Shown: one piece after another, positions 1 to 64,000 of the stretch | Numbering within the stretch: position 1 is the first letter of the stretch | Layout: every line of letters starts with the position of its first letter | Source of the DNA: Eledone cirrhosa | Taxonomy: Eukaryota | Length of the DNA stretch: 64,000 bases | Direction: 5' to 3' | Assembly: GCA_964016885.1 (NCBI GenBank) | Contig: OZ024742.1 | Coordinates: forward strand, 127,968,001 to 128,032,000 | Program-made: the position numbers and the translations under genes | Notes under the pieces: model-generated | Databases searched by the model: none | Seen by the model: the letters and a program-made list of their open reading frames with translations, nothing else | Told to the model about the DNA's origin: nothing

Positions 1-832
1 TTTTGTAAGCTGAGGCAGCTAATCAACACATTATAATTAGATGCCATGGTTTTAAAATTCTCATGAGTGGAGAATATATTTATTAAGTTTTAATATTTTG
101 ATATTTAAATGTTGTAAGTGTTGTTTAGAGTATAGTTTTGTTTCACAACTCCATTACGTAATAATTTTTTACCGATTTCCCACTGTTTTGAACACCATAT
201 TCATTCAAAACATTAAAAAAAACAGGAAAAACGAATTTCCCATCGAAAGTGAAACTGGTGTTATATTCACCTCCAAAGCCAAAATATTTTAGCATTTCAC
301 TTGCGTAGAATTTTGAAGTTGCTGAAAATCGGCAAAATATTGACCTGAAAAATATTGACAACCCATTTTACCATCAATTCTTTTGTTACATATTTCTTGG
401 CTTATATATGAGTGTATGTGGGAGTTACAATTACAGACACAGTGATGAGGATGAGATATAAGATATGAATCCATTGGCAGTTAAGATTGCACCCAAATAA
501 CTCAGCTAGCATTATTTTTCACCATTCAATAAATTTAGTTATAAGCTGAAGATTTGTTGACAATATTTTGCTAGCAGTTGAATAAACAAACTAAAATTTT
601 AGGCATAATATAATTTCTGTATAAAATAACCATAACTTTTGTTTATTATAATATAAATTAAAAATTTGTGTTGGATAATTTTGTTTCACTAATTATTTTG
701 ATTGTTATGTAACTCAAAGGGATGACTTATTATTAGTTGTTGGTTTGATAGAAAGTGTTTTAGAAGAAACTAAACAAAATAAGGGAAGGTAGAAGTTTGG
801 TTGCTTGCCTAATTAAAATAAAGAGACTTTAC

Positions 833-1001
833 CTGGAGTTTGGGCTTGGTCCTGATCCTCTTCGCTTTCTATAATTTCAACATTGTTGTCATTTTCATCT
901 TGTTTGTCTTCCATTACTATTTCTTGTTGTTCTTGATCAGATTCTTCAATCATATTATCTAGAGGTGGTTCTGGTGGAGTTATTAGATTAAGAGTTGTTG
1001 A
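833..1001 (-). CDS. FKBP15: FKBP15-like exon L (STTLNLITPPEPP...acidic...AQTP)
   Basis: cag/gtaaag, 169 bp, phase 0/1. A TLxL motif followed by an acidic stretch, as in FKBP15. The next exon lies outside the window. Confidence 0.82.
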
Positions 1002-1584
1002 CTGTAGGCCAGAATGGAAAGAATAACATTCATCAAACATCATCATAGTATCAAGATTCTATGTACTTCCTTCCTACATATCAAGGAAAGCCACTTTTCA
1101 GGTGGTACCAAATTATATGCTCTTTTTTACTAATCAGTATTTCATTCTTTGCTTAGGCATTTGAACTATAAATTATGATTCTAAGTTTGGAACCCTTTTT
1201 TTTCTACAATTCTTCAAAATTATAATTTTTTATCAAACAATCATTTGTAGAGCAGTGGTGATAGCAGACAGTAAAGAGTTCTTATGCTATCTGTTCAGTG
1301 GTTCACTATTCAATATTCTAATCTCACCAAAGGTGTCTTCATTTTTCACCTTCCAAGGTTGATAAAATATATATCAGTAATATACTGAAGCCAGTCAGTT
1401 AGACTATATCCATTCTACCCCCCCCCCCCCTCCCCTAAAAAAACAACATTTTATACTGCCTCCATATAGATATGGTTTGGGCAGGTTTGCTGTAGCAATT
1501 TTCCTCATTTGTATCTGTCCTTCAAATTGATGGCAATATTCATGTATGTGTGAATGTGAGAGAGAGAATAATCATGCTTATTAC

Positions 1585-1692
1585 CTTAATAATATGGAGC
1601 AGAAAACACAAGACTTCTGAGCCTTTGTAACTTTCTTCTGCTTCTAGTTCAGATCGTGTACTTTGGTAAACACCATTCATTACTTTTTTTAC
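1585..1692 (-). CDS. FKBP15: FKBP15-like exon K (VKKVMNGVYQSTRSELEAEESYKGSEVLCFLLHIIK)
   Basis: ttcag/gtaata, 108 bp. Matches the conserved FKBP15 block VKKIMNQVFQSLRREFELEESYNG...IK. Confidence 0.92.
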
Positions 1693-4555
1693 CTGAAGAT
1701 AGATATATATTATGTGTGCTTATATAAAAATATAGAAACTGGATTTAAGAGGAATCAGAAGTGGTGTGCAAGAGAGAAGACTGTGTTAGTGAGGATATGT
1801 AATGTGCATGGATAATGATCACTGGGTGAAGAAGTGCCAGGAAATCCTAGCGGAGGGAAGCTGAAATAGAGATAAACCAAAGAAGACTGGGCAAAGATGG
1901 TGAGAGCTGATCTCAAATTGCTGAGACTCATGGAGCGGATGATGAAGGAATGTGCCAAGTGGAGAGATGCTGTGCTGAAAAGGATCTGTCCAACCCATGC
2001 AAGCGTGGAATAATGGATGTAAAAATGTTGATGATGATAAACACATTTCCTATTTTATGCATCCAAATTCCTGTTACATATGATATGTATTTTAAGGTCA
2101 TATTATATAGATTATAAATCTTAAAACCATGACATATATCAATCTAAAGCTATTTTATTCAATGCATAGTGCTATAGAATTGTGTGTGTGCATATGTGTT
2201 GGGGGTGGGGGTCTGTGCGACTAACATAACTTTAAATAAATTCTTCTTAGATATCTAAATAAGAGTTTAAATTGCAGTCGAGGAAGACCACGAAAAACAT
2301 GGGTGGAGGTGGTGAGAGCAGACCTCTGATCGCTGAAGCTCACGGAAGAGATGACGAATGGAGAAATGATGCACTGAATAGGACCCATCTCACCCTTGCA
2401 AGCAGGGAAAAGCGGACGTAAGATGATGATGACAGAGCTCCTACCAAAAATTACATTTATAGTAGCTCTTTAGTAACTATGTTCACCCACTCTATCTGTG
2501 ATCACTCCTCTTGTCTCTTTCACTGTTCATCTCCATCCCATGTTTCCCTTGCTTCACCCTACCAAATCCCAACACGCTATACACACAACAATATATTTGT
2601 CATCTTTCTTTATCTCCCTCATCTATTGTCATACACCCATGACTTCATACTTACCACCCTTCTTAGCCTCTTTCTCATTCACTAAATGCAGCTGCCATGG
2701 GACAAGGTATCATCCCTTACCCTCCCATAGGGTCAAGAGGGCTCTCCAGTCAAATCAATGACCAACAACCTCCCTAATGCTGTTACTATAATACAGTGCA
2801 CTGAATGCATGCTGTGAACAGGGAGTGCTGGTGTCATGATAAAATGCTCCAAGTACAGGTTGCAAAGTGGTTAGCATTAGGAAGGGCATCCAGCTACCGA
2901 AACCATGTCAAACTAGAACACATGAGCAGGTCATCTGACCTGTCTAATCTCAGAATGTGATGTCCCATTCAACCCATACCAGCGTGGTAAACGGACATAA
3001 AATAGTCATGATGATGATCTGCATTTGTTTAGATATAATTCCTAAGTTTCTATAACATTAATACTGACTAGATGGCCTCATAGAAATTCCACTGTTGTTG
3101 GCAACTAAGACAAAATAATTACTCTGACATCATATGATTGCAAATACAAGCAGCTTCAATGGGGGTTCTGCCAAAGGATCTTTGGAGTAACATTACTGGA
3201 TAGAGTGTGTAACTCAGAAAGTTGCTCCAGGTAGGGCTGCTACTTCTCCGAATTGAGAGATCACACTTTGATACTACGGATATGTGGTTAGACAGATTTT
3301 ATGGGTAAAAACAACTGGCAGGAGACCCAGGGGTAGACCCCAAGCAAGATGATTGGATAACATCCATGAGCTTGGCTGGTCTTGCTTAGGGATTCAGATG
3401 GATCAATTGGAGACAGTTGCTTCTGGTAGGACCCACTTTAAGGGATGTCTGAGGACTGTCTTCATGACCTTTCTATAAGTGGGAAAAAAAAGAAGATATA
3501 TTTGTTATTTCATCATTGTACCATTTTAATTATTAGACCATTAATTATCATAATTTATACTATCAATTTAATAGTTCTTTATATAAAATGGTTTTAGTGA
3601 TAATTTTTTTTCTTTGTTTCCCTTATTTAACAAAATCATCAATTAATTTCCTAGCCCTAATTGCTTAATGCCGATGCTTTTACATAACACTCTACAACCC
3701 TCAAACAAATGAGAGAGAACTTCTACTTAGTTCCTAGACCTGCAAGAAATAGCAACCAAATCTCCATTAAATCACACTTTACTTTCTTTAAAAACATTTT
3801 TGACATTGGACAATGCATTCTTAGATAAACTATTTTGAATAAAAGATCGAAGGGTCATGACTGGATTGGCTTTGATAATAGATCATTGCTGCCCTGGCAC
3901 TAAATACATAACTATTGCCCCACTTAGCTATAAAATAATAACATATTTTTGTCAGCCAGGTATACTATAAGACTTGACTACAGGTTTATTTCAATGGCTG
4001 TAGAGAGATATTTTAAAAATTCATCAGTTAACAATGACAACAATGTGCATGTAGGGCTCTGTCCTCAACCCTATCCTCATCTAAACATGCTAGCATGGAA
4101 AGCTGAATGCACCCCACAATACTGTCAGATGTCACTCACTTCCCTAAATGCCATCCCTCTCTTAGAAAACCACAGGTAACCTAACCTCAGCTCTCACATC
4201 CCCTCACACCCAGGCCAAGTGCCCTAGTGCTGAAATGTAGTAGTGTTGGTGCCACAATAAAATGCACCAAGCTCACTGTAAAGTGATAGTGCCTGGTGTC
4301 ACAATAAAATGCACTCAGTAAAGAGGTTGCACTCAGCCCATAATGCAAAGTGGTAGTGTTAGTGCCATGATAAAATACACTTAGGACACATTATGAAGTG
4401 GTTGGCATTAGACTGTAGAAACCATGCTAAAATGGAACATATGTGTGAGATATAATCATCTGACCTGTCCAGCTCCAGAATATGACAATCCATCTACCTC
4501 ATGCAAGCATGGAAAATTGATGTAAAATGGTGATAACAAAGATGATGATGAGAAA

Positions 4556-7500
4556 TTAATAATAATAATAATAATGAAATTATTGTGTACAGTGCTCAGG
4601 TGCACTACAACTCATCAAAGGTGCATGTATAGTACATAGAATAATATACAAATGTCAGGGAAGTGAATAGTGTATGAGTCATGATATACATGTGTGTATG
4701 TGTATGGAGGGGGAACATTAGGTGTAGTGTTGGCAAATCTCGGGAAGCATGGAGGTTTTAAAGGATGCAGTATCTTGACAGCTAACAACTGATGCATGGA
4801 GTTTGTTCTATGCTTCAGCAACTCTGAGCGTGAATAAATGTTTACGAAAGTCATGGGAACTGTGCTGTTTTCTGACTTTGTGGGCATGCCCACATGTGTT
4901 AGACACATGGAAATCAAAAAGGTACTCAGGGTTGTTGTTGGCAAGATGGTTAATAATTTTGTGGTTGTTTACCAAGTCAGCTGCCAGGCGTCGGAGCTTC
5001 AATGTATCCATGCCCAGGGAAGCAAGGCGTTCAGAGTATGGTAAATGCCTGATGGAGGGTATTCGCTTGGTTGCACGTCTCTGAACAGTTTCCAGGCGGT
5101 CAATGTTCTGAGCAAGATAGGGGTTCCAGACTGGTGATGCAAATTCTAAGTGTGGCCGCACCATAGCTAAATACAGCTTTAAATAGATAGCTGGAGAGCG
5201 GCTGACAAAGGTCTTGCTAAGACACCCTCGGCCCTCTTGACAATTTTAGAGACGTGTTCGTCCAACGCAAATCGCTGCTGACCGTAGTGCCCAGGTCACG
5301 TTCACAAGAAGACTTCTTGATATTAGTGCTGTGGAGGGAGTATGTGGACGCAGGGTTTTTACTCCCAAAATGCATGGTGGTGCACTTGTCCACAGTTAGC
5401 TTGAGTTGCCAGTCTGTGATCCATTGTTGCATTGTGTCCAGGTCAGACTGCAAGCAAGATCTATAGTGTTCAGGATCTGTCCTTTTTATCTCAAAGTACA
5501 GCTTGATGTCATCTGCGTATTTCAGTACTGTGGCATTCTTCAAGTTGGCATCTATGTCATTAATATATGCCACAAACAAAAGGGGGCTAAGAACAGATCC
5601 CTGTGGTACACCAGATGACATCTCATATGGTGAGGAATGCTGTCCCAGAACCGTGACTACTTCTCTTCGACTGAGAATGAAGGACTTCAACCAGTTAAAA
5701 AGATCATCCTTCACACCCATTGCAGAGAGTTTTGCCATAAGCCTTTTGTGTGGCACAGAATTGAAAGCTTTCGCAAAGTCAAGGTAAACAACATCCACCC
5801 ATGAGCCGCCATCAGTGTTTCGGGTGATGTCCTCAAGAAACTCGATAAGTTCATCACAGCAGCTGGAGTTAGGGATAAATCCAAATTGCAAGGGCCGGAT
5901 AAGACAGTGAGAGTTCCAGAAGTTCCAAAGTGTTTCTCTGACACAGGATTCCATCAGTTTGGCAATGCAACTAGTAAGACTGACTGGACGATAGTTCACA
6001 GGTGATGTGCGGTCACCCTTTTTGAACAGAGGAATCACACTGGCAGTTTTCCACTGTTGTGGAGTAGCACCGTTGTTCAGACAGAATTGGAAGAAGCATG
6101 ATAGCTGGTGCAGAAGGAAGTACCCACCACGTTTAAGAAGCAGGTATGTAACACCATCAAGACCAGGAGAGGCATGGTTGCGTTTATTTTTAAGGTGACG
6201 TAGCAGCATTGCAGGTGTAAATGGTTGTAATAGAGTCCGGTGTCATAGGTGGTGGAGATGGTACACTCTGGTCTTCAATAGTGAAAATGCCTGCATAGCA
6301 TTCAGCAATGAGCTCTGCGCATTCCTTGGGGTTATCAGTAACCTCGCTTGTGTGGGGATTGTGAAGAGGACCAACTGGAGAGTGAGGCCTCTGCTTTGAG
6401 TGAACATACTTCCAGAACACCTTCTGTCAGGGCTGGTTGCTATGCGCTGCTCAAATTCAAGCACTGCTTTTTTGTCACCTGTTTGAGGTGGTTGGATGAT
6501 TTATTTCGCCTCTTCCTATTGATGTCTGATTTATGCAGTTTGTACTCATTTTCAGCATTACGAAGTTCTTTTCTGGCAAGATGGACTGCTGCAGTCTCCC
6601 AAATTGCACTTTTGGGATGTTTTTTCTGCTTACATGGCACCGATGCTGCACATGCTGTCTATATTGAACTAAGGATGTTCTGGAGTACAGTGTTGACATC
6701 TCCAGAGTCGTAGAACTCAAGCCAGTTTGGACGTTGCAACTTGGTGCAGTAACAGTTCCAGTCTGCTTTATTCCAGTCAAAGTGAGCAGTTTGGAGATGG
6801 TTGTGGTTCTTGTTACTGCCCATAAGGGATAGATTGGCAATGATCATAGCATAATCAGAGTCACCTAAAGGTTCCTCAGCAGTAACACTAATGACCATTT
6901 CAGGAGTAGTGGTGAAGAATAGGTCTAAAGTGTTGTCACCTCTTGTTGGGGAGGTGACTGCTTGGGACCAGTTCGAGTCCAGCACAAGGAAATCATTTGC
7001 ACTTTGCAGCCAACGAAAGGTTTCCCAGTCAATCTCAGGGTAATTGAAGTCCCCTGCAATAAAAACATAAGTGGCTGTTTTCCTGGCAGCAGCTCTGAGG
7101 ATATCACAAAGTTGAGTGTCCTGATGGTAATTTGGGGGATGGTAAACAGCTCCAAGTAGCAGTGTTGACATGGTCATATGTATATTGCAGAAAAATACTT
7201 CTTGCTGTGATTGGTTCAAATCAACACAAGGAATTGCTGAAAAATTTGACCGAACGTAGACCATTACCCCACCACCACGACAATTAATGCAGTCTTTGCG
7301 AAACAACTTGTAGCCAGTTATACTGAAAACCCCATTACAGAGTAAGGAATGTACCCAAGTTTCCGTGACTGTAATGAAGTCAGGGTTGATACTTTTGACG
7401 TAGGAGTCAAAAAGATGAATCTTATTGCATAGACTACATGCATTCAAGGACAACAATTTGTACCTTGATTCCAGTATATGATTATGTGCAGGGGATGGCA

Positions 7501-8990
7501 GGTTGTTCTGATTTAGTTTCCCAGAGTTTTTTCAGTTTTTTTATTGTCAGCTGTTGTGGGTACAGTGTTTTCAGACCAGCTGGTATCTCTTTTACATGTT
7601 TCACCAGCCTTAACAAACTTCCATATCTCCCCATCATCACATAGGGTGAAGCTTTCATGTTCTGCCGAGCTGCGGTTTAAGGAAGCTGCAGCACGCAACT
7701 TTGGGCGGACATCAGGTGGAAGACCAGGGAGTGTTCGGAAAGCAATCCAACTTTCATGCCTAGCCTTATCAGAGGCTACAAGGTATGAATGTGCCTCAGT
7801 TGAGTTCGAAAAAGACAGCCTAATTAGCCTGGGTTTCGGACCTGGTCAGCCAAGGCGTAGAGTACCCTTCACGGGAGCACAAGTCTTTGGATGAACTGGC
7901 AGCAAATGCCTGAAGATCAACTATGTCTTCTGGTACACCAATGGCAATCACTTCATGGCTTGCAGATTCAGTGGCATTCTCAATGCGTCTAGGTTCAACA
8001 TGAGGTACGCGGAGATTTTTTAACAAGGCACTCCGGTAAGATCCATCATTGTGAGGTTCTACACGAACGCTTGATTTTATTCCCGCTATTTCTCGGCTTA
8101 AAGCGGAAATCATTTGTCGTATTTCCTCAAACTCCGTATTGACGGTCGATTTTGGTTGTTGTTCTTCTCCTTCAACAGACATGGTAGGGGAAGACACAGT
8201 CGTCGGTTGTTGTTGTTGAAAAGTAACGGGGGAGGAAGACATGGGTTGCTGTTGTTGATGAAGTCCTTCAATAGGGGTAGTAGCAAAAGTTACGGTCGTT
8301 GGTTTTTTGGTTTTTGCTGTTGTTCCGGAACAATGGTAGAGGGAGACACGATCTTCGGTTTTTGTTGTTGTTGTTCAGCAGCAATAGTAGAGGCAGACAT
8401 ACAGTCCAGGCACTGAAAGGACCAATTTGTTAGCTGGACCATCTCCCAGAGTCCATCCATCATAGCAATATGATGTTTCATATTTTGGCCTGGGATCTTC
8501 CGGAAGCCTGTGGCGCATTGAAGGCAGACAGAGATGCGACAGGTTCCACATTCGACCCAGCGATTACGGAACGAGTTTTCAGGTTCTGTACGGATATGGC
8601 AGGTGTGATTTCTGGGCAATGTTCTATTTTGGAACATCTACCAGTTTTGTCGCATACTTCATCGATGGATATCACCATGGCAATTTTGTTATTTCTGCCC
8701 ATCCGTAGAAAAACACAGAATGTAAACAATATAGGTTTAGCACACTTGATTACGATAGAAATAAAGTGTTTGTTTTTTAGTTTTGTTTTTTGTGTATTTT
8801 TGTTTCCGCTTTCCTAAATATTATGTGTGTGTGTGTGTGTGTGTGTGTGTACAAAAGGATCTGCGCATGTAAACACATAAATATGGTGCGTAAGTTAAGA
8901 TAAATGTTTGTTTATGTTTTGTTTTTGAATTTCTGTTTCTGTTTTCCTATGTATTATGTGTGTGAATATACAAAAAGATCTGCACACGAA
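4556..8990 (-). mobile_element. Near full-length, frameshifted CR1-clade LINE (PHD-type ORF1, AP endonuclease, RT, (ATT)n tail)
   Basis: ORF1 pieces 7820-8637 with a Cys/His PHD-like pattern. APE 6659-7456 (VTETW, GDFN, TRGDNTLDL). RT 5217-6209 (YRPVSLTS, YLDFAKAF, GVPQGSVL, YADD). CR1 C-terminus RPHLEFASPVWNP...QRRATK. (AAT)n at about 4558-4575. Confidence 0.92.
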
Positions 8991-9000
8991 TATATAATTC

Positions 9001-11840
9001 ATCATCATCACCATTTAACGTCCATCTTCCTCGCTTGCATGGGTTTGGACGGGAGTTTTCCCACTTGAGGCAAGATTGGTTGTCTTGCTCATATAGGACT
9101 GTCTGGCGGGTTTTCTACGGCTGGATGCCCTTCCTAACACCAACCACGTTTACAGTGTGGACTGGGAGGTTTTTACCGTGTTACCTACACGGCCACATTA
9201 CAGCGTGGACTGTGTGTTTTTTTGTCGTGACACCTACACGACTTCATTTATTTCGGACTGGATGTTATGGTACCAACATAACTTTACATCGGAAGGGGTG
9301 GTGTGGATGGGGTGGGGTGGTGGGACGGGGGTGTATTTTTGTTAGAGGTGCCTACTGACTGTAGGTTTCGTTTGTACTTAGGCAAGGCGGGTCTTCTGTA
9401 TTACTGTGTAGCGCCAAAGATCTCGGTCCAGTGACATTGTCTTGGAGAGGTGTAAGTGTGTGAGGTCGGAATTTATCAGCTCGTCCCAGGTTTTTCTGGG
9501 TCTGCCTACTCCGTGGCTACCGTCTATTTTTATCGCCCTGCACTTTTTTATACAGCTGTCGTCTTTCATGCGCATCACGTGACCATACCAACGTAGTCTT
9601 CTCTCGAGTAAACAACATCTGATTCCTCTTATTCCTAATTTCTCCCTTAGTTCATTTATGCTTTGCCGTTCACGTATATTACTATTACACATCCAACGGA
9701 GCATGCAGGCTTCGTTCCTCTCCAGTCTGCGTATATCTTCTGCACACAATGCCTAAGTCTCACTGCCATGTAACATTGCTGTTCGTATGCAGGCATCATA
9801 CAGCCTGCCTTTCATTTTTAGAGAGAACTCTTTAGCGGCCAATAGTGGTATAAGCTCTATGAACTTTTTCCATCCCGTTCTGACTCTAGCTACTGTACTT
9901 TCAGAGCACCCTCCACCACTGCTGATTTTGTCACCCAGGTAACGGAAGGTGTCCACTATTTCTATAGAACCATCTGGGCAATGGAATGAGCTAGTAATCC
10001 GTGGGCACTTGCTGCTACTTATTGCACCTGAGCACCGGCCACATATAAAATCTATATTCTTAGTTAGCTTACCTCTGATCCCACTACATCTTTTATACAC
10101 CCATACTTTGCATTTGGGACATAAAATGGAGTTTCTGCCTACTCCTTTCCTACACACTGAGCATGGCCATTTCCCAGATAGGACCAGTGCCCTATTTTCC
10201 TTCCTACAAACTAGAACTTTAGTCTTAGACAGGTTAATTTTAAAGCCTTTTGATTCTAGGCCACGCTTCCATGTTTGGAATTTCTTCTCTAGTTCAGCCA
10301 TTGATTCAGCTATGAGCGTTAGATCATCTGCGTATAGAAGTTCCCATGGGCAGCCGGTCTTGAACTCCTCTGTTATAGCCTGAAGGGCAATAATAAATAG
10401 TAGGGGGCTAAGGACGGAGCCCTGATGAACACCAACTTTTACGCTAAACTCTTCACTATATTCGTTGTTAATTCTAACCTTGCTGGCTGTTTCTTTATAC
10501 ATGGCTTGTATAGCTCTCACAAGCCATTCATCAACACCTAGTTTTCTAAGGGCCCACCAGATAATCGAGCGGGGTACTCTGTCAAAGGCTTTCTCCAAGT
10601 CAACAAAAGCTAAGTATAGGGGTTTACTTTTAGCTAGGTACTTCTCCTGTAGTTGTCGTATAATGAAAAGAGCGTCTGTTGTACTTTTCCCTGACACAAA
10701 CCCGAACTGCATTTCATCTAGATCAATTCGCTCTCTGAATAGTTGCGCTATTACTTTTTCTGTGACCTTCATGACCTGGTCAATTTATTTAATGCCCCTA
10801 TAGTTTCCCCTATCTAGGGCATCTCCTTTACCCTTGTAGCAGTTAATGATGATGCTGCTGCGCCAGTCCTTCGGAACGACCCCATTCTGTATGACTTGGT
10901 TTACTATCCGGGTAACCATAGTGTGTCCCACCGTTCCAGATGCTTTCAGCATTTCAGCAACTATTTCCGAAGGACTAGCCGCCTTGCCCGTCTTCATGTC
11001 TTTGATCGCCTTACTTATTATACTACCTTCAACTTGCACTGCTGGTCCCTCTATTGGATCGATGTGGGGGAGACTGTCTTTCTCCCAATTATTCTCCTCA
11101 TTTAGTAGCCTTTCGTAGTGACACTTCCAAGCTACCTTCTTATCAGCGTCAGTAATGGCAAGTACACCATCATCATTAAGGACACACTTCTCCCCGACAA
11201 TATCACGGTTTTCCTTGACACATTGCCTAGCAATCCTGAACACCTCACGTTTTTGGTCCTCGCGTTGTAGAACATGCTTGAACTTTTTTTCCTCTGCTTC
11301 CCTTCTTGTGAAGTACACTTGTCTCCTAGCTTCCCTCCTGGCTACTTGATAGTCTTCTCTACTTCCCCCATCCCGCCATGCTTTCCAAGCCTGCTTTTTG
11401 GCTTTGATTGACCCCTCCACCTTACTGTTCCACCACCAAGTTACTCTCCTCCTGCCTATAGGTCTGCTCCAGCCACAGGTTAGCTTTCAGGAATTCCCAC
11501 TGTTCCTCTATATTGTACGACTAATTGCTCTTCCTTACTATCGAAAGCATCAAGTAATATGCTTTTAAATTTATTACTGGCTGTGGGGTCCTTTAACTTC
11601 CATATTTTTCTCCTGAGGATAGTCCTCTTCTGTTGTCGAGTACGTCTCATCCTGACTATGAGGTCGCTAATTATGAGTCTATGTTGAGAGGTGCATTCTT
11701 CATGGGGGAGGGATTTAGTGTTTACAACAGACATTCTGTCACGTCTTCTGGTAAGGATATAATCTACCTGGCTGGTGTGTTCCCCTGATCTATAGGTGAT
11801 CAAGTGATTGTCTCGTTTTTTGAAGTTAGTGTTTCAGATA
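9001..11840 (-). mobile_element. RTE-clade LINE, 5'-truncated (family A), (TGA)n tail
   Basis: GDALDRGNYRGIK, MQFGF, DLEKAFDRV, GVHQGSVLSP, LLYADDL, GRPRKTW. The 3' end carries a CATGCAAGC hairpin and a (TGA)n tail. Stops and frameshifts are present. Confidence 0.93.
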
Positions 11841-12558
11841 GAATTATATATATATATATAATTAAAAGGTGTATGTGGGTTAGAAGCGAAGTCAATGTTC
11901 AGAAAGATTTTACAAATGTACATAAGATTTGCTGGTATAGTGTCTCACACGAAATAGTGTGGTTTCTTTTCACTTGTGTGTATATGCGTGTGGTATGTAT
12001 CTGTATATAGATCTTTTGTGCATATTGTTGTTTATAGGTTTAGAAGTACTTACTGCGATCCCTAAGGGATGTAGTGATTTTTTTGTTGTTTTTTTCCCCC
12101 CCCCCGTCCATGTCCACACGTGGTTTGTTGGCGAAAATCAAATCAAATCAAATATGCTTCGTTAAAATAATTCTATGTTGAAGCTGGTACTAGTTGTCAG
12201 GGAACAGTCAAAGTATTTGTAATAATGAATATTGTAATCCATCTGACGTGTTTAAAGGGCAGTTTTTGGTGAAAATATTATATTTTGTTTGGTCAAGACG
12301 TGGTCAAACGTCCTTCTTTGTCGCCATTTTATGGTAGCAAAATAGTAAGAACTCAAAGGGAAAAACTTCTACATAGTCACACTAGCAGCTAAAAATAACA
12401 AATATATATTCCATAAATCATATCCTACTGTTTTAAAAAAACAGAGGATGCATTGGATAATATACACTTGGAGTGCTCAATAGATTTGCTCATAGGTCTG
12501 CTCAATCATGGTTAACAACTATGTCATCTAAAAAGTGTTTATATTTAACATTACATAC

Positions 12559-12705
12559 CTCTGTAATAACATCTGCATCAATGTTATTAGCTGTCCTAGC
12601 AATGATCATCTGTTCTTGATATTGTTCAACATCCTCTTCAAGTTCTTGAATTCTTTCCTCATATTTTGATTTCATACTAGATGCTTGTGAACGTAGCTTG
12701 TCATA
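12559..12705 (-). CDS. FKBP15: FKBP15-like exon J (YDKLRSQASSMKSKYEERIQELEEDVEQ...DVITE)
   Basis: ttcag/gtatgt, 147 bp, phase 0/0, coiled coil. Confidence 0.85.
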
Positions 12706-13998
12706 CTGAAAAGAAAATATGTATTAATTACTAGGCATAAAACATAAGCAGGTGAGTTCATATAGTTGATTTGATCATTATTATGTCAAATTTCCATGCT
12801 AGCATGGGTTGGACAGGACGTTTTGAGGCAATATTTACCAGCTGAATGTCTTTCCAGACATCAACCCTTTTAGTTGTTTCTTATGACTTGCAGGAATATG
12901 GTGTATTTATTCTAAACCGAATACACACACATTATATATATCTACAATATATATTTATGGAAAAACATCCTTGTATTGGCTCCCTTTAATGCATGTGCAA
13001 TTATATATGAAAATAATCAAAACTAGACACAAAGCCAGATAGCAACTTATGCACTGACATGAATTGCGTTCTATCTGTGTATCTATATTTATCTAATGAT
13101 TATTTGTAAACAATTTTGTGGAGTTTCCACTAATAATTTTTGAGACAATCCAAGATAGTCGTGGCATTGTTGACTGTTATTGTAATATAAGTAGAGAAAA
13201 ACATCATATATATAAGGTAAGAGCCCTATATGGTCACTGAATCTGTTAGAAACAGCAGCCCAAAACACCCTACTGTCTTAAGGAGACATGGAGCAATGTA
13301 ATCACAGATACACTTTGCTTCAAACATACTAAACAATGTTGTCCAAACACTTTCCAAACATTTAAAAACATGAGATGAATTTTAAATAATCTACATGGGA
13401 AAGAGGAATAAGAAATGCTAAAAATGTAGTGCATTCAGGAAGTTAAAGGTATAGATTCTTTCGGAGCTCTCAGAGAAACCCTCCTTTCAATTTCTTCACC
13501 ATGCTTGTATGGGTTAGATTCATCTCACAGATTCTCACCCTCTGTCATGGTCCTTTCTAATCTGGTACACAGAGCGCTAGAGATAATCACCAATTTTTAT
13601 TGTGTATATAATATTTTTGGCAGGATTTTTTAATGAAAGGACGCCCTTCCTAACAGCAACCCATTACAGCATGAACTGGGTGCATTTTACCATGCCACTG
13701 GCTAACGAGTAGTTAACTGTGGTGAGACTAAAATGTCCCTTAAACTATGTCAGTCTTTATTCAGAGATACTGCTCTCTTACGAACCTATATATATTTAGT
13801 GTCAGTAGTTACTTCTGTAATATGGTTTCATGCTAGTGTCTGGAAGTTTGGACCCAGCAATCTTCTGCAGACTTTCACATTAACTGAAGAAGCCAACACT
13901 GCATCAAATGACTAGTATTTGTTATAATGACCAGGAAATATTTCAACTCTGATCTGTTGTTGATCCTCTACAAAGCTCAAGTAAGGGCTGTTTGGAGT

Positions 13999-16900
13999 CA
14001 TCATCATCACCGTTTTACGTCCGTTCTTCCATGCTAGCATGGGTTAGATGGGTTGTCCTGTTGTGGGCAGTGTCTGGTCGGCTGACCACGCCTTGCTCAT
14101 ACAGGAACTGATTTTGGCTTGGTTTCTACAGCTGGATGCCCTTCCTAACACCAACCTCATTTACAGTGAGTGCTGGGTGCTTTTTTCCGTGGTGCCTACA
14201 CGTCCACTTTACAGTGTGGGCTGGGTGCTTTTTTGCCGTGGCACCTCCACGACCACTTTGCAGTGGGAGGGTGTGGGGCATATTGTCTATATGCTTCAGC
14301 TTGTACCCATGGGAGGTCGGGTACTCTGTATTACTGCATGACACCAGAGGTCACGGTCGTGTGTCATTGCCTTTGAGAGGTGCAACTGGGTAATGTCGGT
14401 CCCTATCACCTCAGCTGTCATCCTTCATACGCATCATATGTCCATACCAATGCAACCGCCTCTCCTGCACACAGCATTTGATTCCTCTTATGCTCAGTCT
14501 CTCTCTCAATTCATTTATGCTTTGCCGTTCGCGTATATTACTATTACACATCCATCGGAGCATGCAGGCTTCGTTTCTTTCTAATCTACGTAAGTCTACC
14601 ACCTTCAGCGCCCAGGTCTCACTACCATGTAATATTGCTGTTCGGATATACGCATCATACAGTCTGCCTTTCATTTTGAGGGAGAAGCCTTTTGCAGCTA
14701 GCAGTGGCAGTAGCTCCCTGAACTTCTTCCATCCTGTTCTTACTCTAGTTATTGTACTTTCTGAACACCCACCTCCGCTGCTAATTCGGTCACCTAGGTA
14801 GCCGAAGCTGTCTACTGTTTCTACAGAGCCCTCCCAGAGATTGGTGGTACTTGTTTCCTGTGGCTGTTTGCTGCTTGCTGTCCCAGCACAGCTGCTACAT
14901 GTGAAGCCTACATTCTTAATTAAGCTTCCTGAGATCCCGCTACATCTCTTGTGTACCCATTGTTTGCATTTGGGGCAGAGAATGGAGTTGCTACCTACAC
15001 CTTTCCTACATACTGAGCAAGGCCATTTCCCTGAGGGGATCTGGGTTCTGTTTTCTCATCTACTTACAAGGACCTTAGTTATTGTCATGTTGACTTTGAG
15101 ACCCTTTCTTTCTAGTCCCTGCTTCCAGGTTTGGAATTTCTTCTCTAGTTCTACCATAGATTCAGCTATAAGTGCGAGGTCATCTGCATGCAGGAGTTCC
15201 CATGGGCATCTGGTCTTAAGCTCCTCCATTATTGCCTGCAGGACTATGATGAACAGGAGAGGGCTAAGAACAGAGCCCTGGTGGACACCGACTTGTATGC
15301 TAAATTCCTCGCTATAGTCATTGCTAATCCTAACTTTGCTGACTGCTCCCCTATACATGGCTTGTACAGCTTTCACAAGCCATTCATCTACTCCTAGTTT
15401 TCTAAGAGCCCACCAGATTATAGCGCGTGGAACTCTGTCAAAGGCTTTCTCGAGATCGACGAATGCCAGGTAGAGTGGCTTACTTTTAACTAGGTACTTT
15501 TCCTGTAACTACCTCCAAGGAAGAGGGCATCAGTGGTGCCTCTTCCTGGTACAAACCCAAATTGCATCTCATCTAGTTTCACCCAGTCCCTAATCAACTG
15601 TGCTATAACTCTTTCTGTTACTTTCATGACCTGGTCCATCAGCTTTATACCTCTATGGTTTCCTCTATCTAGTGCATCACCTTTATCTTTGTAGCAGTTG
15701 ACAATGATGCTACTGCACCAATCTTTTAGTATGTCACCTTCTAGTATTACCTGGTTAACAATATGTGTGGTTATAGTGTGACCTACAGACCCAGATGCCT
15801 TCAGCATCTCGGCAGCTATACCCGATGGACCGGTTGCCTTCCCCATCTTCATATCTTTGATTGCCTTACTTACTACGCTGCTGCTGACTTGTACTGCTGG
15901 CCCCTCTATAGGGTCTACTTGGGGTAGGGTCTCTTCTTCCCATGCATTCTCCTCATTTAGTAATCTATGATAATGGCTCTTCCATGCATCTTTCTTCTCA
16001 GCACTTGTGAGGGCAAGCTCACCTTTATCATTCCGGATACACTTCTCTCCAATGACATTACAATTCTCTCTGACACAGTGCCTGGCAATCTTGAACACCT
16101 CCTGTTTCTGGTCCTCACGTTGCAAAACATGCTTGAATTTTCTATCCTCTGCTTCCCTCCTAGCTTCCCTCTTGGTCTCTATGTAATGTACCCTGCTTCC
16201 CCCGTTCTTCCATTCTTTCCATGCCTGTCTCTTGGCCTTATTGTTCCATCACCAAGTCAATCTCCTCCTGCTTGTGGTCTTACTCCAGCCACAGATCTCA
16301 TCCATCGCCTCTAGTAAGTTATTTTTTAGGAACTCCCAGTGCTCTTCTACACTGAATGTCTATCTGTTCTTCTTTACTGTCGTAGGCATTGAGTAAAATA
16401 TCTTTAAATCTGTTACTGGCCGAGGGGTCTTTCAGCTTCCAGATCTTTCTTCTCCAGGTTGGCCTCTGCTTCCAGGTTCGTCTAGTTCTGACCGTGAGGT
16501 CGCCGACAACTAAGCTATGTTGGGAGGTACATTCCTCACTAGGGAAGGCTTTTGTGTTTACGACCGTCCATCTGTCACATCCTCTGATGAGGATAAAATC
16601 TATCTGACTAGAATGCTCCCCTGATCTATAGGTGATCAGGTGGTTGTCGGGTTTTTTGAAGTTTGTGTTACATATCGACATGTCATTGGCGTCGCAGAAT
16701 TCTAGAAGTCTGAATCCTTCTTCATTTCTTGTGCAAACCCCATGGCCTCCATGGACTCTATTGAAGCCGTCACAGTGTTTACTTACATGTCCGTTAAAAT
16801 CTCCTGCGATGATTAGGAAGTCATTGTCGTTTGTTAGAGCAGTAGTGTGCATTAGGGACTCATAAAACCTATCCTTAAGTTCGTCTGGCAACCCCGATTG

Positions 16901-17330
16901 GGGTGCGTAAGCTGATATTATTGTGGTAATTGTTTTATTCCGGACTAGTCTGAGTTTAATGATTCTTGCATTTACCCTGTACACTGAGATTACTTTATCT
17001 ACCCACTTGTCAGCTAGTAGTATACCTACACCACCCATCCCATCATCATTTCCCACCCAGAAAAATTTGTAGCACTGACTTTTTCCTACAAGGACTCTAG
17101 CAGACTCTCCTCTCCATCTAGTCTCTTGCACACAACATACATCAATTTCTTTTCGCTCCAGCATCTCTACGATTTCTCCTGCTCTTCCTTTCATTGTGCT
17201 TACATTGATGGTACCAACTCTGAGTTTTGGGCATTTGTCAACATTCGTAGAGAAGGGTCGATTTTTGCAGGGTGTGTGTATGTGCTTCCTGTCTCTGAAT
17301 TGGGGCTTCACATGGGTGCTTGGTAGCTCG
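13999..17330 (-). mobile_element. RTE-clade LINE, near full-length with APE domain (family B), decayed
   Basis: APE 16319-17311 (VQETRW, SAYAPQ, GDFNGHV, QIDFIL). RT pieces 14411-16125. (TGA)n tail at about 14000. Short internal deletions; the 5' UTR may extend to about 17800. Confidence 0.92.
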
Positions 17331-17464
17331 TGGATTCATATTCATTTTCATCTATTAATTCAGAGTTGCTCCATTTATTCTCAGCTCATCCATACATAAC
17401 GGTAGGAAAATTCAGGGCTAGAAGAACAGTGGTAATAATGGCAGGGTGTGTTGGGCTGGAGGGA

Positions 17465-17745
17465 TGGTGGTGTGAGGGGGCGGGAGGGATGGGAGTGTGA
17501 GGGGGCGGGAGGGAGGGAGAGTGTGAGGGGGCGGGAGGGAGGGAAATTGTGAGGTAGGTAGCCATCATGGCCTGTAGGATCTCATGGCAAAATAAACCAA
17601 TAGGAGTAGATGACTTCGTAGAGACAGTGAAATGATAAATACAACAACCAATAATAGTGTGAGAGAGGAAATGATAAATACAACAACTAATAATAGTGTA
17701 AGAGAGAGAGAAAGAGAGTAGATGACTTCGTAGAGGGACAGCATG
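17465..17745. repeat. Short tandem duplications upstream of the RTE ORF
   Basis: GTGAGGGGGCGGGAGGGA x3; GAAATGATAAATACAACAAC(C/T)AATAATAGTGT x2; GAGTAGATGACTTCGTAGAG x2. Confidence 0.7.
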
Positions 17746-18378
17746 GGAAAAGAAAATGAAGGTAAAAATAAATGTGTTGTGGAAGCTAGTGAAATGATAA
17801 ATATAGCAATAATTGTGTGAGTGGAACATTGTTTGCATATATGCGGCAGTACTACAAATACACATACATCCTAGATCACAACCAAAAAGAGGACAATCAA
17901 CTAAATGGCAATGATTCACTTACCAACATACTTCAACCACTAGTTTACATATGTACAGTTTGCTCTCTTTGTCAGCTGACACTTCTCTTCCTATCATCCT
18001 TACTGTATCTCACCTACTAGACATCCAACTCATCCACCACCACCATTGAACACTCTGTTTAATAATTTCTCCCCAGAGATGTGTGCAATCCTTTACAATT
18101 CTCTCTATGGTTATGCTTTTACTGCAGACATTGATCTTAAAGCTTAACATAAATTGTACCAACCCTTGCTAACAGAGAAAACAGATGTAAACCAATGATA
18201 ATGATGAATTTCAACAGTCTGAAAGGCCCTAAAAAATTCGTCATTTGATCTATTTTTCCTGATTCATCATCATCATGACTAATTTATGTAAAAATAAAAA
18301 AAAATTTGATTCCTTTGAACACAGTATTTAAAAAATGTTTTGATGTAAAATGTTTCTGAAAAATAAAAAAATGATTAC

Positions 18379-18471
18379 CTTTTCTTTCCAGTTAAATTGT
18401 TGTTCGAGTTTTCCACTTAATTTATTTATAGTTTCTTCTGCCTGCACTGTTGTAACCTTTTGGTTTGCAAT
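18379..18471 (-). CDS. FKBP15: FKBP15-like exon I (IANQKVTTVQAEETINKLSGKLEQQFNWKEK)
   Basis: Strong polypyrimidine+tag acceptor, AAG|gtaatc donor, 93 bp, phase 0/0. Confidence 0.8.
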
Positions 18472-18550
18472 CTAAAAGAGAAAAAGAAATTGTTAATGAA
18501 ATGAAATATAACTGTGTATTGTGAAGAGGTCAGTAGCTCTGACTAAGTAC

Positions 18551-21500
18551 TGACTTGGTCTGTGTCTAGCTGTCAAACCCTTGCGAGCAGGGAAAACATG
18601 ACTTGGTCTGTGACTAGCTGTCAAACCCTTGTTAGCAGGGAAAACATGACTTGGTCTGTGACTAGCTGTCAAACCCGTGTTAGCAGGGAAAACATGACTT
18701 GGTCAGTATCTAGCTGTCAAACCCTTGTTAGCAGGGAAAACATGAATTGGTCAGTGTCTAGCTGTCAAACCCTTGTTAGCAGGGAAAATATGACTTGGTC
18801 TGTGACTAGCTATCAAACCCTTGCTAGCAGGGAAAACATAACTTGGTCTGTGTCTAGCTGTCAAACCCTTGTTAGCAGGGAAAACATGACTTGGTCAGTG
18901 TCTAGCTGTCAAACCCTTGTTAGCAGGGAAAACATGACTTGTTCTGTGACTAGCTGTCAAACCCTTGCTAGCTGGGAAAACATGACTTGTTCTGTGACTA
19001 GCTGTCAATCCCTTGCTAGCTGGGAAAACATGACTTGGTCTGTGACTAGCTGTCAAACCCTTGCTAGCTGGGAAAACATGACTTGGTCTGTGACTAGCTG
19101 TCAAACCCTTGCTAGCTGGGAAAACATGACTTGGTCTGTGACTAGCTGTCAAAGCCTTACTAGCAGGGAAAACATGACTTGGTCTGTGTTTAGCTGTCAA
19201 AGCCTTACTAGGAGGAAAAACATGACTTGGTCTGTGACTAGCTGTCAAAGCCTTACTAGCAGGGAAAACATGACCTGGTCTGTGTCTATCTGTCAAACCC
19301 TTGCTAGCTGGGAAAACATGACTTGTTCTGTGACTAGCTGTCAAACCCTTGCTAGCTGGGAAAACATGACTTGGTCTGTGACTAGCTGTCAAACCCTTAC
19401 TAGCAGGGAAAACATGACTTGGTCTGTGTTTAGCTGTCAAACCCTTCCTAGCAGGGAAAACATGACTTGGTCTGGGTCTAGCTGTCAAAGCCTTACTAGC
19501 AGGGGAAACATGACTTGGTCTGTGTCTAGTTGTCAAAGCCTTACTAGCAGAGAAACATGACTTGGTCTGTGTCTAGCTGTCAAACCCTTGCTAGCATGGA
19601 AAATATGACCTGGTCTGTGTCTAGCTGTCAAACCCTTGCTAGCTGGGAAAACATGACTTGGTCTGTGATTAGCTGTCAAACCCTTGTTAGGAGGGAAAAC
19701 ATGACTTGGTCTGTGTTTAGCTGTCAAACCCTTACTAACAGGGAAAACATGACTTGGTTTGTGTCTAGCTGTCAAACCCTTGCTAGCCGGGGAGACATGA
19801 CTTGGTTTGTGTCTAGCTGTCAAACCCTTGCTAGCTGGGAAAACATGACTTGGTCTGTGATTAGCTGTCAAAGCCTTGTTAGCAGGGAAAACATGACTTG
19901 GTCTGTGTCTAACTGTCAAAGCCTTACTAGGAGGGAAAACATGACCTGGTCTGTGTCTAGCTGTCAAACCCTTGCTAGCTGGGAAAACATGACCTGGTGT
20001 GTGTCTAGCTGTCAAACCCTTGCTAGCAGGGAAAACATGACTTGGTCTGTGTTTAGCTGTCAAACCCTTACTAACAGGGAAAACATGACTTGGTTTGTGT
20101 CTAGCTGTCAAACCCTTGCTAGCCGGGGAGACATGACTTGGTTTGTGTCTAGCTGTCAAACCCTTGCTAGCTGGGAAAACATGACTTGGTCTGTGATTAG
20201 CTGTCAAAGCCTTGTTAGCAGAGAAAACATGACTTGGTCTGTGTCTAACTGTCAAAGCCTTACTAGGAGGAAAAACATGACCTGGTCTGTGTCTAGCTGT
20301 CAAACCCTTGCTAGCTGGCAAAACATGACCTGGTATGTGTCTAGCTGTCAAACCCTTGCTAGCAGGGAAAACATGACTTGGTCTGTGTCTAGCTGTCAAA
20401 GCCTTACTAGGAGGGAAAACATGACTTGGTCTGTGTCTAGCTGTCAAAGCCTTACTAGCAGGGAAAACATGACTTGTTAGCAAACCCTTGTTAGCAGGGA
20501 AAACATGATTAGTTGTCAAACCCTTGTTAGGAGGGAAAACATGACCTGGTCTGTGCTTAGCTGCCAAACCTTTGCTAGCTGGGAAAACATGACTTGGTCT
20601 GTGACTAGCTGTCAAACCCTTGTTAGCAGGGAAAACATAACTTGGTCTATGACTAGCTGTCAAACCCTTGCTAGGAGGGAAAACATGACCTGGTCTGTGT
20701 TTAGCTGTCAAACCCTTGCTAGCTGGGAAAACATGACTTGGTCTGTGACTAGCTGTCAAACCCTTGTTAGCAGGGAAAACATGACCGGGTCTGTGTTTAG
20801 CTGTCAAACGCTTGCTAGCAGGGAAAACATGACCTGGTCTGTGTTTAGCTGTCAAACCCATGTTAGCAGGGAAAACATGACTTGGTCTGTGACTAGCTGT
20901 CAAACCCTTGCTAGCAGGGAAAACATGACTTGTTCTGTGTCTAGCTGTCAAACCCATGTGAGCAGGGAAAACATGACTTGGTCTGTGTCTAGCTGTCAAA
21001 CCCTTGTAAGCAGGAAAAACATGACTTGTTCTGTGTCTAGCTGTCAAACCCATGTGAGCAGGGAAAACATGACTTGGTCTGTGTCTAGCTGTCAAACCCA
21101 TGTGAGCAGGGAAAACATGACTTGGTCTGTGTCTAGCTGTCAAACCCTTGTAAGCAGGAAAAACATGACTTGATCTGTGACTAGCTGTCAAACTCTTGCA
21201 AGCTGGGAAAACATGACTTGGGCTGTGTCTAGCTGTCAAACCCTTGTTGGCAGGGAAAACATGACTTGGTCTGTGACTAGCTGTCAAACCCTTGTTGGCA
21301 GGGAAAACATGACTTGGTCTGTGACTAGCTGTCAAACCCTTGCTAGCTGGGAAAACATGACTTGATCTGTGACTAACTGTTAAACCCTTGTTAGCAGGGA
21401 GAACATGACTTGGTCTGTGTCGAGCTGTCAAACCCTTGCTAGCAGGGAAAACATGACTTGGTCTCTGACTAGCTGTCAAACAATTGCTAGCAGGGAAAAC

Positions 21501-24500
21501 ATGACTTGGTCTGTGTTTAGCTGTCAAACCCTTGCTAGCAGGGAAAACATGACCTGGTCTGTGTCTAGCTGTCAGGCCCTTGCTAGCAGGGAAAACATGA
21601 CTTGGTCTGTGACTAGCTTTCAAACCCTTGCTAGCTGGGAAAACATGACTTGGTCTGTGTCTAGCTGTCAAACCCTCGTTAGCAGAGAAAACATGACCTG
21701 GTCTGTGTTTAGCTGTCAAACCCTTGTTAGCAGGGAAAACATGACTTGGTCTGTGACTAGCTGTCAAACCCTCGTTAGCAGAGAAAACATGACTTGGTCT
21801 GTGTCTAGCTGTCAAACCCTTGTTAGCAGGGAAAACATGACTTGGTCTGTGACTAGCTGTCAAACCCTTGCTAGCTGGAAAAACATGACTTGGTCTGTGA
21901 TTAGCTGTCAAACCCTTGTTAGGAGGGAAAACATGACTTGGTCTGTGTTTAGCTGTCAAACCCTTACTAACAGGGAAAACATGACTTGGTTTGTGTCTAG
22001 CTGTCAAACCCTTGCTAGCCGGGGAGACATGACTTGGTTTGTGTCTAGCTGTCAAACCCTTGCTAGCTGGGAAAACATGACTTGGTCTGTGATTAGCTGT
22101 CAAAGCCTTGTTAGCAGGGAAAACATGACTTGGTCTGTGTCTAACTGTCAAAGCCTTACTAGGAGGGAAAACATGACCTGGTCTGTGTCTAGCTGTCAAA
22201 CCCTTGCTAGCTGGGAAAACATGACCTGGTGTGTGTCTAGCTGTCAAACCCTTGCTAGCAGGGAAAACATGACTTGGTCTGTGTTTAGCTGTCAAACCCT
22301 TACTAACAGGGAAAACATGACTTGGTTTGTGTCTAGCTGTCAAACCCTTGCTAGCTGGGAAAACATGACTTGGTCTGTGATTAGCTGTCAAAGCCTTGTT
22401 AGCAGGGAAAACATGACTTGGTCTGTGTCTAACTGTCAAAGCCTTACCAGGAGGGAAAACATGACCTGGTCTGTGTCTAGCTGTCAAACCCTTGCTAGCT
22501 GGCAAAACATGACCTGGTATGTGTCTAGCTGTCAAACCCTTGCTAGCAGGGAAAACATGACTTGGTCTGTGTCTAGCTGTCAAAGCCTTACTAGGAGGGA
22601 AAACATGACTTGGTCTGTGTCTAGCTGTCAAAGCCTTACTAGCAGGGAAAACATGACTTGTTAGCAAACCCTTGTTAGCAGGGAAAACATGATTAGTTGT
22701 CAAACCCTTGTTAGGAGGGAAAACATGACCTGGTCTGTGCTTAGCTGCCAAACCTTTGCTAGCTGGGAAAACATGACTTGGTCTGTGACTAGCTGTCAAA
22801 CCCTTGTTAGCAGGGAAAACATAACTTGGTCTATGACTAGCTGTCAAACCCTTGCTAGGAGGGAAAACATGACCTGGTCTGTGTTTAGCTGTCAAACCCT
22901 TGCTAGCTGGGAAAACATGACTTGGTCTGTGACTAGCTGTCAAACCCTTGTTAGCAGGGAAAACATGACCTGGTCTGTGTTTAGCTGTCAAACGCTTGCT
23001 AGCAGGGAAAACATGACCTGGTCTGTGTTTAGCTGTCAAACCCATGTTAGCAGGGAAAACATGACTTGGTCTGTGACTAGCTGTCAAACCCTTGCTAGCA
23101 GGGAAAACATGACTTGTTCTGTGTCTAGCTGTCAAACCCATGTGAGCAGGGAAAACATGACTTGGTCTGTGTCTAGCTGTCAAACCCTTGTAAGCAGGAA
23201 AAACATGACTTGTTCTGTGTCTAGCTGTCAAACCCATGTGAGCAGGGAAAACATGACTTGGTCTGTGTCTAGCTGTCAAACCCTTGACAGCAGGAAAAAC
23301 ATGACTTGGTCTGTGTCTAGCTGTCAAACCCTTGTAAGCAGGAAAAACATGACTTGATCTGTGACTAGCTGTCAAACTCTTGCAAGCTGGGAAAACATGA
23401 CTTGGGCTGTGTCTAGCTGTCAAACCCTTGTTGGCAGGGAAAACATGACTTGGTCTGTGACTAGCTGTCAAACCCTTGTTGGCAGGGAAAACATGACTTG
23501 GTCTGTGACTAGCTGTCAAACCCTTGCTAGCTGGGAAAACATGACTTGATCTGTGACTAACTGTTAAACCCTTGTTAGCAGGGAGAACATGACTTGGTCT
23601 GTGTCGAGCTGTCAAACCCTTGCTAGCAGGGAAAACATGACTTGGTCTCTGACTAGCTGTCAAACACTTGCTAGCAGGGAAAACATGACTTGGTCTGTGT
23701 TTAGCTGTCAAACCCTTGCTAGCAGGGAAAACATGACCTGGTCTGTGACTAGCTTTCAAACCCTTGCTAGCTGGGAAAACATGACTTGGTCTGTGTCTAG
23801 CTGTCAAACCCTCGTTAGCAGAGAAAACATGACCTGGTCTGTGTTTAGCTGTCAAACCCTTGTTAGCAGGGAAAACATGACTTGGTCTGTGACTAGCTGT
23901 CAAACCCTCGTTAGCAGAGAAAACATGACTTGGTCTGTGTCTAGCTGTCAAACCCTTGTTAGCAGGGAAAACATGACTTGGTCTGTGACTAGCTGTCAAA
24001 CCCTTGCTAGCTGGAAAAACATGACTTGGTCTGTGATTAGCTGTCAAACCCTTGTTAGGAGGGAAAACATGACTTGGTCTGTGTTTAGCTGTCAAACCCT
24101 TACTAACAGGGAAAACATGACTTGGTTTGTGTCTAGCTGTCAAACCCTTGCTAGCCGGGGAGACATGACTTGGTTTGTGTCTAGCTGTCAAACCCTTGCT
24201 AGCTGGGAAAACATGACTTGGTCTGTGATTAGCTGTCAAAGCCTTGTTAGCAGGGAAAACATGACTTGGTCTGTGTCTAACTGTCAAAGCCTTACTAGGA
24301 GGGAAAACATGACCTGGTCTGTGTCTAGTTGTCAAACCCTTGCTAGCTGGGAAAACATGACCTGGTGTGTGTCTAGCTGTCAAACCCTTGCTAGCAGGGA
24401 AAACATGACTTGGTCTGTGTTTAGCTGTCAAACCCTTACTAACAGGGAAAACATGACTTGGTTTGTGTCTAGCTGTCAAACCCTTGCTAGCTGGGAAAAC

Positions 24501-27500
24501 ATGACTTGGTCTGTGATTAGCTGTCAAAGCCTTGTTAGCAGGGAAAACATGACTTGGTCTGTGTCTAACTGTCAAAGCCTTACCAGGAGGGAAAACATGA
24601 CCTGGTCTGTGTCTAGCTGTCAAACCCTTGCTAGCTGGCAAAACATGACCTGGTATGTGTCTAGCTGTCAAACCCTTGCTAGCAGGGAAAACATGACTTG
24701 GTCTGTGTCTAGCTGTCAAAGCCTTACTAGGAGGGAAAACATGACTTGGTCTGTGTCTAGCTGTCAAAGCCTTACTAGCAGGGAAAACATGACTTGTTAG
24801 CAAACCCTTGTTAGCAGGGAAAACATGATTAGTTGTCAAACCCTTGTTAGGAGGGAAAACATGACCTGGTCTGTGCTTAGCTGCCAAACCTTTGCTAGCT
24901 GGGAAAACATGACTTGGTCTGTGACTAGCTGTCAAACCCTTGTTAGCAGGGAAAACATAACTTGGTCTATGACTAGCTGTCAAACCCTTGCTAGGAGGGA
25001 AAACATGACCTGGTCTGTGTTTAGCTGTCAAACCCTTGCTAGCTGGGAAAACATGACTTGGTCTGTGACTAGCTGTCAAACCCTTGTTAGCAGGGAAAAC
25101 ATGACCTGGTCTGTGTTTAGCTGTCAAACGCTTGCTAGCAGGGAAAACATGACCTGGTCTGTGTTTAGCTGTCAAACCCATGTTAGCAGGGAAAACATGA
25201 CTTGGTCTGTGACTAGCTGTCAAACCCTTGCTAGCAGGGAAAACATGACTTGTTCTGTGTCTAGCTGTCAAACCCATGTGAGCAGGGAAAACATGACTTG
25301 GTCTGTGTCTAGCTGTCAAACCCTTGTAAGCAGGAAAAACATGACTTGTTCTGTGTCTAGCTGTCAAACCCATGTGAGCAGGGAAAACATGACTTGGTTT
25401 GTGTCTAGCTGTCAAACCCTTGACAGCAGGAAACACATGACTTGGTCTGTGTCTAGCTGTCAAACCCTTGTAAGCAGGAAAAACATGACTTGATCTGTGA
25501 CTAGCTGTCAAACTCTTGCAAGCTGGGAAAACATGACTTGGGCTGTGTCTAGCTGTCAAACCCTTGTTGGCAGGGAAAACATGACTTGGTCTGTGACTAG
25601 CTGTCAAACCCTTGTTGGCAGGGAAAACATGACTTGGTCTGTGACTAGCTGTCAAACCCTTGCTAGCTGGGAAAACATGACTTGATCTGTGACTAACTGT
25701 TAAACCCTTGTTAGCAGGGAGAACATGACTTGGTCTGTGTCGAGCTGTCAAACCCTTGCTAGCAGGGAAAACATGACTTGGTCTCTGACTAGCTGTCAAA
25801 CACTTGCTAGCAGGGAAAACATGACTTGGTCTGTGTTTAGCTGTCAAACCCTTGCTAGCAGGGAAAACATGACCTGGTCTGTGACTAGCTTTCAAACCCT
25901 TGCTAGCTGGGAAAACATGACTTGGTCTGTGTCTAGCTGTCAAACCCTCGTTAGCAGAGAAAACATGACCTGGTCTGTGTTTAGCTGTCAAACCCTTGTT
26001 AGCAGGGAAAACATGACCTGGTCTGTGACTAGCTGTCAAAGCCTTGTTAGCAGGGAAAACATGACTTGGTCTCTGACTAGCTGTCAAGCCCTTGCTCGCA
26101 GGGAAAACATGACCTGGTCTGTGTCTAGCTGTCAAACCCTTGCTAGCAGAGAAAACATGACTTGGTCTGTGTCTAGCTGTTAAACCCTTGCTAGCTGGGA
26201 AAACATGACTTGGTCTGTGACTAGCTGTCAAACCCTTGTTAGCAGGGAAAACATAACTTGGTCTATGACTAGCTGTCAAACCCTTGCTAGGAGGGAAAAC
26301 ATGACCTGGTCTGTGTTTAGCTGTCAAACCCTTGCTAGCTGGGAAAACATGACTTGGTCTGTGACTAGCTGTCAAACCCTTGTTAGCAGGGAAAACATGA
26401 CCTGGTCTGTGACTAGCTGTCAAACCCTTGCTAGCAGGGAAAACATGACTTGTTCTGTGTCTAGCTGTCAAACCCATGTGAGCAGGGAAAACATGACTTG
26501 GTCTGTGTCTAGCTGTCAAACCCTTGTAAGCAGGAAAAACATGACTTGTTCTGTGTCTAGCTGTCAAACCCATGTGAGCAGGGAAAACATGACTTGGTCT
26601 GTGTCTAGCTGTCAAACCCTTGACAGCAGGAAAAACATGACTTGTTCTGTGTCTAGCTGTCAAACCCATGTGAGCAGGGAAAACATGACTTGGTCTGTGT
26701 CTAGCTGTCAAACCCTTGTAAGCAGGAAAAACATGACTTGATCTGTGACTAGCTGTCAAACTCTTGCAAGCTGGGAAAACATGACTTGGGCTGTGTCTAG
26801 CTGTCAAACCCTTGTTGGCAGGGAAAACATGACCTGGTCTGTGTCTAGCTGTCAAACCCTTGCTAGCAGGGAAAACATGACCTGGTCTGTGTCTAGCTGT
26901 CAAACCCTTGCTAGCAGGGAAAACATGACTTGGTCTGTGACTAGCTGTCAAACCCTTGCTAGCTGGGAAATCATGACTTGGTCTGTGACTAGCTGTCAAA
27001 CCCTTGCTAGCACGGAAAACATAACTTGATCTGTGACTAGCTGTCAAACCCTTGTTAGCAGGGAAAACATGACTTGGCCTGTGACTAGCTGTCAAACCCT
27101 TGCTAGCAGGGAAAACATGACCTGGTCTGTGTCTAGCTGTCAAAGCGTTGTTAGCAGGGGAAACATGACCTGGTCTGTGTCTAGCTGTCAAACCCTTGTT
27201 AGCAGGGAAACCATGACCTGGTCTGTGTTTAGCTGTCAAGCCCTTGCTAGCAGGGAAAACATGACTTGGTCTGTGTCTAACTGTCAAAGCCTTACTAGGA
27301 GGGAAAACATGACCTGGTCTGTGTTTAGCTGTCAAACCCTTGCTAGCTGGGAAAACATGACTTGGTCTGTGACTAGCTGTCAAACCCTTGTTAGCAGGGA
27401 AAACATGACTAGCTGTCAAACCCTTGCTAGCTGGGAAAACATGACTTGGTCTGTGACTAACTGTTAAACCCTTGTTAGCAGGGAGAACATGACTTGGTCT

Positions 27501-30500
27501 GTGTCGAGCTGTCAAACCCTTGCTAGCAGGGAAAACATGACTTGGTCTGTGTCTAGCTGTCAAGCCCTTGCTTGCAGGGAAAACATAACCTGGTCTGTGT
27601 CTAGCTGTCAAACCCTTGCTAGCAGGGAAAACATGACTTGGTCTGTGACTAGCTGTCAAACCCTTGCTAGCTGGGAAAACATGACTTGGTCTGCGTCTAG
27701 CTGTCAAACCCTTGTTAGGAGGGAAAACATGACTTGGTCTGTGACTAGCTGTCAAACCCTTGTTAGCAGAGAAAACATGACTTGGTCTGTGTTTACCTGT
27801 CAAACCCTTGTTAGGAGGGAAAACATGACTTGGTCTGTGACTAGCTGTCAAACCCTTGCTAGCAGGGAAGTGTCTAGCTGTCAAACCCTTGCTAGCAGGG
27901 AAAACATGACTTGGTCTGTGTCTAGCTGTCAAAGCCTTACTAGGAGGGAAAACATGACTTGGTCTGTGTCTAGCTGTCAAAGCCTTACTAGCAGGGAAAA
28001 CATGACTTGTTAGCAAACCCTTGTTAGCAGGGAAAACATGATTAGTTGTCAAACCCTTGTTAGGAGGGAAAACATGACCTGGTCTGTGCTTAGCTGCCAA
28101 ACCTTTGCTAGCTGGGAAAACATGACTTGGTCTGTGACTAGCTGTCAAACCCTTGTTAGCAGGGAAAACATAACTTGGTCTATGACTAGCTGTCAAACCC
28201 TTGCTAGGAGGGAAAACATGACCTGGTCTGTGTTTAGCTGTCAAACCCTTGCTAGCTGGGAAAACATGACTTGGTCTGTGACTAGCTGTCAAACCCTTGT
28301 TAGCAGGGAAAACATGACCGGGTCTGTGTTTAGCTGTCAAACGCTTGCTAGCAGGGAAAACATGACCTGGTCTGTGTTTAGCTGTCAAACCCATGTTAGC
28401 AGGGAAAACATGACTTGGTCTGTGACTAGCTGTCAAACCCTTGCTAGCAGGGAAAACATGACTTGTTCTGTGTCTAGCTGTCAAACCCATGTGAGCAGGG
28501 AAAACATGACTTGGTCTGTGTCTAGCTGTCAAACCCTTGTAAGCAGGAAAAACATGACTTGTTCTGTGTCTAGCTGTCAAACCCATGTGAGCAGGGAAAA
28601 CATGACTTGGTCTGTGTCTAGCTGTCAAACCCATGTGAGCAGGGAAAACATGACTTGGTCTGTGTCTAGCTGTCAAACCCTTGTAAGCAGGAAAAACATG
28701 ACTTGATCTGTGACTAGCTGTCAAACTCTTGCAAGCTGGGAAAACATGACTTGGGCTGTGTCTAGCTGTCAAACCCTTGTTGGCAGGGAAAACATGACTT
28801 GGTCTGTGACTAGCTGTCAAACCCTTGTTGGCAGGGAAAACATGACTTGGTCTGTGACTAGCTGTCAAACCCTTGCTAGCTGGGAAAACATGACTTGATC
28901 TGTGACTAACTGTTAAACCCTTGTTAGCAGGGAGAACATGACTTGGTCTGTGTCGAGCTGTCAAACCCTTGCTAGCAGGGAAAACATGACTTGGTCTCTG
29001 ACTAGCTGTCAAACAATTGCTAGCAGGGAAAACATGACTTGGTCTGTGTTTAGCTGTCAAACCCTTGCTAGCAGGGAAAACATGACCTGGTCTGTGTCTA
29101 GCTGTCAGGCCCTTGCTAGCAGGGAAAACATGACTTGGTCTGTGACTAGCTTTCAAACCCTTGCTAGCTGGGAAAACATGACTTGGTCTGTGTCTAGCTG
29201 TCAAACCCTCGTTAGCAGAGAAAACATGACCTGGTCTGTGTTTAGCTGTCAAACCCTTGTTAGCAGGGAAAACATGACTTGGTCTGTGACTAGCTGTCAA
29301 ACCCTCGTTAGCAGAGAAAACATGACTTGGTCTGTGTCTAGCTGTCAAACCCTTGTTAGCAGGGAAAACATGACTTGGTCTGTGACTAGCTGTCAAACCC
29401 TTGCTAGCTGGAAAAACATGACTTGGTCTGTGATTAGCTGTCAAACCCTTGTTAGGAGGGAAAACATGACTTGGTCTGTGTTTAGCTGTCAAACCCTTAC
29501 TAACAGGGAAAACATGACTTGGTTTGTGTCTAGCTGTCAAACCCTTGCTAGCCGGGGAGACATGACTTGGTTTGTGTCTAGCTGTCAAACCCTTGCTAGC
29601 TGGGAAAACATGACTTGGTCTGTGATTAGCTGTCAAAGCCTTGTTAGCAGGGAAAACATGACTTGGTCTGTGTCTAACTGTCAAAGCCTTACTAGGAGGG
29701 AAAACATGACCTGGTCTGTGTCTAGCTGTCAAACCCTTGCTAGCTGGGAAAACATGACCTGGTGTGTGTCTAGCTGTCAAACCCTTGCTAGCAGGGAAAA
29801 CATGACTTGGTCTGTGTTTAGCTGTCAAACCCTTACTAACAGGGAAAACATGACTTGGTTTGTGTCTAGCTGTCAAACCCTTGCTAGCTGGGAAAACATG
29901 ACTTGGTCTGTGATTAGCTGTCAAAGCCTTGTTAGCAGGGAAAACATGACTTGGTCTGTGTCTAACTGTCAAAGCCTTACCAGGAGGGAAAACATGACCT
30001 GGTCTGTGTCTAGCTGTCAAACCCTTGCTAGCTGGCAAAACATGACCTGGTATGTGTCTAGCTGTCAAACCCTTGCTAGCAGGGAAAACATGACTTGGTC
30101 TGTGTCTAGCTGTCAAAGCCTTACTAGGAGGGAAAACATGACTTGGTCTGTGTCTAGCTGTCAAAGCCTTACTAGCAGGGAAAACATGACTTGTTAGCAA
30201 ACCCTTGTTAGCAGGGAAAACATGATTAGTTGTCAAACCCTTGTTAGGAGGGAAAACATGACCTGGTCTGTGCTTAGCTGCCAAACCTTTGCTAGCTGGG
30301 AAAACATGACTTGGTCTGTGACTAGCTGTCAAACCCTTGTTAGCAGGGAAAACATAACTTGGTCTATGACTAGCTGTCAAACCCTTGCTAGGAGGGAAAA
30401 CATGACCTGGTCTGTGTTTAGCTGTCAAACCCTTGCTAGCTGGGAAAACATGACTTGGTCTGTGACTAGCTGTCAAACCCTTGTTAGCAGGGAAAACATG

Positions 30501-33500
30501 ACCTGGTCTGTGTTTAGCTGTCAAACGCTTGCTAGCAGGGAAAACATGACCTGGTCTGTGTTTAGCTGTCAAACCCATGTTAGCAGGGAAAACATGACTT
30601 GGTCTGTGACTAGCTGTCAAACCCTTGCTAGCAGGGAAAACATGACTTGTTCTGTGTCTAGCTGTCAAACCCATGTGAGCAGGCAAAACATGACTTGGTC
30701 TGTGTCTAGCTGTCAAACCCTTGTAAGCAGGAAAAACATGACTTGTTCTGTGTCTAGCTGTCAAACCCATGTGAGCAGGGAAAACATGACTTGGTCTGTG
30801 TCTAGCTGTCAAACCCTTGACAGCAGGAAAAACATGACTTGGTCTGTGTCTAGCTGTCAAACCCTTGTAAGCAGGAAAAACATGACTTGATCTGTGACTA
30901 GCTGTCAAACTCTTGCAAGCTGGGAAAACATGACTTGGGCTGTGTCTAGCTGTCAAACCCTTGTTGGCAGGGAAAACATGACTTGGTCTGTGACTAGCTG
31001 TCAAACCCTTGTTGGCAGGGAAAACATGACTTGGTCTGTGACTAGCTGTCAAACCCTTGCTAGCTGGGAAAACATGACTTGATCTGTGACTAACTGTTAA
31101 ACCCTTGTTAGCAGGGAGAACATGACTTGGTCTGTGTCGAGCTGTCAAACCCTTGCTAGCAGGGAAAACATGACTTGGTCTCTGACTAGCTGTCAAACAC
31201 TTGCTAGCAGGGAAAACATGACTTGGTCTGTGTTTAGCTGTCAAACCCTTGCTAGCAGGGAAAACATGACCTGGTCTGTGACTAGCTTTCAAACCCTTGC
31301 TAGCTGGGAAAACATGACTTGGTCTGTGTCTAGCTGTCAAACCCTCGTTAGCAGAGAAAACATGACCTGGTCTGTGTTTAGCTGTCAAACCCTTGTTAGC
31401 AGGGAAAACATGACTTGGTCTGTGACTAGCTGTCAAACCCTCGTTAGCAGAGAAAACATGACTTGGTCTGTGTCTAGCTGTCAAACCCTTGTTAGCAGGG
31501 AAAACATGACTTGGTCTGTGACTAGCTGTCAAACCCTTGCTAGCTGGAAAAACATGACTTGGTCTGTGATTAGCTGTCAAACCCTTGTTAGGAGGGAAAA
31601 CATGACTTGGTCTGTGTTTAGCTGTCAAACCCTTACTAACAGGGAAAACATGACTTGGTTTGTGTCTAGCTGTCAAACCCTTGCTAGCCGGGGAGACATG
31701 ACTTGGTTTGTGTCTAGCTGTCAAACCCTTGCTAGCTGGGAAAACATGACTTGGTCTGTGATTAGCTGTCAAAGCCTTGTTAGCAGGGAAAACATGACTT
31801 GGTCTGTGTCTAACTGTCAAAGCCTTACTAGGAGGGAAAACATGACCTGGTCTGTGTCTAGTTGTCAAACCCTTGCTAGCTGGGAACACATGACCTGGTG
31901 TGTGTCTAGCTGTCAAACCCTTGCTAGCAGGGAAAACATGACTTGGTCTGTGTTTAGCTGTCAAACCCTTACTAACAGGGAAAACATGACTTGGTTTGTG
32001 TCTAGCTGTCAAACCCTTGCCAGCTGGGAAAACATGACTTGGTCTGTGATTAGCTGTCAAAGCCTTGTTAGCAGGGAAAACATGACTTGGTCTGTGTCTA
32101 ACTGTCAAAGCCTTACCAGGAGGGAAAACATGACCTGGTCTGTGTCTAGCTGTCAAACCCTTGCTAGCTGGCAAAACATGACCTGGTATGTGTCTAGCTG
32201 TCAAACCCTTGCTAGCAGGGAAAACATGACTTGGTCTGTGTCTAGCTGTCAAAGCCTTACTAGGAGGGAAAACATGACTTGGTCTGTGTCTAGCTGTCAA
32301 AGCCTTACTAGCAGGGAAAACATGACTTGTTAGCAAACCCTTGTTAGCAGGGAAAACATGATTAGTTGTCAAACCCTTGTTAGGAGGGAAAACATGACCT
32401 GGTCTGTGCTTAGCTGCCAAACCTTTGCTAGCTGGGAAAACATGACTTGGTCTGTGACTAGCTGTCAAACCCTTGTTAGCAGGGAAAACATAACTTGGTC
32501 TATGACTAGCTGTCAAACCCTTGCTAGGAGGGAAAACATGACCTGGTCTGTGTTTAGCTGTCAAACCCTTGCTAGCTGGGAAAACATGACTTGGTCTGTG
32601 ACTAGCTGTCAAACCCTTGTTAGCAGGGAAAACATGACCTGGTCTGTGTTTAGCTGTCAAACGCTTGCTAGCAGGGAAAACATGACCTGGTCTGTGTTTA
32701 GCTGTCAAACCCATGTTAGCAGGGAAAACATGACTTGGTCTGTGACTAGCTGTCAAACCCTTGCTAGCAGGGAAAACATGACTTGTTCTGTGTCTAGCTG
32801 TCAAACCCATGTGAGCAGGGAAAACATGACTTGGTCTGTGTCTAGCTGTCAAACACTTGTAAGCAGGAAAAACATGACTTGTTCTGTGTCTAGCTGTCAA
32901 ACCCATGTGAGCAGGGAAAACATGACTTGGTCTGTGTCTAGCTGTCAAACCCTTGACAGCAGGAAAAACATTACTTGGTCTGTGTCTAGCTGTCAAACCC
33001 TTGTAAGCAGGAAAAACATGACTTGATCTGTGACTAGCTGTCAAACTCTTGCAAGCTGGGAAAACATGACTTGGGCTGTGTCTAGCTGTCAAACCCTTGT
33101 TGGCAGGGAAAACATGACTTGGTCTGTGACTAGCTGTCAAACCCTTGTTGGCAGGGAAAACATGACTTGGTCTGTGACTAGCTGTCAAACCCTTGCTAGC
33201 TGGGAAAACATGACTTGATCTGTGACTAACTGTTAAACCCTTGTTAGCAGGGAGAACATGACTTGGTCTGTGTCGAGCTGTCAAACCCTTGCTAGCAGGG
33301 AAAACATGACTTGGTCTCTGACTAGCTGTCAAACACTTGCTAGCAGGGAAAACATGACTTGGTCTGTGTTTAGCTGTCAAACCCTTGCTAGCAGGGAAAA
33401 CATGACCTGGTCTGTGACTAGCTTTCAAACCCTTGCTAGCTGGGAAAACATGACTTGGTCTGTGTCTAGCTGTCAAACCCTCGTTAGCAGAGAAAACATG

Positions 33501-36500
33501 ACCTGGTCTGTGTTTAGCTGTCAAACCCTTGTTAGCAGGGAAAACATGACCTGGTCTGTGACTAGCTGTCAAAGCCTTGTTAGCAGGGAAAACATGACTT
33601 GGTCTCTGACTAGCTGTCAAGCCCTTGCTCGCAGGGAAAACATGACCTGGTCTGTGTCTAGCTGTCAAACCCTTGCTAGCAGAGAAAACATGACTTGGTC
33701 TGTGTCTAGCTGTTAAACCCTTGCTAGCTGGGAAAACATGACTTGGTCTGTGACTAGCTGTCAAACCCTTGTTAGCAGGGAAAACATAACTTGGTCTATG
33801 ACTAGCTGTCAAACCCTTGCTAGGAGGGAAAACATGACCTGGTCTGTGTTTAGCTGTCAAACCCTTGCTAGCTGGGAAAACATGACTTGGTCTGTGACTA
33901 GCTGTCAAACCCTTGTTAGCAGGGAAAACATGACCTGGTCTGTGACTAGCTGTCAAACCCTTGCTAGCAGGGAAAACATGACTTGTTCTGTGTCTAGCTG
34001 TCAAACCCTCGTTAGCAGAGAAAACATGACCTGGTCTGTGTTTAGCTGTCAAACCCTTGTTAGCAGGGAAAACATGACTTGGTCTGTGACTAGCTGTCAA
34101 ACCCTCGTTAGCAGAGAAAACATGACTTGGTCTGTGTCTAGCTGTCAAACCCTTGTTAGCAGGAAAAACATGACTTGTTCTGTGTCTAGCTGTCAAACCC
34201 ATGTGAGCAGGGAAAACATGACTTGGTCTGTGTCTAGCTGTCAAACCCTTGTAAGCAGGAAAAACATGACTTGATCTGTGACTAGCTGTCAAACTCTTGC
34301 AAGCTGGGAAAACATGACTTGGGCTGTGTCTAGCTGTCAAACCCTTGTTGGCAGGGAAAACATGACCTGGTCTGTGTCTAGCTGTCAAACCCTTGCTAGC
34401 AGGGAAAACATGACCTGGTCTGTGTCTAGCTGTCAAACCCTTGCTAGCAGGGAAAACATGACTTGGTCTGTGACTAGCTGTCAAACCCTTGCTAGCTGGG
34501 AAATCATGACTTGGTCTGTGACTAGCTGTCAAACCCTTGCTAGCACGGAAAACATAACTTGATCTGTGACTAGCTGTCAAACCCTTGTTAGCAGGGAAAA
34601 CATGACTTGGCCTGTGACTAGCTGTCAAACCCTTGCTAGCAGGGAAAACATGACCTGGTCTGTGTCTAGCTGTCAAAGCGTTGTTAGCAGGGGAAACATG
34701 ACCTGGTCTGTGTCTAGCTGTCAAACCCTTGTTAGCAGGGAAACCATGACCTGGTCTGTGTTTAACTGTCAAGCCCTTGCTAGCAGGGAAAACATGACTT
34801 GGTCTGTGTCTAACTGTCAAAGCCTTACTAGGAGGGAAAACATGACCTGGTCTGTGTTTAGCTGTCAAACCCTTGCTAGCTGGGAAAACATGACTTGGTC
34901 TGTGACTAGCTGTCAAACCCTTGTTAGCAGGGAAAACATGACTAGCTGTCAAACCCTTGCTAGCTGGGAAAACATGACTTGGTCTGTGACTAACTGTTAA
35001 ACCCTTGTTAGCAGGGAGAACATGACTTGGTCTGTGTCGAGCTGTCAAACCCTTGCTAGCAGGGAAAACATGACTTGGTCTGTGTCTAGCTGTCAAGCCC
35101 TTGCTTGCAGGGAAAACATAACCTGGTCTGTGTCTAGCTGTCAAACCCTTGCTAGCAGGGAAAACATGACTTGGTCTGTGACTAGCTGTCAAACCCTTGC
35201 TAGCTGGGAAAACATGACTTGGTCTGCGTCTAGCTGTCAAACCCTTGTTAGGAGGGAAAACATGACTTGGTCTGTGACTAGCTGTCAAACCCTTGTTAGC
35301 AGAGAAAACATGACTTGGTCTGTGTTTACCTGTCAAACCCTTGTTAGGAGGGAAAACATGACTTGGTCTGTGACTAGCTGTCAAACCCTTGCTAGCAGGG
35401 AAGTGTCTAGCTGTCAAACCCTTGCTAGCAGGGAAAACATGACTTGGTCTGTGTCCAGCTGTCAAATCCTCGTTAGCAGAGAAAACATGACTTGGTCTGT
35501 GTCTAACTGTCAAACCCTTGTAAGCAGGAAAAACATGACTTGATCTGTGACTAGCTGTCAAACTCTTGCAAGCTGGGAAAACATGACTTGGGCTGTGTCT
35601 AGCTGTCAAACCCTTGTTGGCAGGGAAAACATGACCTGGTCTGTGTCTAGCTGTCAAACCCTTGCTAGCAGGGAAAACATGACCTGGTCTGTGTCTAGCT
35701 GTCAAACCCTTGCTAGCAGGGAAAACATGACTTGGTCTGTGACTAGCTGTCAAACCCTTGCTAGCTGGGAAATCATGACTTGGTCTGTGACTAGCTGTCA
35801 AACCCTTGCTAGCAGGGAAAACATAACTTGATCTGTGACTAGCTGTCAAACCCTTGTTAGCAGGGAAAACATGACTTGGCCTGTGACTAGCTGTCAAACC
35901 CTTGCTAGCAGGGAAAACATGGCCTGGTCTGTGTCTAGCTGTCAAAGCGTTGTTAGCAGGGGAAACATGACCTGGTCTGTGTCTAGCTGTCAAACCCTTG
36001 TTAGCAGGGAAACCATGACCTGGTCTGTGTTTAGCTGTCAAGCCCTTGCTAGCAGGGAAAACATGACTTGGTCTGTGTCTAACTGTCAAAGCCTTACTAG
36101 GAGGGAAAACATGACTTGGTCTGTGTTTAGCTGTCAAACCCTTGCTAGCTGGGAAAACATGACTTGGTCTGTGACTAGCTGTCAAACCCTTGTTAGCAGG
36201 GAAAACATGACTAGCTGTCAAACCCTTGCTAGCTGGGAAAACATGACTTGGTCTGTGACTAACTGTTAAACCCTTGTTAGCAGGGAGAACATGACTTGGT
36301 CTGTGTCGAGCTGTCAAACCCTTGCTAGCAGGGAAAACATGACTTGGTCTGTGTCTAGCTGTCAAGCCCTTGCTCGCAGGGAAAACATAACCTGGTCTGT
36401 GTCTAGCTGTCAAACCCTTGCTAGCAGGGAAAACATGACTTGGTCTGTGACTAGCTGTCAAACCCTTGCTAGCTGGGAAAACATGACTTGGTCTGCGTCT

Positions 36501-36937
36501 AGCTGTCAAACCCTTGTTAGGAGGGAAAACATGACTTGGTCTGTGACTAGCTGTCAAACCCTTGTTAGCAGAGAAAACATGACTTGGTCTGTGTTTACCT
36601 GTCAAACCCTTGTTAGGAGGGAAAACATGACTTAGTCTGTGACTAGCTGTCAAACCCTTGCTAGCAGGGAAGTGTCTAGCTGTCAAACCCTTGCTAGCAG
36701 GGAAAACATGACTTGGTCTGTGTCCAGCTGTCAAACCCTCGTTAGCAGAGAAAACATGACTTGGTCTGTGTCTAACTGTCAAACCCTTGTTAGCAGGAAA
36801 AACATGACTTAGTCTGTGAAACCCTTGTTTGTAGGGAAAACATGACTTGGTCTGTGTCTAGCTGTTAAACCCTTGCTAGCTGGGAAAACATGACCTGATC
36901 TGTGTCTAGCTGTCAAACACTTGCCAGCTGGGAAAAC
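18551..36937. repeat. 48-bp minisatellite array, about 380 units, with higher-order repeats
   Basis: Consensus TGACTTGGTCTGTGTCTAGCTGTCAAACCCTTGCTAGCAGGGAAAACA. Variant units recur at offsets 2184, 2136, 7533 and 1269 bp, visible in ORF-track starts such as 20505/22689/24825/28038/30222/32358 and 35022/36291. Confidence 0.98.
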
Positions 36938-37254
36938 AGACATGGTGATGATGATAGATCCTCAGCACACGACTCTATTTGTCTTAGTTAACCCAGACAA
37001 AAAGTAACATCATTCTTATTTCACCACAAATAGTTAGTGTTACAAACTGAAAATAATGATATGTGGTTTTTATTTTAATAGTCTTGCTATTATTCATTGT
37101 TAAACTACAATAATCTCTAATTTATTTTTATAAGAATATTTAGCCATGCTTTAAAACTGCTTTTTATGAACAAGTCAGCTTTATGATAAAGATCCTCCCC
37201 ACTTCACATAATACAGCAGAGAGGGCTCTTCAGTCAAATCAACGACTGACAACT

Positions 37255-37770
37255 TCCTTGGTGAAGGCGCCATGATAATACGCACCTAGTATATTCTGTA
37301 AAGTGGTTAGCATTTTGGAAGGACATCCAGCTGTAGAAACCATGTCAAAAGGGCTGAGCAACCTTTTCAGTCACATCATGGACATGGCAACATCTCTAGT
37401 GCTGGCACTATGAAAGAATGCACCCAGTGCATTCTGTAAAGTGGTTGGCATTATAGACGACATCCAGCTGTAGAAAACATGCTAAAGAAAGGGCTGAGTT
37501 GGCTCTTCAGTTGTCTTGAGGACACAACAACCTCCCCAGTGCTGGTGCCACGATAAAATACAGCTAGTACACACTGTAAAGAGGTTAGTGATAAGAAGGG
37601 CATCCAGCTGAAGAAACCATACCAAAACCTGAATGTATGTAAGCAAGATGTGAGCCCTAACCTGTCTGGGAGAACAGTAGCTCAGACTAAGTACTGACTT
37701 TATCTTTGATGACTCATCCAACTCATACCAGCATGGCAAAAGGGATGTCAAATGATGATAGTAATGATGT
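37255..37770 (+). mobile_element. SINE-like element with internal tandem modules and an RTE-type 3' tail
   Basis: Three modules CCATGATAAAA...GTAAAGTGGTTGGCATT...CATCCAGCTGTAGAAACCAT, ending CATACCAGCATGG...AAATGATGAT. Relatives at about 2825-3018 and 4225-4550 (+) and 46160-46460 and 50560-50875 (-). Confidence 0.65.
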
Positions 37771-37850
37771 TATGTAATTTTTCCCTACAAGATAACAAAA
37801 AATTAGCAGTCTGAGTTTAGATACTATATTATTGATGAAGATTTATGCTA

Positions 37851-40330
37851 TACTAGCAGTGGTACCCGGCGTTGCACGGGATAAGGTATTTTGGAACGCG
37901 GGCCGCCAACAGACCTAATCGTGGAAAAACTGCATGCCTGGACAATATGTAAAGAAAATAAACCGAATACTCTGATGGCTGGATAATCTTTAAGATTTTC
38001 CTCGATGAAGCAGGAAAAATGCAGGTTTTCACATAGGGGATCAAGAAAATGAATTTTTTCTTATGTGCATAATATGCCTTTAAATTTCGGGAAAATCGGC
38101 TAGACGTAACGCTTTCAAAAAGCCATAAGAAGCTGAAAAAATCAAGTTTTTCACCTAATGCGGGCCCTAGGCCATAAGAAAGTTGGATTTTCTTTGCTTA
38201 CAGTATGAAGAAGAGACTGACTAATACATAGTTACAATTTCAAGGAAATCGGTCAGATGTAACGCCTCAAAAAACCCCTAAAAATCTTTAAAAACGCAGT
38301 TTTTCACCTAATGCGGGCCCTAGGAGATAAAAAAAAGTTCAATTTTTTTATGTGCATAACACTCTCTGAAACATAAGTAATACACATGTAAAGTTTGAAA
38401 AAAATCGGTTGGGTATTTCTCGAGTTTTAGGGATTCAAACACACAGACATCCTCAGGGAAGTGACGTAATGCAGACAGCCAAACATACAGACATATATTA
38501 TAAGGGTGCGATGTTATATGTATGTATCTATCTAAAAAGAGAAAGACTAAGAATTATAGAGCGACATCGCTAAATCGCCTAATGCGGTCTCTAGGGCATT
38601 GAAAATTTGAATTTTTTTTTGCTCAGAACACTCCCTGAAATATAAGTATTACATGTGTAAAGTTTGAAAACAGTCGGTTTGGTGCTTCTCTACAATACTA
38701 AGCGGTAAAATAGTAGCTTTTGTTCTGGTAAAGGCACATAAGTAAACAAACTGAAGCTATTACAGTGATGTTTTTCTTTACCAGCTTTAATTTTTAGTGT
38801 TGTGTGAACTATATAACCTGCAAACCTGATTTTTGAATCGCAGCAGGGTCGACTTTATTTCACTCGCTCCACTAAAAGTTGGATTTTCTTTGCTCACGGT
38901 ATGAAGAAGAGACTGACTAATACATAGTTACCGGCTTTCATTTTTAGTGTTGTGTGAAATATATAACCACCTTAGCTAAGCTTAGTATTGCTGACGTAAT
39001 GCAGACAGTCAGACATACAGACAGATAATATAAGGGCGCGACGTTATATGTATGTATCTATCTAAAAAGAGAAAGACTAAGAATTATAGAGCGAGATCGC
39101 TAAATCGCCTAATGCGGTCCCTAGGGCATTGGAAATTTGAAATTTCTTTTGCTCAGAACACTCCCTGAAACATAAGTATTACATGTGTATAGTTTGAAAA
39201 CAGTCGGTTGGGTGGTTCTCGAGTTTTAGGGATTCGAACTCACACACACACAGACAGACATCCTCAGTTTTATATATATATACTAGCAGAATGGCCTGGC
39301 GTTGCTCGGGATTTGCTCTAGGGTTCTTATATATTTGGTATATATTGATCCTTATCGAGCCTCATGAAATAAATACGTTTGTTTATATTTTGTTATTGTG
39401 TATGCAAAAATATCTGTGCACGAATATATAATTATATATATATTAAAATAACAGATTAAAGTTTAAGCAAAGAATCGCTGCTTTCACCCTTAATGGGATC
39501 TTCTGAAACTAAAAAAATCAATCTGTGAAGTAAATTGCAGAAGTAAATATTTCGAAAAACGTTACACACTATATATATATACACACTATATATATACATA
39601 TATATACACACACACACATATAGCATCATAATGACGTAATGCAGACAGCCAGCCAGACATACAGACATATTATAAGGGCGCAACGTTATATCTATGTATC
39701 TATCTAAAAAGAAAGACTAAGAATTATAGAGAGAGATTGCTAAATCGCCTAATGCGGTCCCTAGGGCATTGAAAATTTGAAATATTTTTGCTCAAAACAC
39801 TCACACGACCATAAGTATTACATGTGTAAAGTTTGAAAAAAGTCGGTTGGGTGGTTCTCGAGTTTTAGGGAGTCAGACAGACAGACAGACATTCTCTGTT
39901 TTAGATATATAGATAGCAGAAAACCGATTGTTTTCAAACTTTAGACATGTAATACTTATGGTTCTGTGAGTGTTTTGAGCAAAAATTATTTCAAACTTTC
40001 AATGCCCTAGGGACTGCATTAGGCGATTTAGCGTTCTCTCTATATAATTCTTAGTCTTTCTTTTTAGATAGATACATAGATATAACGTTGCGTCCTTATA
40101 ATATCTGTCTGTATGTCTGGCTGTCTGCATTACGTCATCAGTGTGTGTGTGTATATATATATGTATCGTAATGCAGACAGCAAGACATAGCTTTCCTTCC
40201 CCTCTTCCAGCGTCTCTCTCTCTCTCTCTCCCGCTATCCCCCTCTTGTAGTATGTCTCTTTCTTTCACTCTCACTCTACACGTCAGACAGACAGACAGAG
40301 AAATTGCTGGTTATATATTATAAGGAGATT
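37851..40330. mobile_element. Cluster of non-autonomous Helitron-like (Lep1/HINE-type) repeats
   Basis: Two starts of the form TACTAGCAG...CCGGCGTTGC(A/T)CGGGA (37851, 39281). Ends have (ACAG)n followed by TTTTA(T/G)ATATATA. A module of about 220 bp is repeated at about 38460, 38990 and 39630, and inverted at 39922-40139. No coding capacity. Confidence 0.6.
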
Positions 40331-40568
40331 ATTGATGACATCATTATCAACCTTGATTTCTTTCTTCGCTCAATTTACAGAGGAAGCTAATATGTCCTTA
40401 CTACTTTTTGACTCTTGAAGGTGAAGTTTTTAAAATATTGAAAAACAAATTATTGTAAAGCATTTAGTCCAACACTGTAGACTGTTTTTGCCAACTGTGA
40501 TCTCTTAACAATATTATCATAAAAAAAAGAAACAATAACACAAATAAAAGCAAAATCTTTATACTAGC

Positions 40569-40721
40569 CTTTTCTTCAAGTTTTTTCTGATACTGTTCAA
40601 GTATAGATTTTTCCTCTACCAATGCCTCCATTGCTCTTTTATGTTTCTCCTCAGTCAAACGTAGAATTTGCTTGGCTTTTTCATCATATTCGCTCTTTAG
40701 TTCCTCTTCAATTTTTAATGT
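40569..40721 (-). CDS. FKBP15: FKBP15-like exon H (TLKIEEELKSEYDEKAKQ...QYQKKLEEK)
   Basis: tttag acceptor and open coiled-coil frame. The 3' boundary is inferred at a non-canonical AAG|GCTAGT donor to keep phase 0. Confidence 0.8.
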
Positions 40722-40805
40722 CTAAATAAAAGAATTAGACAATAAAAGAACAAAAAGGCACCTCCTCCACCTAAAAAACCCCCAAAACTTAACCAATAGA
40801 AGAAA

Positions 40806-42266
40806 CATCATCATCATTTAACGTCTATCTTCTTCACTAGCATGGGTTAAATGGGAATTGTCCCATTTGAGACAAGATTGGTCGGGTGACCGTGTCTCGC
40901 TCGTATAGGACTATCTAGCAGGTTTTCTACGGCTGGATGCCCCTCCTAACACCAACCACATTTACAGTGTGGACTGGGAGCTTTTTATTGTGTTACCTAC
41001 ACAACCACTTTACAGTGTGGGGTTTTTTTTTTTTTTCGTCGTGACACCTATGTTGTGGTACCAACATAACTTTATAGAGAAAGGGTGGTGTTGGCGGGAG
41101 TGGAAGGATGGCGCATGAGTAGTGAGTTGGGGTGTATGTTTGGTTTGGAGGGGTCTACTGACTGTAGGTTAACTTTGTACGTAGGGAAGGCGGGTCATCT
41201 GTATTACTGAGTGGCGCCAAAGATCTTGATCCAGAGACATTGTCTTAGAGAGGTGGAAGTGTGCAAGGTTGGAATTTATCAAGTCGTCCCAGGTTTTTTT
41301 GGGTCTACCTACTCCGTAACTTTCATCAATTTTGATCGCCCTGCAATTCTTTATACAGCTGTCGTCTTTCATGCGCATCACGTGACCACACCAACATAAT
41401 CTTCTCTCAAGTAAACAGCATCCGATCGCTCTTATTCCTAATTTCTCACTTAGTTCATTTATGTTTAGCCGTTCGTGTATATTACTATTACACATCCAAC
41501 GGAGCATGCATGCTTCATTCCTTTCCAGTCTGTGCAGGTCCTCTGCACACAATGCACATGTCTCACTGCTGTGTAACATTTCTGTTCATATACAGGCATC
41601 ATACAATCTGCCTTTCATTTTTAGAGAGAAACCTTTTGTGGCTAACAGCGGTATAAGCTCTCTGAACTTTTCCCAACCCGTTCAAACTCTGGCAACTGTA
41701 CTTTCAGCACCCTCCACCACTGCTGATTTTGTCACCCAGGTAACGGAAAATGTCTTCTATTTCTATAGCATCATCTGGGCAATAGAAGGAGCTAGTATCC
41801 TGTGGGCACCTGAGCATCGGCCACATATAAAACCTACGTTCTTAGATAGCTTGCCTGTGATCCCACTACATCTTTTATGTAACCATAGTTTGCATTTGGG
41901 ACATAAAATGGAATTTCTACCTTTTCCTTTCCTACACACTGAGCATGTCCATTTCCCAGAGGGCACTTGTGCCCTTATTTTCCTTTTTACATACTAAAAC
42001 TTTAGTCTTAGACAAGTTAACCTTAAGGCCTTTTGATTCAAGGCGATGCTTCCATGTTTGGAATTTCTTCTCTAGTTCGGCCATAGATTCAGCTATGAGA
42101 GTTAAAATCATCTGCGTACAGAAGTTCCCATGGGCAGCCAATCTTAAACTCCTCAGTTATAGCCTGCAGGGCAATAATAAACAGGAGGGGGCTAAGGACA
42201 GAGCCCTGATGAACACCAACTTTTACGCTAAATTCTCCACTATATTCATTGATAATTCTAACCTTG
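40806..42266 (-). mobile_element. RTE LINE 3' fragment (family A)
   Basis: Colinear with 9001-10480: RT C-terminus, Cys-rich insert, 3' UTR, (TGA)n tail. Confidence 0.9.
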
Positions 42267-42282
42267 TATAACTATTACACAT

Positions 42283-43115
42283 TCATTGGAGCATGTAAGC
42301 TTCGTTTCTTTCTAATCTACGCAAGTCTTCTACAGACAGCGCCCAGGTCTCATTACCATGTAACATTGCTGTTCGTATACACGCATCATACAGTCTGCCT
42401 TTCATTTTGAGAGAAAAGCCTTTTGCAGCTAGCAGTGGCTCCCTGAACTTCTTCCATCCCGTTCTTACCCTAGTTATTGTACTTTTCAAACACCCACCTC
42501 CGCTGCTAATTCGGTCACCTAGGTAGCAGAAGCTGTCTACTGTTTCTACAGAGCCCTCCCAGAGTTTGGTGATGCATGTTTCCTGTGGCTGTATGCTGCT
42601 TGCTGTCCCAGCACAGCTGCTACATGTGAAGCCTACATTCTTAGTTAACCCTTTAGTGTTCAAACCGGCCAGAATTCTCTACCTCTCTCTGTTGAAACTG
42701 GCTGTAACTGTTTTGCTCAAACTGATGTTAAGGTATTGTTTTCAAAATAAATACTTTCAAAATCTCATAGATTCGATATTATGTGAGGTAAAGCCTTTAC
42801 TGTGAAAATATAATAGTATATATAAAATAATGTGAATGCTAAAGGGTTAAGCTTCCTGAGATCCCACTACATCTCTTGTGTACCCATTGTTTGCATTTGG
42901 GCAGAGGATGGAGTTCCTACCTACACCTTTCCTATATACTGAGCAAGGCCATTTCCCTGAGGGGATCAGGGTTCTGTTTTCTCGTCTACTTAGGAGGACC
43001 TGAGTCTTTGTCAGGTTGACTTTGAGACCCTTTCTTTCTAGTCCCTGCTTCCATGTTTGGAATTTCTTGTCTAGTTCCACCATAGATTCGGCTACAAGTG
43101 TGAGATCATCTGCAT
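42283..43115 (-). mobile_element. RTE LINE internal fragment (family B) interrupted by a MITE
   Basis: Colinear with about 14555-15190 on both sides of the MITE. Confidence 0.88.
42649..42846. mobile_element. piggyBac-type MITE, 198 bp, TTAA target-site duplication
   Basis: TTAA|CCCTTTAG...CTAAAGGG|TTAA. The paralogous RTE copies at about 14920 and 56565 show the empty site with a single TTAA. Confidence 0.9.
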
Positions 43116-43540
43116 TTTTTTTTTTATTGTTGTAGGAAAATAAGCATTTGAAGAGGATTGTCTGTTACATAGTGAAATGCCTATTATTTCCATAACTGGA
43201 TATGTGAAATACTTTGTAGGTTAGCATCAATTATTGAAATATTTATAAATTATATGTCCAACAAGTTTCACACATTCTACACTGGTTTAATATTGATGCT
43301 CAGAAAACTAGATCAACTTAATCATTATACTTTGATACACAATGAACTGCTCTTGTGCATGTGTGTATAGATAGTAACAAATCTTCAGGTCAAGAAAATA
43401 TGTGCAGTTGAACATATTACACACACAAGTAACTAATTATTTTGTTAAAAACTGACTTTTTGAAAAAAAAAAGATTGTATATATTTTTTAATAAAAAAAA
43501 TGTATACAATCTAAATAGAAATGCCATCCACCCAACTTAC

Positions 43541-43606
43541 CTGTTCGCAGGAAGCTGCTGATGCTTTGTGAGCATAGAGTTTTTTTCGGTAAGTTTCCAA
43601 ATCAGA
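43541..43606 (-). CDS. FKBP15: FKBP15-like exon G (SDLETYRKKLYAHKASAASCEQ)
   Basis: tttag/gtaagt, 66 bp, phase 0/0, open frame. Confidence 0.82.
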
Positions 43607-45071
43607 CTAAAAATAGAGAAAGGTTAAAAATGTTGAAATAGAGTGGGAAGGTAATTTAATTCTTGAGTATGAGCATCTAATGCTGCACTGACTTCATCAA
43701 AGAAGGATTTGTATTTAGACTCTTTGGTGAATAAAGTTGCACCGCCCACAGAGACCTATCTTTCAGCCTAAGCTTCTAGAAGTAAATCCTCCCTCCTAAT
43801 GGGATCCTGTCCATAGCACATTCTGTGAGCTTGTGAGTATTTCCACTCCTGATAACATTCATGAGCTCGGCTGGTCATGCTTGGGGATCCAGCTGCATAA
43901 ATTGGAGATGGTTGCTTCAGACAGGAGCAGCTGGAAGGAGTGTTTGAGGACTGCCTGAACGACCATCCCAGGAATAAGTGGGCAAAGAAAGAAGAAAAAG
44001 CACAAACAGCCAGTAGATCACTGAAACCCTATAAGTTGTTCTGGCAATAGAGGCATCTGTTAGAAATAACTAATTCATCCTTCATAAATTCCAAAATCTG
44101 CTTCCTATGGAGTTAAAAAATGTAAAGCCAAACTGTGATAAGGAATCTAGTATTAGGCAAGGTATTTTGTTGGAGAATTCAGGCCTTATTAACAATCATT
44201 GACTAGCTACATTAATGCAAGTTCTTATTGCAACAATACAAAAAAATAAAATAAATAAAACAAACAAAAACATCTTAAAACCTATTTTCCATAACAATTA
44301 AATCAACCAGGTACACCGATATCTTTTTCCAGCAATGGTAACACAAATGACACTGAGACCCTACAGAAGTCATTGCACTTATTACACAACCAAATATAAC
44401 CTAGATTACAGAAAGAATAAGATACGTTCCTCAATGGTATAATATAATGGCTGATGTAAAGTCCAACCATATGATCTAGTTTCTTGTAATCAACACTTTA
44501 ACCCCACAGCCATTCATTATCAACATCATTTTTTACGTCTGTTTTTCCATGCTTGAATCAGTTGGATGGGTCCTTTTCAGCACAGCATTTCTCTACTCAT
44601 CATGATCCTTCTTCATTTCTACTGAGTCTCAGTAAATTAAGATCAGCTATCACCAACTCTGCCTAAGTCTTCCTTGGCCCTCCTCTACTATGACTTCCTT
44701 CCACTGGGATTTCTTGGCACTGCTTCACCAAGTGATCATCATCAATGCTCATCACATGTTCATATCAACGCAATCTCCTCTTCTGCACACTACTTCTGAT
44801 TTCTCTTATACCCAGTTTCTCCTTCAGTTCATCCAAGCTCTGATGTTCTCTTACATTAACATTGCACATCCATCGAAGCATGTGTCTCACAAAGTTCACT
44901 AGGAATGTATCCTTCTTTAAGATAGAGTGTGATATTTGAAAAGTTCGACCAATCATATCAAAACCTGTTCTCAGCAGCTGATGTACTTCCAGCCATAGTT
45001 CAAACCATTCTTTTCCAAACAATGTAATAATACATTAAATGAAAACAAGAAACTGTTACAGAATACCTCAC

Positions 45072-45155
45072 CTCAAACTGAAACTTAAGTTCCTCAATTT
45101 CCTCTTCATATCGCCGTCTGTCATCAAGAGCTTTTTTCTTACGATCACTCACATT
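45072..45155 (-). CDS. FKBP15: FKBP15-like exon F (NVSDRKKKALDDRRRYEEEIEELKFQFE)
   Basis: ttcag/gtgagg, 84 bp, phase 0/0. Resembles NLSERKKK...EEEIDEI. Confidence 0.9.
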
Positions 45156-45630
45156 CTGAAGAGGAAAAACAATAAAAAATAAACCTATAAACAGAACTTT
45201 ATTTCAACCCTTCATTCTAAAAACTTTTAAATGCATTTCTCCATAGTTCATTTTGACTTACAATTGTATACTATCTCCATCTTAAATTTTACAGTTTTCT
45301 TCCCGCATTATACTTGTCCTCATTTAATAGGCACCTACCTTCACTTCTCATATACCTTTGAAATTTTCATTCAGATTTTGAGGAATAAATTTTATGTTGC
45401 TTAACCTTGCTCAGTCTCGTCCTAGACTTTGTAGTTTCATAATATTTACATCTCAAATGATATCAACATTTTTTGAAACACCATGTACTTCATGGTTATA
45501 AAATAGGTGAAAATACTGTTAACAGTTTATCAAAAGTAATGAAAACATTAGACACAGACTCTACTATAGCTAGCCAAAATATGAATTGTATCATTATCAA
45601 AAGTATAGTTGGTTCAAATCTTGCACTCAC

Positions 45631-45767
45631 CTTTTCTAAAGACTCACAAGATGACTTCATGTCTGATAGTTCATCATTTAACTGGCTCAATTTGTTGGTA
45701 AGTGTTTTTCGTTGTTGACGCTCTTCCTTGTACGAGTTTGTAATTTCAGTTAATTGTTCTTGATTTT
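45631..45767 (-). CDS. FKBP15: FKBP15-like exon E (ENQEQLTEITNSYKEERQQRK...CESLEK)
   Basis: aag/gtgagt, 137 bp, phase 1/0. Coiled coil ending in ESLEK as in FKBP15. Confidence 0.88.
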
Positions 45768-46777
45768 CTTTTGAGAAAGATAATCATAGTGAATCATTCA
45801 GATTTTTTACACCTGGTTTAAAAGTACTATAACTATCTGTCCAACTTATCCTACCATAATTAACATTTTTGATACCAACCTACATGAAACCTACTCTGTT
45901 TCTAGGAAACAAAATGACCCATTTTAAAGGATTCCTATTTAAATTAAAACCGTCCAATATATTTTTATATAAGAACCCTTTGTTGAGTTATGTTACATAT
46001 ATTATCAAAATAATGAAATAATAATTTTAGTCTTAATTAATTACAGAAAAAAGGACCAATCATCAGATTGGATCAATGAAACTATGTCTCCATTGTTCTT
46101 TCCATTGCTGATACTATCTGCTAAAAGTGTCACTACTTTTCTGATGACAGGAGGGGGGATTTCAACATTTTATGTCCATTTATCCATGCTGCCATGATTA
46201 GATGGGCTGTTACAGATCAAGTCAGTACTTAATTAGACCTACTACCCTCCTAGAAGATTTGTAGACTATGTCTTGCTCAATATATTCTATTTTAGCATGT
46301 TTTCTATAGCTGATTTCCCTTCCTAATGCCAATTACTTTACAGAGTGTAGTGGGTGCATTTTATTGTTGCACCAGCATTAGGAAGGTTGTCAAGCTCTTG
46401 ACATGACTGGAGAGTCTTCTCTATCCTTTTTTAGTTTGGTTTCTATAGCTGGATGCTCTCCCATATAAATAAAGAAATTTACTAAATTTGGAGCACACAC
46501 ACCCACCGATACAAGAAAATATATTTTATAAATGTATGTGCTAATTAAACATAATAACAGTGGATATTTGATGATGATTATTCATGATATAAGACAAAAT
46601 TTTGTATGGTCAGTAAATGTCATAAAATAACTACAGACTGATATATAATATTCCATAAGCAAATAGAATCAATTATTTATAAAAAGAATAAGAAATATAC
46701 AAACTAATCCAAACTCATAAATTTATAACCTATATATGATATTAATATTTTCTATTTTCAGCACCCTAGCAGCTAAC

Positions 46778-46809
<32 letters not shown>

Positions 46810-47369
46810 ATCATTATTGCCATCTGTTAAAACTTCAGGGTTTCATCAGGTCAATACCTACAGATTCAGTAACATTAAATATTGTCATCACCATCATCAT
46901 CATCATACATTTGTTTTTCCAGTCCAACCTGTTAGCCAGTCATTTTTGTGCCATGATAAAAAGCACCCAACTGTAGAAATCAAGCCAGAAACAGTTCTGT
47001 GTGAGCAAGACATGGTCACCTGATCTGACTTGTCATACAACAGGACGATTCATCTAATGTGGAAAATGGATGTTAAATGGTGATGATGATGATCAAGGCA
47101 GAAGTGGTGAGAGTTGATCCTAAAATGTTGAACCTCACAAAGGAGATGACGAAGGAACGTGTGGAGGCAGGCTATGCTGGAAAAAACCCCATCCAACTCA
47201 GGCAAGCATGAAAAACAAATGTATGATGTTTAATGTCACTGAATCTGTATGAATTGGCTTTATGAAACCCTGAATCTTTAACAGGTGGCAGTAATGATGA
47301 TTACAAAGAGAATTATTAACAATATATGAATATACAGGTCATGATTTAGAGAAAGATTAAGAAATTTAC

Positions 47370-47541
47370 CTTCAAATTGCCTATTTAACAGTTTTAATTG
47401 CTCTTTGGCAGCAGTTTTGTCTGTATTTGTAGCACTTAACTGCTGTCTTAACTCAATTTCTTTTTTATGAATGGCTGATACTTCCAGCTGCAGGTTGCTC
47501 AGCATAGAGGTCGCAGAACTCAGTTCTGATGTAATCTTGGC
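47370..47541 (-). CDS. FKBP15: FKBP15-like exon D (AKITSELSSATSMLSNLQLEVSAIHKKEIELRQQL...NRQFE)
   Basis: tag/gtaaat, 172 bp, phase 0/1. Resembles FKBP15 AKVTEELAAATAQVSHLQL...HQKKETEL. Confidence 0.92.
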
Positions 47542-47644
47542 CTACAGTTATCAAAATTAAAGAGATTACCAAATTACACAGACACATATTCACACAAGAA
47601 AATAATATTTTCTATTCATATATCATTATCATTTAATATAATAG

Positions 47645-47830
47645 AAGGGGGGATTGGTAGTATCGGTAGAGAGTCGGACGCCATGCTTTGACGCATAGTT
47701 ACGGCCCTTGCCATTCTGAGTTCAAATCCCGCCGAGGTTAACTTTGCCTTTCATCCTTACGGGGTCGATAAAATAAAGTACCAGTAATGCACTGGGTAAT
47801 TACTGGCCTTGTGCCAAAAGTAGAAACAAT
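47645..47830 (+). mobile_element. tRNA-derived SINE
   Basis: A-box-like TGGTAGTATCGG, B-box GAGTTCAAATCC, then a body TTTGCCTTTCATCC...GATAAAATAAAGTACCAG. Diverged relatives at about 1250-1410, 49497-49650 and 50090-50270 (+) and 48790-48970 (-). Confidence 0.75.
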
Positions 47831-49386
47831 TATCATTTAATATCTGTTTTTCCATGCTGGCTATGTCTTAGTATAAATATCCTAAATATAGCCAGCTAAT
47901 ATTGAAATCAATAGTTTCAATCAAAGCTAATTTATAGTTTACATACATTGAATCACTAGTTCTGTTTTTACTGTTCTGTTCTAATGAAATTGTTAATCAA
48001 AGGTCTTAGTCACTTAGAGTGAAGTTTCTTGTCAAGTTGGTTATTCTATCCCAGAGTATCGTTGGTGCTCTCTCTTTTATCCTCACTCTAGTATGACATG
48101 ACTCAGATATCAATCACTCTTCCTTCTGTATAATAACACCTTAAACTACAAGCACTTATACATAATTCTGGAATTATTGAATGGACAAGATACTGAAGTA
48201 TCTGCTCATAGATTAGGGGTTCAATCCACTGCAGGTATTTCACATTGCCCCATTTCACTTAGCTGTTCAGAATAGATACCAGATCATCTGGTAATTTATC
48301 CAAAGGGAGATTCCTTTTTCATCCACTTAACACCATCCAAATAAAGATAAGAACTGGCACTTAACAGATTATCTCGGCAAGTATTTATTACATGCACTTC
48401 TACACATTTCCTTTCTACTGCATACAAAGCTTATGTACATAAAAACTTAACACCACATACCAGGTATATTTATTCATCATGAATATTAGCCCTGATCTTA
48501 CACATCTCTAGAAAACAGGCTTATAAGGCTACATTTTCCCTATTCATTAGAAAAAGCAGCACATACTCAGCAACTCATAACACAAATGAAACACAATCAG
48601 CACCAAACAAAATAAGATAACTCATATTCTACATAATTCTACACAACAGATTAAATGCAAAAGTAAGATGAGAAACAATAAAACAAACTTCACAACATAG
48701 CAACAGATATAAAATCTTATCACAATCCTATACACCCCAAAGAAACACATAGGTGCTCCAAGTGGTATAGTAAATAATTGCAAGAACATGAGTTCTGATA
48801 TAGGACAAGAAACTTTTGGTGGAGTAATAAGCCAATCGACACCTAGTACTTCACTAGAACCATATTTTATTGATCTTAGAAGTTGACTATACTGAGATTT
48901 GAATTTAGAACATAAAGAGCATATGTTGCAAAGTAGTTTGGTTGATACTCTAACAATTTTGCTAATCCACTATAAATCTTAAACTTTAGATTGACTTTCC
49001 ACAGAACAATGACACTAGTGTTTTTCTACATACTACCTTGGTTTTGTTTCTCAGTTTTTCTTCTTTTTTTTATGTTATTTTCCATTTATTTTCCCTGATG
49101 GCAAAGACACACTGGTTTATTTAGTTAGAATAATTGTTTATAAAGCTGAATGCATTCATTAGAAATCACAAAATAGGAATTTAGCCTGTCATTTGTTCAT
49201 TCAAGCTTGCAGAATTGGTACATTACAATGGCTCCAGCAATAATTTTTTACCTTGCAGCTAGGTAGTTCAGCAACTTAACCTCACAGCCATTGTGTCTCT
49301 TTGACATTAGAAATTACACTCTTCTCAGTGTCAATATAATTGAAAAGTGACTTTAAAATCAAAAGATGCTAGAATTGTGGTAACAG

Positions 49387-49418
<32 letters not shown>

Positions 49419-50376
49419 TAACAAACAAAACAAAACTAAAAGCAATTCATATTATCATTTAGCAACATTTGTATTCTTTTCTCATTCTATATATTATGGT
49501 GGTGAATTGGTAGAGTTATTAGAATGTCTCAGAATAACTTGCAGTGTTTGTTCCACCACTCTGCACTCTGAATTCCAATCTTGCTGAGGTCAACTTTGCA
49601 TTTTGTACTTTGCAGGTTGAGATATAAAATACCAGTTCCATATAAATACCAGTTCCTAAATCTATTTCTCACTCTCTTTCTGTTATTCTTCCTTTCTATT
49701 TATTTGAAAGAAATCAGTTGTGTTCAGACATGGAGATGAATAGGTGCCACTAGGTTTAAATATCCAAGACACGTCATGTCTCATGATAGAGCCTATTCAA
49801 CTTCATCAAGAATTAAAAGCCCATGGATGGATAGATTCGATATGGATGATGATCGTTAAGTGAAGAAGTGCCAAGTAATCCCAGTGGATTACTTGGCAAT
49901 TGGTAGAGGAAGACTAAGGAAGACCTAGATGGAAGTGGTGAGAGCTGATCTCAGATTGCTAAAGCTCACGGAAATGACAAAGGAATGTGACAAGTGAATA
50001 GATGCTGTACTGAGAAGGACCAGTCTAACCGATGCAAGTATGGAACAACAGACCTAAAATGATGGATGATGATATCACAATGTATGTAGCCTGGCAGAAT
50101 TGGTAGAACATCAGACGAAACTAAATACTTTACAGTATTTAGTTTTGTCATGTAACGTTATGAGTTCAAATCCCCTTTAATATCAACTTTGTCTTTCATA
50201 CTTCCATGAGACAATAAAATAAAGTATGAGTTAAGTACTAGGGTTGATATATTCAACTATAACCTCCCTCAAGATGTTAAAAATCAATATACATTTTTCT
50301 TAATGATTATCTGAACACAGAACAAGAAAATTATAGACAGAAGTGTAAAAAAAAAGGTAGTGGTAGAATATCTTAC

Positions 50377-50479
50377 CTTCTCCGTCTCCAGTTTCAAGAC
50401 TTGAGCTTGCGATTGCTCTGCTGAGCTCTTGTAGCTGTCATTCCTCTGTTCAAGTAAATGATTACTCTGCTCCACATAT
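50377..50479 (-). CDS. FKBP15: FKBP15-like exon C ([34 protein letters not shown])
   Basis: cag/gtaaga, 103 bp, phase 2/0, compatible with exon B. YVEQSN...RN motif of FKBP15. Confidence 0.92.
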
Positions 50480-51357
50480 CTGACAACAAGCACACAAATA
50501 AACAAATTTAAGATAATAAAGTTAATAGAGTTCAACAATGGAGAAAGTTTCTTCATTGGTATGGTTTCTACAGCTGGATGTCCTTCCTATCACCAGCCAC
50601 CAAAGTGTATTGGGTGCATTTTATTGTGTCATCAACACTAGAGAGGTTGTTGTGTCCTTGACACAACTGAAGAGACTCAACCCTTGTTTTGGCATGGTTT
50701 CTACAGCTGGATGTTCTTTCTATCACTAACCACCTTACAAGATCTATTTTTCATGGCACCAGCACTAGAGAGGTTGCTATGTCCTTTTTGGCATGGTTTC
50801 TATAGCGGGGCACCCTTCCTATAATCAATTACCAGAGAATACAGGGTGCATTTTATCATGACATCAGCACTAGGTAGTCAGTCAGTCATTAACTCGACTA
50901 TAGAGTCCTCGGTACTCTAAGGAGGTGGGATAAGATGGAGGGAAGTAGGAAGGATAAGTATGACGCCATGAGTAAGTGACAGTATGTGGTTTGTGGAGAG
51001 AAAAGACAACAGTATAATACTAGGAGTGGGGTAGGAAGTGTGGTGGGGTTCAAAGTCCTCCCTCTTATCCACCACATCACATTCCTATAGAGTATTTCTC
51101 TCAGCTCGCCTACGCTACACATCCATGGAACATACTTTACCCACCTCCTTCCAACCCTCACAGATCCTCAGCAGTCAAGGCCCATGTCTAACTGGAGCCA
51201 CAGGATTGCTGCTTGCATGTAGGCATCATATAGCTTAAACCTCACCGAGAGAAATCCTCCTTATTCGCCGAGGTACTGGGTTCCTAAACTTCTTCCAGCT
51301 CATTCTTACTCTGGTTACTACAATTTCAATACATCATCCTTCTACTGCTGGTTAAGT

Positions 51358-52350
51358 ATCATCATCATTTTACATACATTTTTCCATACTTGTACAGGTT
51401 GGGTGGGCTCTTTCGAGAGAATTTCAGCATTTTGAGATCATATTTAACCACATCTGCCCAGGTTTTTCTCAGTCTTCCTCTACTCCAGATTGCTTCCATT
51501 GGCATAACCTGGTACTTTTTCACACAGCATTCATCATCCATACATACCACATTACTATACCAGTGCAGTTTTCCTTCTTAAATACATCTGATTCCTCTTA
51601 CACCCAGTTTTTATTTCAATCCATACATGCCCCATTGTTCAAGCAAACTAACATTATACATCCAGTGGAGCATGCTTGCTTCATTTCTTTCCAGCCCCTA
51701 TACAGCCTTTGCATTTACATCCCATGTCGCAATGTCATACAACATCATAATTCTCATACAGGTACCATACAATCTACCCTTCACTCATAGAGAAAATCCC
51801 TTTGTTGTCAGCAGAAGTAGTAGCTCCCTAAACATTTTCCAGCCTGTTCTTATTCTAGCTACTATGCAACCCCCTCTACTGCTAGGTAACAGAAACTATC
51901 AACTTCTTCAATGGTACCTATTGGAAAAGTTTCATTTCATTACTGCTCTTTCTACACTCTATTCCTGTGTATCTGCCACAAGTAAAGTCTATCTTATCTA
52001 CTAGTCTGCCTACAATGTCACAATACTTCTTGTGTACCCATATCTTACATTGAGTATATCATATAGAGTTTCTACCTACTCCTTTTTCCTACATATTGAG
52101 CATGGCCATTTCCCTAATGGAATAAGTTTTGTCTTCTTTTCTATTTACTTTGGTCTTTAAACCTTTAACGACTTCTATGGAGCCTTTCAGGCAACTGAAG
52201 GAATCTATTTTACGCTTGCTCTTAGTGTTAACTTCTATGCATAGAGCGCTTACAAAGTCTGTTTTCGCTGACAACTTGCCTCTGTGCATCCAAATATTAC
52301 AAAAGAGCTCCCATAGAGTGCCAATTCCAAACTTTTCTTATGGCCTGAAC
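51358..52350 (-). mobile_element. Old, degenerate RTE LINE 3' fragment
   Basis: Residual GRLRKTW, MLHW and KWPCS.CRK motifs, plus the same 3' tail as the other RTE copies. Confidence 0.7.
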
Positions 52351-52599
52351 CTGTATATACATCATTAAAATAAAACGCAAGATCACATGACAACAACAAC
52401 AGAGTTCTTTATGTAGTTTTCTTAATTCTGAAAAAAACTACTAAGACAATGAATTTGATTCTTTGAGTTCTGCTGCTGAATTTGATGCTACTGTCACTAC
52501 TATAACTACTGCTGCTATTACTATTACCATAGCTACTGCTGCTATTGCTATCACCACAGCTAAGCTACTACTATTCTACTATTGCTGCTGCCAAGGAGG

Positions 52600-53190
52600 A
52601 GGCAAATTGAAGCCAAGCTCATAGATGTTATCCAACCATTTTGCTTGGGGTCTACTCCTGGGTCTCCTGCCAGTTGGTTTTGCTTGTAAAATCAGTCCAG
52701 TGATTCTTTCCTTAAACATTCTGATCGCATGTTTGTAATATCGGAGCTGAGATCTCTCAATTTGAAGAAGAAGTAGTAGCTCTACCTAGAGTGACTCTCT
52801 AATATTCGAGCTATGCACTCTATCAAGTAACATTACTCAACAGCCCCTCAAAGGAACCTTCTTTCAGCTGCTTGTATTCACGATCATTACCCAAGATTCA
52901 TGACCAGAGGTAAAAGTTGGCATGAATACCAAATTGAAGATAGCGAGTTCAGCTTTTACACCACCTCCTTTCTTCTGATGTCCAATGGTGCATTACTGCA
53001 CCAACTCCTGCAATACTTGCACTTAGTTAAGCCTCCTGCCTTCTATCACTCGTGAAAATGGCCCTGAGATACTTGAACTTTTTCACCTGCTTCAGTGGAA
53101 CTCCACATGTAGAGTGCGCTGGCCAGGCTTCCTTGAAAAGACTAGTGTCTTCAGTCTTCACAGCACTGATTTTCACATCTGCTGTGCATC
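52600..53190 (-). mobile_element. Degenerate LINE 3' fragment of a further family
   Basis: GRP..RWLDNI-type end. Related pieces at about 3140-3490 and 43840-43990 on the + strand. Confidence 0.5.
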
Positions 53191-53489
53191 AAACCAGGTA
53201 CTATGCTAATATATATATATATGATCATCATCATTTTACATCTGTCTTCTACACTAATAACAATACTATTTTTAAATTTGCAATTAAAAAGAAAAAAAAA
53301 AAAAACATGTTTAACCAGAAAGAAAATTGTTCTTTTTTTTTTCTTTTCAAATTATAAAAATTAACAAGTTTTTACCCCAACTACTTAATTTTCTGATCCA
53401 TCCTATTTTTAATGCTCCAGGATGTGTGAGTATCATAATTTACCAGTGGCATATAATTTGCCAATGACGCTCATAGTAAAATAACTTAC

Positions 53490-53584
53490 TTTTGATTCTG
53501 CTGAAGAAGATCGGATATTTTTTGGTTCTGAAACTCTACTTTATTTGCTTGTTCCACAATATCTGTTTTGAGTCTTTCATTTTC
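53490..53584 (-). CDS. FKBP15: FKBP15-like exon B (ENERLKTDIVEQANKVEFQNQKISDLLQQNQ)
   Basis: Polypyrimidine+cag acceptor, gtaagt donor, 95 bp, phase 0/2. Resembles FKBP15 ENERLKQEILEK...QNDKISELIERNQ. Confidence 0.92.
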
Positions 53585-53808
53585 CTGAAGGAGAGAGTGA
53601 GAGGTAGAAATAGAGGGAGAGAAGAAGATAGAGAGGGCAGACAGAAGAATAGAGAGAGAAAGAGACATGAGGAAAAGATGAAATGTGAAAAGAAAGGAAT
53701 GAGAGTAGAAAGCAAGGACGAAAAAAAAGAATAAGAAAAAAGTTAATGACTGAATACATATCAACAAGAGAAAGTGGTAATGAAAATAAATATGAAGGAA
53801 GAATTTAC

Positions 53809-53895
53809 CAGAATAATTCGTTGAATGTTCTGCAGTATAACAGATGTTTCTAGTAATGGAAATGATTTAGAATTGTTTTGTGTAGGGTAATCCAA
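53809..53895 (-). CDS. FKBP15: FKBP15-like exon A (LDYPTQNNSKSFPLLETSVILQNIQRIIL)
   Basis: ttcag acceptor, gtaaat donor, 87 bp, phase 0/0. ETSVILQNIQRII resembles vertebrate FKBP15 ETSMIMSNIQRII (recalled). Confidence 0.88.
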
Positions 53896-54164
53896 CTGAA
53901 AACAAACAGAAAAATAATTATTGCAACAGCAGCACTTACATATTCACTCACAATAATAGTCACTATCTACCCACTCTATAGAAAATATAATTCCGCTGAT
54001 GCCTACATCTATTGCATCTTCCCTGTAATAAGCATGCAGGATCCATTGTCTGCTTGTACTCGCATACTTGCATATTTATTTGCATGTAACAAACCGCTAT
54101 GCAACCTTCCACTTCCTTACTTAGATACAACAGTGCAGCTCCCATAACTTTTTGAAACCTTTTT

Positions 54165-54420
54165 TTTCACGCTCCAAGTTGCTGAAGCATGGAACAAACT
54201 ACCTGCATCAGTTATTAGCTGCCGAGAAACTGCAGCCTTTAAAACCTCCATGCATCCTGAAATTCGCCAAGACTACACCTAATATTCCCCCTCCATACAC
54301 ACGCACACATGACTCATACACTATTCACTTCCCTGACATTTGTATATTATTCTATGTACTATACATGCACCTTTGATGAGTTGAAGTGCACCTTAGCACT
54401 GTACACAATAATTTCATTAT
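54165..54420 (+). mobile_element. CR1 3'-end fragment
   Basis: Near-identical to the reverse complement of 4570-4840, ending in ATTATTAT. Confidence 0.88.
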
Positions 54421-54544
54421 TATATATAAACATTATATATATATACATACACATTATCATCATCACCATCATCATCTTCGTTTAACGTCCATTTTCCACG
54501 CTTGCATGGGTTCATTGTGTATATATATATATATATATATAAAA

Positions 54545-55511
54545 TACTAGCTCTTTCAACTGCGCAGGGGGTTCTATAGAAATAGTGGACAGCTTCCGTT
54601 ACCTGGGTGACAAAATCAGCAGTGGGGGAGGGTGCTCTGAAAGTACAGTAGCTAGAGTCAGAACTGGATGGAAAATGTTCAGAGAGCTTATACCACTATT
54701 AGCCGCTAAAGGGTTCTCTAAAAATGAAAGGCAGGTTGTATGATGCCTGCATACGAACAGCAATGTTACATGGCAGTGAGACCTGGGCATTGTGTGCAGA
54801 GGATATACGCAGACTAGAGAGGAACAAAGCTTGCATGCTCCGCTGGATGTGTAATAGTAATATACGTGAACGGCAAAGCATTAACGAACTAAGGGAAAAA
54901 TTAGAAATAAGAGGGATCAGATGTTGTGTACTCGAGAGAAGGCTACGTTGGTATGGTCACGTGATGCGCATGAAAGACGACAGCTGTATATCAAAGTGCA
55001 GGGCAATAAAGATAGACGGTAGCTACAGAGTAGGCAGACCCAGAAAAACCTGGGACGAGCTGATAAATTCTGACCTCACACACTTACACCTCTCCAAGAC
55101 AATGTCACTGGACCGAGACCTTTGGCGGTACTCAGTAATAGAGAAGACCCGCCTTACCTAAATACAAAGTAAAACCTACTACAGTCAGTAGGCACCTCTA
55201 ACAAAATACACCCCCGTCCCACCACCCCCACCTCATCCACACCGCCCCTTTCAATGTAAAGTTATGTTGGTACCACAACATCCAGGCCGAAACAAATGAG
55301 GTCGTGTAGGTGTCACGACAAAAAAAACACAGTCCACGCTGTAATGTGGCCGTGTAGGTAACACGGTAAAAACCTCCCAGTCCCACACTGTAAATGTGGT
55401 TGGTGTTAGGAAGGGCATCCAGCTGTAGAAAACCCGCCAGACAGTCCTATGCGAGCAAGTGGGAAAACTCCCGTCCAAATCCATGCAAGCGTGGAATGTG
55501 GACGTTAAACA

Positions 55512-55540
<29 letters not shown>
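54545..55540 (+). mobile_element. RTE LINE 3' fragment (family A) with long (GAT)n tail
   Basis: ORF 54724-55161 is nearly the same as 9378-9810; 3' UTR and (GAT)n at 55512-55540. Confidence 0.92.
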
Positions 55541-55542
<2 letters not shown>

Positions 55543-55565
55543 CACACATAAATGTATATACACAT

Positions 55566-56677
55566 TATCATCATCATCTTTTAACGTCTGTTCTTCCATG
55601 CTAGAATGGGCTAGATGGGTTGTCCTGTTGTGGGCAGTGTCCAATCAGCTGACCTTGTCTTGCTCATACGGGAACTGATTCTGGCTTGATTTCTACAGCT
55701 GGATGCCCTTCCTAACACCAACCACATTTACAGTGAGTGCTGGGTGATTTTTTCCGTGACACCTACACGTCCACTTTACAGTGTGGGCTGGGTGCTTTTT
55801 TGCAGTTGCACCTCTCCGACCACTTTGCAGTGGGAGGGTGTGGGGCATATTGTCTATATGCTTCAGCTTCGGCTTGTTCCTGTGGGAGTTCGGGCCTTTT
55901 GTATTACTGCGTGACGCCAGAGGTCACGGTGGTGTGTCATTGCTCTTGAGAGGTGCAATTGGGTAAGGTCGGCCTTTATCACCTCATCCCAGGTCTTCTT
56001 GCATCTCCCCACTCCACGGCTTCCATCGACTTCTAGTGCCCAACACCTTTTTATGCAGCTGTCATCCTTCATACACATCACATGTCCATACCAATGTAAC
56101 CTCCACTCCTGCACACAGCATTTGATTCCTCTTACGCTCAGTCTCTCTCTCAGTTCGTTTATACTTTGCCATTTGTGTATATTACTATTACACATCCATC
56201 GGAGCATGCAGGCTTCGTTTCTTTCTAATCTACGCAAGTCTTCTACAGACAGTGCCCAGGTCTCACTACCATGTAACATTGCTGTTCGTATACACGCATC
56301 ATACAATCTGCCTTTCATTTTGAGGGAAAAGCCTTTTGCAGCTAGCAGTAGCAGTAGCTCCCTGAACTTCTTCCATCCCATTCTTACCCTACTTATTGTA
56401 CATTCCGAACACCCACCTCCGCTGCTAATTCAGTCACCTAGGTAGCAGAAGCTGTCTAGTGTTTCTACAGAGCCCTCCCAGAGTTTGGTGGTACTTGTTT
56501 CCTGTGGCTGTTTGAGGCTTGCTGTCCCAGCGCACCTGCTACATATAAAGCCTACATTCTTAGTTAAACTTCCTGAGATCCCGCTACATCTCTTGTGTAC
56601 CCACTGTTTGCATTTGGGGCAGAGGATGGAGTTCCTACCTACACCTTTCCTACATACTGAGCAAGGGCATTTCCCAT
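55566..56677 (-). mobile_element. RTE LINE 3' fragment (family B)
   Basis: Colinear with 13999-15030; ORF 55863-56381. Confidence 0.92.
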
Positions 56678-56819
56678 TATATATATATATATATCATCAT
56701 CATCATCACATATTATATATATAGATATATACACACACACATTATATATATATATACACACATTATATATATATATATATATACACACATTATATATATA
56801 TATATATATATACACACAC

Positions 56820-56860
<41 letters not shown>

Positions 56861-56881
56861 TATATATATATATATATATAT

Positions 56882-56924
<43 letters not shown>

Positions 56925-56992
56925 TTATATATATATATATATACACACACATTATATATATATATATATATACACATTATATATATATATAT

Positions 56993-57025
<33 letters not shown>

Positions 57026-57030
57026 CACAC

Positions 57031-57069
<39 letters not shown>
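56678..57069. repeat. Compound (TA)n/(CA)n microsatellite
   Basis: Repeating TATATA...CACACAT units ending in pure (TA)n. Confidence 0.95.
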
Positions 57070-57072
<3 letters not shown>

Positions 57073-57200
57073 AAAGTTCTATTTAAAATTGTTGGGATAC
57101 AACAAGTAAATATTTTTATAACTGATATAAAGCACTCGACAAGTATTTGGAGTAGATATACAATATTAATAAATGGAAGCTATATTTATAAAACCATATT

Positions 57201-57265
57201 TATTTCATTATACATATTTCAGGGATACCAAATTAAATTATGGTATGCCTTCATCAGACAAAATA
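57201..57265 (-). ncRNA. Minimal type-I hammerhead ribozyme motif
   Basis: Minus strand reads TATTTTGT-CTGATGA-AGGCATACCA(taatttaatt)TGGTATCCCT-GAAA-TATGT-ATA^ATGAAATA. Stem I has 8 pairs including two G-U; stem II has 9 of 10 pairs. Confidence 0.78.
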
Positions 57266-57855
57266 CAATATATAACAGTTTTACAAATAAGCTTTGACGT
57301 ACCCTTTTAAAATGCAACCATTATTTTTGGAAGCCATCCGGATAGTGAGTTGTTTATATTATTTTAATAAGTCATAGTGTTAAGGACAATTAGAAAAAGA
57401 CGGAGAGAGAGAGATAGAAAAAACGTGGAGAAATATCGGAGAGAGAGAAATGCATGGAGAAAAAAGAAAGAGATAAATAAAGACAGGAGGAAAGAAAGAA
57501 AAAAGAAAAAAGTAAGAAATAAGAAAAACAGAGGAAAGCAACAGAGAGATATTAAGTCATCAGACAGATAGAAAAACTCAAGAGAGAGAAATATTATATA
57601 GAGAGAGGGGGAGATAATGAAAACTTTACGTCATGTCATATTAAGTTGAGTTAACAATTTATATGAAATGAATAATAAAAATATAAATATTAATATTCAT
57701 GAATGGGACATAGATATATAATATGAGAAATTAAACATTGTTTAATAATGACTATATGTTTAGTTTAAAACTTGAGATCAATATACCAAAATTTTGGGTT
57801 TAATCATCCAAAATGTACACATTGCTAGAGAAATCAGTATCTTAGGCAAAGACAC

Positions 57856-57905
<50 letters not shown>

Positions 57906-58962
57906 GTCCTGAAAATAGAAATTATATTTACTCAAGTCAACAATATAGACATACAAAACGCAGACGATTTCTCTTAATCACTGCTATACATTCCTTGTGT
58001 TATAAAAAGTTCACAGTACATATACATAAATATACGATTACCATTCATGTCTTCATATATACGATTACCATTCATGCATTTAACATTCTATTAAAATTAT
58101 GCATATCTGCAATCAAAACTGCGTGGTTAGGCAACATATCTCTTACCCACACACATACATATACAAATATATATATACACATATATATGTATAAATAAAT
58201 ATTTGCGTGCGTCTTCACGCATCACTCATGTATACATACAGACATATATACAATCATAAAAAACCTATAACACTTATATGCATGTTAATACACACATACA
58301 CATTTGTATAGAGATAATCAAATATCAATATATTACTAAGGATTATACTTTGGAAATATAATTATAACAATATAAATTTAAAATACCAATGGATTATATT
58401 TTGGAAATACAATTATATTAGTATAGTCAAAAGGACAAACGAATTCTAGAAATATCAAAGCATTAAATATCTTTAAAACACTATAGAGTATCTTAAGTTA
58501 AAATAATGTTTCATATCTTTAGTATAGAAATTTATCCTACGTATATTTCAATCAAGATATTGAAAGGGTAGACTTATGAAAATTATGAGAAGCTATCAGA
58601 ATCAAAACAAAACTAATAAAAATAAAAAAATAAAATAAAAAAAATGAAATAAAAATAAAAGTTAAATAAATATTATATCAATATAATTTAAAAATTAAAA
58701 AATTTAAAAAATTAAAAAATTAAAAAAATTTTTTAAATTAAAAAATTTAAAAAACCCAAGGATTCTACAGATATCCTTATATTTAGTATAGAAATTTATC
58801 TTACGTATATTTTATTTAAGACATTGGAAGTATAGACATTTTAGGGTAGTTTATTATATCTATGTTTATATTTAGGAAGAAAGTTTAAAAAGAAAAAGGT
58901 GAAGGAATCTAATGATTTATCGACAGGTTTCATATATTAACTAAATTACTTAATTAATTATA

Positions 58963-60846
58963 CTACATTTTAAATTTATATTTAAACGTTGAGTTCAATC
59001 TATGTCTGCAGCAACTGAATAAATTGTTCCTTAAATTAAGGGAATTTTTGGACTTTAATATAAAGAATATTTCTTCAATACAAAGATCACAATTTTCTGA
59101 AGAGGAATTAAAAGGAGTAGCTTTTGAAATAATATTCCAAGTCATCGAATATTTAACATTATCTCGTTTTAGGTCCCATAGTAGGCTAGATAGCGAAGTT
59201 GAAGATTTTTTGTTTGGATCTGTGAAAGAATTTTTATGATTATTGAAGCGAAATTTAAATTCTGTAGAGGTAGAACCAACATAGTTAAATGAATTTAAAT
59301 TAGTTTTAACATTACAATTGTACACTACATTTTTAGCTAAGCAGTTGTTATTTAACGGACAGTTAGATTTATTTCTACAGTTACAGTTATTCAATTGAAT
59401 ATTGCTTGGGTTATTATTGGTATTTTGGTTAGGTTTTAAATTTCTATTATTAATTCTATTAATATTTTGTGCTAAATTTTTGGTGGACGAGTAAGTTAAT
59501 TTTATAGTGTGTCTATTAAAAATTGAGTAATATTTATGTGTTCTAGGGAAGCGTTTGTCAAGAGCTTTAAAGAATAGTTTAGCAATCGGGGTTTTAATAT
59601 TTAGTGAGAAAGGGGGAGCAAACCATAATATATTTCTAGTTCTATTTCTTTTTCGGCTTTTGGAATTATTGTAATGTTTTCTATTATAGTTGTTAAAGTT
59701 GTTACCATAATTAAAATTGTTATTATTTTGGTTAGTTTGCTTATTATTATTATTATCAATGTATTTAATTTTATTTCTATATCCAGCTCTACTTAACGCT
59801 TTGTTGTAATACTGCGCTTTTTCATCAAATATATTTTTATTAGATGAAATTCTTGAAATTCTTTCTTGAACAGAGTTCACTATAGTATTTTTAACAGATC
59901 TGGGGTGATTAGAGTTAAAATTAACATAATTCAAGTTCTCATTTAGTTTGTGAAATGGATAATGAAGACATGTGTTGAGATTTAGTGTTACGTCAAGAAA
60001 ATTGACTATTTTATGGTTATTCTCTATTTCTACTTTTAGATTAAGGTAATTAAAAAATCGTATAATTTGTTTTCTTTTTCTATTTAGTTCACAGCTATTA
60101 TTTTGTATAAGTAAAAGCATGTCATCACGATATAAGCCTCTGGTTACACCTGGTATTTTTCTATGTAGCGAATTAATTATAAATAGGCCCACAAGATCCG
60201 TTACCTGAGCTGAGTCTGATGATCCCATAGTTATGTCGAAATTATTATTTCTATCTGCCCTAGTCCAGACTTGGTTATTAAATTTTATCAATGTTTTCCT
60301 TGCCGATAATATAATGTGCATTTCATTGCTAGTTAGGTCTGTATGTTTAAATGTGTAATTTAGTGCCTTATTCAGTAGATTAGGAGTGATAGATGAATAG
60401 TAGTTAGCAATATCCAGCTGAATAAACTTATTATTATAGTTATATTTAATTTCTTTAAACCAATCGATAACCTCACTAGTCCCTTTCCATAATTTTAAGT
60501 AAGATAAATTAGGTAAGTTTTTAATTTGTTGTATTACCCTGTCTAGAATATTCTTGCTAAGTTTGCCCAGGTCAGATTTAGATGGTGCAATTAATCTGAC
60601 TGGTAAATCATTTTCAAAGTTTCTTTTGTGATCCTTCATATTGATCTTAGGTTTCCTAGGCATGAAGGGTTGTGTTTTATTCTCAATGTCTAATTCATGC
60701 ATTATACAAGATGCATCTGTATTCAGTTTTTCAAGTTCGTCCTTATTTGCTACCTTGTACTTTTTCCTTAGTTCTTTCAATATAAGGTCGTTATAAATGT
60801 CCTTTTGTATTCCATAAAGATTATTAGTTTTGTCCGACTTCACTAG
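58963..60846 (-). CDS. Penelope-like reverse transcriptase with C-terminal GIY-YIG endonuclease; uninterrupted, N-terminally truncated
   Basis: VKSDKTNNLY, QLDIANYYSSI, MGSSDSAQVTDLVG, GLYRDD, VNFLDVTLNL, SNHP, WFAPPFS, CNCRNKSNCPL, VVY...YVG, RFNNH, CDLC, CRH. Confidence 0.93.
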   Translation of the reverse strand, partial: LVKSDKTNNLYGIQKDIYNDLILKELRKKYKVANKDELEKLNTDASCIMHELDIENKTQPFMPRKPKINMKDHKRNFENDLPVRLIAPSKSDLGKLSKNILDRVIQQIKNLPNLSYLKLWKGTSEVIDWFKEIKYNYNNKFIQLDIANYYSSITPNLLNKALNYTFKHTDLTSNEMHIILSARKTLIKFNNQVWTRADRNNNFDITMGSSDSAQVTDLVGLFIINSLHRKIPGVTRGLYRDDMLLLIQNNSCELNRKRKQIIRFFNYLNLKVEIENNHKIVNFLDVTLNLNTCLHYPFHKLNENLNYVNFNSNHPRSVKNTIVNSVQERISRISSNKNIFDEKAQYYNKALSRAGYRNKIKYIDNNNNKQTNQNNNNFNYGNNFNNYNRKHYNNSKSRKRNRTRNILWFAPPFSLNIKTPIAKLFFKALDKRFPRTHKYYSIFNRHTIKLTYSSTKNLAQNINRINNRNLKPNQNTNNNPSNIQLNNCNCRNKSNCPLNNNCLAKNVVYNCNVKTNLNSFNYVGSTSTEFKFRFNNHKNSFTDPNKKSSTSLSSLLWDLKRDNVKYSMTWNIISKATPFNSSSENCDLCIEEIFFILKSKNSLNLRNNLFSCCRHRLNSTFKYKFKM

Positions 60847-60905
60847 AATCACACCTAGCACGCACGAACATTAGGAAAACTAGGGAAGGTTTCGAAGCAA
60901 TTAAA

Positions 60906-61471
60906 ATGGCAGTTAACCACCAGCAACCGACTACACTGGAAAATGGGCAACATAATAGCATCAATGAGCCATCTAATGATATAGAGGCACCTAGTGATAA
61001 TGCTAGTAACCAAAGTTCAGGAGGCACGCTAACTAATCGAACCCGCAGTTGCAATTGTAGGCGGAGTAGTAATTGTCCCCTAAGGGGGGATTGCCTCATG
61101 AAAAACATTGTATATGCATGTGGGGTAACAACACACAACTCTACCAAAACATATATAGGAGTAACGTCCAATACATTTAAAACTAGATTTAACGTGCATA
61201 TGTACACATTTAGACACGATAGACATAAGAATGCCACCTCACTGGCGGTATACATCTCCTTTTTAAAAAATAATAGTACCCCATACAAACTTTTTTGGAG
61301 GAAGCTTACTAGATCCACGCCATACCAACCGCAGAGCGGGAGTGGTGACCTGTGTTTACTGGAATGCAATGCCATAATACACTCTAAACTGAACCTGCTT
61401 AATAGGAAATTTTCTCCTCTTGCCAACACAAAATCCTGAGTTCCTTCTTCTATTTTAAACCTAGCACATAG
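60906..61471 (+). pseudogene. Divergent Penelope-type GIY-YIG endonuclease without an RT, frameshifted near its C-terminus
   Basis: CNCRRSSNCPL..DCL..NIVY...YIG.T...FKTRFNVH...TSL. GDLC replaces CDLC. The terminal SSCQHKILSSFFYFK lies in another frame after about 61410 (stop at 61469-61471). Confidence 0.82.
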
Positions 61472-61592
61472 ACGTAACATATATTACGCAACCCCCACCT
61501 AGACATACCCCTCCTTGACTATAGCTTCCCCCCCAACCCGTAACCCAGATAGATAGGTAGCCTAAGGGTGGAACAGTCCCCTACAAGGTTGG

Positions 61593-61905
61593 TGTTTGTG
61601 TGTTTGTGTATGTGTGTGTATGTGTGTGTATGTGTGTGTATGTGTGTGTATGTGTGTGTGTGTATTCTCCTTTTCTCTCTCACACACACAAACATATGTA
61701 TATATGTGTGCGTACGTGTGTGCATGCATGCATCCATATGTGCGTGTATTGTATACATGTATATTGTATATATATGTATATTGTATGCATGTGTATTATA
61801 TTGTGTGTATGTGTATATGTGATATGTATGTGTATATATGTATGTGTATATGTGTGTATGTGTATATGTGTGTGTATGATGTGTATATATGTGTATATGT
61901 ATGTA
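61593..61905. repeat. (TG/TA)n low-complexity tract
   Basis: TGTGTGTGTA repeats and degenerate TA/TG runs. Confidence 0.9.
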
Positions 61906-63051
61906 TATTTTTTTCTGTAGAAGTCTTCTCTATATGTGGTGTTTGGCATGAATTCCTCCTATAATACTCTTCTTTGAGAGGAGCACGATATGTAGAGTAA
62001 CACATATGTATTGTCGAAGTTGAAACTGAGAACCACCACCCCTCCTGCTGACCCAAATGTTTACTGAGGACCAGAACACCATTCTCCGCAATATAAGAGA
62101 GGAATGCGCTTGCCGGACTATTGATGACCATAACATCACATTCCAAGGTAATGGCAAAACACAGTGAATACTAAACACGATCAGAACACCACAACATGCA
62201 CATCGGAGCAACAGAGATATAATATCAATAAGCAAATCAATTGAATTTTTTGAGTTGAAATACATATAAATATGTGTCTGTGTGTATCGGACACACGTAC
62301 ACATAAAGAAACTGCTGACCTAAATGTACCTGTCATGCCTGTCTGAATTCCTAAGAGAATTTTCGGTCAGTTACTATCTTGACCGATTACCCTCACAATT
62401 ACTACGTAGCGGTTCTTGCACATGACTGCTGAACCTGGATGAAATGAAGACGAAGAATTTCCTTGCGTACCGTTTTGTACCACAGATGCGATCTCACTCT
62501 GCCTCGTTAATGTTCAATCGACTCCAAAGTTCTATGTTCGGGGCAATAGAATTGAATCCAACCACCGACAACATAGTTGGATGACCGATAATCACACCAA
62601 ACCGTAGTACTGTGATCCTTGTGATTTCGAGATATACAACCACTGACACTGTTACGAAGACCAGAAAACCATACTCCAAAATATTGAACCAAGTGATTGA
62701 TTTGTGCGACCAAAATAACACCACACACATATTGAACTAGGAATATTGGATCCTCCGTCAATGTCTGGGTGAGCAAAAATAGATTTCTATCTGCACTGGA
62801 ATTTACGAACTTGTGCATCTGCTGTGGTGTCAAAAACAAACGCACATGACCGCACAGATGAACAATGGACTATGCCACGTGGCTTGAACCTGCAAGTGAA
62901 TTGAAGGATGTGTAACTCTGATATACAGATTATTTATTATTAAGATGTATAAACTTGACATAACTATTATCATCTTATATTCTCTCAACTAATCACATTT
63001 GATTATATTTCTCTATCCCGTTTTCTCCCCCCATATTTATATTTTTATTTG

Positions 63052-63087
<36 letters not shown>

Positions 63088-63600
63088 GGTTTTTTTTTTT
63101 ACATTGTATTTTCCCCTTCAAATACTTGCTTATATTTCTTTATATATTCTCTATATATTTTTTTATATATATTTTTTATCTTTATTCTTATTTTCACTTT
63201 TATCCTCCTCTATATTTTACCTTATTCTTACTTTTATACCTTATTATAGTGTAATCTTCCCCATGCTTTAGTATACATTATTAATTATAGATTATTACTC
63301 TTTTTCCATTTCTAATTACCTCATGTACTTTCTCCTCCGTTATATATATATTGTATGCCCTTTGTGTGCGTGTAGCCTCTGCACACCCTCTGCACCCTAC
63401 TATCGACGCCACCCCATCTATGGCTCAAGTAACCACTCGACTCCCGGGAATGAATATGACCGCAGCTAATAAACAAGGACCCACATCCCACCCTCCCGCA
63501 CCAAAATTAGACTTATCGTCCCTTACTTTTGCTCTTTACTCTCTTTACTCTTTGTTCTTGAATGTTTGGTTGGTAGAGTACATAACACCAATCAAACCCC

Positions 63601-63660
63601 TTTTATAGCTCTGACGAATCCTACGGTTACGTAAGGAAGAAACATTGTAGGCCAATAAAA
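63601..63660 (+). ncRNA. Minimal type-I hammerhead ribozyme motif
   Basis: TTTTATAGCT-CTGACGA-ATCCTACG(GTTA)CGTAAGGAA-GAAA-CATT-GTA^GGCCAATAAAA. Stem I is GCT/GGC plus TTTTAT/ATAAAA. The stem II closing position is an A-A mismatch. Confidence 0.62.
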
Positions 63661-63795
63661 ATCTTTTGATGTTGTAGACGCTCTTGTGTTCTTTATCATA
63701 TATACGGCTCTGCTCCAAAGCATAGAGCTAATTATTATGCTGCCAATACCTTAATGGGACACGGGTATACAATACCTAACTCCTATTAACCTAAG

Positions 63796-63796
<1 letters not shown>

Positions 63797-63854
<58 letters not shown>

Positions 63855-64000
63855 CACACACATATATATATATATACATACATACATATATATACACACA
63901 TATATATATATATATATACATATATACATACACATATATATATATATATATATACATATATACATACACATACATATATATACATACATATATACATACA
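63797..64000. repeat. (TA)n/(TACA)n microsatellite
   Basis: Pure (TA)n followed by TA/CA mix to the window end. Confidence 0.95.

What the first reader, a model, noticed from the sequence alone, without database searches (positions are those of the whole stretch)
18525..36955. 18-kb minisatellite apparently born inside a retroposon 3' end, with both halves of the parent still flanking it
Seen: the left flank CAGTAGCTCTGACTAAGTACTGACTT and the right flank GGAAAACAGACATGGTGATGATGAT correspond to the two sides of an unamplified relative at about 37675-37770 (CAGTAGCTCAGACTAAGTACTGACTTTATC...CATACCAGCATGGCAAAAGGGATGTCAAATGATGAT). Another relative lies at about 46165-46245 on the minus strand. The unit contains the near-palindrome CCCTTGCTAGCAGGG, equivalent to the CCATGC(T/A)AGCATGG hairpin ending the RTE copies here, and one unit near 19590 keeps GCTAGCATGGAAAA. 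Known: LINE 3' stem-loops are RT recognition signals. Inference: about 380 tandem copies of a derived recognition hairpin, generated by slippage or repeated template jumping.
Basis: partly seen in the sequence, partly recalled or inferred. Interest (0 to 1): 0.7.

Follow-up and report, generated by a model that had tools for sequence, protein, structure and literature searches.

The report
Retrotransposon-born minisatellite inflating an octopus intron
A 48-base piece from the tail end of a LINE-type retrotransposon remnant is repeated about 388 times inside an intron of an octopod FKBP15 gene, most likely grown by ordinary nested DNA duplications, which makes it a clear, well-preserved example of a known process rather than a new one.

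Summary
18551-36938 is 388 head-to-tail units (365 of 48 bp). Left flank, one unit and right flank align colinearly with two dispersed relatives and with a profile of 15 retroposon tails built without array sequence (23.3 bits; best of 1000 shuffles 5.5). The array fills 18.4 of 22.1 kb of an intron of an octopod FKBP15 gene and starts 80 bp from the next exon. The proposed mechanism needs correcting. Growth was by nested block duplications (336, about 2,140-2,230, 1,269 and 7,533 bp), which points to DNA-level recombination or slippage, not repeated reverse-transcriptase jumping. The hairpin variant also occurs in two dispersed copies, and only 147 of 388 units keep it intact. A 5,774-codon stop-free frame runs through the array on the host strand. 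It fits neutral drift (P about 0.3 for no stops), has no usable in-phase donor and no protein relatives were found. SINE-derived arrays of hundreds of units, some with both parent ends, are published for squamates (PMC10702118). Verdict: new member of a known kind.

The parts
18551..36938 (+). Minisatellite array, 388 units, 48-bp consensus, 105 unit types
18525..18550 (+). Unamplified 5' remnant of the parent retroposon tail
36939..36955 (+). Unamplified 3' remnant of the parent: end of the outer-stem arm and (GAT)n tail
18551..19605 (+). Left edge, 22 units not part of any copied block; holds three units with a minus-frame stop and a 1-base deletion unit (19511)
19702..20373 (+). 7-unit (336 bp) block duplicated in tandem, 4 mismatches
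19654..26013 (+). Three copies of a roughly 2.1-2.2 kb block (lags 2232/2184 and 2136; starts near 19654, 21886, 24022)
20374..35439 (+). Two tandem copies of a 7,533-bp block; 24 differences in 20337-27922, 16 of them in one 149-bp patch
34219..36804 (+). Tandem duplication at lag 1,269 bp (9 mismatches in 1,317 bp)
19536..36857 (-). 5,774-codon stop-free frame (16-residue repeat); most likely a by-product
18379..18471 (-). FKBP15 exon downstream of the array (31 codons); its acceptor and pyrimidine tract lie at 18472-18490
40569..40721 (-). FKBP15 exon upstream of the array (51 codons), GC donor
18472..40568 (-). Host intron, 22,097 bp, of which 18,388 are array
37216..37770 (+). Unamplified relative: about 2.4 copies of a 140-bp domain, then the same tail
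46150..46463 (-). Second unamplified relative
18157..18208 (+). Tail fragment carrying the same CCCTTG hairpin variant as the array, on the other side of the exon
13998..17335 (-). Decayed autonomous LINE (endonuclease, RT, PHD finger), likely RTE clade, ending in the same tail hairpin; a second copy lies at about 8999-11880

Best explanation
This is an intronic minisatellite whose 48-bp unit is a slice of the 3' tail of a LINE-type (likely RTE) retrotransposon remnant, likely seeded by one short slippage duplication and likely expanded by nested DNA-level block duplications with no function of its own. Steps: (1) a short, 5'-truncated tail of about 90 bp lay antisense in an FKBP15 intron just upstream of the branch-point region (position shown; insertion history inferred). 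(2) A first duplication joined ...AAAACA to TGACTT...; the parent has an imperfect AC.GAC.T repeat 47 bp apart at these two points, so a slip with one extra base gives the 48-bp unit (sequence shown; event inferred; could have been RT or DNA polymerase). (3) Monomers multiplied and diverged to about 7% from consensus (shown). (4) Blocks of 7 units, about 45 units, 27 units and 7.5 kb were then duplicated in tandem, with patch-like exchanges between blocks (structure shown; unequal crossover or gene conversion inferred). (5) The array is spliced out with the intron and drifts (inferred).
For: Colinear alignment of flank, unit and flank to two relatives and to a 15-tail profile without array sequence. 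Nested lags of 336, 2136/2184/2232, 1269 and 7533 bp with 0.1-1.2% divergence, against 11% between unit types. Identical neighbours in 4 of 350 pairs; 351 of 388 units have an identical copy elsewhere. A 4-unit patch in the second 7.5-kb copy matches a distant part of the array instead of its partner. Substitutions fall evenly on the three codon positions (25/24/23) and hit the stem freely. The flanking exons are joined directly in 7 of 7 full-length Octopus FKBP15 proteins examined. The model of short flanking repeats seeding a duplication that then expands is described in PMC6947457 and PMC3389668 (passages).
Against: No empty or one-unit allele was seen; the parent is inferred from relatives only 56-60% identical to the unit. 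The microhomology is imperfect and gives 47, not 48, without an extra base. All indel types amplified in the interior keep frame (-12, -12, -12, -15) and the two frameshifts sit at the edges. There is a slight synonymous excess in the minus frame (19 against 15.4, P 0.07). The 7,533-bp doubling could be an assembly or haplotype duplication. The Octopus species compared may lack the array.
Confidence: 0.8

Rival explanations
1. The array was written by the LINE reverse transcriptase jumping back repeatedly over the tail hairpin during insertion.
For: The unit covers the hairpin next to the priming tail, and each junction re-forms the outer stem in the predicted RNA fold. This family carries other internal duplications (48-49 bp and 140 bp). 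Template slippage at LINE 3' repeats is noted in PMC3747384 (passage).
Against: One reaction would give near-identical neighbours. Observed: 4.8 differences between neighbours on average, 105 types and kilobase nested blocks. No target-site duplication. It can explain at most the first copy or few.
Confidence: 0.04
2. The array has been recruited as coding sequence: the 5,774-codon minus-strand frame is a giant alternative exon of FKBP15 or an independent repeat protein.
For: No stop in 17.3 kb on the host strand; unit is 16 codons; all interior indel types are in frame; stops and frameshifts only at the edges; synonymous excess P 0.07.
Against: Only 4 of 144 single changes make a stop in this frame, all A/T transversions; neutral reshuffling leaves it open in 28-32% of trials. 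97% of shuffled 48-mers have some open frame. The host intron is phase 0, but the best phase-0 donor in the frame scores 2.1 against 9.3-12.2 for 6 true donors (crude matrix). The first Met is at residue 886. No protein hit among 8,000 scored candidates of 275-875 aa, no Pfam match, atlas recognition 772 and best score 0.88.
Confidence: 0.06
3. A real but shorter array (about 11 kb) was lengthened by the assembler, which placed two haplotypes of the 7.5-kb block in tandem.
For: The two copies are 99.7% identical, with a 2,814-bp exact run; the array is about as long as a typical accurate long read (general knowledge).
Against: Nested duplications of equal youth exist at other scales (0.1-0.2% at 2.1 kb), and the two copies differ by a coherent 4-unit patch. 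This would change the size, not the origin.
Confidence: 0.1

Closest known systems
SINE-derived satellites (sSat1-3) of squamate reptiles (PMC10702118; background, results and discussion read)
   Same: Tandem array of a sub-portion of a retroposon; hundreds of units per locus (320, about 950, over 1,200); unit similarity about 89-94%; terminal monomers run on into the parent; a minor class keeps both parent ends; some units include the LINE-derived region; alternating sub-variants.
   Different: Here the unit is shorter (48 against about 70-290 nt) and is almost only the terminal hairpin; the parent looks like an RTE 3' UTR fragment, not a tRNA-headed SINE; it sits in a gene intron in a mollusc; a four-level block hierarchy is resolved. 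Multi-locus spread and subtelomeric bias could not be tested.
TE-derived human minisatellites (PMC3389668, passages: 23% of minisatellites/satellites derive from TEs) and the Alu-, B1- and MaLR-derived minisatellites listed in PMC6947457 (passages)
   Same: Birth inside a TE copy, short imperfect repeats at the unit ends, local expansion afterwards.
   Different: This array is several times longer than the 'up to 100 units' given there for minisatellites and has kilobase higher-order repeats.
3' stem-loop of stringent-type LINEs (UnaL2, ZfL2-1/2; PMC4176376, passages)
   Same: A two-stem hairpin just before a short-repeat tail, shared by autonomous copies and shorter relatives.
   Different: Binding was shown for L2-clade proteins; for this octopod element it is only predicted. 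In the array the hairpin is not conserved and lies antisense to the host transcript.

Membership tests
TE-derived minisatellite / sSat-type array | Head-to-tail array of a 10-100 bp unit | tested here: met
   388 units, 48 bp
TE-derived minisatellite / sSat-type array | Unit homologous to part of a dispersed element | tested here: met
   23 of 42 and 21 of 42 ungapped, P 5e-5 and 4e-4; 207 array hits to the tail profile
TE-derived minisatellite / sSat-type array | End monomers continue colinearly into the parent | tested here: met
   Both sides
TE-derived minisatellite / sSat-type array | Units closer to each other than to dispersed copies | tested here: met
   88.7% among 97 types against 56-60% to the two relatives
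TE-derived minisatellite / sSat-type array | Length polymorphism; further loci in the genome | not testable with these tools
   No eukaryotic genome or read collection available
SINE-derived (strict sense) | Parent has a tRNA/Pol III head | tested here: inconclusive
   No tRNA gene or Rfam match in the window; the relatives share a 130-140 bp domain with 50556-50919, which follows an ORF2 remnant at 51090-51339, favouring a LINE 3' UTR
RTE-clade LINE tail | Same tail as autonomous elements with AP-endonuclease and RT of RTE type | tested here: inconclusive
   Endonuclease and RT domains; named hits are 'craniofacial development protein 2-like', whose link to RTE/BovB is recalled; no RT tree was built
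RT-generated 3' tandem repeat (slippage during insertion) | Near-identical neighbouring units made in one event | tested here: not met
   4 of 350 neighbours identical; nested kb blocks
RT-generated 3' tandem repeat (slippage during insertion) | Target-site duplication around the insertion | tested here: not met
   Longest shared word 6 bases; an old one could have decayed
Functional LINE 3' recognition stem-loop | Stem kept by covariation among dispersed copies | tested here: inconclusive
   17 tails: 75% of cells paired against 30-43% when slid; covariation score reached by 14 of 500 shuffles, other measures by 26-80 of 500
Functional LINE 3' recognition stem-loop | Stem kept within the array | tested here: not met
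   147 of 388 intact; 17 of 19 stem changes break pairs; unit fold z 0.46 as RNA, hairpin not predicted as DNA
Functional LINE 3' recognition stem-loop | Bound by the element's ORF2 protein | not testable with these tools
   Needs a binding or retrotransposition assay
Coding repeat exon | Long open frame on the gene's strand | tested here: met
   5,774 codons
Coding repeat exon | Splice sites in phase with flanking exons | tested here: not met
   No phase-0 donor near true scores; phase-0 acceptors at most 4.4 against 3.9-14.5 (matrix from 8 acceptors and 6 donors only)
Coding repeat exon | Purifying selection on the peptide | tested here: inconclusive
   P 0.07 synonymous excess, P 0.28-0.32 no stop
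Coding repeat exon | Homologous proteins or isoforms | tested here: not met
   (limited length range; other species)

The most novel reading that the evidence does not exclude
A LINE's reverse-transcriptase recognition hairpin, read antisense, was amplified into a 5,774-codon frame that is now spliced or translated as a giant 16-residue repeat product of the octopod FKBP15 locus: a de novo repeat protein made from a retrotransposon tail, its frame guarded by selection during amplification.
Probability: 0.06. Interest if true: 0.8.

Novelty: new member of a known kind. Interest (0 to 1): 0.3.

Why it matters
It is a readable case history of satellite birth. Both parent ends, the first junction, the diverged monomers and four levels of block duplication are all visible in one locus, so the steps from a transposon fragment to a higher-order array can be ordered. 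It shows tandem amplification of a roughly 90-bp retroposon scrap lengthening an intron sixfold (3.7 to 22.1 kb) right next to a splice acceptor, one route to large cephalopod introns. One search for cephalopod satellites and one for RTE 3' UTR satellites listed no such case, so it may be unreported for this group. It also warns annotators that a 17-kb open frame can arise by chance in such arrays. The process itself is established.

Tried and rejected
Giant coding exon: tested by neutral nulls, splice scoring, protein, Pfam and atlas searches; not supported, kept as a low-probability rival. Cryptic acceptor array: the minus-strand unit has a pyrimidine run before TAG, but acceptor-like sites are less dense in the array (42 in 18.4 kb) than in neighbouring intronic DNA (46 in 9.2 kb, a count that includes the true acceptor). 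DNA hairpin as driver: the local hairpin is not predicted in either strand as DNA. Known RNA family or tRNA head: none. Target-site duplication: none. Host identification by word search with one exon and by atlas failed; the profile-free full scan found it. Bacterial, phage and plasmid collections were not searched, as they do not bear on an animal intron. Other arrays in this genome and the orthologous intron stayed unchecked. Supplements of the papers were not opened; those of PMC10702118 hold the figures of both-end loci.

Full report
Observation. The array is real. Tandem Repeats Finder reports period 48 from 18551 to 36946. Decomposition gives 388 segments (365 of 48 bp, 18 of 36, 3 of 45, one of 47, one of 38), 105 distinct types and 93.6% mean identity to the consensus. 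The 97 distinct full-length types are 88.7% identical to each other and 0.070 JC from the consensus.

Parent. The left flank matches 37675-37700 at 25 of 26 bases and the minus-strand copy at 46.2 kb. In the register this fixes, the unit matches those relatives without gaps at 23 of 42 and 21 of 42 non-anchor positions, against 10.5 for shuffles. A profile built from 15 tails outside the array hits the first unit with its flank (E 0.014), the last unit with its tail (E 0.0014) and 207 places in the array, each weakly (2.3-16.2 bits). A collapsed one-unit version scores 23.3 bits against at most 5.5 for 1000 shuffles. The surviving halves are small, about 26 and 17 bp, and no target-site duplication is visible.

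What the parent was. The same tail ends decayed autonomous LINEs in the window that carry endonuclease, RT and a PHD finger. Named relatives of the endonuclease are 'craniofacial development protein 2-like' from Octopus; that this name marks RTE/BovB-type endonucleases is recalled, and no tree was built. The two closest relatives share a 130-140 bp domain with 50556-50919, which lies downstream of an ORF2 remnant. No tRNA gene or Rfam family was found. The parent is thus best read as a truncated 3' UTR of an older RTE-type subfamily or its non-autonomous derivative (inference).

Host. An exon at 1585-1692 found a 1,165-residue protein at 86% identity, named FK506-binding protein 15 of Octopus sinensis with Pfam FKBP15, FKBP_C and WH1 domains. 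Ten window exons map along it and an eleventh, at 18379-18471, fills the gap. The five exons scored match at 52-86%, so the animal is likely an octopod other than the three Octopus species listed. The array lies antisense in the phase-0 intron 18472-40568, making up 18,388 of 22,097 bp and starting 80 bp from the exon. In 7 of 7 full-length Octopus isoforms the two flanking exons join directly.

How it grew. Self-comparison shows nested lags of 336, 2136, 2184, 2232, 1269 and 7533 bp. 292 of 388 units lie in copied blocks of three or more units; 351 have an identical twin elsewhere; only 4 of 350 neighbouring 48-bp pairs are identical. The two 7.5-kb copies differ at 24 sites in 7,586 bp, 16 of them in one 149-bp patch whose second-copy version matches units 12.3 kb away. 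The first 22 units and the last 3 are outside these blocks. This is the pattern expected from unequal exchange, conversion or long slippage on DNA, and not from one reverse-transcription event. On the scale in PMC13282606 (passages: JC 0.065 is about 18 million years in O. vulgaris) the monomers would be of the order of 20 million years old and the 7.5-kb doubling well under one million; the rate is borrowed from another species, so these are rough. The first junction joins AAAACA to TGACTT. The parent shows an imperfect AC.GAC.T repeat 47 bp apart there, so a slip with one extra base gives 48. It cannot be assigned to RT or to DNA polymerase.

The hairpin. Across 17 tails a two-stem fold pairs 75% of cells (inner stem 86%, outer 65%), against 30-43% when slid; covariation is modest (14 of 500 shuffles for the score, 26-80 of 500 for other measures). 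An array unit with its neighbour's start re-forms both stems in the RNA prediction but is no more stable than shuffles (z 0.46); as DNA the hairpin is not predicted. A two-unit stretch folds better as RNA (z -3.0) by pairing between units. Within the array 147 of 388 units keep all five inner pairs and 17 of 19 stem substitutions break pairing. The CCCTTG variant also occurs at 2392 and 18161. The CATGG unit at 19558 is 1 of 388. Stem-loop recognition is proven for L2-clade LINEs; for RTE the same paper cites shared tails only (PMC4176376, passages; PMC3747384, passages).

The long frame. The minus strand is stop-free for 5,774 codons, 19536-36857. For it: host strand, unit of 16 codons, interior indel types all in frame, frameshifts only at 19511 and 36805, synonymous excess at P 0.07. 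Against it: only 4 of 144 single changes create a stop; reshuffled mutations leave the frame open in 32% and 28% of trials; changes fall 25/24/23 on the codon positions; at least two of the -12 deletions sit at short internal repeats of the unit (seen); no good phase-0 donor exists and the first Met is residue 886; no relatives were found. By my arithmetic 3 of 5 or 4 of 6 indel events in frame has a chance of 0.2 or 0.1, so the joint neutral probability is a few percent, after the fact. I keep coding at about 6%.

Comparison. PMC10702118 (background, results, discussion read) describes SINE-derived satellites in squamates with up to about 1,000 units, 89-94% unit similarity, end monomers that continue into the SINE, and a minor class with both termini. 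PMC3389668 (passages) attributes 23% of human minisatellites and satellites to TEs. PMC6947457 (passages) gives the short-repeat seeding model. Searches listed no cephalopod or RTE-3'-UTR case (listings only; the library lacks most subscription journals). This locus is a member of that known kind, distinguished by its short hairpin-centred unit, intronic site beside an exon, resolved hierarchy and chance open frame.

Verdict. Observation confirmed; origin supported; RT-jumping and hairpin-function readings not supported. New member of a known kind, interest 0.3. Unchecked: true length, polymorphism, other loci, orthologous state, expression.

Noticed in passing
window 19536-36857, minus: 5,774-codon stop-free frame on the host strand; gene predictors may call it as a protein.
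   Followed up: yes
window 834-53584, minus: Eleven exons of an octopod FKBP15 gene; the exon ending at 40569 appears to use a GC donor (AAG|GCTAGT).
   Followed up: partly
window 18157-18208: A roughly 50-bp tail fragment matching 21 of the last 23 bases of the array unit, 370 bp away on the other side of the exon; same subfamily or local copying.
   Followed up: partly
window 14160-14265, 55294-55399, 55721-55832: The LINE 3' UTRs contain their own 48-49 bp tandem duplications, of a different sequence from the array unit.
   Followed up: no
window 37282-37620, 50556-50919: The older subfamily carries 2-3 tandem copies of a 130-140 bp domain, suggesting this 3' region duplicates readily.
   Followed up: partly
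window 9753-10781 and 14414-15055, minus: A PHD finger follows the RT domain in the LINE ORF2 copies.
   Followed up: no
window 20470-20505 and five copies: A 36-bp unit that reads as a double template switch inside the unit (forward 26, back 14 bases at CTTG and CA repeats); seen by eye.
   Followed up: partly
window about 4800-8700, minus: A second kind of decayed LINE with endonuclease- and RT-like frames; a CR1/L2-like look is recalled, not tested.
   Followed up: no
window about 37850-40200: A cluster of mutually similar non-LINE repeats in both orientations within the host intron, unclassified.
   Followed up: no
window about 59200-61400: AT-rich coding-like stretch that looks by eye like a Penelope-type element; not tested.
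   Followed up: no

Follow-up and report, generated by a model that had tools for sequence, protein, structure and literature searches.

How did two Penelope-like elements (PLEs) that are not inverted copies of each other come to lie head to head, each with a hammerhead motif facing outwards? The question is raised by a block at the right-hand end of the window, by which we mean the whole stretch of 64,000 nucleotides of the Eledone cirrhosa genome that was analysed (assembly GCA_964016885.1, contig OZ024742.1, positions 127,968,001 to 128,032,000, forward strand). An earlier note on this DNA offered two answers, one ambisense element or a co-integration of two PLE RNAs; the first was refuted, while the second stands as the best explanation, unproven and with sequential insertion as a close rival.

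The block occupies positions 57070-63798 and, as had been described, is enclosed on both sides by degenerate (TA)n: a (TA)n/(CA)n array at 56678-57069, on the target side of the left arm, and a (TA)n array at 63799-64000 which runs on for ~1.2 kb past the window, up to a LINE. This LINE (in locus L031 from ~3200) and the LINE fragments at 54543-55161 and 55863-56693 are presumably RTE-like; they lie on both sides of the block and adjoin TA and (CAT)n repeats. A nested insertion was considered and rejected, the missing 5' part of either arm being absent from the sequence to the left of the block and from the 4 kb to its right. Elsewhere in the window, positions 18551-36946 hold an 18-kb satellite array made of 48-nt units with a higher-order structure.

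The left arm (arm A, 57070-60849, minus strand) is a copy of a PLE family, A, which has been 5'-truncated, lacking ~the first 95 codons, and in which the long form of the 3' end is complete. Translation of the window gave a stop-free minus-strand frame for reverse transcriptase (RT) and endonuclease (EN) at 58963-60870, in agreement with the RT and GIY-YIG reading frame first proposed for this arm; the part of it within the arm (58963-60849) encodes the RT, a CxCx5C linker and a GIY-YIG-type EN in 628 codons plus a stop. Pfam returned nothing for arm A, and its RT carries SDKT, a change from DKG to DKT. An exact 27-mer from the 3' end of family A occurs at least 3844 times in the genome. When the A side of the block was searched, 39 other matches were found to end at or just before 60849 (40 scored of ~2500 candidates), and most of the A-side matches run on into the N-terminus of family A itself. 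The starts of many short A copies cluster within ~25 nt of a single site at a small palindrome (reference near window 57330-57346), and such copies frequently bear an inverted arm.

The right arm (arm B, 60848-63798, plus strand) belongs to a second family, B, and is also 5'-truncated with its long 3' end complete. We could corroborate that the arms are not inverted copies: their EN domains are 40% identical, and GC content is ~15-36% in the minus arm versus mostly 33-43% in the plus arm. The plus-strand EN frame (60828-61439) holds a linker and EN without an RT, and it had been put forward as a possible accessory nuclease gene. This proved not to be so. All of the other B loci fetched (29/29) extend upstream in the B sense into B's own ORF, and at most of them the upstream RT is ~50% identical to the arm A protein; in the B copy L016 RT and EN share one frame, with one stop inside the EN. 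The EN-only ORF is equivalent to the last ~200 codons of this longer RT-EN ORF (60849-61439, comprising the end of the thumb region, the linker and the EN), and its ATG at 60906 lies within the coding sequence of family B, as an internal codon. Other B copies have the RT in frame ahead of the EN, so what looked like an EN-only gene is a remnant left by truncation, and a gene annotation is unwarranted. Relative to L016 the remnant is frameshifted at its C-terminus and has one CxxC cysteine changed, and the Pfam search of the block gave it a weak GIY-YIG match (E = 0.0099) below the cut-off. SDKT was also found in family B (copy L104), and an exact 27-mer from the B 3' end has at least 747 occurrences in the genome. 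One B subfamily has a SINE-like insert of ~190 nt in its 3' region which was retained through further transposition (L075, L076, L085, L088, L093 and L118).

A minimal hammerhead core reads outward at each end of the block, as was originally observed. The A core (CUGAUGA, stem II, GAAA) lies at 57257-57217 on the minus strand, 147 nt inside the block end, and the B core (CUGACGA, stem II, GAAA) at 63611-63642 on the plus strand, 156 nt inside. The core motif sits at a fixed place in 126 A ends and 115 B ends; stem II varies among them, and the variants in A include a compensatory pair. Rfam reported neither hammerhead, only microsatellite-driven microRNA noise, and single-strand folding of the two was not significant (z = -0.84 and -0.19). 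The hammerhead labels are therefore to be read as assignments by core motif, in comparison with Craig et al. 2021, and by conservation across the 126 and 115 ends, with cleavage putative. Each family has two alternative 3' termini, at 57070 and 57153 in A (~83 nt apart) and at 63704 and 63798 in B (94 nt apart). The inner terminus is TATA-like, and the pattern fits the optional PLE tail and internal initiation.

The gap of ~60 bp that had been placed between the arms does not exist: they meet with no spacer and overlap by 2 nt (AT, 60848-60849), a microhomology common to both. In a search with the junction region, 40 other matches all begin exactly at window position 60848 (40 scored of ~2400 candidates). 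A query covering 4.9 kb of the block gave no second composite among the 40 scored of ~10600 candidates, and the same junction was found in none of the other scored matches of the junction, A-side and 4.9-kb queries (40 scored each). This was the outcome of the genome search that the note had proposed for telling its two answers apart: the arms occur separately and in high copy. The outward symmetry by itself would suit a single ambisense mobile element in which both polarities carry a ribozyme and an accessory nuclease has a gene of its own, and stand-alone GIY-YIG genes are known in rotifer Terminons, as passages of PMC6431247 describe. However, each arm is a common family which travels alone, other B loci continue into their own upstream ORF, the junction recurs in no scored match and the EN remnant is frameshifted, so the single-element reading is refuted and we give it practically no credence. 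As judged from sequence comparison, the block is made up of truncated copies of two separate high-copy, Hydra-like PLE families, joined at their cut 5' ends.

Both families match the Hydra clade of PLEs in motifs, hammerhead and target, on the basis of motifs read by eye from translations. With the clade, as parts of PMC8557442 describe it, they have in common DKT, the CxCx5C linker, the hammerhead, (TA)n targeting, CxxC and CxH around the EN and the absence of CCHH, as well as a single ORF with RT and C-terminal GIY-YIG EN. The N-terminal RWK motif given in the same parts of that paper is RWR in A (L049) and in B (L104), in a region outside the truncated window arms. The clade is there described as generally <3 kb, whereas family A is ~4.2 kb between repeats and family B >4.4 kb, and both reach thousands of copies.

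We surveyed 173 insertions of the two families, drawn from the first 100 listed 3' ends per family on contig C1 only. For B this gave 91 loci, all of which were fetched; for A it gave 82 insertions, made up of 64 singletons, which were all fetched, and 18 closely paired sites. Five of these pairs were fetched as well, and 13 were scored as self-inverted from coordinates alone. Classes were assigned by BLAST and then by hand. A junction survey of family F4 (27 of 30 loci) and the junctions of families E, F, F5 and F13 were kept outside all counts, having too little flank or no clear resolution. An inverted arm of the insertion's own family, from ~12 nt to several kb long, was found at the 5' end of ~55-58 of the 82 A insertions (L158, L161 and L177 being doubtful calls) and 30 of the 91 B insertions. 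The head-to-head arrangement with outward hammerheads at (TA)n is the commonest structure in the sample (~85-88 of 173). With self head-to-head copies this frequent, outward hammerheads at both ends are ordinary and priming at both ends is routine.

In 17 self-inverted pairs the arms overlap by 200 nt or more. The two arms are each other's closest copy in 9 of the 17 and fall within the nearest tenth in 13 of the 17, and they share variants private to the pair; it should be noted that the L138, L158 and L171 pairs may include a wrong neighbouring copy, of which L171 is within the 17 and the other two fall under the 200-nt cut. Both arms of self-inverted copies would thus usually come from one source. 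Arms of different subfamilies within a same-family insertion are clear at L129 (177 nt overlap) and less certain at L173. In three loci (L073, L079 and L202) we saw an inverted copy of the target flank around the TA run, as if a broken end had folded back.

The TA arrays of this genome are crowded PLE hotspots. At least 23 families of hammerhead-bearing ends adjoining (TA)n were clustered from ~1 Mb of sequence (loci L001-L181). One family, F13 (L108:6900-7945, that is G000:C1:173844873-173845918, and L294-L307), has at least 11 copies without a difference over 1046 nt and ~40 whose rounded identity is 100%, many of them arranged in tandem or as inverted pairs, and going by this identity it is probably active now. 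Two further hammerhead-bearing families, F12 (period ~530 nt) and F20, form head-to-tail tandem units like animal non-LTR retrozymes (L170:640-1200, G000:C5:61317647-61319887 and L190:7150-7850).

Direct head-to-head joins to an inverted copy of another family were found in 10 of the 173 insertions, with no TA spacer and with the 3' side of the partner at (TA)n. Four have an A anchor (L125, L147, L150 and L170) and six a B anchor (L070, L095, L107, L108, L114 and L197); L075 is a probable further case, outside the 10. Direct same-orientation joins were found in five (L145, L163, L178, L190 and L192). Four loci were considered and left out of the join counts (L124, L159, L088 and L184), and L212, with a (TA)4 spacer, was not counted. 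The partners at L147 and L150 encode Hydra-like endonucleases, and no hammerhead core was detected in them; the partners at six other cross-family joins have a core, and the partner at L114 is a 35-nt repeated TA-anchored end in which no core was found. Junction overlaps are 1-5 nt in 7 of the 10 joins and in L075, with inserts of ~5-19 nt in the rest, and they resemble those of the 61 self-inverted junctions measured, which are mostly 0-6 nt. In a search of the main texts of open-access articles we found no account of cross-family head-to-head PLE joins, and their recurrence between different PLE families is a new observation.

An assembly chimera, or an inversion or translocation breakpoint that joined elements from different sites, could in principle produce such a block. 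Three sequencing runs of one sample contain the repeats, and no listed contig or read from four runs spans the junction; two L1 intermediates at different loci can also recombine, according to PMC13526784. The read result is uninformative, as repeats make short contigs collapse and the remaining runs are reduced-representation. Moreover, the window lies within a 379-Mb contig and like joins exist at 10 other loci, and we consider this origin very improbable. No alternative haplotype of the left flank was found among 40 scored candidates in the assembly.

As a control for orientation, we read the sequence beyond 194 TA runs bordering the same A and B copies. This gave 34 PLE 3' ends facing the run, 140 cases with nothing recognised and 20 'plus' matches, of which ~5 are true 5' ends and the rest trace to TATA within the anchor itself, to SINE-like repeats or to unrecognised 3' ends. 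The finding that 34 of 194 runs have another PLE 3' end directly beyond them speaks for two independent insertions in one (TA)n hotspot, in which a microhomology deletion, later or during the second insertion, would have taken out the TA spacer together with the inner portions of the elements (for example B first and then A, or the collapse of neighbouring self-inverted palindromes). Microhomology deletions in PLEs are reported in part of PMC3846280, and direct joins to non-PLE flanks were also seen in our loci; we hold sequential insertion to be a serious possibility, at rather less than even odds. Since neighbours mostly face each other by their 3' ends, however, a short deletion after sequential insertion should yield mostly same-orientation joins, and the counts are the opposite. 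The 10 head-to-head and 5 same-orientation joins differ from the ~5 and 34 of the control (Fisher P = 0.0002; P = 0.004 with the head-to-head null doubled, either arm being a possible anchor), in a comparison where, for unknown families, a 5' end is more easily missed than a 3' end. If deletions passed through the neighbour's near arm, the expectation would come close to 50:50, which a ratio of 10:5 does not reject (P = 0.15). The excess of head-to-head joins over the geometry of TA-separated neighbours favours co-integration.

Sequential insertion also draws on the ages of the arms. Private changes were found at 6 of 1718 non-CpG sites in window arm A (0.35%) and 13 of 1491 in arm B (0.87%; P = 0.065, or P = 0.012 with CpG sites), so that arm B looks older, by ~2.5 times; an earlier, smaller comparison had given 0.43% and ~0.5%. 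Three of five other pairs have compatible ages (L147 0.73/0.37%, L150 0.91/0.81% and L170 2.8/3.9%), while the arms of L108 are unequal (3/451 vs 0/1046, 0.67/0%, P = 0.027) and L107 shows a tendency in that direction (9/571 vs 0/178, 1.6/0%, P = 0.12), anchor and partner being sometimes scored against non-equivalent sets. Against this, variants that the two arms of an insertion share with no other copy amount to 17 of 6650 compared sites in B and 36 of 6346 in A, and such source-specific variants add ~0.3-0.6% noise which can mimic an age gap; nor was any TA remnant found at the junction. Locus L145, where the near arm of a near-identical young self-inverted copy is fused to an A copy that is older, is a worked example showing that secondary joins, sequential or by deletion, do occur.

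The reading we prefer, with a probability of roughly 55%, is co-integration, in which two different PLE RNAs were primed on opposite strands of one (TA)n break. The self-complementary (TA)n array would be cut by the endonuclease on both strands, and both 3'-OH ends would prime target-primed reverse transcription, one on an A RNA and one on a B RNA; synthesis of the two cDNAs would then end prematurely, and their far ends would anneal by microhomology. In the usual case both ends would copy RNA from one source and give a self-inverted PLE, and in ~6% of insertions the second arm would be of another family. The purified protein of an anole element, PAc, acts on both strands, which it cuts and extends, and a dimer is predicted for it (in passages of PMC11167929), and by analogy we infer that the present clade may share this both-strand activity. 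It should also be noted that the one-source arms of self-inverted copies show a strong cis preference, which counts against co-integration.

The inverted arm of PLEs has been described before. Inverted 5'-truncated arms, or an inverted pLTR, are a known PLE trait (parts of PMC8557442), and the copies described there and in passages of PMC3846280 share with the present block the head-to-head arms, the outward 3' ends, the optional tail and the microhomology join. The self-inverted model does not describe this site, where the inverted arm is of a different family. Head-to-head PLE repeats were ascribed, in the same passages of PMC3846280, to self-priming on an antisense template; self-priming of this kind cannot give a heterologous arm. 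L1 twin priming and joins of two L1 intermediates likewise involve two primed ends with cDNAs joined mid-way, but twin priming uses one RNA and non-overlapping segments. The two-intermediate joins, as part of PMC13526784 presents them, involve distinct loci and are promoted by homology, while the present join has 2 nt. Terminons, in the passages of PMC6431247 already cited, share hammerheads and an EN without RT, whereas the EN here is a truncation remnant. The block is not a new kind of element; it is a previously undescribed form of a known insertion structure.

How tandem and inverted PLE structures arise is, according to part of PMC8557442, still an open question. Tentatively, at just under even odds, we suggest that in PLE integration the two strands of a single break are both primed, each on its own RNA; templates from one source would yield the hallmark inverted repeat, and the cross-family chimeras (~6%, with partners that include other PLE types and a tandem retrozyme-like family) would be in vivo proof of two RNAs sharing a break. 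Head-to-head joins that recur between families would mean that neither self-priming nor fold-back is the sole route, and they would tie the in vitro both-strand activity of PLEs to genomic products, giving a countable signature in genomes rich in PLE families. If the joins are instead deletion products, they would provide a measure of the rate at which palindromic PLE clusters collapse in (TA)n arrays.
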